Part shown: positions 1 through 25,910 of the stretch, in pieces | Layout of the letters: each line of letters begins with the position of its first letter | Position numbering within the stretch: position 1 is the first letter of the stretch | IMG/VR virus record: IMGVR_UViG_3300032272_000065 | Coordinates: 1-25,910 of that record | Length of the DNA stretch: 25,910 nucleotides | Reading direction: 5' to 3' (one strand) | Source of the DNA: a virus | Lineage: Duplodnaviria; Caudoviricetes | Translations under genes and position numbers: made by a program | The notes under the pieces: model-generated | What the model was told of the DNA's origin: nothing | Database searches by the model: none | What the model saw: the letters and a program-made list of their open reading frames with translations, nothing else

Positions 1-233
1 AAGCCACAACCGACTTTATTGAGATGCTTTCAGAGCATGGCCGGGTGGTTGGTATGCCTGCTGATATCATAAGAACATCGAAAGAGGCTGAAGAGTATTT
101 AGCCGGGATCCAGGCGGCAGAGAAAAAGGCAGCGGAACAGCAGCAAGCACTAGAGGCGGCTAAAGTTGGAGCGGCTACCCCTGGCGACCAATCAGCACAA
201 CTTGAAAACCTTAGCCAACAGTTAGGTGTTTAA
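1..233 (+). CDS. Portal (head-tail connector) protein, C-terminal part, truncated by window start
   Basis: Frame open from position 3 (ATTDFIEMLSEH...); GMPADIIRTSKEAEE followed by a Q/A-rich tail resembles C-termini of BPP-1/T7-type portals; lies upstream of scaffold and capsid. Confidence 0.7.
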   Translation, partial: ATTDFIEMLSEHGRVVGMPADIIRTSKEAEEYLAGIQAAEKKAAEQQQALEAAKVGAATPGDQSAQLENLSQQLGV

Positions 234-580
234 TGAATAACGGAATGGATTTCATGTTTGACTCAGACGGTGAGCCATTGTTCCAAGCTGACTTCGCTAA
301 GTTGAATGCTGAAGAGGCAGAGAAACACAAGATAGAGCTGAGAAGGTGGAAAGAAGACTTTAAAGACACCTTTACCACTACAGCACATGGTAGGCGTGTT
401 TTATGGTGGTTAATTCACGAGACGCATATGTTTAGAAGCTGCACTCAGTTCAACGCTGGTGCATATGCAGTATTAGCCAAACAACAGATAGGTAATGATA
501 TTGCCTCAATCATAGGGACTGAGCAATTATTAGCATCATTAATAGCAGTAAAGAAAGAGAATGGAGATACAGATGAGTGA
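233..580 (+). CDS. Bbp19-like small head-module protein
   Basis: F-x-T-x-x-x-GRRVLWWL motif; position between portal and scaffold. Confidence 0.6.
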   Translation: MNNGMDFMFDSDGEPLFQADFAKLNAEEAEKHKIELRRWKEDFKDTFTTTAHGRRVLWWLIHETHMFRSCTQFNAGAYAVLAKQQIGNDIASIIGTEQLLASLIAVKKENGDTDE

Positions 581-1217
581 TGAACAGAACATCCAGCTTA
601 ACAGCGGTGATGATGCTGGGACTAACGAATCTTTTCTCAGTGGAATCGAAAACGAGGAGTTAAGAGCCAACGAAATGTTGCAGGGTTATACCAGTGACGA
701 AGGTGGTGGTCTTGATAAACTCGCAAGTGATTTCATTGAAATGAAGAACGGTCAGCCAGTAATACCAGAGAGTGCCGAAGCTTACGAGTTTGAAGCACCT
801 GAAGGTATGCACGAAGCAATGGTGCAAGGTTATAACGACTTAAAATCATTCGCCCATGAAAACAACTTGCCGCAAGAGACTTACAATAAGTTGATTGAGT
901 TTGACCAGGCAAGGTTGGCTAAAATCACAGCTGATATGAAACAGGTAACTTCTGAGTCTATTGACGCTATGAAAGCGGAACTCGGCGACAAATATGATGA
1001 AACCCACGCTAAAGTAGACAAGCTGGTCAAGGCAGTAGGCGGGGAAGAGTTAATGAATGATTTTGAATTAGGCAACAATCCTAAACTGTTTAGGGTTCTT
1101 GCTAAACTGGCGGACTCAATTTCCGAGGATAGTATTATACTTGGGGGTTCAGGCCCACAGAAAAACAATAACGTAGGCGCAGATGGCCAGAAGGTCATCG
1201 CTTACGAAAATATGTAG
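573..1217 (+). CDS. Capsid scaffolding/assembly protein
   Basis: Acidic helical protein with PESAEAYEF and LGNNPKLFRVLAKLA...ISED motifs; directly before the capsid gene; GGAG at 563-566 favours the ATG at 573. Confidence 0.75.
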   Translation: MSDEQNIQLNSGDDAGTNESFLSGIENEELRANEMLQGYTSDEGGGLDKLASDFIEMKNGQPVIPESAEAYEFEAPEGMHEAMVQGYNDLKSFAHENNLPQETYNKLIEFDQARLAKITADMKQVTSESIDAMKAELGDKYDETHAKVDKLVKAVGGEELMNDFELGNNPKLFRVLAKLADSISEDSIILGGSGPQKNNNVGADGQKVIAYENM

Positions 1218-1249
1218 GCTCACTCCCCCTTAATTAAAGGGAGTAAATT

Positions 1250-2215
1250 ATGACAACTCAAACAGCAAATAGTTTAACATTAGTAGAGGTCGCGAAACGG
1301 CATGGGCCAGACGGTAACATGCTTACCATCGTTGAGGCTCTCGCAGAAGAGAACTATATTCTGCAGGACTCGCAATGGCGCGAAGCAAACGATACTTTTA
1401 GCCATACGACCACCAGGCGTTCGTCCGAGCCTGCCGGTTCATGGCGTAAGTTGAATGCCGGTGTTGCTACTGAAAAGAGCGATACTACCCAGGTCAAGGA
1501 TGTAATCGGTATTCTAGAGACTCTTGCCAAGAATGATGTTGAGGCTATCAAGGCTTTCAAGAACCCTGCACAGGCCCGTTCTGATGAGGCAATGGCTTTT
1601 GTGTCCGGTCTTGGTAAGACTATGGCATCTACCCAGATCTATGGCAACACCAACACCAACCCAGAGCGGTTTACTGGTTTGGCTCCACGGCTTTCATCTA
1701 TCAGCGCAACTACCAACGTACTGAACGAAGGTGGAACCGGTTCAGACTTAACCAGTATATATGTGGTTGATTGGGGTGTGAATACTTGCCACATGCTCTA
1801 CCCAAGGAACTCCAAGGTAGGTTTGGAGCATAAAGATCTTGGTACTCTGCTTGTGACTGATATCGGTAGCAACGAGTTTGAGGCTTATGTTGATAAATTC
1901 ACCTGGAAAGCTGGTCTTGCGGTTAAGAACAACAAGAGTATTGGTCGTTTGGCTAATATTGAGACTTCTGGTTCAACCAACATCTTTGATGAAGATAACC
2001 TGATTACTCTCCTTAACCGGATGACTAAGGGCATGGGCCGTAAAATCTATTGCAATGAAACCATCATGACCCAGATGGAGATTAGGTTGAAAGACAAGTC
2101 CAACGTCAACTTTACTTTTGACCAAGGATTGGCGCCAGGTATGAATATGAACTTCAAGAAGACTCCTATTCGTCAGGTTGACCAGATTCTTGATACCGAG
2201 GCTGCATTGACCTAG
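1250..2215 (+). CDS. Major capsid protein (BPP-1 Bbp17-like)
   Basis: 321 aa; LTLVEVAKR start, EAN..FSH, WRKLNAGV, YGN....PERFTGLAPR, GGTGSDLTSIY, and C-terminal PIRQVDQILDTEA; GGGAG RBS. Confidence 0.92.
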   Translation: MTTQTANSLTLVEVAKRHGPDGNMLTIVEALAEENYILQDSQWREANDTFSHTTTRRSSEPAGSWRKLNAGVATEKSDTTQVKDVIGILETLAKNDVEAIKAFKNPAQARSDEAMAFVSGLGKTMASTQIYGNTNTNPERFTGLAPRLSSISATTNVLNEGGTGSDLTSIYVVDWGVNTCHMLYPRNSKVGLEHKDLGTLLVTDIGSNEFEAYVDKFTWKAGLAVKNNKSIGRLANIETSGSTNIFDEDNLITLLNRMTKGMGRKIYCNETIMTQMEIRLKDKSNVNFTFDQGLAPGMNMNFKKTPIRQVDQILDTEAALT

Positions 2216-2274
2216 AGTACCATCTTGACTGGTGGCACTTGTTTTTTTATTAAATAACATGATGGAGGTAAATC

Positions 2275-2712
2275 ATGTCCGTATTAGATAGAGCTTTAGA
2301 ATTATCCGATGCACAGTCAGTAGCACTTAGTTCTACTGCTACAGTGTATTCAACAGATGTAATTGACATGCGTACCGGTCAGACTGATGGCTGGGGTACT
2401 GCCATATCTCCCGATATGGGGAATATGGTCCTCAATGTTGAGGTGAGTACTGCTTTGGTTGGTGCTGGTGGTACTCTCACCCCTGCGCTGTTAACCAAGG
2501 CGGCTGATGCTTCCTTGAGTTCAGGTGCTACCACCTTAGTTACCCTTGAGACTATTGCTGCAACTGCCGCTATCGGTACAGTTCGTCAGTATAAGTTCCC
2601 TGTAGGGTTTACTTGCCTGCGTTATTTGGGGCTTGGTTATACCGGTGGAGCTACCATTAGTGCCGGCAACGTGAATGCGTGGATCAGCCTGGACAACGAA
2701 GTAACTGATTAA
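2275..2712 (+). CDS. Capsid cement/decoration protein (Bbp16-like)
   Basis: LD..LELSDAQ...STDVID N-terminus and LRYLGLGY...AGNVNAWI C-terminus; follows the capsid gene; GGAGG RBS. Confidence 0.8.
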   Translation: MSVLDRALELSDAQSVALSSTATVYSTDVIDMRTGQTDGWGTAISPDMGNMVLNVEVSTALVGAGGTLTPALLTKAADASLSSGATTLVTLETIAATAAIGTVRQYKFPVGFTCLRYLGLGYTGGATISAGNVNAWISLDNEVTD

Positions 2713-2721
2713 TCATGATGG

Positions 2722-2750
2722 GGGGTGGCCTTAACGGGCTGCCCCTTGAT
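2722..2750 (+). terminator. Possible leaky terminator/stem-loop after head genes
   Basis: GGGGTGGCCT-TAAC-GGGCTGCCCC stem with G:U pairs, followed by a weak T tract. Confidence 0.4.
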
Positions 2751-2765
2751 CTATAGCGAGGTAAC

Positions 2766-3527
2766 ATGGAACAACCATCATTTTTAGATAGCTTAAACGC
2801 CTTTGATGTCATTGATACGTTCGGTGATTTATTCGAGAGGGGTTGGGTAATATCGAAAGATACCGGCAAGATTACAGCTAGATCAACGGCTATTGACCAT
2901 AATCGGAAGTGGATATACACCAATCCAGACCCTAACCGTGATTGCGGTATGATGATGGAGATATTTAACAGGCTAGGATTCACCCCCTCACGCTGCCGTG
3001 AATGCTGGAAAGTCGTTGTTAAGATGCAGACGGTTAAACAGCTTCTTGCCCTGTATGAGTTCCAGAAGGAATTTACGAAGAAGAGTAAAGGGTCAGCTCG
3101 GTTCTGTAAGTGTGGGATAGAACAAAGGGCCTATGTTCATTACCAATACGGCGGGTATTTCTACTGCGACTCACTCGACCAGGGGCAGAAACGTTACAAA
3201 GAAGTTCGTGACGCAGTTAACAAGATCGACCCAACCATTGAAGTAACGCTTAAACGTGGCTGTACCGAGATGGAGATTAAGAACGGGTCCACTAAAACCG
3301 ATGAAAAACCAGCCTACGCCGAAGAAATTGAACGGCATATTGACGAGGCTTTTGATTATAGGAATATAAATGTAGAGCAACCACCCTATCTAATCAAGCA
3401 TATCCTTAAAGAATGGCTTTTATTTGCTTGGGATAGGGGCGACAAAACCGCAATTGAATTTAACAACGGAAAACCGTTTTATACTCAGTGCGTAACTTAC
3501 CACGAGGAGGCAGGAACCAATGAGTGA
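2766..3527 (+). CDS. Hypothetical Cys-containing protein (CRECWK, FCKCG, KRGC)
   Basis: 253 aa ORF with GAGGT RBS, co-oriented and overlapping the next gene. Confidence 0.8.
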   Translation: MEQPSFLDSLNAFDVIDTFGDLFERGWVISKDTGKITARSTAIDHNRKWIYTNPDPNRDCGMMMEIFNRLGFTPSRCRECWKVVVKMQTVKQLLALYEFQKEFTKKSKGSARFCKCGIEQRAYVHYQYGGYFYCDSLDQGQKRYKEVRDAVNKIDPTIEVTLKRGCTEMEIKNGSTKTDEKPAYAEEIERHIDEAFDYRNINVEQPPYLIKHILKEWLLFAWDRGDKTAIEFNNGKPFYTQCVTYHEEAGTNE

Positions 3528-4014
3528 ATATGTATGTCATAAGGAATGTTATTACATGGAAACGCATTTCAAAGCGGGTGACCCATTACCAGGTGGCCTT
3601 GAGCCAAACAAGCATTTCAAGAGGCTTGGCGAGGTAATTGCAGAGGATAGGCCAGCTATTACAGCCGGTGACGATATTAGGTCAACTGATGAGATCAGGG
3701 CCAGCCTTAAAGAACTTGGCGAGAAAGTCAAGGAAGGGACGAGCCGGAAAGTCATGTGGGCGCGAGAGAAGTTCCTGAAGGGCCAGACCTTCGTTAAACC
3801 TACTGTTACACTTGAAGAACTTGGGGATGATGTTGACCCATCAACTCTCAAGCCATTCGGTGAAATGACACCTGACGAGCTACAAGGGAAAACCTGTAAG
3901 GAAATTGCCGAGCATTGCATGGCTAAGTATGGCGAGAAAGTGCCACATACCGGCATATCAAAAGCCGACCTTATCATTAAGGTGTGTGCTATTGAGGAAC
4001 AAAAGGGGCAGTAA
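3520..4014 (+). CDS. Hypothetical protein, possible C-terminal Rho-N/HeH-like helical motif
   Basis: 164 aa; GGAGG/AGGA RBS; C-terminal KTCKEIAEHC...GISKADLIIKV pattern. Confidence 0.65.
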   Translation: MSEYVCHKECYYMETHFKAGDPLPGGLEPNKHFKRLGEVIAEDRPAITAGDDIRSTDEIRASLKELGEKVKEGTSRKVMWAREKFLKGQTFVKPTVTLEELGDDVDPSTLKPFGEMTPDELQGKTCKEIAEHCMAKYGEKVPHTGISKADLIIKVCAIEEQKGQ

Positions 4015-4611
4015 ATGGCTAGTCAAACAAGCATAGCTAACAGGGCATTAGCAGAACTTGGCATCACGTTAATATCATCTGTGACCGATGGCAGTAAATC
4101 AGCTAACCTCATCAATGAGGTATGGGATGATATGGTAATTGAGGTTCTTGAATCCCACCGGTGGAGTTTTGCTAAAAAGTGGGTAGCTGTTGCCGTTGAT
4201 GCCTCCTATACCTTTATAGACGAGGATTGGGACTATGCTTATGCGAAGCCGTCTGATTATGTCAGGATGAGCAAGCTCGAAGAACGAACGTCAAACTTCG
4301 CTATCCGTGGCGAGTACATAATGTCTAATCTAAGCTCACCGCTGAACTTTGAGTATATATACAACCTGACCGATACCACCAAATGGCCGCAGCATTTTAT
4401 CAACGCTATTATCGGTAAGCTCAAATCTATAATTGCAACTCCATTAGTGGTTAAGCGTGGCAATAAAACAAACGAAGATTTTCTAGCTATCTATCTTGAG
4501 GTTATCTTGCCAAAAGCTAAGTCAAGGGATGGTGAAGAGGGCTACGGAGAGAGCGACATTGACAAAGGCAAGCACGTTGAATCAAATGATACTTGGTTGC
4601 AGTCTCGATGA
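4015..4611 (+). CDS. Tail tubular protein A / head-tail adaptor (T7 gp11-like)
   Basis: IANRALAELG...I, VLESHRWSFAKK and YAYAKPSDY motifs; precedes the nozzle gene. Confidence 0.85.
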   Translation: MASQTSIANRALAELGITLISSVTDGSKSANLINEVWDDMVIEVLESHRWSFAKKWVAVAVDASYTFIDEDWDYAYAKPSDYVRMSKLEERTSNFAIRGEYIMSNLSSPLNFEYIYNLTDTTKWPQHFINAIIGKLKSIIATPLVVKRGNKTNEDFLAIYLEVILPKAKSRDGEEGYGESDIDKGKHVESNDTWLQSR

Positions 4612-7376
4612 AAGTCGTACAAACCTCATTTAGCGCAGGGGAGTTATCCCCACAAGCCTATGGCCGGTCTGACCTGGCAAAATATCAGTCAGGATTACAG
4701 AAGTGTCAAGGTTTTATCCCACTAGTCCACGGGCCTTTAACTAAGCGTGGCGGGTGGGAACATCGCATTAGGGTAAAAGACCACAGCAAAAAAGTTAGGT
4801 TGTTTGGGTTTGACCACAGCGCGACAAATTCCTATATATTAGAGTTTGGCGATTTATATGTTCGATTTCATAAGCCTAGTGGTCAGATTGTCGCAAACGG
4901 GCCGACCAATATAACCGCAGCAACCAAGGCAAATCCGGTTGTTATTACTGCCGGAGCTCATGGTTATTCCGATGGCGATATTGTCTTTATCCAGAATGTT
5001 TTAGGAATGACCGAGTTAAACGGTAATGAATACACAGTAGCAAACAAGGCCACCAATACATTTGAATTGTCTGGCGTTGATGGTACTGCTTACACTGCTT
5101 ATACAAGCGGAGGAACAACGCAAGAGCCTTATTCGATTTCTACCCCTTACACTGAAGCGCAATTGGATGATCTTGATTTTGAAACCTCTGGTGATACTCT
5201 GTGGATAGCACACGGCAGCCATAAGCCAGCACAGTTATTGAGGACAAGTGACGCGTCATGGGCCTTTTCGTATTTAACATTTACTAACGGGCCGCTTAAT
5301 AAAGAAAACGCTACAGATACACAGCTTAAATCTACTCTTGTTCTATCCGGTTCTGCAAAAGCAATCAACGGTATATCATTAACAAATCCATGTGTAATCA
5401 ATACCACTACAGCTCACGGGCTGGTTAAAGGTAACTCTGTTTATCTATATGATATTGTCGGCACCGATGAACTAAACATAACGACACATTATATAGTTGG
5501 AGATGTCGCCGCAAATTCGTTCGAGCTTGAAGGGATAGATGCAAGAGGTTACACGGCGTGGACTAGCGGAGGCTTTGCCGAAGCGACAACCTATCCATTA
5601 GGGATAATAATAGCCACATCTACAACCGGTATCAACGGCGGGTCTGGTTTTACTGCAAGTGATGTCGGAAGATTGATTTCTATATACCATACAGAAGGCA
5701 CAGAATCGGAGATAGGTGTTGCTGAAATTACTTCTATCTCAAGCACTGTTAATGTTGGTGTAACAGTAACAAAAGACTTTTTAAAGTATTGGGATTCAGG
5801 ATCAACCGCATGGCGTTTAGGTGCTTGGAGAGCTGCTGACGGTTGGCCAGAACAAGTAGAACTGAACAACGAGAGGTTATGTTTCGCTAAAACAGCTACA
5901 TGGCCCTTGAGAATATGGTTATCAGCTACCGGTCTATATTACACTCATGAAATAAACGCTGTTCCTGCCGATGATGACGCTATTGACGTTGAACTTGGCG
6001 GCAGACAGGCCAATGAGATTGAATGGCTGTTAAGCGGTGGCAAGTTTGCGGTCGGTACTAACGGAGCCGAGTATTGGCTTGCCGACTCGTCTGGTGGTGG
6101 TGCAATCACTAACACGAGCAGACAGGCGGTAGTAGGGTCGCGGGACGGGGCTGGGACAACCAAGCCGATAATGGCCGGAAGCACTCTCCTTTTCATGATG
6201 AAGCATAACAAGGCGTTAAAAGAGCTGAGATATTCTCTTGAATCGGATTCGTATGCAGGCGAGATATTAACGGCATTAGCGGAGCATCTTACAAGAGACA
6301 ACACCATAACAGAAATGGCCTTTCAGAGTGAACCTTACAGGGTGCTATGGTGCAGGCGAGACGATGGGACATTACTAGGTCTGACTTACTACCCTGAACA
6401 TGATGTATTTGGGTGGCACGTTCATCCAGCGGTTGGAACTGATGCAGATATAGAGCGTATAACTGTAGTCCCTGGCACCACTTACGACGAGCTTTTTGCC
6501 GTGATAAAGAGAACTATAAACGGCAGTACAGTGCGTTATATTGAAAGGCTTGCTGATGTATTTACCGGAGCTGATACCGATGATGCAACTTTCCTTGACT
6601 CTTACCTGACATTAGATAACCGACAAACGGTAACTAGCATATCATATGCTGACCCAGGCGTTATCACATTAGCCGCTCATGGTTATACCGACGGAGATAC
6701 GGTAACATTCCGCACCTCTGATAGACTATTTGATTATACCACTAGCTTACATTACGAAGACTATACCGTTGCACATAAAGCGACGAATACATTTCAGCTA
6801 CATGATTCAGAAGGCAATGACGTTGACCTAACGTCATTTAACCCGGCCAGCAGAACACCAGCACAAACTTTGACAATAACGGTAGCTAAGAAGGTTACTT
6901 TAATTACAGGATTAGACCATTTAGAGGGCGAGACTGTAGGCTGTTTGGCAGACGGTGCCGACGATGGCGAATACACCGTGTCTAATGGTAGTATAACTCT
7001 AGGGTCTAGTGCTAGTTTGGTTTGTGTTGGGAAGACCTACGAGGCCGACGCACAGCTATTTACCCCAGGATATTCCGATCAGCAAAGAGCAATACCTGCG
7101 GCTAAGAAAACAATCAAGGGAGTAATATTCCAGTTATACAAAACACTTGGCCTCAAGTTTGGGCAGAGATTTGCTAGTGGGTTATACGACATTCCGTTTG
7201 GTGATAGTAACGACACCAATTTAGGCCGTTCTGCTCCGTTACAAGATGGTTTAACCGATGAATATGAAATGGAGTGTGACACCGAGAGAGGTGTTAATCT
7301 CTGCATAAGAAGTGACCAGCCTTTGCCATGCACTATTCTAGCTGTTTATCAAGAAGTTGAGAGTGAGAAAGACTGA
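4608..7376 (+). CDS. Tail tubular protein B / nozzle (T7 gp12-like) with three FCCH-like beta inserts
   Basis: QTSFSAGELSP..GRSDL.KY, GPLTKRGG, LEFGDLYVRF, GLDHLEGETV..LADG and DQPLPCTILA; ATGA overlap with the upstream stop at 4608-4611. Confidence 0.92.
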   Translation: MKVVQTSFSAGELSPQAYGRSDLAKYQSGLQKCQGFIPLVHGPLTKRGGWEHRIRVKDHSKKVRLFGFDHSATNSYILEFGDLYVRFHKPSGQIVANGPTNITAATKANPVVITAGAHGYSDGDIVFIQNVLGMTELNGNEYTVANKATNTFELSGVDGTAYTAYTSGGTTQEPYSISTPYTEAQLDDLDFETSGDTLWIAHGSHKPAQLLRTSDASWAFSYLTFTNGPLNKENATDTQLKSTLVLSGSAKAINGISLTNPCVINTTTAHGLVKGNSVYLYDIVGTDELNITTHYIVGDVAANSFELEGIDARGYTAWTSGGFAEATTYPLGIIIATSTTGINGGSGFTASDVGRLISIYHTEGTESEIGVAEITSISSTVNVGVTVTKDFLKYWDSGSTAWRLGAWRAADGWPEQVELNNERLCFAKTATWPLRIWLSATGLYYTHEINAVPADDDAIDVELGGRQANEIEWLLSGGKFAVGTNGAEYWLADSSGGGAITNTSRQAVVGSRDGAGTTKPIMAGSTLLFMMKHNKALKELRYSLESDSYAGEILTALAEHLTRDNTITEMAFQSEPYRVLWCRRDDGTLLGLTYYPEHDVFGWHVHPAVGTDADIERITVVPGTTYDELFAVIKRTINGSTVRYIERLADVFTGADTDDATFLDSYLTLDNRQTVTSISYADPGVITLAAHGYTDGDTVTFRTSDRLFDYTTSLHYEDYTVAHKATNTFQLHDSEGNDVDLTSFNPASRTPAQTLTITVAKKVTLITGLDHLEGETVGCLADGADDGEYTVSNGSITLGSSASLVCVGKTYEADAQLFTPGYSDQQRAIPAAKKTIKGVIFQLYKTLGLKFGQRFASGLYDIPFGDSNDTNLGRSAPLQDGLTDEYEMECDTERGVNLCIRSDQPLPCTILAVYQEVESEKD

Positions 7377-7930
7377 TGGTACTAAACGTAGAAGATGCCT
7401 TTGATATTGACTTTGATACACTTGGGTTGGCTAGAAATCCCGCTACCGATGCAACACCAAGCACAACCACGAGTTTTAATTTGAGTTCATTGTTGACAGC
7501 CTCGCAGGGGATAACCTCTCTGGCTAGTATGTATGTAACGTCACAAGCCTCAAAGATTAGGCAGTTGACGTATGAGCATAACGCAATAATGGCCGAACAT
7601 GCTAAATACTGGATTGATAGAGCGGTAGCCGCAGATGTCGCCACGGTAAGAGAACAGGGTCGGCAGATATTAGGCACTGCTAGGGTCGCCGGTGCTTCCT
7701 CTGGATTTGCGCTTGACTCGGTATCACAGCAGAACATAGAATCAGCTACTATCCGTTCAGTTGAGCAAGATGTTGCGGCACTTAAAATAGCTGGGGAGGT
7801 TGAGGCTTTTAATCTGTCCTCCGAGGCTTCGGCCTCTCTGGCTGCCGCTTCTGCCGAAGAAAACAGCAGCAATCTACAGAACATTAGCACACTGTTATCG
7901 ACTACCAAAAACATATTGGATGGGATATAA
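7376..7930 (+). CDS. Internal virion (ejection) protein, gp14-like
   Basis: Ala/Ser-rich helical protein with GRQILGTARVAGASSG motif; follows the nozzle gene. Confidence 0.65.
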   Translation: MVLNVEDAFDIDFDTLGLARNPATDATPSTTTSFNLSSLLTASQGITSLASMYVTSQASKIRQLTYEHNAIMAEHAKYWIDRAVAADVATVREQGRQILGTARVAGASSGFALDSVSQQNIESATIRSVEQDVAALKIAGEVEAFNLSSEASASLAAASAEENSSNLQNISTLLSTTKNILDGI

Positions 7931-8112
7931 TGGCACGAATGAGCAAAGAAGAGCTGGCTGATGTTGGTAAGTGGAGCAATAAGTCTCAAGCCTCTAAAGG
8001 TGGTACTGTGAATCATGTGTTAAGCGATGCCGCGAAAGAAACTTATGAAAATATGAAAAAGTATTGCGGCTGCCCTATGGGACAACGATGCGGGTGTAAA
8101 GAATGCCAGTAA
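7930..8112 (+). CDS. Small protein with Cys-rich C-terminus
   Basis: 60 aa ORF filling the gap exactly, TAATG overlap upstream; ends CGCPMGQRCGCKECQ. Confidence 0.55.
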   Translation: MARMSKEELADVGKWSNKSQASKGGTVNHVLSDAAKETYENMKKYCGCPMGQRCGCKECQ

Positions 8113-9776
8113 TCCCTATAAGAGAGAGAACGGTAAGCGATGGCGTCCCAGGTTTAGCTCGGCAAGGTTCAGCTAATACTCAGGTAGTCGACACTAGCAA
8201 CCAGCTTTTAAAGAATGCTAGTGGCATTCTTAACCAGATCCAGACCGAGCGCAACGAAGCAAAGTCCCAAGAGGCTTACAACACCTTTTCAGCAATGAAC
8301 TTGCAAACGGTTTCTGGTATCTCACAGAATTTCAAAGGTGCTGACGCTGTAGATTCTGTACCAAAATATGAAGAATGGTATCAAGAGCAGACAGCCAAGA
8401 CTTTAGAGAGCCTTGAGAACGGGCCACAGAAGAAAGCTTTCCAGGATATGGCAGAACGGGCCAAGAGGGGCAGTGTAAACAGTCTAACCACTCACCAAGC
8501 TACTCAGGCACGAGCGTATCAGAAAACAGTATTTGAAGGTGATATGGCAACGATCAACGCTGAGGTTGGTGTTTACCCTAGCCTTGTTGATGAATATATA
8601 AAAGAAGCTGGCGCGAAGATTGACAAGCAGTTTGCGGGGCTTGACAGTAGGGCCGCCAAACTTAGCAATACAGCCGGTCTTGCCACTACTGCCGCTCTTG
8701 CCTATGCCGAAACTGGTGACATGGAAGGAGCTTTTAAGGTAATAGAAGACTATAAAAAACCTCTTGGCTCCAAGACCTATAATACATTAAAATCAAAGTT
8801 CACGGTCAAGGATGTTAACCAGAAAGCACTTGCCGAGACTAATCTTGTTGCGACAACCCATCCAGACGATTTAAAAGCTCAACTTGCATTTGCGCGAGAG
8901 ACTATTTTTGATGCTGATATCTTGGCCAAGACAGAAAGCAACCTGAAGACCAGAGACACCGAGGCTAAGAAGTTTAAGAAAGAGGCTAACGCTGCACATA
9001 TCAGTAGTCTGACAAATGAAACACTGGACATGATCAAAGGTCAAGCAAGCCAAACAGTAGTTGAGGACGAGATACTTCCCCAGATAGAAGATGGTGGGGA
9101 TAGGCTGAAGATGAAGAAAATGATAGCCGCTCAGTTTAAAGCTGAAGGAAGAGAAACAGACCAGACCGTATTAGACAGTGCTATGGAAGCTATAGATAAC
9201 GCTATTGAGAAAGGGATACCTCTAACTGATGAACAGATAAGGCTAGATTATGATTATGGCCTAAGTGGTGCGGCTAGTAGGCAAGTGAGGGCTTATAATA
9301 AAAGAGCAATAAATAATAATGCCAAAATGGGTGTTAGTTCTGTTAAGACTCAGATAGCTGCTTCATATGATAGTGGGTTGTTTGGGGAGGTTGGAAGTGA
9401 TGCGGCCAAAATAAGGAAGGGCGAGGCTAAAGATGATCTTCAAAAATGGGTTGACGAGAACCCCAAGAGAGACCCTGGCGAGTGGTGGAAATCTAGGAAG
9501 GAAGTATCTATTGCAGAAACAACTGCTGAATCATATAAAACATTTGATGCTTTGTTGAATGATCCGAACGAGTTTAACCCATTTGCAGAAGGTACCCGTG
9601 AAAGAATAGTCAGGGTGTTGGACGAGGATAACGTTTCGCTGGCTACTTACTTCGGTATGAATGAGGATAATGTAGAGCAGTTTATTAATACTCTTGAAGA
9701 TGAAGAGATTGATATTGTACTTAACTCTGAAAAGTTCCTCAAGATTAAAGCGGCTAGACTGAAGGATGAGAATTGA
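8103..9776 (+). CDS. Internal virion (ejection) protein, gp15-like
   Basis: 557 aa helical protein starting MPVIP; position in the ejection module. Confidence 0.7.
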   Translation: MPVIPIRERTVSDGVPGLARQGSANTQVVDTSNQLLKNASGILNQIQTERNEAKSQEAYNTFSAMNLQTVSGISQNFKGADAVDSVPKYEEWYQEQTAKTLESLENGPQKKAFQDMAERAKRGSVNSLTTHQATQARAYQKTVFEGDMATINAEVGVYPSLVDEYIKEAGAKIDKQFAGLDSRAAKLSNTAGLATTAALAYAETGDMEGAFKVIEDYKKPLGSKTYNTLKSKFTVKDVNQKALAETNLVATTHPDDLKAQLAFARETIFDADILAKTESNLKTRDTEAKKFKKEANAAHISSLTNETLDMIKGQASQTVVEDEILPQIEDGGDRLKMKKMIAAQFKAEGRETDQTVLDSAMEAIDNAIEKGIPLTDEQIRLDYDYGLSGAASRQVRAYNKRAINNNAKMGVSSVKTQIAASYDSGLFGEVGSDAAKIRKGEAKDDLQKWVDENPKRDPGEWWKSRKEVSIAETTAESYKTFDALLNDPNEFNPFAEGTRERIVRVLDEDNVSLATYFGMNEDNVEQFINTLEDEEIDIVLNSEKFLKIKAARLKDEN

Positions 9777-12700
9777 TGGCAAGGTCAATAGAAGAAATAT
9801 TGGCCGCTGCGGAGCAATTCAGCCAAGAAGAGGATGTTGTAGAGACATCACCTCAAGCTGACGACGGTAGGTTGAGTGGTATTCTTGCCAAGGCCAAACA
9901 GTTTAAGCCGGTTAAAGAGATCCCAGAACTTACAGAGGCTCCTGCCCCTTCCTTATTTTCACAGGCTAAAGAGTTCTTTGCCGATCCTGCAAAAGAAAAG
10001 GCTATTGCTACTCAGGCTATGGTTGATTCGCAGATCTTTGGTATTTCATTATCTGACGCTTACAATAAAAGGTTTGCAATAGACCATGACGCAAAGATAA
10101 CGCCAGAGCGTGCCGCAATCAGAGAAACAGCTTATAGCATCTTCACCAAGAACTACAAGACAGCTAATACAGGCTTGCAGCGAGATTATCTGTATTCTCA
10201 ACAGATATATGATGAAAATCCACAGCGGCAACGTAAAATAGATGAATATAACCAGGCTATGGCAGAAACCGGCGAGATAGGTTTGCCAGAGTCAAGGGTT
10301 CAGGACATCCTTGAAGCTACCGGCAAGACATTACCTTTCATGGTTAACACGGCTTCAAACGGGCAGTGGTTGGGTCTTGCCGCCGGGCTAGGAGGTTTTG
10401 CGCTTGGGACTGCTACGCTAGGGCCAGAGGCAGGGATACCTCTAGGTGTCGAATTTTACGGGGCTGGTGTTACAACTGGCTCGTTGATGTACTCAGCTCA
10501 AGTTATGGCTGGGAGTAATTATCGAGAGTTGCTTGAATTTGAATCAGAGTCAGGCGAGAAAATAAATAAAGGAGTCGCTAAGTTTGGTGCTCTTGCTTCC
10601 GGTTCGTTAATGGGCCTGGTGGAAGTTGCACAGATGAAAACATTGTTTAAATCGTTCGGCGGCGATAAGGCTCTGGCCGGTGTTGTTTCAAAGACACTAG
10701 CCAACCTTTCAGAGAGTGGCGCTGTTACACAGGCTATTGTACGATTCGGTGGTGTGTATGGTACAACTTTGGCTACTGAGACTAAACAGGAAGTACAGCA
10801 AGAAATGATTAAGATAGTCGGCGATGAGTTATCAAAAGTTGCTACAAACTATCTTGACGGGAAAAATATAGAACGTGCCACCACTAAAGATGTTGTCAGC
10901 CAGTTAGCGACGACAATCACCGAGTCTATTAAAGGGCTTGGCCTGGTGTCAGGCCTGGGGCCTGCTGCTAGGTTTGGTGGCGATATAGCTAAAGTATCTA
11001 CAGCCAAGATAGACGCGGCCAGAATAGAAAAGGCTATTGCAGATGAAGTCGAGCAGGAGAAAGTAATTGATGAAGTTGTTACCACAGACGAGGCGACAAC
11101 TGAAGCTGTCAGGGAAGAATTGCAAAGCGTTGTAGATGAAAACGACATTCAAGACTACCAAAATATAGTTGCACAGGCCGGTGTTATAGCAGAAGAAAGA
11201 GTTGACGCTATATTCCAGGCTGACCGAGACGAGATAAACAAGAGGGCTGAAGCCGAAGGGGTAGCAATAGCGGCAGAAGATCCCATACAGCAAGTTATGT
11301 CCAGTGCTGTTGAGCAGGGTGGTATATTGCTTACTGACCAAATACAAGCAGACTATGGAGAGACAATCACAGAGATTATTAAAAAAAGGCCTGGATTATT
11401 CTCTAAAAAAGGCACACTTGTATTAGATGAGATAGCAGTAGATGAGGCTGGGTTTGATACCGAGGCTGACTTTATTAATGCCGTTGCCGAAGTTGCCACC
11501 AAGAAAGATACAGTAGCTAAGTTGTCACCAGAACTTGCAGCGGAAGAACTTGGGGCAGTGGACCAATTTGAGGAAGAGTTTAGGCAAGAGGTTTTATTGC
11601 AAGAAGAAACCAAGGCTATTTCTGAGCTATTGGCTACAGAAAAACCAGAGTTAAGGGCGGAACTTGACAAGATCGTTGCCAGCATACCTTCTGGGGTATC
11701 TGTTAGTGCAATAGAACGAAAGCAATTAACTGAAGCATTCGCTGAAGCAAAGGCAGCTCAACGTAGTGGCGATGATGCGGTATTCCAGGAGGCCAAAGAT
11801 AAAATTGCTGGTTTAGTTGACAAGTTCAAAGTTGATTCTCGCGCAATACCTGAATCTTCCTATCAAGAGAATCGAGAAGCGGTTGAACCAACCATTCTAG
11901 CTACTGCCACCAGAGATGCGAAGGATATAGTTAAACAAATAGGTAAGGGTGTTGACAGGTATCTTGGCTCTATCTCTACAAGGCTTGCTAATATCAGTCC
12001 CAAGTTAAAATATGTATTAAGGGAGTTTGAATTCCAGGTAGGTGTAAAAGAAGCTGAAATGGTCAGAGCGTCAGAGCCGTTCTTTGCCAAAGTGCAGAAG
12101 ATGGAAAAGGGCGATATGGCCGACTTTGACCTTGCCCGTAAGAACGCCGATACAACCAAGATAAACGAGTTGCTAGATAAATATGAAATGGCAACAGAGT
12201 ATGCGGCTGTTCGGGAAGTGTTAAATAAATTGCATGCAGATGCTGTTAGTGTCGGATTTGATATAGGTTTTATTGAAGAGTTTAACCCCAGATACATAAC
12301 TGACATGAAGGGGTTTTTAGAGCATTTCCAAAAGGGTGATGATTGGTCAGTAATAAGTGATGCTATTAGAGGAAAAGAGGCAGAGCTAGGCCATTACTTA
12401 GATTTCCAAGAGAAAGCACAGTTTATTAACTCCATGCTTCGGGGGTATGGTCAAGGGAATATAACGTTATCCAAACCGAGCGTATTAAAAGAGCGGAAGA
12501 TAGACACGATTACCCCAGAGTTAAATAAATTCTATTCAACCTCAGAAGCGGCTTTATTAAACTATATCCACGAAACCAACTCAGCAATTGAGGCCAGAAG
12601 GTTCTTTGGCAAGAAAGCAAAGCCTGAGAACGTTGGGGAAAATGACGATACAATAGGGTCATTCGTTTTAGACCTTATTCAGAGTGGCGAGATTAAGGCG

Positions 12701-13750
12701 CACCAAGAAAAAGACCTGTCTGACATACTCAAGGCTAGGTTTAATGAAGTGGGTACTACCGGCGTTCTGGGGCTATACAAGAACCTGTCATATATTGATA
12801 CTATGGGGTCGGTTGCTTCGGCTGTTACTCAAATAGGTGATATCGCATGGTCATTGTATCAGAATGGCGTTGCTTATACCGCTGATGGAGTGATTAAAGC
12901 ATCAACCGGAAAGTCAGCTATTACCAGAGAAGATATTGGCGTTGAGAGAATAGCCGCTGAATTTGCGGATCAGACAAAGGCGGCCAAGGCAGTATCAAAA
13001 GTATTTAAGATTATTGGCCTTGAGAAGATGGACGCTATAGGAAAAGAGACTTTGCTTCATGCGTCATGGACTAAGTTTAAAAATAGAGCCAAGCGCAGCC
13101 CTGCAAAACTACGGAAAGAATTGCAGCCAATCTTCGGCGATAGGACAGACCAGTTAATGACTGACCTCGAAGAAGGTACTATCACCGAAGATGTTAAGCT
13201 GTTGATGTTTAACAAGCTGGCTGACTTCCAGCCCATAACATTGTCAGAAATGCCTCAAAAGTATTTAACCGGTGGTAACGGACGTATATTTTACATGCTG
13301 AAGACTTTCACGATAAAATCATTTGATATTTACCGGCGTGAAGTATTCCAGCAGATAGCGAATAAAGATACTAGGGCCCAGGGGATCACTAATCTAGTCC
13401 GTCTTGCTTCTTATTTTGTATTCGCTAATGCTACTGCTGATGTGATTAAGGCTATTATCCTAAACAGACCAATAGAGCCAGATGATTTGGCGGTTGATAA
13501 TCTCCTTAGGCTTTTCGGTATATCTAAGTTTGTTACATGGAAAGCAAGAGAGGAGGGCTTAGGTGTTGCAGCTCGTGGGCAGATATTCCCACCAACTAAG
13601 CTTATAAACGCACTAAGTAAAGATATTAATACCGCTGGTGATGAAAAGGGACTTGAGACAGTATCGTCAATTCCGGTCTTTGGTAAATTATATTATTGGT
13701 GGTTTGGGAAAGGCAAAAAGAAGTCCGACAGAAGGAGAAATAAAAAATGA
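9776..13750 (+). CDS. Large internal virion (ejection) protein, gp16-like
   Basis: ~1324 aa with a Gly-rich hydrophobic segment near the N-terminus; TGATG coupling; precedes the tail fibre. Confidence 0.75.
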   Translation: MARSIEEILAAAEQFSQEEDVVETSPQADDGRLSGILAKAKQFKPVKEIPELTEAPAPSLFSQAKEFFADPAKEKAIATQAMVDSQIFGISLSDAYNKRFAIDHDAKITPERAAIRETAYSIFTKNYKTANTGLQRDYLYSQQIYDENPQRQRKIDEYNQAMAETGEIGLPESRVQDILEATGKTLPFMVNTASNGQWLGLAAGLGGFALGTATLGPEAGIPLGVEFYGAGVTTGSLMYSAQVMAGSNYRELLEFESESGEKINKGVAKFGALASGSLMGLVEVAQMKTLFKSFGGDKALAGVVSKTLANLSESGAVTQAIVRFGGVYGTTLATETKQEVQQEMIKIVGDELSKVATNYLDGKNIERATTKDVVSQLATTITESIKGLGLVSGLGPAARFGGDIAKVSTAKIDAARIEKAIADEVEQEKVIDEVVTTDEATTEAVREELQSVVDENDIQDYQNIVAQAGVIAEERVDAIFQADRDEINKRAEAEGVAIAAEDPIQQVMSSAVEQGGILLTDQIQADYGETITEIIKKRPGLFSKKGTLVLDEIAVDEAGFDTEADFINAVAEVATKKDTVAKLSPELAAEELGAVDQFEEEFRQEVLLQEETKAISELLATEKPELRAELDKIVASIPSGVSVSAIERKQLTEAFAEAKAAQRSGDDAVFQEAKDKIAGLVDKFKVDSRAIPESSYQENREAVEPTILATATRDAKDIVKQIGKGVDRYLGSISTRLANISPKLKYVLREFEFQVGVKEAEMVRASEPFFAKVQKMEKGDMADFDLARKNADTTKINELLDKYEMATEYAAVREVLNKLHADAVSVGFDIGFIEEFNPRYITDMKGFLEHFQKGDDWSVISDAIRGKEAELGHYLDFQEKAQFINSMLRGYGQGNITLSKPSVLKERKIDTITPELNKFYSTSEAALLNYIHETNSAIEARRFFGKKAKPENVGENDDTIGSFVLDLIQSGEIKAHQEKDLSDILKARFNEVGTTGVLGLYKNLSYIDTMGSVASAVTQIGDIAWSLYQNGVAYTADGVIKASTGKSAITREDIGVERIAAEFADQTKAAKAVSKVFKIIGLEKMDAIGKETLLHASWTKFKNRAKRSPAKLRKELQPIFGDRTDQLMTDLEEGTITEDVKLLMFNKLADFQPITLSEMPQKYLTGGNGRIFYMLKTFTIKSFDIYRREVFQQIANKDTRAQGITNLVRLASYFVFANATADVIKAIILNRPIEPDDLAVDNLLRLFGISKFVTWKAREEGLGVAARGQIFPPTKLINALSKDINTAGDEKGLETVSSIPVFGKLYYWWFGKGKKKSDRRRNKK

Positions 13751-14760
13751 CAGTACCAAGCGAAGCGAATCCGGTTCAATCATGGGACGGTGATGATGTA
13801 ACGGTTGCTTTCTCAATATCAACCTATTCATTCCTTGCGGTTACTGATATTACAGTGGCTCGTACCGATACTGACGGAACTAGCACCACATTAACGAAAG
13901 ATGCAGCCGGTGAGGATGGTTACACCTTGTCAGGGACAACCATTACTATGAACACGGCTCCCGCTACAGGCGAGGAGTTGGTTGCAACCAGAGATACTAC
14001 CAGAACACAGCTACTTGATTTGGTCAATAATAGGTCAAGCAACCCTGATAATCTGGAAACGGCTCTTGACCGGTTAACGTACATAACGCAGGAAAACAAC
14101 TACAACAGCGTTAGCCAAGCTGTTCGGGCTGATAGTTCGGTAACAGATACACCAGATTTAACATTTGCTGGCACAGCGGCGTATAGGGCTGACAGATATA
14201 TTGGTTTTGATAGCTCTGGTGATATCGCGTTATTGGCGGCATTGGCCGGGTCGGCACTTCTTGACGAAGATAACATGGCCAGCGATTCTAACACCCAGGG
14301 GGCAACGCAGCAGAGCATCAAGGCTTATGCTGACGCTATTACAGCTGCGATGACAGCTCGATACCCAGCGGGGATGATATGCCTTTGGTCTGGGGCTATT
14401 TCAGATATCCCAGCGGGGTTTGCTTTATGTGACGGGTCAAACGGCACTCCACCTCTAACAGACCGCTTTATACTACATGCTGATGCTGATACCGGTGGCA
14501 CTAACGATGTTGGAGATACAGGGACAGGTGCAGGTACATCTGAAGATTACACATTAGAGATAGGGGATATCCCAAACCATTCACATTCAACCCCTGGCAA
14601 TATTGGTACTGGTTCTGGTATTTCTTCTGGTGCTGACTTTGCAGGGAATGCTTCTTTAACCTCTGGAGCTTCTGGTGGTGGTGGGGCTCATGCCCATGGG
14701 ATAAATAACGCTAACTACAAACCTAAATATTATGCACTTGCATATATAATGAAACTATAG
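13747..14760 (+). CDS. Tail fibre protein (T7 gp17-like anchor plus collar domain)
   Basis: GDDVTVAFSI...F, LETALDRLT anchor; collar motif PAGMICLWSG...IPAGFALCDGSNGTPPLTDRF; ends PKYYALAYIMKL. Confidence 0.88.
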   Translation: MTVPSEANPVQSWDGDDVTVAFSISTYSFLAVTDITVARTDTDGTSTTLTKDAAGEDGYTLSGTTITMNTAPATGEELVATRDTTRTQLLDLVNNRSSNPDNLETALDRLTYITQENNYNSVSQAVRADSSVTDTPDLTFAGTAAYRADRYIGFDSSGDIALLAALAGSALLDEDNMASDSNTQGATQQSIKAYADAITAAMTARYPAGMICLWSGAISDIPAGFALCDGSNGTPPLTDRFILHADADTGGTNDVGDTGTGAGTSEDYTLEIGDIPNHSHSTPGNIGTGSGISSGADFAGNASLTSGASGGGGAHAHGINNANYKPKYYALAYIMKL

Positions 14761-14767
14761 GTGTATT

Positions 14768-15394
14768 ATGAAACGGATATTATTTACAGTATTGTTACTG
14801 GCATTTACGACAAACGTATGTTTAGCAGATGATAGAAACTCCACTCAATTCAAGAGGGATCCCACAACTGGTAGTATTGCGTCAGTTGACTATCCACATC
14901 TAGAGATACACTCTGGCAGTGCGTATAATGTTCATGATTATGACCTCACATTGGCAGCTGATGAAAACCTTAATGTATGCTTCACTACTCCAGACACCTC
15001 CAAGTGGTTCCATTTAACTGTTGGTTATTCATGCTCTTTGGCGTGTACTGCTCAAATATTATCTGGGTCAACTGTAACCGCTAATTCAGGTACAGAAACC
15101 GCTCCAATGAATCACAATGGTAACTCTTCTAAAACCAGCACCGCCTATGATTTGCAGACTGTTCCGGTAATAAACAGTGTTAGTATAGGAGCGACCATCA
15201 CAGTTGATGGTACTGAATTACATGGAGAAGTAATAGGGGCCGCAAAGTCACAAGGTGGAACCGTTGGTGGTGGAGAAAGGCACGAGTATATACTGGAACA
15301 GGGGGTTACACATTGCATCAGATTGTTGCGGGATTCCACTGTAGGTAATTCTATAAGCTCGTTAGAGGTTAACTGGTATGAACACACCAACTAG
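14768..15394 (+). CDS. Hypothetical beta-rich protein with signal-peptide-like N-terminus (paralog 1)
   Basis: MKRILFTVLLLAFTTNVCLA leader; similar along its length to the next ORF; ends YEHTN. Confidence 0.75.
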   Translation: MKRILFTVLLLAFTTNVCLADDRNSTQFKRDPTTGSIASVDYPHLEIHSGSAYNVHDYDLTLAADENLNVCFTTPDTSKWFHLTVGYSCSLACTAQILSGSTVTANSGTETAPMNHNGNSSKTSTAYDLQTVPVINSVSIGATITVDGTELHGEVIGAAKSQGGTVGGGERHEYILEQGVTHCIRLLRDSTVGNSISSLEVNWYEHTN

Positions 15395-15401
15395 ACATAT
15401 T

Positions 15402-16010
15402 ATGAAAATTAAATTACTGCTACTCATACTGCTATTTGCAACACCATGTTTTGCCGGTGACAGGAACCACACCCAATTTGGGAAAGACACTAGCACCGGT
15501 TCGATTTTAGCTATTGGCTATGCTCACCATGAGATACATGAGGGTAACTCTTTTGTTGCAGGTTCGTCCGGTATTCTTGCTAACGAGGCATCCTTAAAAA
15601 TATCATTCAGGACACCAGACACGGATAAATGGTCTCACTTTAATTACGCGGCTGCTTGTTCATTAGACGCTACATTAACATTTACTGAGAATCCTACTGT
15701 TACCGTTAATACCGGATCTGCGCTCCCGATATACAATAACAATAGAAATTCAACCAATACATCTATTTTACTTGGATCTTCTACCGGTGTGTACGTTGCT
15801 AACAGCTTAACATTGGGAGCAACAATGTCAGGTGGTACATCCATAAAGCCTGTGGTACATCTAGGAAGTGGCAAGAAAACTGGTGGTGGTGCTAGTTCTT
15901 TCACTGAAGCTGTTCTAAAACAGAACGAAGATTACTCGGTTGTGCTGACTAGCGAGGCCGCAGATAACCATTGTTTTCTTGAGATATATGAATATGAACA
16001 TACAAACTGA
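15402..16010 (+). CDS. Hypothetical beta-rich protein with signal-peptide-like N-terminus (paralog 2)
   Basis: MKIKLLLLILLFATPCFA leader; start set at 15402 by alignment with paralog 1; ends YEHTN. Confidence 0.75.
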   Translation: MKIKLLLLILLFATPCFAGDRNHTQFGKDTSTGSILAIGYAHHEIHEGNSFVAGSSGILANEASLKISFRTPDTDKWSHFNYAAACSLDATLTFTENPTVTVNTGSALPIYNNNRNSTNTSILLGSSTGVYVANSLTLGATMSGGTSIKPVVHLGSGKKTGGGASSFTEAVLKQNEDYSVVLTSEAADNHCFLEIYEYEHTN

Positions 16011-16018
16011 GGTGTAAC

Positions 16019-16285
16019 ATGGCTGGCCCTGGTGACAACTTTAAGAAAGATGACCAATACTACCCGTATTCTCACGGAGACTTACAGGTACGCCTCGCTT
16101 ATGATGCGAATGGGAATGTTGAGTATGTAGGGTACGGTTTACCTGGAGCGTTAGATAGTGATGAAAAATGGCAGATCGAGAAGTTTACGTACACTTCTGG
16201 CAAGATTGTAAGTGGTAAATATGCTGGCGGTTCTAATATATACGACAAGGAATGGGATGAAAGAGCATCTTATTCATATAGTTAA
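16019..16285 (+). CDS. Small tail-module protein with a YD-like motif
   Basis: YDANGNVEYVG...WQIEK...WDERASYSY; GAGGTG RBS. Confidence 0.7.
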   Translation: MAGPGDNFKKDDQYYPYSHGDLQVRLAYDANGNVEYVGYGLPGALDSDEKWQIEKFTYTSGKIVSGKYAGGSNIYDKEWDERASYSYS

Positions 16286-16294
16286 GGTGGTATA

Positions 16295-17074
16295 ATGGAT
16301 AAAGCTATTTTTGATCCACTATTAAAATCGTTAAAAACTGACGGTGGTTTGTCTAGCTTGATAACCTCAAGTCGTGGCATTAATGAGGTGGGCAGCGTAG
16401 GCACTGATACTGTTATTGATTGGGCTAATGGTGGGGTTCAGATTATCACCGTTACTGCCGTTATCAATATCACATTTACAGGATGGGACACGTTAATAGC
16501 TGACGGTGAAGCTCAGTCCGGCACATTAATTATCATTGACTCAGGCGACTGGAACCCAACATGGTCAACGCTGCTTCAGACCGAGGGCGAAGCAGATTTT
16601 ACCTACACGGCAGACAAGGCAATTGTGCTTGAGTTCCTTAATGTCGAAGGTGGCGACTATGTGCCTTATGGCGGTTGGCAGGTTGCAGCCGATACTTATT
16701 TGACATTAGGCACCGAGCTTGTTGATGATCCTAGCTTCGATGATACCGCAGATTGGACTGAATCTGGTAACATGTCAGTTACGGGCGGCCAGTTAGTCTT
16801 AACCGCTGCAACGTCAGAGACTACGGTGGAAGCCGCACCATTAACCGCTGTAGCCACAGCATCATATCTAGTCGTTACCGTGATAGACGAGGTGACAACG
16901 GCTGGCGGTGGTGTTAAGATGAACGTAGGCAGTACAGACGGGGCCACATATACAACGGTAGGCACGAAAGCCGAGGTTATTGTGGCCACTGATACTGACG
17001 GCCTTGAGATAATCGCAGCAGGGGCCGCAATGACGGCTAAAATTGGCTCGGTATCAGTGAAGAGGTTATACTAA
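16295..17074 (+). CDS. Putative tail fibre/spike accessory protein with a carbohydrate-binding-like C-terminal domain
   Basis: IDWANGGVQ..T motif and LGTELVDDPSFDDTADW motif; Thr/Gly/Val-rich. Confidence 0.6.
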   Translation: MDKAIFDPLLKSLKTDGGLSSLITSSRGINEVGSVGTDTVIDWANGGVQIITVTAVINITFTGWDTLIADGEAQSGTLIIIDSGDWNPTWSTLLQTEGEADFTYTADKAIVLEFLNVEGGDYVPYGGWQVAADTYLTLGTELVDDPSFDDTADWTESGNMSVTGGQLVLTAATSETTVEAAPLTAVATASYLVVTVIDEVTTAGGGVKMNVGSTDGATYTTVGTKAEVIVATDTDGLEIIAAGAAMTAKIGSVSVKRLY

Positions 17075-17601
17075 TGCCTGATTACGGTAAATTTAAAGAT
17101 GATGTTCTGGTTGAGGAAATAACTTTCACTCGCAAATTTGTGCCGGTCGGTGGCCGTAAAGCATCAAACCACTCGCCACAATGGATGAAGAAGCACGGCT
17201 ATGTCCCATATATTAAGCCAACTGTCTTGGATGGTGAGTATGAAGGGGTTGAAAATATACCAACAAAGGAAAACAGTGTCATAGTATCTTACACTCACGC
17301 CATAAAGACCAAGGATTATTCGACTATAAGGGCTGAGATAACTAGTGCAATAGAATCAAAAGCATACGCCCTTGTTTCTTCAGTGAATAGCTCTATTATC
17401 GATACAGCAGCAAAAACAAAAGTGAACGATTTAGTATCCTCTAAGTGCAAAGGGCTGTTGCTTGAACTTGCAGAAACTACCGATATCAACCTTAAATATT
17501 TCGATTACACATCGACATGGGATGGTATAGAAGACTTTGGGACAATAGACCTTACTGAAAGCACATGGACAAAACTTAAACGTTATATGTTCGGGGTTTA
17601 A
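17074..17601 (+). CDS. Hypothetical protein, possibly tail fibre assembly
   Basis: 175 aa, translationally coupled, lies between fibre-like genes. Confidence 0.6.
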   Translation: MPDYGKFKDDVLVEEITFTRKFVPVGGRKASNHSPQWMKKHGYVPYIKPTVLDGEYEGVENIPTKENSVIVSYTHAIKTKDYSTIRAEITSAIESKAYALVSSVNSSIIDTAAKTKVNDLVSSKCKGLLLELAETTDINLKYFDYTSTWDGIEDFGTIDLTESTWTKLKRYMFGV

Positions 17602-18279
17602 ATGTTACATCATGCAATGCGGAGAGTCGTGGCTGGTGCTGGATCTGATGAGTTTACAGTGCTGCACGTTCCATCTAATACTACAGATGGAGACACTACG
17701 TTTATAGATACATCTCCATCTAACCACACAATAACCCCGAATGGTGCATTTGCACACAAGACAGCGCAATCTTATTCAGGAGCATCTAGCTACTTATCTG
17801 CCGCTAGTACGTCATACGGTACTATGACTGATAGTTTAACTGACTTCGTTTTAGGGGATACATTTTTCATAAACTTCCAAGTCTATTTTAATGTTGCTAC
17901 GGGTAATCAATACTTTATAGGGTATGGTGGAGGATATGCTGGATGGCGTGGCACTGACGGTCATGTATTCACTGTTTTTAAACTTGGAACAAATATATTC
18001 TATTTCCAATTTTGGAACGGATCAGCAATACGATCAATCTCGTTTTCGTGGACTCCTTCAGCTAGTCAATGGTACAATATAGAAATTTCCTGTAATAATG
18101 GGGCATTTTCTATAGATATTGATACTGTGGAAAAAGTTACTTCGTCAGGGGTAAGTGTATCTGACGTAACAACACCATTAAGGCTTGCTATGTGTAGCCT
18201 TGCTAATTTAGGAACAACAGCAAACAACTTTTATATGGATAATCTTATCATTAGAAAAGGGATTTCAACAGGGCTTTAA
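17602..18279 (+). CDS. LamG/concanavalin A-like lectin domain protein (putative receptor binding)
   Basis: DGDTTFIDTSPSNHTIT, DFVLG..F.I.F.VY, QWYNI, and YMDNLIIRKG motifs. Confidence 0.75.
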   Translation: MLHHAMRRVVAGAGSDEFTVLHVPSNTTDGDTTFIDTSPSNHTITPNGAFAHKTAQSYSGASSYLSAASTSYGTMTDSLTDFVLGDTFFINFQVYFNVATGNQYFIGYGGGYAGWRGTDGHVFTVFKLGTNIFYFQFWNGSAIRSISFSWTPSASQWYNIEISCNNGAFSIDIDTVEKVTSSGVSVSDVTTPLRLAMCSLANLGTTANNFYMDNLIIRKGISTGL

Positions 18280-18325
18280 AAGTTTATAGCTAAATATATA
18301 ATTAATCAATGATCCGGTGGGTTGA

Positions 18326-18613
18326 ATGGCAGAATGTGACGGTTGTGTAAAGAGTGGGCACAGGTTATTAGTTCAAGTAGTCATGGGATCTATATTCGTT
18401 CTCGCTGTAAGCGGTATCTTGTCATGGAAATCAGCTTTTGCGAAGGATGACCGTGATGACAAACAAGAGCAAATGATAGCAGTAATGCAGACAACACTGA
18501 CCCAATACGTCAAGAATTCAGAAGAAACCCGTTCTGACATTAAGGAGCTGGCACAAATTACCATGCAGATGAACCTCAATCTACAAACTCACATCGCGGC
18601 GACAAGTAAATGA
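18326..18613 (+). CDS. Membrane protein with one TM segment and a coiled coil (holin/antiholin-like)
   Basis: Hydrophobic LLVQVVMGSIFVLAVSGILSW; lies directly upstream of the endolysin. Confidence 0.6.
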   Translation: MAECDGCVKSGHRLLVQVVMGSIFVLAVSGILSWKSAFAKDDRDDKQEQMIAVMQTTLTQYVKNSEETRSDIKELAQITMQMNLNLQTHIAATSK

Positions 18614-18945
18614 GCCTCAGAGAGAACCAAAGCCGTTTCGCGTTAAATGTTGCGTTCCTAATTCTTGAAGCGGAGAAACTAGGCTACGAGGTGACGCTAG
18701 GTGACTCTTTCAGAGACCCTAGGGTTTTCGGTAAGGTTGGAGAGAAGAAAGGTTATAGCCACAAGAACAGCACTCATAAATCACGCCTTGCCATTGACCT
18801 TAACCTTTTTAAAGACGGTCGATATATTACTGATTCAGAAGGGCATGACAAGTTACATGACTTCTGGGTCGATAAATGCGGTGGTTCTCCGATGATTAAA
18901 GGTGATCCGAACCACTATTCATACAAGCATAATGGGGTATCATAA
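18610..18945 (+). CDS. Endolysin, peptidase M15 family
   Basis: GYEVTLGDSFRDP, S.HKSRLAIDLNLFKDG (H-x6-D) and DPNHYS zinc-ligand motifs. Confidence 0.88.
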   Translation: MSLRENQSRFALNVAFLILEAEKLGYEVTLGDSFRDPRVFGKVGEKKGYSHKNSTHKSRLAIDLNLFKDGRYITDSEGHDKLHDFWVDKCGGSPMIKGDPNHYSYKHNGVS

Positions 18946-19448
18946 TGGGTATAGATCTAACTGGGATTTCAGGTGTAACAGATTTAGCTGGTGGGATTAT
19001 GGATCGCTTCTGGCCTAAGAAGATGGACGAAGGTGAAAAGGCATCGGCTAAACTTGGCATGATATCCATGATTAAAGGGTTTCAAGCTAAAAGTGACGAG
19101 GCAAAAAAAAGTGTAATGGTTGCCGAGTTGAATCAAGGTGATGTTTACACTAAACGAGCGAGGCCGACAATTGTCTATGGCGGTTTAGCTATAATATTCA
19201 TTAACCATGTAATATTCCCAATGTTTGCATGGTGCGTTGGTGTGGCTACTGTTCTATTTGCTGGGACAATAACTCCAGAGTTGACCAATGCCCTAGTGTT
19301 GCCTTCTTTCTCTCTCCCTGCCGCGTTTTGGGCATCATGGACAGGAGTTACAGGTGTTTATTCTATTGGAAGGTCAATGGAGAAACGTGGCGTTACTGGC
19401 ATGGGCGGGAAAATAGCCAGTATGATTACCGGCAATAAACAACCTTAA
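18945..19448 (+). CDS. Holin, 3TM/GTA-holin-like family
   Basis: AELNQGDVYTKRARP, hydrophobic segments, GVYSIGRSMEK; follows the endolysin. Confidence 0.8.
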   Translation: MGIDLTGISGVTDLAGGIMDRFWPKKMDEGEKASAKLGMISMIKGFQAKSDEAKKSVMVAELNQGDVYTKRARPTIVYGGLAIIFINHVIFPMFAWCVGVATVLFAGTITPELTNALVLPSFSLPAAFWASWTGVTGVYSIGRSMEKRGVTGMGGKIASMITGNKQP

Positions 19449-19450
19449 AT

Positions 19451-19484
19451 AAAAAAGGCCGGGGCAATTCAAACCCCGGCCTTT
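19451..19484. terminator. Bidirectional intrinsic terminator between the convergent late and early modules
   Basis: AAAGGCCGGGG-caattcaaa-CCCCGGCCTTT perfect 11 bp stem; the A6 run gives a U tract on the - strand. Confidence 0.9.
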
Positions 19485-19527
19485 ACGCTCACAGCAATTA
19501 TATATTTCTAACCCCTCCTGTTTTGGT

Positions 19528-19866
19528 TTAACTCCAATCAGATAAAACCTTTCCTATCTGGCCACATATCCATTTAGCAAACCTTGTAGCAGACCAACCG
19601 TTGCGCCACTTCTCATTATTTAGGTACACGTTTACCTTGCCGCTGCCATTATTAATTTCATGCTTAATCTCAATATGGTTGCGTTGCTCAGTTATTGGGT
19701 TGTATGTATTCACCACGAAAAGCAGGGTAGTTTCTACCGATCTTTCCGGGCCGAATTTAAGCGCATTGGATAATCGGCCAATTTCTGACCGCCTCTGTGA
19801 CTCAATGCCTCCTAACCTACCACGGTTACGCTTCTTTTCGTATGTCGCATAATTAGGGTAACTCAT
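19528..19866 (-). CDS. Hypothetical basic protein
   Basis: 112 aa ORF, last gene before the terminator on -; no tyrosine recombinase motifs seen. Confidence 0.7.
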   Translation of the reverse strand: MSYPNYATYEKKRNRGRLGGIESQRRSEIGRLSNALKFGPERSVETTLLFVVNTYNPITEQRNHIEIKHEINNGSGKVNVYLNNEKWRNGWSATRFAKWICGQIGKVLSDWS

Positions 19867-19873
19867 AATTTCC

Positions 19874-19892
19874 AGTTAACAAGTAGTTATGT
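19874..19892 (+). other. attI-like simple site
   Basis: AGTTAAC-aagta-GTTATGT: inverted L and R boxes with a 5 bp spacer and no attC hairpin, at the 5' end of the attC array. Confidence 0.65.
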
Positions 19893-19894
19893 GT

Positions 19895-20104
19895 TCAGTC
19901 TGCTATAAATTCCCAGGTGTCATCACCGCACTGTACGGTATTAGGTTTTAGGGTGTTGCCTCTTATTCTCTGTACCCCATCCCTGTCGCCACATATTTTC
20001 TCCGCTTTCCTCAATTGGTGGGGGGTTATATCAGTGCAGCCCACACATAACAAAAAAATCAAGCAGATTGCCAGAACGGGTGCGAGTTTAGTTAATTTTC
20101 TCAT
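19895..20104 (-). CDS. Small lipoprotein (cassette 1)
   Basis: Signal peptide with lipobox LCVGC; AGGAG RBS inside attC1. Confidence 0.8.
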   Translation of the reverse strand: MRKLTKLAPVLAICLIFLLCVGCTDITPHQLRKAEKICGDRDGVQRIRGNTLKPNTVQCGDDTWEFIAD

Positions 20105-20168
20105 GTCAATTACTCCTGTGTTTAAGTGCCGCCACCATCTGGCAACGGCTTATTATAGGTCGTTAAAT
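20045..20168 (+). other. attC-like site 1 (124 bp)
   Basis: ACATAAC-5-AATCAAGC...TTGCCAGA / TCTGGCAA...GCTTATT-7-GTTAAAT; near-identical to site 8. Confidence 0.88.
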
Positions 20169-20396
20169 GCCTGTTTCAAAGAAACTTGTTTTCCCGCATT
20201 GCCAGCAATGGGCAGTATAAAATTTTACAGACCAGTGTTTCTCGTCAGGTTCTTCTCGGTCATAAAATACTTCAAACTTCTCAACACTTCTCGAAAGCAC
20301 ACTATCCACGGCGCAGTGCTGGCATTTAACCAGCGTATCAACGCGGACTTCGTCCACGGTTGCGGGTTGCGTCATTATTACTTTTTTAACGTCCAT
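20163..20396 (-). CDS. Small zinc-ribbon-like protein (cassette 2)
   Basis: CQHC and CWQC motifs; GGGGTG upstream of the ATG at 20396 (alternative start 20417); stop overlaps the GTTA core. Confidence 0.7.
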   Translation of the reverse strand: MDVKKVIMTQPATVDEVRVDTLVKCQHCAVDSVLSRSVEKFEVFYDREEPDEKHWSVKFYTAHCWQCGKTSFFETGI

Positions 20397-20455
20397 TTTT
20401 ATCACCCCATCACACATAGCTTGTCACCCCTCGCCGGTTATCCTTAATGTTAAAT
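20324..20455 (+). other. attC-like site 2 (132 bp)
   Basis: ATTTAAC-5-TATCAACGCGG ... CCGGTTATC-6-GTTAAAT. Confidence 0.78.
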
Positions 20456-20464
20456 GCCGCCAAA

Positions 20465-20704
20465 TTATTGTTTCATTTCAGCTAACATACCCCGTAAAAC
20501 TTCCACGCTGCCTCTCAACCATTCAGGAGTAGTCTTGTTATTTTCAAGCCTCTCCAGAATTACGGTAGTCAAAGTGGTTGCCATAAATAATTTGTTGGCA
20601 TTTAACCCGTCAATTAAGCGGGAATTACTGGCTTGGTGTTCATCTAAACACACAGCACACACAGCTACGTTAGCTTCTCTTAATTTACATATTGGGCAAA
20701 TCAT
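20465..20704 (-). CDS. Small protein with N-terminal CxxC...CxxC (cassette 3)
   Basis: MICPICK...VCAVC; GGGGA RBS before the ATG at 20704; the longer track ORF overlaps the next gene. Confidence 0.7.
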   Translation of the reverse strand: MICPICKLREANVAVCAVCLDEHQASNSRLIDGLNANKLFMATTLTTVILERLENNKTTPEWLRGSVEVLRGMLAEMKQ

Positions 20705-20732
20705 CGTAATCCCCTTATTGCTATCGTTATAA
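20600..20732 (+). other. attC-like site 3 (133 bp)
   Basis: ATTTAAC-5-AATTAAGCGGGAATTAC ... GTAATCCCCTTATT-6-GTTATAA. Confidence 0.85.
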
Positions 20733-20906
20733 ACCTGCCAAATTATCAAGGTTAACCAAAACCTCCATCTCCTTGTTGTCCTTGTCTGCAACGCATATCC
20801 CAACATCTTCATCAAGATAAATTTCGCAGTTATATTCTTCCAGCAAGGCTAATATTTTCTCGGTAAATTCGTCAACATCTCGCCATCCCTCAACTCTTCT
20901 TTTCAT
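20727..20906 (-). CDS. Small acidic hypothetical protein (cassette 4)
   Basis: MKRRVEGW...; AAGGTG upstream of the ATG at 20906; stop overlaps the GTTA core. Confidence 0.65.
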   Translation of the reverse strand: MKRRVEGWRDVDEFTEKILALLEEYNCEIYLDEDVGICVADKDNKEMEVLVNLDNLAGL

Positions 20907-20929
20907 CCTAATCACCTTCCCGTATGGGT

Positions 20930-21015
20930 TTATAACAAAATAATTAATCTGAGCCGTACAAGTAAGCGGCCTGCGGTATTTCTCCGTGGCGGCCAGCTTA
21001 TTATCGGCGTTATAA
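20930..21015 (+). other. attC-like site 4 (86 bp)
   Basis: TTATAAC-5-AATTAATCTGAGCCG ... CGGCCAGCTTATT-6-GTTATAA. Confidence 0.83.
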
Positions 21016-21040
21016 ACCCGTTCTAACAGGTTGGGCAGGG

Positions 21041-21619
21041 CTAGTTCGTTTTGTTGGCCCATTGCTCAACAATCGCCTTTGCCACACCGTCAAACGTTTT
21101 ACTCCTGTCCCGTTTCCGGGTTTCGCTTGGGGGCATCTTCCACACTCGCTGTTCTCTACCGTCCACAATGTTTGTCGGCTTCAGTGGCTCCAAGTTGTGC
21201 AGAGCAAATCCGGTCTTTTTAGTTTCTCCGTGTCCATGCTCCCACGGTTGCAGATAAAAAACGTTCGGCAAGTGGCTAAATATTACGCTCACGGGGTTTT
21301 CAAGCGCCACCCTGTCACTGTGCAGTACAGCCAGTTCCCAAAGCCGCTTAGTCCATTCTACTTGTGCCAGCCGCTTGTCGTTCATCGGCATCCCTTTTCC
21401 GTACCACCTGTTTCCACTCACAGCCATTGCGGTGCAGTCAGGGTGCAATATTATCAAATCCCAATATCTGGATGGCACTACCTGCATTATGTCCTGTTGC
21501 AAGTGCCATTCTGGGTTTCCCCTTGTCGGCTCAAGGTCACAGCTAAAAGCCTCGTGTTCTGCTTCCCGCAATGCTTTTGTAATTGTCTGGCTCTCTTCAC
21601 ACCCGACTAAAACAATCAC
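21041..21619 (-). CDS. Short phage DNA cytosine methyltransferase-like protein (cassette 5)
   Basis: VLVGCEES, SCDL, WDLIILHPDCT, ALENP, QPWEHGHGETKKT and RSKTF.GVA.AI..QW motifs. Confidence 0.8.
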   Translation of the reverse strand: MIVLVGCEESQTITKALREAEHEAFSCDLEPTRGNPEWHLQQDIMQVVPSRYWDLIILHPDCTAMAVSGNRWYGKGMPMNDKRLAQVEWTKRLWELAVLHSDRVALENPVSVIFSHLPNVFYLQPWEHGHGETKKTGFALHNLEPLKPTNIVDGREQRVWKMPPSETRKRDRSKTFDGVAKAIVEQWANKTN

Positions 21620-21936
21620 TCTTCCAGCCCCATCAGCAAAGAAAATTCATACCTGATCTTTCTAGTCCTTTCTTTAATCCCATCATTGTACGAAGCGTGG
21701 CAGAGATAAATACAAGCCTCTATATCCTCATTTGTCCAATGTGATGGCACACCCATCAGAAGCTCCCCTTTTTTGGGGCAATTAAAATGTTTTCTTGATT
21801 CATCGCTAATCCCTAGATATACCCCATCAATATCACCAAGGTGCTTAGACTTTTCTCTGGTTATCCCCAGATCACTAATCATTTTCAATCCGTACTCTTT
21901 AACTCTCTTTATAAAAAGACCGTTAGTTTTAATCAT
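21616..21936 (-). CDS. Hypothetical protein (cassette 5)
   Basis: AAGGAGG RBS before the ATG at 21936 (MIKTNGLF...); GTGA overlap with the methyltransferase start. Confidence 0.75.
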   Translation of the reverse strand: MIKTNGLFIKRVKEYGLKMISDLGITREKSKHLGDIDGVYLGISDESRKHFNCPKKGELLMGVPSHWTNEDIEACIYLCHASYNDGIKERTRKIRYEFSLLMGLEE

Positions 21937-21991
21937 GCTGTCCTCCTTTAAAGCATATGTATTACTGTTCAATTGCCCGTTAACCTTCGGT

Positions 21992-22078
21992 TTATAACAA
22001 ACAAAATCACTCTGACCGCAAGAACGGTTGCGGCCCCACTTTAGTTCGGTGGGCGGCAGGTGTTTTGCGGCGTTATGT
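21992..22078 (+). other. attC-like site 5 (87 bp)
   Basis: TTATAAC-5-AAATCACTCTGACCGC ... GCGGCAGGTGTTT-6-GTTATGT. Confidence 0.83.
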
Positions 22079-22270
22079 TTCTTCCAAATAATCAGGGTGG
22101 ATATCTTCTGTATTACATTCAATGTCCATATCCTCACCCATTATATCGGCAAGTCCATCAGCAGTATGGTACGTCAAAGGTACACACACAGGTTCGTCTT
22201 TAAGTATGTCAATTACACGAAACTGTCCGTCACAGTAATCAGGCTCTATTCTATATCTTTTTATTTTCAT
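22073..22270 (-). CDS. Small acidic hypothetical protein (cassette 6)
   Basis: AAGGAGGT RBS; stop overlaps the GTTA core. Confidence 0.8.
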   Translation of the reverse strand: MKIKRYRIEPDYCDGQFRVIDILKDEPVCVPLTYHTADGLADIMGEDMDIECNTEDIHPDYLEET

Positions 22271-22283
22271 AATACCTCCTTAA

Positions 22284-22340
22284 ACATAACCAAAAATTCA
22301 AGCGGACGTAAGACACGCCGCTTAATATAGCACGTTATGT
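22284..22340 (+). other. attC-like site 6 (57 bp, minimal 59-be type)
   Basis: ACATAAC-caaaa-ATTCAAGCGGACGT-aagac-ACGCCGCTTAAT-7-GTTATGT; unpaired C and A on top give extrahelical G and T on the bottom strand, as in canonical attC. Confidence 0.92.
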
Positions 22341-22610
22341 TTAAATCTTTTTCCAACCGACAACTTCAATGTTATCTAATTTGTCCAGATCAATATCAAC
22401 ATTTTGCTTGCATGTCGGTTGGCATAATAACCAGCCGTTTTCTCCATCTGGAGGCCAACATACATATTGCCATTCAATACCTTCTCGTTCTTTGCATAAA
22501 ACAAGCACTTGGTCGTCTATATCGTCAGGGATATTCTTAGGGTCAAGCCAACATAACCCGCCGCTTAACGCTGAATTGCTAATGGTTGCGGTTTTAGTTT
22601 CTTCGGTCAT
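22341..22610 (-). CDS. Small hypothetical protein (cassette 7)
   Basis: 89 aa; GGAG and ATG inside attC7; W...P....QVLV...W..V.GW pattern. Confidence 0.75.
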   Translation of the reverse strand: MTEETKTATISNSALSGGLCWLDPKNIPDDIDDQVLVLCKEREGIEWQYVCWPPDGENGWLLCQPTCKQNVDIDLDKLDNIEVVGWKKI

Positions 22611-22680
22611 AGCATCATCTCCAGTTGTTTTATTAATTATCAGTCGCTAACCCGCAATCAGGTTAGCTATTTCGTTATGT
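22551..22680 (+). other. attC-like site 7 (130 bp)
   Basis: ACATAAC-5-GCTTAACGCTGAATTGC ... GCAATCAGGTTAGC-6-GTTATGT. Confidence 0.87.
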
Positions 22681-22682
22681 TC

Positions 22683-22985
22683 TTACCGTTTTTTCCTTCT
22701 TACGGTAGCCGTTCCGCTGCTTGATGATAGCGCACCAACTCCAATGGCAAAGCCAAAGTCATACCACCCACCGTTATTATATATGGCATAAATTGCGGTG
22801 CTATCCGAAAACAGTGATACAAGCCAAGAGAATGGTAAAATCATTCCATGCCACAAACCATACCAAAATCCTACTGGCTGTATAGTTGCGGCACTGTTAA
22901 ATGTGGCGTGGTCGGCGCAGCCAGAACATAACAAAAAAATAAAGCAGATTGCCAGAACGGGTGCGGTTTTAATCATTGCTTTCAT
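22683..22985 (-). CDS. Membrane-associated lipoprotein (cassette 8)
   Basis: Lipobox LCSGC; hydrophobic GFWYGLWHG...NNGGWYDFGF domain; AGGAG RBS inside attC8. Confidence 0.85.
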   Translation of the reverse strand: MKAMIKTAPVLAICFIFLLCSGCADHATFNSAATIQPVGFWYGLWHGMILPFSWLVSLFSDSTAIYAIYNNGGWYDFGFAIGVGALSSSSGTATVRRKKR

Positions 22986-23047
22986 GTCAATTTCTCCTGT
23001 GTTTAGGTGCCACCACCATCTGGCAACGGCTTATTAAATCGTTATGT
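22926..23047 (+). other. attC-like site 8 (122 bp)
   Basis: ACATAAC-5-AATAAAGC...TTGCCAGA / TCTGGCAA..GCTTATT-5-GTTATGT; near-copy of site 1. Confidence 0.88.
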
Positions 23048-23245
23048 TCTAAAAAGGATGCGATTGTCTGGAGCATATTTCGGCTCAGATCGTTCTCGCT
23101 CCATTGGTATTTCTTTACCGTGCGGCTCTTTCGGTGTTGCCCCGCAGCTGGTGCATGTTGGTGTTGGTGGGTAAATTCCTCCCCAGTTACTTGGCACCAT
23201 CACGGCACCGCCACATAATGAGCATGTTCCAATAGTAGTATCCAT
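23042..23245 (-). CDS. Small zinc-ribbon protein (cassette 9)
   Basis: CSLCGG...CTSCGA; AAGGAG RBS; stop overlaps the GTTA core. Confidence 0.8.
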   Translation of the reverse strand: MDTTIGTCSLCGGAVMVPSNWGGIYPPTPTCTSCGATPKEPHGKEIPMERERSEPKYAPDNRILFRT

Positions 23246-23266
23246 CTTTCGAGTCTCCTTTTTAAA

Positions 23267-23359
23267 ACATAACCAGCCTAATTAAAGCAGACGGCTAGAA
23301 GTTTTGCGGCCCATAAGGGGATTTCCTTTTGGGGCCGCTGTTTATTAGCAATGTTGGGC
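23267..23359 (+). other. attC-like site 9 (93 bp)
   Basis: ACATAAC-5-TAATTAAAGCAGACGGC ... GCCGCTGTTTATTA-5-GTTGGGC. Confidence 0.85.
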
Positions 23360-23386
23360 TGCACATACAGTCACAGCCCGTCAGGT

Positions 23387-23674
23387 TTAAACTTCTGCCC
23401 TATCCAGCACGTTGTTTATGCGGTCAATGGAGTTCTCAATAGTCTCCAGTTTCTCCCGCATTTCACTAAACAGTGGGGGGTATTCTCTGGCAACCTTGTC
23501 GCAGCCATCAGGAGATGGGCAGGCAGATTGACATATTGGGTGCAGTTTATCGGCAGTCCTGCAAGCTACCTTCTCTGCTGCGCTGGCAAGTCTGTCTAGG
23601 GCGTTCATAACCTCACGTGCTATCGGGTCTTGTGCGGGTGCTACACATGCTTTACCACTATTACAGTCATCCAT
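23387..23674 (-). CDS. Helical-hairpin/coiled-coil hypothetical protein (cassette 10)
   Basis: 95 aa; GGAGG RBS. Confidence 0.8.
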   Translation of the reverse strand: MDDCNSGKACVAPAQDPIAREVMNALDRLASAAEKVACRTADKLHPICQSACPSPDGCDKVAREYPPLFSEMREKLETIENSIDRINNVLDRAEV

Positions 23675-23700
23675 CTTAAATATCCTCCGTTAAATTAAAA

Positions 23701-23787
23701 GCCCAACCAGTCTAATTAACTCAGACAGGGAGAACTCATGCGGCCTCACCACCATTGGTGGCCCGCTGGTTATTAGTTTTGTTAAAA
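23701..23787 (+). other. attC-like site 10 (87 bp)
   Basis: GCCCAAC-cagt-CTAATTAACTCAGACAGGG ... CCCGCTGGTTATTAG-tttt-GTTAAAA. Confidence 0.85.
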
Positions 23788-23796
23788 AACGCGGAT

Positions 23797-24027
23797 TTAT
23801 TTTTCTATCTGTATGCCATCCCTCAATATATCTTCGGCTAACCAACCGTGGTACTTCCCAGCATCATGTTTTTCAGTATCGGCAATTATCAGTTCAGCTG
23901 TTAGTATTTCGTCTTTTTCAAACATTTTACCCGGCAAAAAACCGATCACCATTGTCACATCCTGTCCGTCTATTGACTTTCTCGGCCCAACATATAGTTT
24001 GGCTGGTATTGGTAAATATTCGTTCAT
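23797..24027 (-). CDS. Small hypothetical protein (cassette 11)
   Basis: 76 aa; GGAGGT RBS. Confidence 0.8.
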   Translation of the reverse strand: MNEYLPIPAKLYVGPRKSIDGQDVTMVIGFLPGKMFEKDEILTAELIIADTEKHDAGKYHGWLAEDILRDGIQIEK

Positions 24028-24052
24028 ATTAGTACCTCCGTGGCGCTATGTT

Positions 24053-24110
24053 TTTTAACCAAAAATTCAAGCGGACGTGTACCACGCACGCTTAATATCG
24101 GTCGTTATGC
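24053..24110 (+). other. attC-like site 11 (58 bp, minimal type)
   Basis: TTTTAAC-caaaa-ATTCAAGCGGACGTG...CACGCACGCTTAAT-7-GTTATGC; related to site 6. Confidence 0.9.
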
Positions 24111-24112
24111 CG

Positions 24113-24355
24113 CTAAAATTTATCTGATTTTCCTGTAAATGGCGTTGTGTATCTAATTCCTATGTTCCCAAAACCATCAACATCACGGCAGACCATGTGC
24201 CATCCAACAATAGGCTCGGTTATATACTCTTCGGCAGTCATTACCTTATGTGCGGCATAACCAGTAAATTCAGGCGAAAAGCTAACGCTTGCGGCCTTGC
24301 TACATTCCGCGCATACAACTCGTCCGTTCATATAATCTTCGCATTGGCAACTCAT
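24113..24355 (-). CDS. Small protein with Cys-rich N-terminus (cassette 12)
   Basis: MSCQC...VCAEC; same GGGGATTACGATG start context as cassette 3. Confidence 0.7.
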   Translation of the reverse strand: MSCQCEDYMNGRVVCAECSKAASVSFSPEFTGYAAHKVMTAEEYITEPIVGWHMVCRDVDGFGNIGIRYTTPFTGKSDKF

Positions 24356-24383
24356 CGTAATCCCCTTATCTCAATCGTTCAAT
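24255..24383 (+). other. attC-like site 12 (129 bp, degenerate/chimeric, terminal)
   Basis: GCATAAC-5-AATTCAGG ... CCTTATC-6-GTTCAAT; right arm shares TCATCGTAATCCCCTTAT with site 3; inner arms pair poorly. Confidence 0.65.
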
Positions 24384-24804
24384 CTTCGGGAAACAACAAT
24401 TCAACCCGCCCAACATAATGTAATTGCATCGCCTCAAGACCACGAGCAAGCTGCTTAGTTTTCATCAAAGATGTTACTGGCAGGATCTCCATAGCCTTGA
24501 TCTTACTCTCGTATGGCAAAGGGTCAATCACGGCCTCACATGTGGCGTTAAACTCCGCATCCTCACCTCTTAGTATTGGCAAAAAGATATGCAGCTTACA
24601 GAGGCATTTTACCCCGTTGTCGGTGTATTCCATTTCCTCTAGTGCTACCTGTGTGCACCACGCATGTAAGAGCGCGTTCTGGTTAAGTGTTCGCGCCTTG
24701 CCAGTGCTTATGGTCACGGTTACGAACTTCTTTTCCTTGAACGCCTTTTTAAGCTGACCGATACACTCTGACAATGTGCGGGTGCTATTTACTTTAAGCT
24801 TCAT
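24379..24804 (-). CDS. ninB: NinB-like recombination accessory protein
   Basis: RTLNQNALLHAW motif, PILR and VTSLM.TKQL...LE pattern; 141 aa. Confidence 0.65.
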   Translation of the reverse strand: MKLKVNSTRTLSECIGQLKKAFKEKKFVTVTISTGKARTLNQNALLHAWCTQVALEEMEYTDNGVKCLCKLHIFLPILRGEDAEFNATCEAVIDPLPYESKIKAMEILPVTSLMKTKQLARGLEAMQLHYVGRVELLFPED

Positions 24805-24806
24805 GG

Positions 24807-25118
24807 TTAATCGTTCCCGTAAAATGATATGAACACATTTTTGTCAGATTTAGGATGCACCGACACAAAGTTAAGATCTTCATGGTAATCAATATCGCAA
24901 CTCCTAAGATTAAACCCAATACCACCCCTTCCGTAACCACCAAACAAACTAGTCCCTTCGCTCCTCACTGTAATCCTGTCGTCAAAAACCTCAAATTGGG
25001 TCGGCCTACCCTTCTTGTTCATGATTAGAAAATGATCGCATCCGCAGAACCTAAGTCTAAACCCTATCTTACTAAGCATCCCCGCCAACTTGTCAGTGTG
25101 TTCTGGCAAAACATCCAT
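24807..25118 (-). CDS. Hypothetical protein
   Basis: 103 aa; GGAGG RBS; tightly packed in the operon. Confidence 0.75.
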   Translation of the reverse strand: MDVLPEHTDKLAGMLSKIGFRLRFCGCDHFLIMNKKGRPTQFEVFDDRITVRSEGTSLFGGYGRGGIGFNLRSCDIDYHEDLNFVSVHPKSDKNVFISFYGND

Positions 25119-25122
25119 CTTG

Positions 25123-25392
25123 TCAACCTCCTCCGTTAAATTCTGTGCAAGTAGTTTCTGGGATTAAATAACCAGAGCTGTCTATAGTCATGCCCAGAGT
25201 TCTTGTTGAGTTCATCGACGTGCAATTATTCCATACCTCAAGCACTGCGGCTATGTTCCTTTGCTTCTCCGTTATGACTGCGGCTTTGGTTATGTCGATA
25301 TTGTTTTGCCGCAATATAGGGCCTAGAAGCAATCCTGTTATGATGACTACACATATAAATATGAAAAACGCTCTTAATGGATTATCTCTCAT
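25123..25392 (-). CDS. Small membrane-anchored protein
   Basis: N-terminal TM segment AFFIFICVVIITGLLLG; AAGGT RBS. Confidence 0.75.
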   Translation of the reverse strand: MRDNPLRAFFIFICVVIITGLLLGPILRQNNIDITKAAVITEKQRNIAAVLEVWNNCTSMNSTRTLGMTIDSSGYLIPETTCTEFNGGG

Positions 25393-25416
25393 GTTGTTAC
25401 CTTGTAAGGGGTGGGG

Positions 25417-25647
25417 TTAATAGTTGCCATCATTCAAAACACGGCACAGTCTACCGCCATGTATCGGCAGAGGTTTAAGGTTGTTATTTGTTAACTCAGA
25501 CCCATCTGACGCTAAACCGGTCAACCCGCAATTCTTCAACTCCTTAACTAGCCAGTGCAAAGCTACCGCCTCGCTCTCAGCCACAACTACAGCGGCGCAC
25601 CCAACTGGCCAGTGACCTTCAAAGTCTGTGCATGTCCAAGCTCTCAC
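25417..25647 (-). CDS. Small phage hypothetical protein
   Basis: GTG start with GGAGG RBS; FEGHWPVG.AAVVVA motif. Confidence 0.75.
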   Translation of the reverse strand: MRAWTCTDFEGHWPVGCAAVVVAESEAVALHWLVKELKNCGLTGLASDGSELTNNNLKPLPIHGGRLCRVLNDGNY

Positions 25648-25686
25648 AACCTACCTCCATATTTATACTGGCTTTACTAGCTGGCG

Positions 25687-25893
25687 TTATCTCTTAATGA
25701 ATTGGTACTTCATATGCAGGCCGTCTCGTTTTACCTCTTCAGCATCTCCAATATTAAGGGCTAAATCAATTGTTCTCCTTGCTCGGTTATAACACCACAT
25801 CATCCTTCTCTGAACACATGAAACATTGAAAAGCTGCCCAATCTTAAATGATCTTTTCAGGTCGTACAGATCTTCTTTGCCGTCCATTTTCAT
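25687..25893 (-). CDS. Small basic protein, possible winged helix (FtsK gamma-like pattern)
   Basis: NVSCVQRRMMWCYNRARRTID resembles the S.S.LQR....GYNRAAR..D pattern; AAGGAG RBS. Confidence 0.6.
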   Translation of the reverse strand: MKMDGKEDLYDLKRSFKIGQLFNVSCVQRRMMWCYNRARRTIDLALNIGDAEEVKRDGLHMKYQFIKR

Positions 25894-25910
25894 ATCTCCT
25901 TAAATTTGAA

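Follow-up and report, generated by a model that had tools for sequence, protein, structure and literature searches.

The cassette array and its setting

The DNA analysed here is a 25,910-nucleotide stretch (the window) of a sediment phage contig, in which positions 19874..24383 hold 12 integron-type cassettes. Capsid, tail, holin and NinB genes on the same contig provide the phage context of the array. The cassettes, the attI-like site at their head and the flanking features are listed below; in G/TT, here and throughout, the slash marks the point of crossover.

19454..19484, minus strand: terminator-like hairpin at the convergence of leftward early and rightward late genes; the transcript running across the array likely ends here
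19528..19866, minus strand: 112-aa open reading frame (ORF) of no family, not an integrase, in the place taken by intI in phage arrays with an integrase
19874..19892, plus strand: simple site resembling attI (a 7-nt box with AAC at its end, then a spacer of 5 nt and G/TT at 19886; no hairpin)
19887..20162, plus strand: cassette 1; attC1 20045-20168; gene 20104 to 19895 (minus), a 69-aa predicted lipoprotein with start and signal peptide within attC1
20163..20449, plus strand: cassette 2; attC2 20324-20455, the poorest folder; gene 20417 to 20163 (minus), start within attC2, stop formed by the TTA of the crossover box
20450..20726, plus strand: cassette 3; attC3 20600-20732; gene 20704 to 20465 (minus), ribosome site overlapping L'
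20727..21009, plus strand: cassette 4; attC4 20930-21015; gene 20906 to 20727 (minus), stop on the crossover box
21010..22072, plus strand: cassette 5; attC5 21992-22078; two genes (minus), about 21936 to 21616 (no assignment) and 21619 to 21041 (DNA methyltransferase-like, PHROG 757)
22073..22334, plus strand: cassette 6; attC6 22284-22340, 59-base type with canonical G and T; gene 22270 to 22073 (minus)
22335..22674, plus strand: cassette 7; attC7 22551-22680; gene 22610 to 22341 (minus), start within attC7
22675..23041, plus strand: cassette 8; attC8 22926-23047, 86% like attC1; gene 22985 to 22683 (minus), a 100-aa predicted lipoprotein (PHROG 30702) with start and signal peptide within attC8
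23042..23353, plus strand: cassette 9; attC9 23267-23359; gene 23245 to 23042 (minus), cysteine-rich, stop on the crossover box
23354..23781, plus strand: cassette 10; attC10 23701-23787, unusual GGGC/GCCC cores matched across the 9-10 junction only; gene 23674 to 23387 (minus)
23782..24104, plus strand: cassette 11; attC11 24053-24110, 59-base type; gene 24027 to 23797 (minus)
24105..24377, plus strand: cassette 12, the last; attC12 24255-24383; gene 24355 to 24113 (minus), start within attC12
24379..24804, minus strand: NinB/Orf recombination mediator, the nearest gene beyond the array, on its upstream side with respect to transcription

When the boxes were re-read, all 12 sites proposed in the sequence-only reading were found at the starts it gave and on the plus strand, and its count of one gene per cassette, with two in cassette 5, holds. 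Every site has the anatomy described there, in which an AAC core is followed after 5 nt by an 8-nt L'' carrying an extra base, then by the loop and L', with another 5-7 nt before the GTT core. The sites are 124, 132, 133, 86, 87, 57, 130, 122, 93, 87, 58 and 129 nt long in order; sites 6 and 11 are indeed of the 59-base type, site 6 with the extrahelical G and T, and identity is 75-88% within the pairs 1/8, 6/11, 9/10 and 3/12. All 12 sites carry the extra base in their left arm, but it takes the canonical form, G on the bottom strand, in only four; the first extra base on that strand is A in seven and T in one (site 12 is ambiguous). The array thus consists of 12 attC in 4.3 kb, all co-oriented on the plus strand, with no intI neighbouring it among the proteins scanned on both sides (the contig ends 1.5 kb to the right), which is the make-up of a CALIN. 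An Rfam scan of 19400-25910 returned seven weak matches, none close to the gathering score, and a promoter scan returned nine sites, below shuffle counts.

Junctions and head of the array

At all 11 junctions, the right core is exactly complementary to the left core of the following site. The four variable R' bases of site n are complementary to R'' of site n+1 in 44 of 44 comparisons, versus 28 of 48 with their own R'', and this was reached in none of 200,000 permutations; the test takes in the low-scoring sites too. Perfect terminal inverted repeats of 8-10 bp bound cassettes 2-12 and one of 9 bp bounds cassette 1, and all 12 are still perfect, including the non-coding ones. Such a signature is what the insertion of circular cassettes at G/TT leaves behind, and on the strength of the junction complementarity the proposal of an integron-type array, built by crossover at G/TT inside a phage, stands.

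Repeat-flanked modules of T4-type phages are shuffled by homologous recombination, and one could suppose that here, too, repeats were shuffled by an integrase-free, NinB/Orf-assisted, Red-like pathway of the phage, given that NinB adjoins the array and that the four site pairs are so similar. Such recombination would neither make right cores complement the left core of the next site nor place breakpoints exactly at G/TT between dissimilar sites, and we consider this origin extremely unlikely.

The simple site at 19874-19892, a short motif with a junction match to cassette 1, stands at the left end of the array, and no partner box lies downstream of the right end. A similar box precedes G/TT in 14/26 viral and 7/16 bacterial array heads versus 31/263 and 3/58 background sites, the motif having been picked after the array-head survey was viewed. 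The exact form AAC-5-GTT was rejected as a general head motif (0/27 other viral heads). As judged from its sequence, the attI-like site is the predicted entry point of new cassettes.

Scoring and folding of the sites

A PWM-plus-stem score trained on bacterial attC only gave 16.8-26.0 for seven sites (1, 3, 4, 6, 7, 8 and 11). Site 12 followed with 11.8, sites 2 and 5 scored 7.5 and 8.1, and the scores of sites 9 and 10 were negative; the maximum in 200 dinucleotide shuffles of the region was 15.4, and the top plus-strand score left of the array was 5.0. The given polarity outscores the opposite one in 10 of the 12 sites, sites 9 and 10 scoring no better. The covariance-model check that had been suggested gave a mixed outcome: a model built in this analysis from 54 bacterial sites matched eight sites, four of them at E<0.05, and missed sites 5, 9, 10 and 12. 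Across the whole window, the seven top-ranked matches, with 25.2 to 8.9 bits, are array sites, and site 11 is weak (6.9 bits). Matches of both the bacterial-trained score and the covariance model are confined to the plus-strand sites. The bits of this array (7-25, four sites missed) are far below the 33-35 of the published phage array TJE1 and the 11-47 of most sites of the phage contig L349, and the canonical G is rarer (4/12) than in other viral arrays (178/217), a set biased by scoring.

Folding of the bottom strand, also suggested earlier, gave the recombinogenic hairpin in circle form for 11 of the 12 sites (probability 0.009-0.79) and a poor fold for site 2 (3e-6); the top strands fold about as well as the bottom ones. 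In IntI1 assays (PMC2727003), changing the first extra base from G to A, T or C caused only a 1.2-2.7-fold loss.

Reversed polarity of the cassette genes

In all 12 cassettes the gene lies on the bottom strand, opposite to the textbook cassette polarity, a feature absent from the sequence-only reading. Strands were called from ORF length and ribosome-site heuristics, and in no cassette does the best sense ORF preceded by a ribosome site exceed 168 nt. The six long attC sites contain the start codon of their own gene, two of them also the lipoprotein signal peptide, and stop codons are provided by four of the crossover boxes. Arrays with an antisense majority number 38/52 in a pattern-selected viral sample versus 1/54 among bacteria; by cassette, 147 are antisense, 14 sense and 56 unclear in the viral set (n=217), versus 36, 172 and 87 in the bacterial set (n=295). 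Purine skew was discarded as a strand marker because it is also negative in 40/54 bacterial arrays. A literature search found no published description of a reversed cassette-gene layout in integrons, and as far as that search goes, the reversed polarity is the undescribed part of this array.

The polarity itself might have been misread, the recombinase acting on the other strand, so that the genes are sense and the attC sites merely precede them. The junction rule is symmetric and therefore cannot fix polarity, the two strands fold about equally, and sites 9 and 10 score no better as given. However, the extra base is in the left arm in 12/12 sites, and this base sets the choice of strand (PMC2727003); furthermore, the array has its simple site on the left, and the same polarity follows from attI beside intI in integrase-bearing phages. 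A misreading is thus highly improbable.

The coding overlap in six sites and the stop codons from four crossover boxes would also suit an integrase-built array that is now largely frozen, its hairpins kept for ribosome sites, starts, N-termini, stops or mRNA shape. Low model scores, the four missed sites, the non-canonical extra bases, the poor folding of site 2 and decayed cassettes of the cassette 8 gene in the loci L310 and L313 point the same way. Drift, however, would erode both the 12 perfect 8-10 bp terminal repeats and the 11/12 folding sites, and on balance we find such freezing unlikely.

Cargo and relatives

Where identifiable, the cargo is of phage type, as had been proposed: the cassette 8 gene has 37 viral relatives, and cassette 5 carries the PHROG 757 methyltransferase. 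Of the 13 cassette proteins, nine are without a PHROG match at E<0.01, and another two have weak ones. The role in host interaction put forward in the sequence-only reading is a putative one. The cassette genes are co-oriented with the phage early genes. In most of its 37 viral loci the cassette 8 gene is an ordinary phage gene; it forms an antisense cassette with different attC sites in L309 and L312, and decayed cassette forms occur in L310 and L313. The attC1/8 family precedes unrelated lipoproteins in L306 and L307. Against cultured phages, the array DNA matched seven Cellulophaga records, in the cassette 8 gene only.

This cargo and its orientation argue against a block captured from a host chromosomal integron with inverted cassettes, in which case the layout would be a host trait. 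Temperate phages do take up pieces of host integrons (PMC9892861), and IntI is present in 50/121 genomes of one sediment-dwelling phylum; but bacterial arrays are sense in 53/54 cases, and 44 loci of that phylum, most without an array, yielded 12 sense, 1 antisense and 4 unclear cassettes. We therefore regard host capture as very unlikely.

The comparison of relatives for gene differences at G/TT found no close relative: searches by capsid, NinB and holin gave two, one and two loci, none with an array or covering the region. Viral contigs gave 0 matches each to patterns from sites 9/10 and 3/12, and site 6 gave three chance matches among plasmids; a pattern from sites 6 and 11 finds bacterial arrays, including ones that adjoin a true IntI. 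The contigs of the one DNA sequencing run showed the array in neither rearranged nor excised nor circular form. Two joints and a loose end at 20728 in these contigs were rejected as rearrangements, since repeats within this one genome, those of sites 1/8, 6 and 3/12, account for them.

Exchange at the crossover point was seen elsewhere, between L010 and L079, two unrelated viral contigs that have a 339-bp cassette in common (99.7% identical, ending at G/TT) and nothing else in the loci compared. The suggestion that phages gain and shuffle cassettes at G/TT is thus borne out in other phage arrays, and none of this was seen in the present one.

Integrase searches in this and other viral arrays

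No integrase was found in this partial contig or beside the array; one may lie elsewhere in the phage genome. Where a canonical integron has intI adjoining attI, the 112-aa ORF is found instead; as an integrase remnant it was rejected, having neither a family match nor a usable atlas match. IntI was likewise found in 0/11 near-complete array-bearing viral records, and the five tyrosine recombinases encoded in 42 array-bearing viral records, which reach 26-60 bits against a cut-off of 265 for the IntI model, were rejected as candidates for the enzyme at work.

The phage contigs L346/L347, L348 and L349, which carry terminase, portal and baseplate genes, have a true IntI directly beside attI. 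These integrases score 307.5 bits (cut-off 265), are 78-100% alike and belong to a tight group of 15 proteins at 78-100%, the next being at 50% or less. The position of attI beside intI fixes polarity in these contigs, and their cassette genes are mostly antisense. They resemble the present array in antisense cassettes, starts inside long attC, methyltransferase cargo and a relative of the cassette 8 gene, and their attI corresponds to the putative, attI-like site here; they differ in having their own IntI, co-oriented with the cassette genes, and sites that score higher on the model. In one known departure from the standard integron orientation intI is flipped relative to attC, whereas in L346-L349 intI is standard and the cassette genes are flipped. 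As far as searched, these phage integrons are undescribed.

As no integrase lies beside the array, the phage likely borrows one to swap genes, which is suggested by the exact cassette exchange in related arrays of other phages.

Comparison with known systems

The sequence-only reading knew of no description of such an array, which is wrong for attC clusters in phages: CALINs (attC clusters without integrase) in phage genomes were published by Qi et al. 2023 (PMC9892861). These arrays resemble the present one in being attC clusters in phages, with no integrase and with methyltransferase in the cargo, and 5/6 sites tested in that study were recombined with attI1 by IntI1. Its Table S1 has 14 CALINs of 2-4 sites, TJE1 having three, versus 12 here, and the TJE1 cassette genes are sense, unlike those of this array. 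For integrase-less arrays of lytic type, the text consulted mentions neither reversed genes nor start codons within attC nor a head resembling attI, although the Dryad annotation file of the paper may show gene strands.

Bacterial arrays (class 1 attC of the aadA7 type; chromosomal arrays of Xanthomonadales) are alike in attC anatomy, G/TT junctions and an attI-like head, with terminal repeats of 7-13 bp versus 8-10 bp here. They are unlike it in having sense genes with attC behind them (53/54), intI adjoining in complete integrons, and G as the first extra base in 272/295 sites versus 4/12. The canonical order, with top-strand genes that have attC at their 3' side and are read from Pc, is not seen in this phage array.

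Proposed mechanism and significance

The probable explanation, in our judgement, is a 12-cassette phage array behind an attI-like site, with its genes reversed, likely assembled and reshuffled by an outside integron integrase from a host or another phage. Against it count the low model scores, the few canonical G, the poor fold of site 2, the lack of a rearranged form or a close relative among the contigs and loci searched, and the absence of the exact AAC-5-GTT from the other viral heads. Cassettes would leave and arrive as circles, by way of the bottom strand of attC in its folded form. Newly captured cassettes would enter at 19886, the promoter-distal end of the leftward early transcript, so that capture should leave upstream genes undisturbed. 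The mRNA-like strand would be the recombining strand, so that long attC may double as a portable ribosome site and start codon, and in one attC family the site may also double as a lipoprotein signal peptide. The cassettes would have originated as ordinary phage genes made into cassettes and traded among phages, not as host cassettes.

More tentatively, and at somewhat less than an even chance, phages may have their own mirror-image integron system, made up of an IntI group peculiar to phages and of numerous platforms that, like the present array, lack an integrase. These would draw on a common pool of reversed cassettes from ordinary phage genes, in which attC serves as a portable start and export signal and cassettes are born when attC joins the 5' end of a gene. 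One gene family is found in free form in phages and also in cassettes, where different attC sites are joined to it at the lipobox; this makes the open question of cassette origin testable.

The mosaicism of phage genomes is usually attributed to illegitimate or homologous recombination. If the explanation preferred here is true, a site-specific route would be added, by which small accessory genes are swapped at an exact base between unrelated phages, and a single stretch of DNA would combine the roles of recombination hairpin, ribosome site and signal peptide, a constraint that sense cassettes have not shown.

Genomic setting and attC sites

The window covers part of a phage genome, with no further sequence in its record, and its array was present in one public run, a sediment metagenome. 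In run X1, a contig of 4,156 bases extends about 300 bases past the window's right end (25907-25910). Rightward genes up to 19448 encode capsid, tail tube, internal virion, tail fibre, endolysin-like and holin proteins; small leftward genes occupy 19528-25910, and between the converging sets there is a terminator-like hairpin. The virion region also holds a tandem paralogous gene pair (14768-16010), both weak PHROG 5335 matches with a signal-peptide-like start, and a 253-aa CxxC-motif gene (2766-3527) inserted between head genes, with a related stretch in viral locus L001 and no match in Pfam or PHROG. The leftward genes include:

24379-24804, leftward, NinB

All 12 attC-like sites proposed in the sequence-only reading were found where it had placed them. 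In arrays built from circles, the bases following G|TT come from the next cassette and are complementary to that cassette's own left core. In the window, this complementarity held at 44/44 variable bases and 11/11 junctions (within-site comparison, 28/48), was equalled in 0 of 200,000 permutations, and extended to the low-scoring sites 9 and 10. A perfect inverted repeat of 8-10 bp lies at the ends of every cassette. The junction pattern is decisive evidence that the window holds a circle-built cassette array.

Sites were scored by a PWM-plus-stem measure trained only on bacterial sites plus phage M16-3. The bacterial sites came from a pattern scan covering 4/64 parts of bacterial genomes and are rich in Xanthomonadales; four integrases from these loci passed the IntI cut-off. 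Seven window sites scored 16.8-26.0, against a maximum of 15.4 in 200 shuffles, followed by site 12 (11.8), sites 2 and 5 (about 8) and sites 9 and 10 (below 0). The covariance-model check suggested in that reading gave a mixed result: a model built from 54 of the bacterial training sites ranked seven window sites first and found site 11 weakly, but missed four. The lower bacterial-trained scores and these misses, set against the 33-35 bits reached on the same model by the three sites of the published TJE1 cluster, mark the window's sites as divergent. With cores restored to circle form, the recombinogenic hairpin had a probability of 0.009-0.79 in 11/12 sites (site 2, 3e-6). The first extra base of the bottom strand is G in four sites, A in seven and T in one; in assays of attI x attC recombination, changes of this kind are reported to lower activity 1.2-2.7-fold (PMC2727003).

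Polarity and reversed genes

Because the junction rule is symmetric, polarity rests on other evidence. The extra base lies in the left arm in 12/12 sites, and 10/12 score higher with + as top strand. Cassette 1 begins at G19886, behind a putative simple site (box, spacer, GTT) that has no hairpin; a partner box was sought downstream of site 12 and none was found. Similar boxes precede 14/26 viral and 7/16 bacterial array heads; the p-values of this comparison are optimistic because the motif was chosen after a prior look at array heads.

With + as top strand, all window cassette genes are antisense: each of the 12 cassettes has a minus-strand ORF led by a ribosome site, and no comparable sense ORF. 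The gene's own start codon lies inside the site in 6/6 sites of 122-133 nt and 0/6 of 57-93 nt (17/29 long versus 13/118 short sites in other viral arrays). The crossover-box TTA supplies the stop codon of four window genes and of 83/147 viral antisense genes. As read from sequence, sites 1 and 8 (86% alike) encode a predicted hydrophobic leader and lipobox ahead of unrelated protein bodies; two further unrelated proteins, in viral loci L306 and L307, also begin with a site of this family. The L306 cassette (901-1296) is single and antisense, its attC is 87% like site 1, and the gene beside it presumably resembles a Mu-type packaging protein. The right arms of sites 3 (20695-20728) and 12 (24346-24379) are 88% identical and end exactly at GTT, and their left arms differ. 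Hairpin folding of these two sites could control translation, which is conceivable because the ribosome site overlaps L'.

Antisense layout in other arrays

A survey with a pattern based on sites 6 and 11 returned 128 viral stretches, 80 with flanks. With strand assigned by the longest ORF, the 52 viral arrays comprised 38 mostly antisense, 10 sense and 4 tied; the 54 bacterial arrays gave 1, 53 and 0. When a ribosome site was required, 217 viral cassettes divided into 147 antisense, 14 sense and 56 unclear, and 295 bacterial cassettes into 36, 172 and 87 (an earlier, cruder tally: viral 78/39/74, bacterial 12/234/42). A host-lineage test, covering 40 regions that flank integrases in the phylum to which a Desulfobacteraceae genome belongs, plus four further loci, gave 12 sense, 1 antisense and 4 unclear cassettes, most regions having no array.

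The array falls within the definition of a CALIN, an attC cluster without integrase, and differs from a canonical integron in having neither an adjacent intI nor sense genes. In 10,705 phage genomes, Qi et al. 2023 (PMC9892861) identified 17 CALINs and 3 complete integrons, with IntI1 activity demonstrated on five of six sites tested. The earlier impression that such arrays had not been described thus does not hold for attC clusters in phages. Of reversed cassette genes in phages we found no description in the mainly open-access literature covered, including passages of the review PMC8876359. The TJE1 cluster carries sense genes, whereas those of the window are antisense.

Cassette exchange and cargo

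Among 291 viral-locus cassettes, 78 pairs were at least 80% alike. In 63 of these pairs, many of them from overlapping loci, both flanks were collinear; the other 15 had different neighbours. A 339-bp cassette is 99.7% identical in loci L010 and L079 and recurs in L058 and L036; identity stops at G|TT at either end, and the antisense frame alone is conserved in all four. Judged by where identity ends, this cassette shows exchange for this class of array. Contigs of the window's sequencing run held no rearranged form of its array, and searches via phage genes, site patterns and array DNA found no close relative.

The methyltransferase-like gene of cassette 5 has 3,704 relatives. Most of the 37 viral relatives of the cassette 8 gene lack attC. 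Two occur as antisense cassettes whose attC sites belong to other families and join the gene near the lipobox, and another two look decayed. The remaining cassette genes have weak or absent family matches.

Integrases and the reversed layout

Tyrosine recombinases occur in 5/42 array-bearing viral records (3/11 of the near-complete ones), and none is an IntI. A true IntI is carried by L312, a viral contig reached via a cassette 8 gene relative. Integrases of this type, which form a tight group in the protein collection, occur at 78-100% identity in four loci, which represent three phage types and also contain head or tail genes.

IntI loci on siphovirus-like and myovirus-like contigs
L346 (the same as L312), 2485-3465
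L347
L348, 995-1975
L349, 6154-7131

In these loci, attI lies directly upstream of intI, the cassettes are mostly antisense, and their reversed genes run in the same direction as intI. The attI region is conserved across L346-L349. One cassette is repeated within the L346 array (111-1600), which also has one sense, bacterial-looking cassette amid antisense ones. L349 has about 12 attC sites, two methyltransferase cassettes and a duplicate cassette (540-758 and 3681-3986) that is 83% alike with different neighbours.

In the window, a 112-aa orphan ORF occupies intI's place, so an integrase would act in trans or be encoded on a missing stretch of the phage genome. The window array is a real cassette array, predicted to work like an integron platform. 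Co-orientation with intI suggests a reason for the reversed layout in phages: integrase and cargo would fit one operon, with new cassettes entering at its distal end.

Follow-up and report, generated by a model that had tools for sequence, protein, structure and literature searches.

Integrons are taught as bacterial devices, and their strand rule points genes away from the insertion site. The system comprises the integrase IntI, an attI site and recombination of a folded bottom strand (PMC5027507, PMC5371416), and its attC sites are described as about 57–141 nt long (PMC5371416). Where at least two attC sites stand together and intI is absent from the vicinity, the group is termed a CALIN (PMC4889954), and cassette arrays in phages have already been published (PMC9892861). 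The window, the whole 25,910-nt stretch of DNA analysed here, is the partial genome of a podovirus-like phage and holds 12 integron-type gene cassettes. With 12 attC sites and no intI within 25.9 kb (best tblastn match with phage IntI, E = 10) it is a CALIN, and it resembles the phage CALINs and integrons of PMC9892861 in placing an attC cluster without intI in a phage and in carrying methyltransferase cargo. It differs in that the array is longer, and polarity inversion does not figure in that paper's discussion of phage CALINs; a literature search found no paper on inverted polarity of integron cassettes. The array is a variant of the known integron system in which polarity is the unusual feature and end pairing is textbook anatomy. 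Its features and those around it are:

233–19448, plus: phage virion and lysis genes (major capsid PF20911, tail proteins, internal virion protein, endolysin, holin)
19454–19484, minus: terminator-like hairpin between convergent early and lysis arms (consensus match only)
19528–19866, minus: ORF112, a 112-aa orphan, non-integrase ORF immediately downstream of the array
19874–19892, plus: candidate attI-like or secondary insertion site at the left end (AAC, 5-nt spacer, G|TT; crossover after 19886)
19887–20162, plus: cassette 1, 276 nt (attC1 20045–20168)
19895–20104, minus: cassette 1 gene, 69 aa, predicted lipoprotein; attC loop contains its ribosome site and start
20163–20449, plus: cassette 2, 287 nt (attC2 20324–20455, weak stem)
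20163–20396 or 20163–20417, minus: cassette 2 gene; start within attC, stop overlaps crossover AAC
20450–20726, plus: cassette 3, 277 nt (attC3 20600–20732)
20465–20704, minus: cassette 3 gene, 79 aa, start within attC
20727–21009, plus: cassette 4, 283 nt (attC4 20930–21015)
20727–20906, minus: cassette 4 gene, 59 aa
21010–22072, plus: cassette 5, 1063 nt, two genes (attC5 21992–22078)
21616–21936, minus: cassette 5 gene, 106 aa
21041–21619, minus: cassette 5 gene, 192 aa, phrog_757 DNA methyltransferase-like
22073–22334, plus: cassette 6, 262 nt (attC6 22284–22340, 57 nt, canonical L boxes)
22073–22270, minus: cassette 6 gene, 65 aa
22335–22674, plus: cassette 7, 340 nt (attC7 22551–22680)
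22341–22610, minus: cassette 7 gene, 89 aa, start within attC
22675–23041, plus: cassette 8, 367 nt (attC8 22926–23047)
22683–22985, minus: cassette 8 gene, 100 aa, predicted lipoprotein (phrog_30702); attC arm encodes signal peptide
23042–23353, plus: cassette 9, 312 nt (attC9 23267–23359)
23042–23245, minus: cassette 9 gene, 67 aa
23354–23781, plus: cassette 10, 428 nt (attC10 23701–23787)
23387–23674, minus: cassette 10 gene, 95 aa
23782–24104, plus: cassette 11, 323 nt (attC11 24053–24110, 58 nt)
23797–24027, minus: cassette 11 gene, 76 aa
24105–24377, plus: cassette 12, 273 nt (attC12 24255–24383, weak stem); final crossover overlaps ninB stop codon
24113–24355, minus: cassette 12 gene, 80 aa, start within attC
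24379–24804, minus: NinB-like phage early gene, immediately upstream of the array in the direction of transcription

The 12 attC sites look like those described for integron cassettes (PMC5027507, PMC5371416): all are 57–133 nt long, have the layout R'', 5 nt, L'' with its extra base, loop, L', 5 to 7 nt, R', and cross over at G|TT. Every one scores higher with plus as the top strand. L-box pairing is 7/7 in six sites and weakest in attC2 and attC12; for the circular bottom strand with the R box in register, the predicted pairing probability was 0.75–0.99 in 11 sites and 0.51 for attC2. Rfam gave 0 matches. Because the loops encode protein and six sites include a ribosome site and a start, one might instead see in them non-integron phage intergenic repeats (terminators, translational or recombination-promoting elements) that mimic attC. 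We consider this very unlikely: the layout is canonical in 12 of 12, end pairing is cassette-specific, the same layout adjoins intact IntI genes, and our detector, run on 410 kb of shuffled sequence and 380 kb from other phages, reported 0 cassettes.

The sequence-only reading held that both ends of every cassette are complementary over 8–10 bp, and this was borne out. The left core G's lie at 19886, 20162, 20449, 20726, 21009, 22072, 22334, 22674, 23041, 23353, 23781 and 24104, and the right core AACs end at 20051, 20330, 20606, 20936, 21998, 22290, 22557, 22932, 23273, 23707, 24059 and 24261; the perfect runs for cassettes 1–12 are 9, 10, 10, 10, 10, 9, 8, 10, 8, 8, 10 and 10 nt. Summed core pairing was 112 against a permutation mean of 64.5, with 0 of 200,000 permutations as high, while outside the array 1 of 405 AAC triplets had a GTT 150–450 nt upstream with a run of at least 8. 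In the circular form the R'' (AAC) and R' (GTT) boxes show 0 mismatches over 7 nt in all 12. We also recovered the reported mismatch between the AAC core and its own downstream GTT at sites 1, 3, 5, 9, 10, 11 and 12, where pairing extends only 3–5 nt; junctions 2, 4, 6, 7 and 8 cannot discriminate own from upstream core, since neighbouring cassettes have identical cores there. Rebuilding each circular attC gave a better bottom-strand fold in 8, an equal one in 4 and a worse one in none. The span first given for the array, 19886–24261, has its core positions right but stops too early: the final cassette G is 24377 and the array ends at 24383. Likewise, the phrase "footprint of real integration events" holds insofar as the pattern is that of a circle opened at G|TT and related viral arrays gain and lose cassettes there, but the ends neither date such events nor reveal current activity.

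End complementarity is unsurprising by itself, since it is a published defining property of attC (PMC5027507) and is here as long as in bacterial cassettes; alone it would carry no significance and, the pattern being symmetric, it is silent on polarity. The idea that core pairing is longer than usual was rejected: the mean run is 9.33 in this array, 9.45 in 42 prokaryotic cassettes (p = 0.78 versus this array) and 9.25 in 91 viral ones. Pairing extended over positions 11–40 is present in this array (p = 0.003) and absent from 42 prokaryotic (p = 0.99) and 78 viral cassettes (p = 0.82), so it is not a general rule. The earlier account of the ends leaves out the inversion of all genes relative to attC, the unusual feature.

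Unlike bacterial integron cassettes, those of this phage carry their genes on the attC bottom strand. All 12 hairpins face plus and 13 of 13 genes are on minus; none has the usual integron layout of a top-strand gene upstream of its own attC. Ribosome-site-plus-ATG motifs in the array number 0 on the top and 16 on the bottom strand, and six genes start inside the attC hairpin loop. No gene reads through a crossover: four stops overlap one and eight fall 7–34 nt short. Identity between attC1 and attC8 extends left into the gene and ends just past GTT, indicating that the hairpin moves together with the inverted gene. Ordinary bacterial cassettes could in principle have gone in backwards, since top-strand recombination exists, at a 1,000–10,000-fold lower frequency (PMC5027507). 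That route would leave the gene and the extra L'' base on the same strand, whereas here each of the 12 cassettes has them on opposite strands; furthermore, the crossovers map to R' and the cargo is phage-like, with 37 viral relatives of the cassette 8 gene and no match for the cassette proteins in 80 prokaryotic integrase loci. It is already contradicted, and we give it next to no weight.

The inverted layout is common to many integrase-carrying viral contigs, in which it is found next to intact IntI genes. By ORF call, 67 of 91 cassettes in 80 viral integrase loci are inverted versus 4 of 42 in 80 prokaryotic loci (Fisher p = 1e-12); the caller assigned 24 of the 91 to the top strand, and ribosome-site-plus-ATG motifs in 84 distinct viral cassette bodies number 91 on the bottom versus 5 on the top. 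Loci L161, L166 and L205 look canonical, as does TJE1 of PMC9892861 by the same detector (2/2 sites), while MW202573 has one inverted site at 3676. In the phage loci the mutual orientation of intI and attC is regular and the cassette genes are flipped. Related phage integrons resemble the Spirochaetota-type inverted-integrase integrons mentioned in 10.1101/2022.02.06.479319 and PMC13323075 in that intI is co-directional with the cassette genes; they differ in that in the Spirochaetota type it is intI that is inverted with respect to attC. In phages, and over several lineages of integrase, the strand rule would be kept and the genes turned round (our tree was a quick version, with no bootstrap and no one-clade test). 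If so, surveys that assume gene and attC to be co-stranded mis-assign such cassettes.

At its left end the array has no attC hairpin upstream. The site there has the appearance of a simple AAC-N5-GTT site (symmetry 5/7), a pattern that occurs by chance 10 times within bases 1–19500; its exact spacing was found in 0 of 35 attI-side junctions, with no clear attI family match. With a GWT consensus, no hairpin and no nearby integrase it resembles the secondary attG/GWT insertion sites of 10.1101/2022.09.11.507474, and it differs from them in that 12 cassettes are gathered at one spot inside a phage operon; it could equally be a true attI. A Pc search gave 9 promoter-like matches versus 12.8 in shuffles, and a Pc promoter is irrelevant here given the gene direction. 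ORF112 occupies the position of intI in related phages; searches with it found no viral relative, and its metagenome matches are limited to its own record. A single-sequence IntI scan of genomes gave no match, GenBank phages matched the cassette 8 gene only, and the holin relatives L042 and L043 have no array.

In our view the array, twelve phage-borne cassettes with canonical attC sites and bottom-strand genes, was quite probably built by an integron integrase inserting circles. Alternatively, homologous or illegitimate recombination may have brought in an inverted array once, as a frozen block taken from another phage, the integrase never having acted here; PMC9892861 proposes such routes for phage arrays. 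The contig lacks intI, no relative with an empty or alternative allele of the locus was found, and core sharing between neighbours, above chance in this array (p = 0.001) and absent from the 30 prokaryotic junctions and the 22 viral ones compared, could reflect joint block movement. Yet the outer boundary on each side lies precisely at G|TT, removal of the array gives a tidy ninB-ORF112 junction with a gap of 21 nt, and the perfect 7-nt pairing of the ends in 12 of 12 implies little decay. Moreover, partners are switched at these junctions in contigs from the same sediment run: these have attC11 in common with the array but another gene start on the bottom strand, and they diverge from the phage sequence just past the last GTT. 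Block capture therefore appears unlikely. In related viral arrays inverted cassettes do move: the difference between contigs L196 and L198, whose IntI is identical and whose flanks are more than 99% alike, consists of whole inverted cassettes, with the switch immediately after the canonical bottom-strand AAC. Three related phages have intI and attI in common and different cassettes. In the one sediment run covered, no circle and no skipped-cassette or deletion joint was seen for this array. A bulk count of 108 homology ends (91 away from any site, 14 at R' AAC, 3 at R'') is uninformative, since most matches lie within genes or intI.

For assembly by an integrase, circular cassettes would have been inserted one by one at G|TT between ninB and ORF112. 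Each circle would consist of an attC and the gene following it on the bottom strand, and would be cut in the folded bottom strand at AAC, which splits R' and leaves the cassette with complementary ends. The integrase may have been supplied in trans by the host, another phage or a missing part of this genome. The phage early transcript, running from ninB into the array, probably reads the cassette genes, which would make attC a 5' leader that provides the ribosome site, start and first codons in six cassettes. More speculatively, the recombining strand would be the one not used as template in transcription; were replication to proceed in the same direction as transcription, it would also be the lagging-strand template. 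This arrangement would favour folding. If the array was built in this way, site-specific recombination serves phages as a means of shuffling accessory early genes of their own.

It is conceivable, though we are more doubtful here, that phages run a mirror-image integron system of their own, with a distinct cassette pool, integrases captured several times, and attC placed before ordinary phage genes so that a hairpin arm became leader and signal peptide. Cassette 8-like genes occur with attC in some phages and without it in others; such pairs would be material for testing first cassette formation and, under the mirror-image proposal, natural before and after states of cassette creation. The exact attC patterns had no match in viral contigs; attC6 is 82% like an attC in locus L186, and a cassette 5 homolog is located in a cassette of locus L163.

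The contig, all of which is covered by the window, carries its virion and lysis genes on the plus strand and a block of minus-strand genes from position 19528 onward, and the cassette array is flanked by a NinB-like gene (ninB) and an orphan ORF (ORF112):

233-19448, plus strand: virion and lysis genes by annotation (major capsid PF20911, tail proteins, internal virion protein, endolysin, holin)
19528-19866, minus strand: ORF112, 112 aa, one flank of the array
24379-24804, minus strand: ninB, the other flank

From Bbp16/Bbp19 Pfam matches, we take the phage to resemble the BPP-1-like podoviruses. On the contig, a partial genome, tblastn found no integron integrase gene (best E = 10).

The sequence-only reading had held that the two ends of every cassette are complementary as a footprint of integration. 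All 12 core pairs (left G|TT, right AAC) lie where it placed them, and own-end complementarity summed to 112 nt, a total reached in 0 of 200,000 permutations (mean 64.5); the background rate is 1 in 405 AAC triplets. Its claim that the AAC core matches the upstream GTT core and not its own stood at the seven sites it named (own 3-5 nt, upstream perfect), the other five being uninformative because neighbouring cassettes have one core in common. Rebuilding the circular bottom strands improved the fold in 8 of 12 cases, left it equal in 4 and worsened it in none. By itself, end complementarity is nothing special: it is genuine but already known. The R box is defined in print by R'/R'' complementarity (PMC5027507, in the text available), and the mean pairing run of 9.33 in the window compares with 9.45 for 42 cassettes from prokaryotes and 9.25 for 91 from viruses (p=0.78), the comparison cassettes having been preselected for runs of at least 6, which raised their means.

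Same-core cassettes adjoin each other (2-3, 4-5 and 6-7-8-9; window 20162-23047) above chance (p=0.001), and no such clustering was seen in the other arrays compared. Pairing also runs past 10 nt at the following cassette ends (array p=0.003) and is no general feature of the other loci compared:

19886-19925/20012-20051: cassette 1
20449-20469/20586-20606: cassette 3
21009-21048/21959-21998: cassette 5
23041-23058/23256-23273: cassette 9

The unusual feature of the array is the polarity of its genes, not the pairing of its ends. Since end pairing is symmetric, polarity must be read from the L boxes and the ends of the array. The score was higher in 12 of 12 sites when the left arm was taken to hold the extra L'' base, and the attC top strand is therefore the plus strand. 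A complete hairpin stands at the array's right end and none at its left, and the likeness between attC1 and attC8 runs leftwards into the genes and breaks off just past GTT. The minus strand carries 13 of 13 cassette genes and codes for both annotated cassette proteins; ribosome-site-plus-ATG motifs in the array number 16 on the bottom strand and 0 on the top. Six genes start within the hairpin loop (cassettes 1, 2, 3, 7, 8 and 12), the stop codons of four overlap the crossover AAC, and the predicted lipoprotein signal peptides of cassettes 1 and 8 are encoded by their hairpin arms (motif judged by eye).

For comparison, loci were retrieved with an alignment of 24 of 120 listed IntI homologs and analysed with a custom attC cassette detector, which at the threshold applied finds 9 of the window's 12 sites and called 0 cassettes in 410 kb of shuffled and 380 kb of other phage DNA. 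Among the best 80 of 601 prokaryotic genome loci (1/64 parts scanned), it detected cassettes in 13 loci, 38 top and 4 bottom; among the best 80 of 579 viral loci (42/64 parts scanned), 35 loci yielded 67 bottom and 24 top, the majority being bottom in 25 loci and top in 6, with 4 tied. Viral and prokaryotic polarity differ at Fisher p=1e-12, with the counts non-independent and the viral sample possibly biased by ranking with a phage query. In an independent motif count, the 84 distinct viral bodies had 91 motifs on the bottom strand and 5 on the top, the 42 prokaryotic bodies 14 and 23. Grouped at 90%, the integrases of the 30 viral loci called inverted (gene on the attC bottom strand) fall into 27 clusters, and in all these loci intI lies downstream of the cassette genes and co-directional with them. 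A quick tree built from 78 of the 145 extracted integrases requires 7 changes for the inverted state, at least 3 of them forced by strong branches, so the integrases of inverted loci are probably not one clade. When 26 inverted loci were checked with 50 proteins, virion genes appeared in 9 and a second, prophage-type integrase in 9 others.

The comparison supports well, at the level of sequence, that the inverted array differs from the known integron system by gene polarity. PMC9892861 describes 17 phage CALINs (attC clusters without intI) and recombination of five phage attC sites with IntI1; in the part available it does not discuss bottom-strand genes, and with our detector TJE1 is canonical while one MW202573 site is inverted. 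No paper on inverted phage cassettes was found in a literature search of mainly open-access papers; further literature, available in part, comprises PMC8946536, PMC8618304, PMC4889954, PMC8876359, PMC13323075 and 10.1101/2022.02.06.479319.

The anatomy and polarity of the array are established, and so is exchange at canonical junctions in related arrays. Two retrieved loci, L196 and L198, have identical IntI and flanks more than 99% alike, yet whole cassettes differ, and the sequence switch falls just after the bottom-strand AAC. L038, L040 and L041 have an intact IntI (TIGR02249, 307.8 bits in L038; cutoff 265) and attI in common and hold different cassettes. The methyltransferase-like gene of the window array recurs in L163, in the cassette nearest attI, and a site in L186 matches attC6 at 82%. 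Within one run, probably the source sample, the matches listed showed no recombination joints of this array; among them, other contigs of that run carry attC11 joined to another bottom-strand gene start and part from the window just past the last GTT. Among the relatives searched, none carried another allele of the array locus. In L004 one cassette end is present twice (1-118 and 1402-1519, 99%), through cassette duplication or as an assembly circle.

An integrase provided in trans would have inserted circular cassettes at a G|TT site, which could be attI or a secondary GWT site (for the latter see 10.1101/2022.09.11.507474, in part). With the array removed, ninB and ORF112 are 21 nt apart, and the crossover overlaps the ninB stop. 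On a sediment metagenome contig (run X1), the left end of cassette 5 (window 21009-21047) is fused to non-attC sequence. The final 16 letters of that sequence are similar to the left insertion site of the window and may mark a second case of this target. Early phage transcription would pass through ninB and then cassettes 12 to 1, so that the newest cassette would come last, not first; the recombining strand might then, speculatively, be the non-template strand. Bottom strands fold more readily on the lagging-strand template, according to the available part of PMC5371416.

Of the cassette 8 gene's 37 viral relatives, only those of L001 and L004 belong to arrays that were detected, where they sit in inverted cassettes. 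At 5950-6050 of L002, codons resemble the attC-derived ones of L001 (215-305), and the hairpin is absent. The pattern would fit cassette creation from phage genes or cassette decay. L001 and L002 have in common a gene start and hydrophobic codons deriving from the attC arm, and L002 looks like a domesticated or not-yet-made cassette.

A prophage-type integrase lies within ~3 kb of intI in L142, L146, L158, L163, L181, L186, L188, L196 and L206, which suggests that inverted arrays often sit in the integrase arm of temperate phages. GenBank phage Rctr41k (L044, KX853513.1) has, at 4680-10100, an IntI-like gene annotated xerD with attC-like sites, of ambiguous polarity at several, and co-directional genes downstream. 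The IntI of one viral inverted-array locus is placed by the quick tree as close kin to that of a Thiobacillus MAG (L130/L047), a possible recent host-to-phage capture of IntI.

Follow-up and report, generated by a model that had tools for sequence, protein, structure and literature searches.

How can a phage use integron cassettes when every gene in them points against the polarity of its attC site, and which recombinase would handle such cassettes? Bacteria are known to store genes in integron cassettes, which have lately been viewed as anti-phage libraries. The window studied here (the whole stretch of 25,910 nucleotides) is a podophage fragment, incomplete at 25.9 kb, and within 4.4 kb it carries 12 attC sites of 57-133 bp each, plus an attI-like site; 13 ORFs, all on the minus strand, occupy 12 cassettes, two of them sharing cassette 5. 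We propose, with a probability of about 0.7, that this is an integrase-less array with all genes on the attC bottom strand, likely read by the phage early transcript and reshuffled by host IntI in trans.

The sites form a compact cluster without an adjoining intI, that is, a CALIN, on a contig that is itself incomplete. A two-arm detector returned 11 sites in the 4.55 kb array versus a mean of 0.27 (maximum 2) in 100 dinucleotide shuffles, and 2 sites in the remaining 21 kb of the window; the degenerate attC12 escapes it. All 12 sites combine R'' (RYYYAAC) and R' (GTTRRRY) boxes with invariant AAC and GTT at a distance inside the 55-141 bp expected of attC, the outer four bases departing from consensus in several of them (e.g. 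GTTCAAT in attC12). According to the detector, L'' and L' pair in 11 of the 12, with one or more extra-helical bases in L'' and an unpaired central spacer; spacers range from 5/5 to 5/7, the deviant 5/7 occurring in attC1, attC6 and attC11. The sites are as follows, with bit scores from the covariance model.

attC1: 20045-20168, plus strand, 124 bp; 32.3 bits; 86% identical to attC8.
attC2: 20324-20455, plus strand, 132 bp; 19.0 bits; detector 7.3 versus 1.7.
attC3: 20600-20732, plus strand, 133 bp; 28.6 bits.
attC4: 20930-21015, plus strand, 86 bp; 32.3 bits.
attC5: 21992-22078, plus strand, 87 bp; 21.1 bits; near-copy in run X1 with other DNA behind R'.
attC6: 22284-22340, plus strand, 57 bp; 43.8 bits.
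attC7: 22551-22680, plus strand, 130 bp; 24.4 bits.
attC8: 22926-23047, plus strand, 122 bp; 24.9 bits.
attC9: 23267-23359, plus strand, 93 bp; 14.2 bits; detector 8.5 versus 5.1.
attC10: 23701-23787, plus strand, 87 bp; detector 8.5 versus 1.7; no covariance-model match; core rule holds.
attC11: 24053-24110, plus strand, 58 bp; 28.3 bits; near-copies in L045 and, with other flanks, in run X1.
attC12: 24255-24383, plus strand, 129 bp; 24.6 bits; degenerate L box; distal end of the array.

Polarity was assigned in two ways. Covariance model R1, built from 41 bacterial attCs whose orientation was set only by intI genes, matched 11 attCs on the plus strand (14-44 bits, the two weakest, attC2 at about 19 bits and attC9 at about 14 bits, being marginal) and none on the minus strand within the array. 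The extra L'' base lies in the left arm at 11 of 11 detector sites, which makes plus the top strand; this rule agreed with intI-defined polarity at 132 of 133 control sites, which were drawn from 19 loci with an intI gene. In unconstrained DNA folding, no more than 8 of the 12 attCs preferred the bottom strand, mostly by less than 2 kcal/mol. The first-pass annotation had taken plus as the top strand and all 13 cassette ORFs as inverted relative to it, and both statements were borne out; none of the 13 ORFs lies on the top strand upstream of its attC, where cassette genes are usually, though not strictly, placed.

Several observations favour the minus-strand ORFs as the genuine genes. Their codon usage is phage-like (mean +0.068, versus -0.176 for 12 overlapping plus-strand ORFs, p=3e-5), they are preceded by Shine-Dalgarno-like sites, and two of them have strong PHROG matches, the methyltransferase (E 2e-47) and the cassette 8 gene, c8 (E 1.6e-26); 15 plus-strand ORFs gave two weak matches only (E 0.005 and 0.05).

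Cassette 1 gene: 19895-20104, minus strand, 69 aa predicted lipoprotein; ribosome site, start and signal peptide inside attC1; weak phrog_7528 match.
Cassette 2 gene: 20163-20417, minus strand; start (20417 or 20396) inside attC2; stop in attC1 R'.
Cassette 3 gene: 20465-20704, minus strand; likely ATG 20704 inside attC3, with ribosome site in L'; alternative TTG 20749.
Cassette 4 gene: 20727-20906, minus strand, 59 aa; stop in attC3 R'.
Cassette 5 downstream gene: 21041-21619, minus strand; orphan DNA methyltransferase, phrog_757.
Cassette 5 upstream gene: 21616-21936, minus strand, 106 aa; overlaps the methyltransferase start.
Cassette 6 gene: 22073-22270, minus strand, 65 aa; stop in attC5 R'.
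Cassette 7 gene: 22341-22610, minus strand, 89 aa; start inside attC7.
Cassette 8 gene (c8): 22683-22985, minus strand, 100 aa predicted lipoprotein; ribosome site, start and signal peptide in attC8; phrog_30702.
Cassette 9 gene: 23042-23245, minus strand, 67 aa; stop in attC8 R'.
Cassette 10 gene: 23387-23674, minus strand, 95 aa.
Cassette 11 gene: 23797-24027, minus strand, 76 aa.
Cassette 12 gene: 24113-24355, minus strand, 80 aa; start inside attC12, ribosome site in L'.

The limits of each cassette are given by its core sites. The first 7 nt of each cassette match its own R'' in 12 of 12 cases, whereas within linear sites such a match is seen in 5 of 12 (p 1e-6 by exact permutation), and the match is perfect also at the six attCs without coding overlap. 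Each unit extends from G|TT across the gene and includes the gene's own attC, core and inverse core being complementary. The six longest attCs contain the ribosome site and N-terminus of their own gene, which thus stay with it. The four stop codons previously placed in the GTTA core are there: the TAA codons at 20163, 20727, 22073 and 23042 are the TTA of G|TTA in R' (4 of 12 cassettes), and the remaining eight are 7-34 nt away from the crossover G. Stops at the 5' foot of the mRNA hairpin, with the next ribosome site often within it, and stable RNA folds (-19 to -36 kcal/mol) would also suit RNA elements for translational coupling or mRNA processing that merely resemble attC; this explanation is very improbable, as it leaves unexplained the 7/7 complementarity, which spans the gene instead of lying inside the hairpin, the canonical extra-base register and the G|TT breakpoints, and no Rfam family matched the hairpins. 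An RNA function may exist as a secondary role.

The surroundings of the array bear on both its recombinase and its transcription.

Intrinsic terminator-like hairpin: 19454-19484, minus strand, 12-pair stem and T run; head to head with the lysis genes.
112-aa ORF: 19528-19866, minus strand; occupies the slot of intI in related phage integrons.
attI-like simple site: 19874-19892, plus strand; L box, 5-nt spacer, R box, crossover G 19886.
ninB-like gene: 24379-24804, minus strand, upstream in the same operon; phrog_7283 E 3e-32; TGA in attC12 R'.

The core of the simple site is the exact complement of attC1 R'', and no L''/L' hairpin lies upstream of it. attI has no general consensus; by its sequence this leftmost site is attI-like, and it could also be a secondary site of the attG type, the target described by Loot et al. 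(bioRxiv 10.1101/2022.09.11.507474). The place beside it that intI takes in a complete integron holds the unrelated 112-aa ORF. This ORF was considered as an integrase and rejected, having no Pfam or PHROG match, no IntI tblastn match and no usable Atlas match.

No intI was found on the contig by tblastn with IntI, Pfam or PHROG. The missing part of the genome might encode the phage's own recombinase, an IntI or a short Xer-type enzyme, a reading that the incompleteness of the 25.9 kb contig, the attI-like site and two phage records with inverted arrays that encode IntI all allow. We consider it improbable: intI directly follows the array in L065 and lies about 0.9 kb from a short attC match in G447, the corresponding slot in the window holds an unrelated ORF and the terminator-like hairpin, and IntI is encoded in 2 of 41 viral records but in none of the 10 whose completeness is 90% or more. 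Where a bacterial genome carried an inverted array of (pro)phage-like type, an IntI above cut-off lay on another contig (3 of 3 genomes). Under the preferred reading, IntI would be supplied by the host and would add, remove and reorder cassettes.

The array extends the run of minus-strand genes after ninB, and no minus-strand terminator-like site occurs inside it; on the other side, the holin gene ends at 19448 on the plus strand. A consensus scan found no plus-strand promoter-like site of at least 9/12 left of the array, which has no plus-strand genes to drive; a promoter-like site overlaps attC1. The suggestion that the phage early transcript enters at the far end is a good one as far as genome layout goes, with its minus-strand run and closing terminator-like hairpin, while expression itself is deduced from that layout. 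One early transcript would enter past ninB and end at 19454, so that no Pc would be needed and the attI-proximal cassette would be transcribed last. The accompanying claim that the cassettes would be silent in a host integron holds only as a default, for cassettes that bring no promoter along; in L006, a Vibrio array of the chromosomal type, a methyltransferase cassette is inverted and has about 100 nt upstream.

It had also been pointed out, correctly by geometry, that the bottom strand is the non-template strand for the array genes, and that transcription could be linked to shuffling. RNA polymerase or an R-loop would then free this strand to fold and recombine, and this would keep the layout. 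A transcription bubble is, however, far shorter than an attC of 57-133 nt, and an effect through supercoiling is not strand-specific. PMC8946536 names transcription among factors that alter supercoiling and hence cruciform extrusion, and it gives direct experimental support to a replication-strand effect, exposure of the lagging-strand template favouring attC folding and excision. Lagging-strand exposure thus has better published support, and we regard transcription-driven shuffling as unlikely.

Exchange of cassettes was sought in other phages and in run X1. L012 and L041 share 99.98% identity over 11.1 kb and then diverge exactly at G|TT, and L056 and L061 have one cassette in common with different neighbours at both GTT; such comparisons of sequence show that whole cassettes have been exchanged at G|TT in other phages with the inverted layout. 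Non-edge ends of shared blocks fall at R' in 7 of 13 cases and never at R''. Contigs of run X1, which may be the sample that the window came from, part from it at 21009, 22078, 24109 and 24379. Each of these positions is at or within an R' box, and the loose ends may derive from other organisms. No close relative of the window phage was found, and a host search in one guessed phylum matched 0 of 401 genomes.

These data also weigh on whether the array is a frozen relic, built by IntI at an earlier time and no longer recombining, its attCs kept as ribosome sites and N-terminal coding sequence. The contig without intI, the degenerate attC12, the six attCs under coding constraint, the decayed attCs found among relatives of c8 and attC1 (L305, L285) and the lack of any cassette-skipping joint among the run X1 contigs are what a relic would leave. 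We doubt this reading about as much as transcription-driven shuffling, since 12 of 12 cores are still perfect, including those of the six attCs without coding overlap, near-copies of attC5 and attC11 lie beside other neighbours in run X1, and near-identical phages elsewhere differ at the exact crossover.

That a piece of a bacterial integron was joined to a phage contig during assembly is barely credible. Logan contigs of X1 mostly leave 20155-21332 uncovered and no listed piece spans the whole stretch, but one X1 contig (22052-25907) runs difference-free from mid-array into phage early genes, dozens of phage contigs and one GenBank phage are laid out alike, and bacterial arrays are canonical.

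The inverted layout is common among phage arrays. This comes from a survey that relied on one seed motif, covered 33/64 and 4/64 parts, called genes crudely and included contigs that are not independent. Of 151 viral cassettes, 112 were inverted, 17 canonical and 22 ambiguous, versus 27, 170 and 53 of 250 in bacterial genomes, where 13 of the 27 inverted cassettes sit in (pro)phage-like loci; per locus, the corresponding counts were 43, 23 and 8 of 74 (viral) versus 8, 56 and 8 of 72 (bacterial). In MW202573, one of the phages in the CALIN study of Qi et al. (PMC9892861), the array is likewise inverted by our test, with four model matches on the minus strand (E<0.001) and genes on the plus strand. 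The own-core rule held for 96 of the 112 inverted viral cassettes and for 144 of the 170 canonical bacterial ones, and a stop codon lay in the core site in 47/112 versus 74/170 (42% versus 44%); starts inside attC numbered 25/112 versus 3/170. Canonical layout in 23 of 74 viral loci and in TJE1 counts against our explanation. The first-pass annotation did not mention the attI-like site, the 12/12 core match, the gene starts inside long attCs or the generality of the layout in phages.

Under the explanation we prefer, an array reshuffled by host IntI, genes would go on pointing the same way as phage transcription and, in an early arm of lambdoid type, as the replication fork; if the operon runs away from an origin located outside the contig, the recombinogenic strand would, with this direction, serve as lagging-strand template. 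Persistence of the layout through such co-direction is the weakest step, and we put it forward tentatively, at somewhat less than even odds.

A further and more speculative possibility, rather unlikely on present data, is that phage early operons hold a further cassette pool, the mirror image of the bacterial one, which is parasitic on host IntI, and that they are a site of cassette birth. attC sites would fuse into the 5' ends of ordinary phage genes, their bottom strand providing ribosome site, start codon and even signal peptide. Three unrelated predicted lipoproteins (c1, c8 and L284) start with an attC of the same family; among c8 homologues at 37 other viral loci, only 2 are cassettes, one with a different attC-coded signal peptide; and the methyltransferase, with its own start in the window, has an attC-coded N-terminus in the inverted cassette of L089 (74% identity). 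In the circular form of a cassette, R'' and R' make up a perfect inverted repeat, so one flip between them would interconvert phage-type and bacterial-type cassettes, and the stop-in-core rates of the survey fit such a flip.

CALINs in phage genomes have been published by Qi, Rajabal, Ghaly, Tetu and Gillings in 2023 (PMC9892861), who report that IntI1 recombines phage attCs in vivo. The window resembles those CALINs in its attC cluster without intI, its orphan DNA methyltransferase cargo and its sites of the IntI1-recombined type; as described there they hold few sites, whereas the window has 12 and an attI-like site. The same text characterises arrays as 'most typical of bacterial' or as having divergent attCs, with no mention in that part of gene inversion relative to attC, and our literature search found no paper reporting such inversion in phage arrays. 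With sedentary chromosomal and class 1 integrons the array shares attC anatomy, G|TT crossover, core complementarity and stops in the core site; unlike them, it lacks intI and Pc and has its genes on the bottom strand, with stops in R' instead of R'', starts often inside attC, and an expression order that would run towards attI. Single cassettes with the gene likewise antisense to the attC top strand are symE/sRNA-Xcc1 in Xanthomonas (bioRxiv 10.1101/2025.06.18.660453) and the L006 methyltransferase; such bacterial cases are a minority outside Pc control, whereas the window array is wholly inverted, in line with an external operon. Insertion at attG secondary sites lets cassettes enter genomes without an integron and, in the available text of Loot et al., occurs without strand or replication bias, so that attG insertion alone leaves the uniform inversion unexplained.

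Pipelines that assume a gene-then-attC order would misassign inverted cassettes and their start codons. Cassette formation has been named an open question (PMC8618304), and phage gene families with and without attC, with junctions at R'', make cassette origin testable. The uniform mirror layout suggests that phages put integron recombination to use for accessory genes that they carry themselves, orphan methyltransferases among them, and that orientation largely insulates the cassette pools of phage and host from each other.

The anatomy of the array, its polarity, the strand of its genes and the boundaries of its units are established. The elements concerned are the following.

1-19448, + strand: podovirus-like head, tail and lysis genes (major head protein phrog_212, tail proteins, holin; Pfam and PHROGs)
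19454-19484, - strand: terminator-like hairpin, the divide between the + and - arms
19528-19866, - strand: 112-aa ORF, for which the ESM Atlas gave no usable match
19874-19892: leftmost core, with L box, 5-nt spacer and R box and no hairpin, a putative attI-like site
20045-24383: 12 attC sites, their 12 units occupied by 13 ORFs, all on the - strand
24379-24804, - strand: ninB-like gene

A two-arm detector returned 11 array sites, against a mean of 0.27 (maximum 2) in 100 shuffles, and a covariance model of 41 bacterial attC sites, whose orientation was set by intI alone, returned 11 on the + strand (14-44 bits) and none on the - strand of the array; each method missed one site, not the same one. 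The extra base of the inner box L'' lies on the left arm in 11/11 detector sites, and this rule agrees with the intI-defined polarity at 132 of 133 sites in 19 control loci. The first-pass annotation, which had taken the extra bases to make + the top strand, is therefore borne out, also by the strand check with the covariance model. An unconstrained hairpin scan was rejected as a polarity test because it fails to discriminate the strands, and an Rfam scan of 19000-25910 gave only three weak matches, under gathering scores and none relevant. The same annotation had placed all 13 ORFs on the - strand, in agreement with the analysis: phage-like codon usage and ribosome sites mark the - ORFs and not the overlapping + ORFs (p 3e-5), and strong family matches are confined to the - ORFs. 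Four ORF stops are the TTA of the crossover core G|TTA, at the coordinates first read (20163, 20727, 22073 and 23042).

Each unit opens with seven bases supplied by the outer core box R' of the preceding site or, in unit 1, by the leftmost core (19886), and in 12/12 cases these are exactly complementary to the R'' of that same unit, whereas within the linear hairpins R'' and R' match in 5/12 only (exact permutation p 1e-6). This is what is expected of units that were once circular, so the array units are real cassettes; the match by itself does not fix polarity. By its sequence the array qualifies as a CALIN (an attC cluster without neighbouring intI), and its sites and units have the anatomy of attC sites and cassettes. 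It lacks the usual gene orientation and, of the parts of a complete integron, intI and (by consensus scan) a Pc promoter; its attI-like site is putative. Cassette 5 (21010-21991) holds two overlapping ORFs, one of them an orphan DNA methyltransferase, and inverted arrays, those whose genes are antisense to the attC top strand, share methyltransferases more often than any other cargo. Positions 21009-21047, a 39-nt segment that begins with the crossover G and includes a small hairpin, also occur in another contig of X1, the sequencing run containing the array, with both flanks different.

In the six sites of at least 122 bp (1, 2, 3, 7, 8 and 12) the reading frame crosses the attC and the best start lies within it, with an upstream TTG as alternative start at site 3; at the six short attCs the gene starts 14-56 nt outside the site. 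Given the + polarity, attC-internal starts and their genes share one cassette. The bottom strands of attC1 (20045-20168) and attC8 (22926-23047) encode a ribosome site, a start and a predicted lipoprotein signal peptide, and the same holds for an 87% identical attC of a Mu-like contig (L284:1174-1296), where the protein behind it is a third one, unrelated to the others. The family of the cassette 8 protein (c8) was found in 37 viral loci and is flanked by attC only in L304 and L307, both inverted; there too an attC bottom strand (L304:209-311, L307:111-238) encodes ribosome site, start and lipoprotein signal peptide, the signal peptide of L307 being different. In L305, a close relative of L304, the attC sites have decayed. 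Different mature proteins can stand behind attCs of a single family, and within a single protein family the attC-coded N-termini can differ. Moreover, the methyltransferase has its own start in the window and an attC-coded N-terminus in the locus L089. The tree of 31 distinct c8 proteins, with 3 changes and p-AU 0.125, fits captures that were independent as well as captures that were not, and no attC accompanies the c8 homologues of three Vibrio plasmid records.

Every plausible gene between 19528 and 25910, ninB included, is on the - strand. Terminase and replication genes are absent from the 25,910-bp contig, which is therefore a fragment. The stop codon of ninB, a core phage gene, sits in R' of the last attC (24377-24383), and in an X1 contig a different sequence stands immediately past this GTT. 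Two further observations concern the flanks: a 927-aa tail protein (4593-7376) has two E1_FCCH-like Pfam matches (E 2e-20), and a long inverted repeat in an upstream ORF (25166-25295) ends in AAC/GTT, has no attC spacers and gave no covariance-model match.

A single early transcript would cross the array towards attI and stop at 19454; stops at the feet of mRNA hairpins, each followed by a ribosome site within the hairpin or a little beyond it, could provide translational coupling. In a lambdoid-type early arm transcription is directed away from the origin. With such an arm the coding bottom strand might, more tentatively, be the lagging-strand template, the origin being off the contig. A bottom strand in that position favours attC folding and is mostly avoided by chromosomal integrons (PMC8946536, section 5.1.1). 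It is also possible, as the first-pass annotation proposed, that transcription is linked to cassette shuffling. Its further claim, that the cassettes would be silent in a host integron, holds as the default for promoterless cassettes and fails as a rule, since an inverted cassette stands in a Vibrio-type array (L006); another has been reported in Xanthomonas (bioRxiv 10.1101/2025.06.18.660453). A sigma-70-like promoter sequence on the - strand (20152-20179, 11/12 matches) is composed of a -35 box at the end of cassette 2 and a -10 box within attC1, so that it depends on the present cassette order, and it would drive cassette 1; the scan gave 9 sites against 12.8 expected, and this one may be due to chance.

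A single seed pattern gave 125 loci in viral contigs (33/64 parts scanned) and 152 in bacterial genomes (4/64 parts). Loci under 1 kb were left out, 51 of the 125 viral ones being short or duplicate, and on the bacterial side a class was assigned to 72 of L135-L283. With a crude gene caller and contigs that are not independent, the proportions are rough: inverted, canonical and mixed loci numbered 43, 23 and 8 of 74 in viruses against 8, 56 and 8 of 72 in bacteria, and inverted, canonical and ambiguous cassettes 112, 17 and 22 of 151 against 27, 170 and 53 of 250. Almost half of the inverted bacterial cassettes (13/27) fall in the prophages L147 and L177 and the phage-like L176, all three with genes of phage type (integrase, excisionase, Erf; endolysin, spanin; Mom-like). 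Among the other bacterial loci called inverted, three (L161, L197 and L156) appear on inspection to be errors of the gene caller, the site in L173 stands alone and L179 is too short for classing. Core-site stops occur at mirror positions and similar rates (R' in 47/112 inverted, R'' in 74/170 canonical cassettes). Phage arrays with the canonical layout also exist, in the phage record TJE1 and the 23 viral loci. One inverted cassette is present twice in L176 (4035-4574 and 8156-8632, 98% identical; array of at least 11 sites), possibly through a long-read assembly error.

Whole-cassette exchange at G|TT was observed in other phages. Between the loci L012 and L041 identity is 99.98% over 11.1 kb and ends exactly at G|TT, past which an extra attC follows in L012 and non-attC sequence in L041; L056 and L061 have one cassette in common, with neighbours that differ at both cores. 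Shared blocks have 13 non-edge ends, 7 of them at R' and none at R'', which gives functional support for the polarity. For the window array itself mobility is suggested indirectly by contig ends: contigs of X1, the only DNA run listed with the array and possibly its source (no RNA run with it was listed), break off from the window sequence at R' boxes (21009, 22078, 24109 and 24379), and one has attC11 behind a different bottom-strand ribosome site and ATG. No cassette-skipping joints were found in the X1 contigs, which leave part of the array uncovered.

As for the enzyme, tblastn gave no IntI match on the window, and no recombinase was found among its 41 proteins (Pfam and PHROGs). Among 41 viral records that have inverted cassettes, 2 encode IntI above the family cut-off, and among the 10 near-complete ones none does; the bacterial genomes in which inverted arrays of (pro)phage-like type were found have it on a separate contig in 3/3 cases. 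Being present in host genomes and rare in phage records, a host IntI acting in trans is the likely recombinase of the array. A temperate phage (L065:3160-5409) has its own intI in a leftward early operon, where it lies downstream of an inverted array and in line with it.

Relatives sought through NinB (1 locus), holin (2) and major capsid (2) had no related array (attC model matches in 0/5 loci), and against 50,697 phage records the array DNA matched by the c8 gene alone, in 7 Cellulophaga phages. Window-specific attC patterns returned no viral-contig locus and 4 metagenome loci, two of them the window contig itself. The host search was negative in 401 genomes of one guessed phylum and in 3 single genomes, and no window cassette turned up in a canonical bacterial array; among 355 cassette genes, protein matches across orientations were methyltransferases (25-49% identity).

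That phages carry CALINs, and that IntI1 recombines them, is already published (PMC9892861). The text describing them carries no mention of inverted genes, whereas the window array is inverted throughout; the published CALIN of MW202573 (L007, 2069-3738; Fig. 2D of that paper) is in fact inverted by the covariance model, with attCs on the - and genes on the + strand, and lies near the end of an early gene run facing a lysis gene, as in the window. We found no report of inverted phage cassette arrays in the literature, where the figures and Dryad annotation of PMC9892861 and subscription papers may show orientation. The array is a real, well-preserved case of phage integron cassettes, and the inverted phage layout appears to be a hitherto undescribed variant of the known integron/CALIN system.

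What the first reader, a model, noticed from the sequence alone, without database searches (positions are those of the whole stretch)
20045..23047. An attC that encodes RBS, start codon and a lipoprotein signal peptide, reused on two unrelated proteins
Seen: sites 1 and 8 are near-identical. On - they read AGGAG-ATG then MRKLTKLAPVLAICLIFLLC and MKAMIKTAPVLAICFIFLLC; similarity fades just past the AAC core at the lipobox (VGC / SGC), and the mature domains are unrelated. Inference: the recombination site doubles as a portable expression and export module, and joining at this core could create new lipoproteins.
Basis: partly seen in the sequence, partly recalled or inferred. Interest (0 to 1): 0.87.

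Follow-up and report, generated by a model that had tools for sequence, protein, structure and literature searches.

The report
Recombination hairpin reused as export leader
In this phage, one DNA hairpin of the kind bacteria use to swap gene cassettes also spells out the predicted ribosome-binding site, start codon and export signal of two unrelated small proteins, and it was likely re-joined to new genes by rare events rather than by the routine swap, which would move hairpin and gene together.

Summary
Sites 1 and 8 are 86% identical over 125 nt, translation cannot start outside them, and the two mature domains are unrelated. They lie in a 12-site attC array in a phage contig with no integrase. 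The bulged bases show the sites are inverted relative to the genes. The standard integrase cut therefore falls 56-58 nt upstream of the ATG, not at the lipobox, so leader and gene should normally travel together; a duplicated cassette in an integrase-bearing phage has those ends. The same site nevertheless heads five unrelated cargoes (four lipoprotein-like, one tRNA-like with a dead leader), always diverging just past the lipobox-side core. One lipoprotein family carries four different attC leaders. The best reading is rare re-joining at the lipobox-side core (top-strand recombination or cassette creation), with selection keeping fusions in the frame where attC arms code hydrophobic residues. 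Recombination, expression and lipidation are untested, and no reciprocal swap was found. Phage attC clusters are published; ten searches found no paper on inverted arrays or attC-encoded leaders. This scan noted both before on other DNA.

The parts
20045..20168 (+). attC site 1 in canonical (top-strand) reading: R'' 20045-20051, L'' 20057-20064 with bulged C, second bulged A, 70-nt-class loop, R' 20162-20168; predicted standard crossover between 20162 and 20163
   Evidence: score 11.4 on +, 4.3 on -
22926..23047 (+). attC site 8, same family: R'' 22926-22932, R' 23041-23047; predicted standard crossover between 23041 and 23042
   Evidence: (score 11.4 on +, 5.5 on -)
20113..20117 (-). RBS-like AGGAG inside the loop of site 1, 8 nt before ATG 20104
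   Evidence: sequence; anti-SD pairing -6.9 kcal/mol against a median of -2.8 for 155 ATGs
22994..22998 (-). RBS-like AGGAG inside the loop of site 8, 8 nt before ATG 22985
   Evidence: sequence; -7.4 kcal/mol
19895..20104 (-). 69-aa predicted lipoprotein; residues 1-20 lie in site 1, Cys23 starts 13 nt after the core G; small alpha+beta mature domain with 11 homologues
   Evidence: no PDB match at E<=0.001
22683..22985 (-). 100-aa predicted membrane lipoprotein; residues 1-20 lie in site 8, Cys23 starts 13 nt after the core G; widespread family (547 hits; phrog_30702)
19887..20162 (+). cassette 1 as IntI would define it: inverted 69-aa gene plus site 1; its two ends are a 9-nt inverted repeat
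22675..23041 (+). cassette 8: inverted 100-aa gene plus site 8; its two ends are a 10-nt inverted repeat
19873..19892 (+). array terminus without a hairpin; AAC-5 nt-GTT geometry like the Shewanella attI quoted in PMC9892861; tentative attI-like or secondary landing site
   Evidence: 3 loose matches in 6.5 kb, so weak by itself; not attC-like: 1.3 / 5.0
20324..20455 (+). attC site 2 (degenerate, score 6.4 on + against 3.3 on -) with internal RBS and ATG (20417 or 20396) in frame with the downstream ORF
20600..20732 (+). attC site 3 with internal RBS and ATG 20704 and a Cys-rich leader; shares its first ~35 nt with site 12
20930..21015 (+). attC site 4, no internal start
21992..22078 (+). attC site 5, no internal start
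22284..22340 (+). attC site 6, short classical type, 85% like site 11, no internal start
22551..22680 (+). attC site 7 with internal RBS and ATG 22610 (non-export leader)
23267..23359 (+). attC site 9, no internal start
23701..23787 (+). attC site 10, no internal start
24053..24110 (+). attC site 11, short classical type, no internal start
24255..24383 (+). attC site 12 (degenerate, 6.5 on + against 3.4 on -) with internal RBS and ATG 24355; last site of the array, next to the NinB-like gene

Best explanation
Sites 1 and 8 are two copies of one attC-type hairpin that sits back to front at the head of its own gene and contains that gene's predicted ribosome-binding site, start codon and first 20 signal-peptide codons; the standard integrase cut is predicted at the hairpin's upstream end, so hairpin and gene would normally move as one cassette, and the hairpin was likely moved onto unrelated genes by rare integrase recombination of the other strand at the lipobox-side core. 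Shown: the repeat, its inverted polarity, the internal start, five unrelated cargoes joined just past the core, and each cargo keeping its own terminal inverted repeat. Inferred: that an integrase in trans (host or co-infecting phage) acts on these sites; that top-strand exchange between two R'' cores swaps hairpin bodies between cassettes; that selection keeps fusions in the frame where the conserved arm reads as hydrophobic residues, so lipoprotein genes that lost their own 5' end at capture regain an export signal; that the proteins are made and lipidated.
For: Polarity: bulged bases lie on the + left arm in all 10 high-scoring sites and both degenerate ones, while the genes lie on -. The same script calls the Vibrio array (16 hits from 28873 to 40487 of L139) and the TJE1 cluster (3 hits) co-oriented with their genes. 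Unit of movement: in phage locus L153, beside an IntI above the TIGR02249 cut-off, a duplicated cassette matches from one AAC to the next AAC, i.e. attC plus downstream gene. Reuse: L001 (full site, 87%) and L002 (right half) carry third and fourth domains; L160 carries a full-length homologue with a dead leader before a tRNA-like cassette; L153 repeats the pattern with a non-export leader on two unrelated domains, identity ending at the core. Each cargo keeps its own end repeat: 9 and 10 nt here, 9 and 10 in L153, 9 of 10 in L160, as an exchange at or before the core predicts. Top-strand cutting occurs at R'' and is seen for some sites, with a third bulge raising selectivity (PMC5027507, section 11 and passages); this site has two bulges. 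The arm codes hydrophobic residues in the used frame even in canonical control sites (mean Kyte-Doolittle 1.37 against -0.45 and 0.94, 19 sites). Among three full copies the paired h-region is 97-100% identical and the loop-borne n-region 58-67%, which still keeps Lys.
Against: No integrase in the contig (PF00589 search; tblastn); the record is a linear fragment, about 61% complete. No reciprocal product (one cassette under two different attC bodies at the same junction) was seen: of 12 other array proteins searched in the held loci only the shared leader matched. Top-strand recombination is several orders of magnitude rarer than bottom-strand and undetected for some sites, and was measured against attI1, not attC against attC. 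The four attC leaders of the 100-aa family sit 10, 13, 22 and 34 nt before the Cys, which swapping alone cannot give. L001 and L014 resemble each other for six codons beyond the core although their domains differ. The sites fold weakly as DNA. The lipobox has Cys at -3, as in only 2 of 117 parsed homologues. No laid contig showed a rearranged joint (one run, probably the source sample).
Confidence: 0.58

Rival explanations
1. The hairpin is a template used repeatedly when cassettes are first made: an unknown process joins it to a GTT inside the signal-peptide region of a free-standing gene and copies an inverted end at the stop codon. No later swapping is needed.
For: The 100-aa family is mostly free-standing: 4 of 59 distinct loci examined have an end repeat of 8 or more of 10 nt. 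attC-led members are not one clade (5 changes, 0 of 200 bootstrap trees with one; AU p 0.0245) and have four junction offsets. In L017 the last codons of the gene are the reverse complement of the junction. Vibrio arrays likewise put one attC type on many genes. De novo cassette formation is called largely unknown in PMC5371416 (passage).
Against: No mechanism or enzyme was found. The tree has 76 columns for 61 rows and many open forks. It does not exclude later swaps, and some capture step is needed under my best explanation too, so the two are not exclusive.
Confidence: 0.33
2. Phage recombination proteins exchanged leaders by short homology in the conserved arm or lipobox, with no integrase involved.
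For: A NinB/Orf-like gene flanks the array (phrog_7283). L002 keeps only the right half of the site fused to another ORF. Similarity between sites 1 and 8, and between L001 and L014, runs a few codons past the core.
Against: Full copies start at the R' AAC and end at the R'' core in independent phages. Cargo-specific bases 8-10 after the core match each cargo's own far end, which a crossover at the lipobox Cys would break.
Confidence: 0.15
3. One reading: the lipobox core is the normal crossover point, so routine shuffling places this leader on whichever cassette follows.
For: Similarity ends at that core in all five cargoes; the terminal-repeat rule is symmetric and cannot tell the two ends apart.
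Against: Bulge polarity in 12 of 12 sites with two correct controls; ends of the L153 duplicate; in three IntI phages the array ends without a hairpin next to the intI start; the window's array also ends without one.
Confidence: 0.07
4. Simple duplication of one lipoprotein gene followed by divergence of the mature part.
For: Both have Cys23 followed by x-Asp.
Against: No sequence or profile similarity beyond residue 26; different predicted folds; each domain has its own family with other leaders.
Confidence: 0.02

Closest known systems
Phage-borne CALINs (Qi et al. 2023, PMC9892861; read parts 2-4 of 7)
   Same: Cluster of attC sites without an integrase in a phage genome, small unknown genes, a DNA methyltransferase-like cassette (phrog_757). 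Five of six phage attC sites tested there recombined with IntI1.
   Different: The TJE1 cluster from that paper is canonical in my scan; here all sites are inverted relative to the genes, and 6 of 12 hold the start of the next gene. The parts I read do not describe either feature.
Canonical attC cassettes and strand selectivity (Nivina et al. 2016, PMC5027507; section 11 and passages)
   Same: R''/L''/L'/R' anatomy, two bulged bases, 8-10-nt end repeats as in the Vibrio control (8-11 nt in 12 of 13 intervals; the other had a wrong end coordinate).
   Different: The gene is antisense to the top strand, the recombining strand is the coding strand, and the site is a 5' leader rather than a 3' trailer.
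Synthetic attC sites embedded in coding sequence (Nivina et al. 2020, PMC7439510; passages)
   Same: An attC that is also translated, proposed there for shuffling protein modules.
   Different: Those are designed. These are natural, include RBS and start, and the standard cut lies outside the reading frame.
attI1-encoded short ORFs that supply translation starts to the first cassette (recalled, not read)
   Same: A recombination site lends a start to a cassette that lacks one.
   Different: That is the fixed platform site; here it is the cassette's own attC and it adds a signal peptide.
Bacterial lipoprotein (Sec/SPII) signal peptides (rule recalled)
   Same: 2-3 Lys/Arg in the n-region, uncharged hydrophobic stretch, Gly-Cys invariant in 32 of 32 aligned homologues.
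   Different: Cys at -3, imposed by the core sequence; h-region doubles as a DNA stem.

Membership tests
attC site | Inverse core ending AAC and core starting GTT at the two ends | tested here: met
   site 1 pairs with the neighbouring core rather than its own, as cassettes do
attC site | L boxes with bulged bases on one arm, 5 nt from R'' | tested here: met
   score 11.4 for both; 0 hits at 10 or more in 30 shuffles and in 1-19400; home-made scanner, not IntegronFinder or HattCI
attC site | Bottom strand folds into the recombinogenic hairpin | tested here: inconclusive
   MFE of site 8 and L001 has the full stem, site 1 lacks the R pairing in place; z -0.88, -0.19, -0.01 as DNA
attC site | Recombined by IntI at R' on the bottom strand | not testable with these tools
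   indirect only: ends of the L153 duplicate
CALIN | Two or more attC sites without a nearby intI | tested here: met
   12 sites; no tyrosine recombinase in the 25.9-kb record, which is a fragment
Complete integron | intI gene | tested here: not met
   present in other phages with inverted arrays, G001, G005, G006
Complete integron | attI at the start of the array | tested here: inconclusive
   19873-19892 has the geometry, but the loose pattern occurs 3 times in 6.5 kb
Canonical gene cassette | ORF on the attC top strand, attC at its 3' end | tested here: not met
   all genes on the bottom strand
Canonical gene cassette | Cassette ends complementary | tested here: met
   runs of 8-10 nt in 12 of 12 intervals
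Lipoprotein signal peptide | Basic n-region and uncharged hydrophobic h-region | tested here: met
Lipoprotein signal peptide | Consensus lipobox with Leu/Val/Ile at -3 (recalled rule) | tested here: not met
   Cys at -3 in both; 90 of 117 parsed homologues of the 100-aa protein have Leu; Gly-Cys itself is conserved
Lipoprotein signal peptide | SignalP call, lipidation and cleavage | not testable with these tools
   no SignalP here; no Pfam hit at E 0.1; the Atlas names a look-alike cluster 'Lipoprotein family protein' (automatic name)

The most novel reading that the evidence does not exclude
Phages run a mirror-image integron system in which attC sites are interchangeable N-terminal modules (start only, Cys-rich leader, or export signal). 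IntI moves whole cassettes through one core and swaps these modules through the other, so it builds new exported proteins, and the junctions inside signal peptides record how new cassettes are born.
Probability: 0.3. Interest if true: 0.85.

Novelty: new variant of a known kind. Interest (0 to 1): 0.62.

Why it matters
How an attC becomes attached to a new gene is an open question in integron biology (PMC5371416). Here the joint falls inside a reading frame whose free-standing relatives are known, so it can be mapped to a few bases and compared across four separate captures of one gene family. It is also a natural counterpart of the engineered translated attC sites, and shows one sequence under three constraints at once: hairpin, translation start and signal peptide. 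Annotation that assumes the attC trails its gene will assign these cassettes and their starts wrongly.

Tried and rejected
Exact-pattern scans of viral contigs for this site: two empty, one with 9 of 9 chance hits, one with a single true relative. Distant BLASTN against 50,697 phage records: no match below E 0.4 among the 20 rows shown, none covering 80%. Word-indexed search with the 69-aa protein found only itself; no viral locus for it, so the DNA behind its 11 homologues' leaders was not seen. Leader motifs that look attC-derived in protein-only hits (19 of 117, 5 of 11, 7 of 47 parsed) were not counted as evidence, because the motif is loose and no DNA was seen. Rfam on the array: nothing near a gathering score. 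No RNA holder listed; this says nothing on expression. Contigs of one run showed no joints. The idea that 10-nt end repeats are special was rejected: the Vibrio control has 8-11. Region 19810-19892 was first treated as an attC and rejected; the ORF at 19528-19866 has no RBS. Promoter scan: 9 found against 12.8 expected. Foldseek of the 69-aa model against PDB: nothing at E<=0.001; the 100-aa model was too uncertain to search. Three distinct viral loci of the L001 domain examined (of 6 returned) had ordinary leaders and no attC. dN/dS was not computed: 8 loop codons in 3 copies are too few; segment identities were used instead.
Full report
SETTING. The window is a whole 25,910-base virus record, linear and about 61% complete. 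Bases 1-19,450 hold capsid, tail and lysis genes on + (Pfam GP7, Bbp16, Bbp19, holin), like a short-tailed phage of the BPP-1 type (label recalled from the Bbp names). From about 19,900 to 24,400 small genes lie on -, separated by inverted repeats. No tyrosine recombinase is in the record.

THE OBSERVATION. Two copies of 125 nt, 86% identical, lie at 20031-20155 and 22912-23036. Both carry AGGAG, 8 nt, ATG on -, with anti-SD pairing of -6.9 and -7.4 kcal/mol against a median of -2.8 for 155 ATGs on that strand; 19% of those reach -6. An in-frame stop inside each site and the lack of any other upstream start fix the start inside the site. The proteins match only over residues 1-25, their family profiles only over 1-26, and the predicted folds differ (the second model is weak). 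The 100-aa protein has 547 relatives among 551 candidates (120 listed and read); the 69-aa protein has 11. Most carry other leaders.

WHAT THE SITES ARE. A scanner that scores the attC arms in a given direction finds 10 sites at score 10 or more in the array, none in the first 19.4 kb and none in 30 shuffles. Two further degenerate sites have the right cores and the same polarity (6.4 and 6.5 on +, 3.3 and 3.4 on -). Each of the 12 intervals has ends complementary over 8-10 nt, like the Vibrio control (8-11 nt in 12 of 13 intervals; one interval had a wrong coordinate). Six of the 12 sites (122-133 nt) hold an RBS-like motif and ATG in frame with the next ORF; the other six (57-93 nt) are followed by a gene with its own strong RBS. 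For sites 3 and 12 a later ATG about 20 nt past the core is a possible alternative start.

POLARITY CHANGES THE READING. The bulged bases lie on the left arm of the + strand in every site, so + is the canonical top strand and the genes are antisense to it. The same script gives the canonical answer for the Vibrio array in MK672802 and the TJE1 cluster. IntI cuts the bottom strand at R' and the top strand at R'' (PMC5027507; PMC7439510). The lipobox core is therefore R'', and the standard crossover is at 20162/20163 and 23041/23042, 58 and 56 nt upstream of the ATG. Two further facts agree. The array ends below cassette 1 without a hairpin. And phages with a true IntI carry arrays of the same polarity: G001, G005 and G006 score 307-317 bits against a TIGR02249 cut-off of 265, G001 has terminase, portal and capsid genes, and 4 of 4 sites in G001 and 7 of 7 in L153 are inverted (L152 has one inverted and one opposite hit). 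In L153 a duplicated cassette matches from one AAC to the next, covering the attC and its downstream gene. I looked for such integrases after an earlier scan note (e1-6021971) mentioned them.

REUSE OF THIS SITE. A metagenome scan gave 4 loci: the window's two sites and two new ones. L001 has the full site (87% over 121 nt) before a third domain, with 63 relatives. L002 has only the right half, fused to an upstream ORF, before a fourth. L160 has a full-length homologue whose RBS has decayed and whose ATG is followed by stops, before a 140-nt cassette with a tRNA-like fold. Run X1 holds another full copy with a different upstream neighbour; its partner gene was not seen. So 4 of 5 known cargoes are lipoprotein-like and one is not. 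The core lies 13, 13, 22 and 16 nt before the Cys, always in the same frame. L153 shows the same pattern with a non-export leader on two unrelated domains, and sites 3 and 12 of the window share the start of a Cys-rich leader.

THE REVERSE TEST. For the 100-aa family I fetched 45 viral and 80 genome loci. I analysed the 45 viral and the first 30 genome loci; 2 could not be parsed and duplicates were merged, leaving 59. Four have end repeats of 8 or more of 10 nt: L014, L017, L018, L060, with the core 22, 10, 34 and 34 nt before the Cys. The scanner scores the upstream site 10.7 in L014 and 12.3 in L060, only 6.5 in L017 and does not call L018, which I accepted by its likeness to L060. With L015 (decayed, by eye) and P0002 (protein only) the attC-led members need 5 changes on a tree of mature domains and are rejected as one clade (AU p 0.0245; 76 columns, weak tree). 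The gene is thus mostly free-standing and seems to have been captured several times, each time inside its signal-peptide region.

WHY A SIGNAL PEPTIDE FITS. In the frame used, the last seven codons of the arm are hydrophobic on average even where nothing selects for it: mean 1.37 in 19 canonical control hits and 1.0 in 19 inverted sites without an internal start, against -0.45 to 0.94 for the other frames. In the three full coding copies the paired h-region is 97-100% identical, the RBS-ATG stretch 95-100%, and the loop-borne n-region 58-67% while keeping Lys. As RNA the RBS and ATG sit in the weakly structured terminal region; opening by ribosomes finishing the upstream gene, whose stop overlaps the site, is an inference. 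The cost is Cys at -3 of the lipobox.

MECHANISM. Shown: polarity, internal starts, reuse, cargo-specific end repeats. Inferred: whole cassettes move by bottom-strand recombination with an integrase supplied in trans; occasional top-strand exchange between R'' cores puts one hairpin body on another cargo while each cargo keeps its own end repeat; in-frame useful fusions persist and others decay, as in L160. Top-strand recombination is real but orders of magnitude rarer and site-dependent. No reciprocal product was found, and the four offsets require separate captures, so creation from a common hairpin template is a serious and compatible rival.

LITERATURE. PMC9892861: parts 2-4 of 7 read. PMC5027507: section 11 and passages. 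PMC7439510 and PMC5371416: passages. Other papers: search listings only. Supplements were not opened; those of PMC9892861 list 17 clusters and may include inverted ones. Ten searches returned no paper on inverted phage arrays or on natural attC-encoded starts or signal peptides; the library lacks most subscription journals. The scan's own notes report inverted arrays on many other genomes and one close parallel (e1-5379757); these are leads, not support.

VERDICT. Real, and more general than the two copies. New variant of a known kind; interest 0.62.

Noticed in passing
L160:365-507 (- strand): A 140-nt cassette behind the dead-leader site folds as a tRNA-like cloverleaf with two extra arms (z -2.3). 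ARAGORN and Rfam do not call it. It may be a non-coding RNA cassette.
   Followed up: partly
window 20152-20179 (- strand): Best promoter-like match of the region (11 of 12) straddles the predicted crossover of site 1: -35 in the upstream cassette, -10 in the site. Site 8 lacks the -10; L160 has it. Overall promoter counts are at chance level.
   Followed up: no
window 20600-20732 and 24255-24383: A second attC family with an internal start encodes Cys-x-x-Cys leaders in its loop and crosses the core in different frames in the two copies.
   Followed up: partly
L149:1-3465, L153:1-6975, L152:1-1969: Phage records with a full integron integrase, co-directional with the cassette genes, and a similar short sequence between the last cassette and intI that is a candidate attI for this lineage.
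   Followed up: partly
L060:314-3243: A 3.7-kb contig binned in a Nitrospiraceae genome holds six inverted attC sites; it may be a prophage or misbinned phage piece.
   Followed up: partly
window 21041-21936: One cassette interval (between sites 4 and 5) holds two ORFs, one of them methyltransferase-like (phrog_757); run X1 has a divergent copy of that gene on another contig.
   Followed up: no
window 14768-16010: Two adjacent paralogous ORFs of 208 and 210 aa with similar N- and C-termini in the tail region; not searched.
   Followed up: no
L001:868-1296: The leader cassette and a second short attC lie just upstream of terminase-small-subunit-like genes in what looks like a different phage type from the window.
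   Followed up: partly
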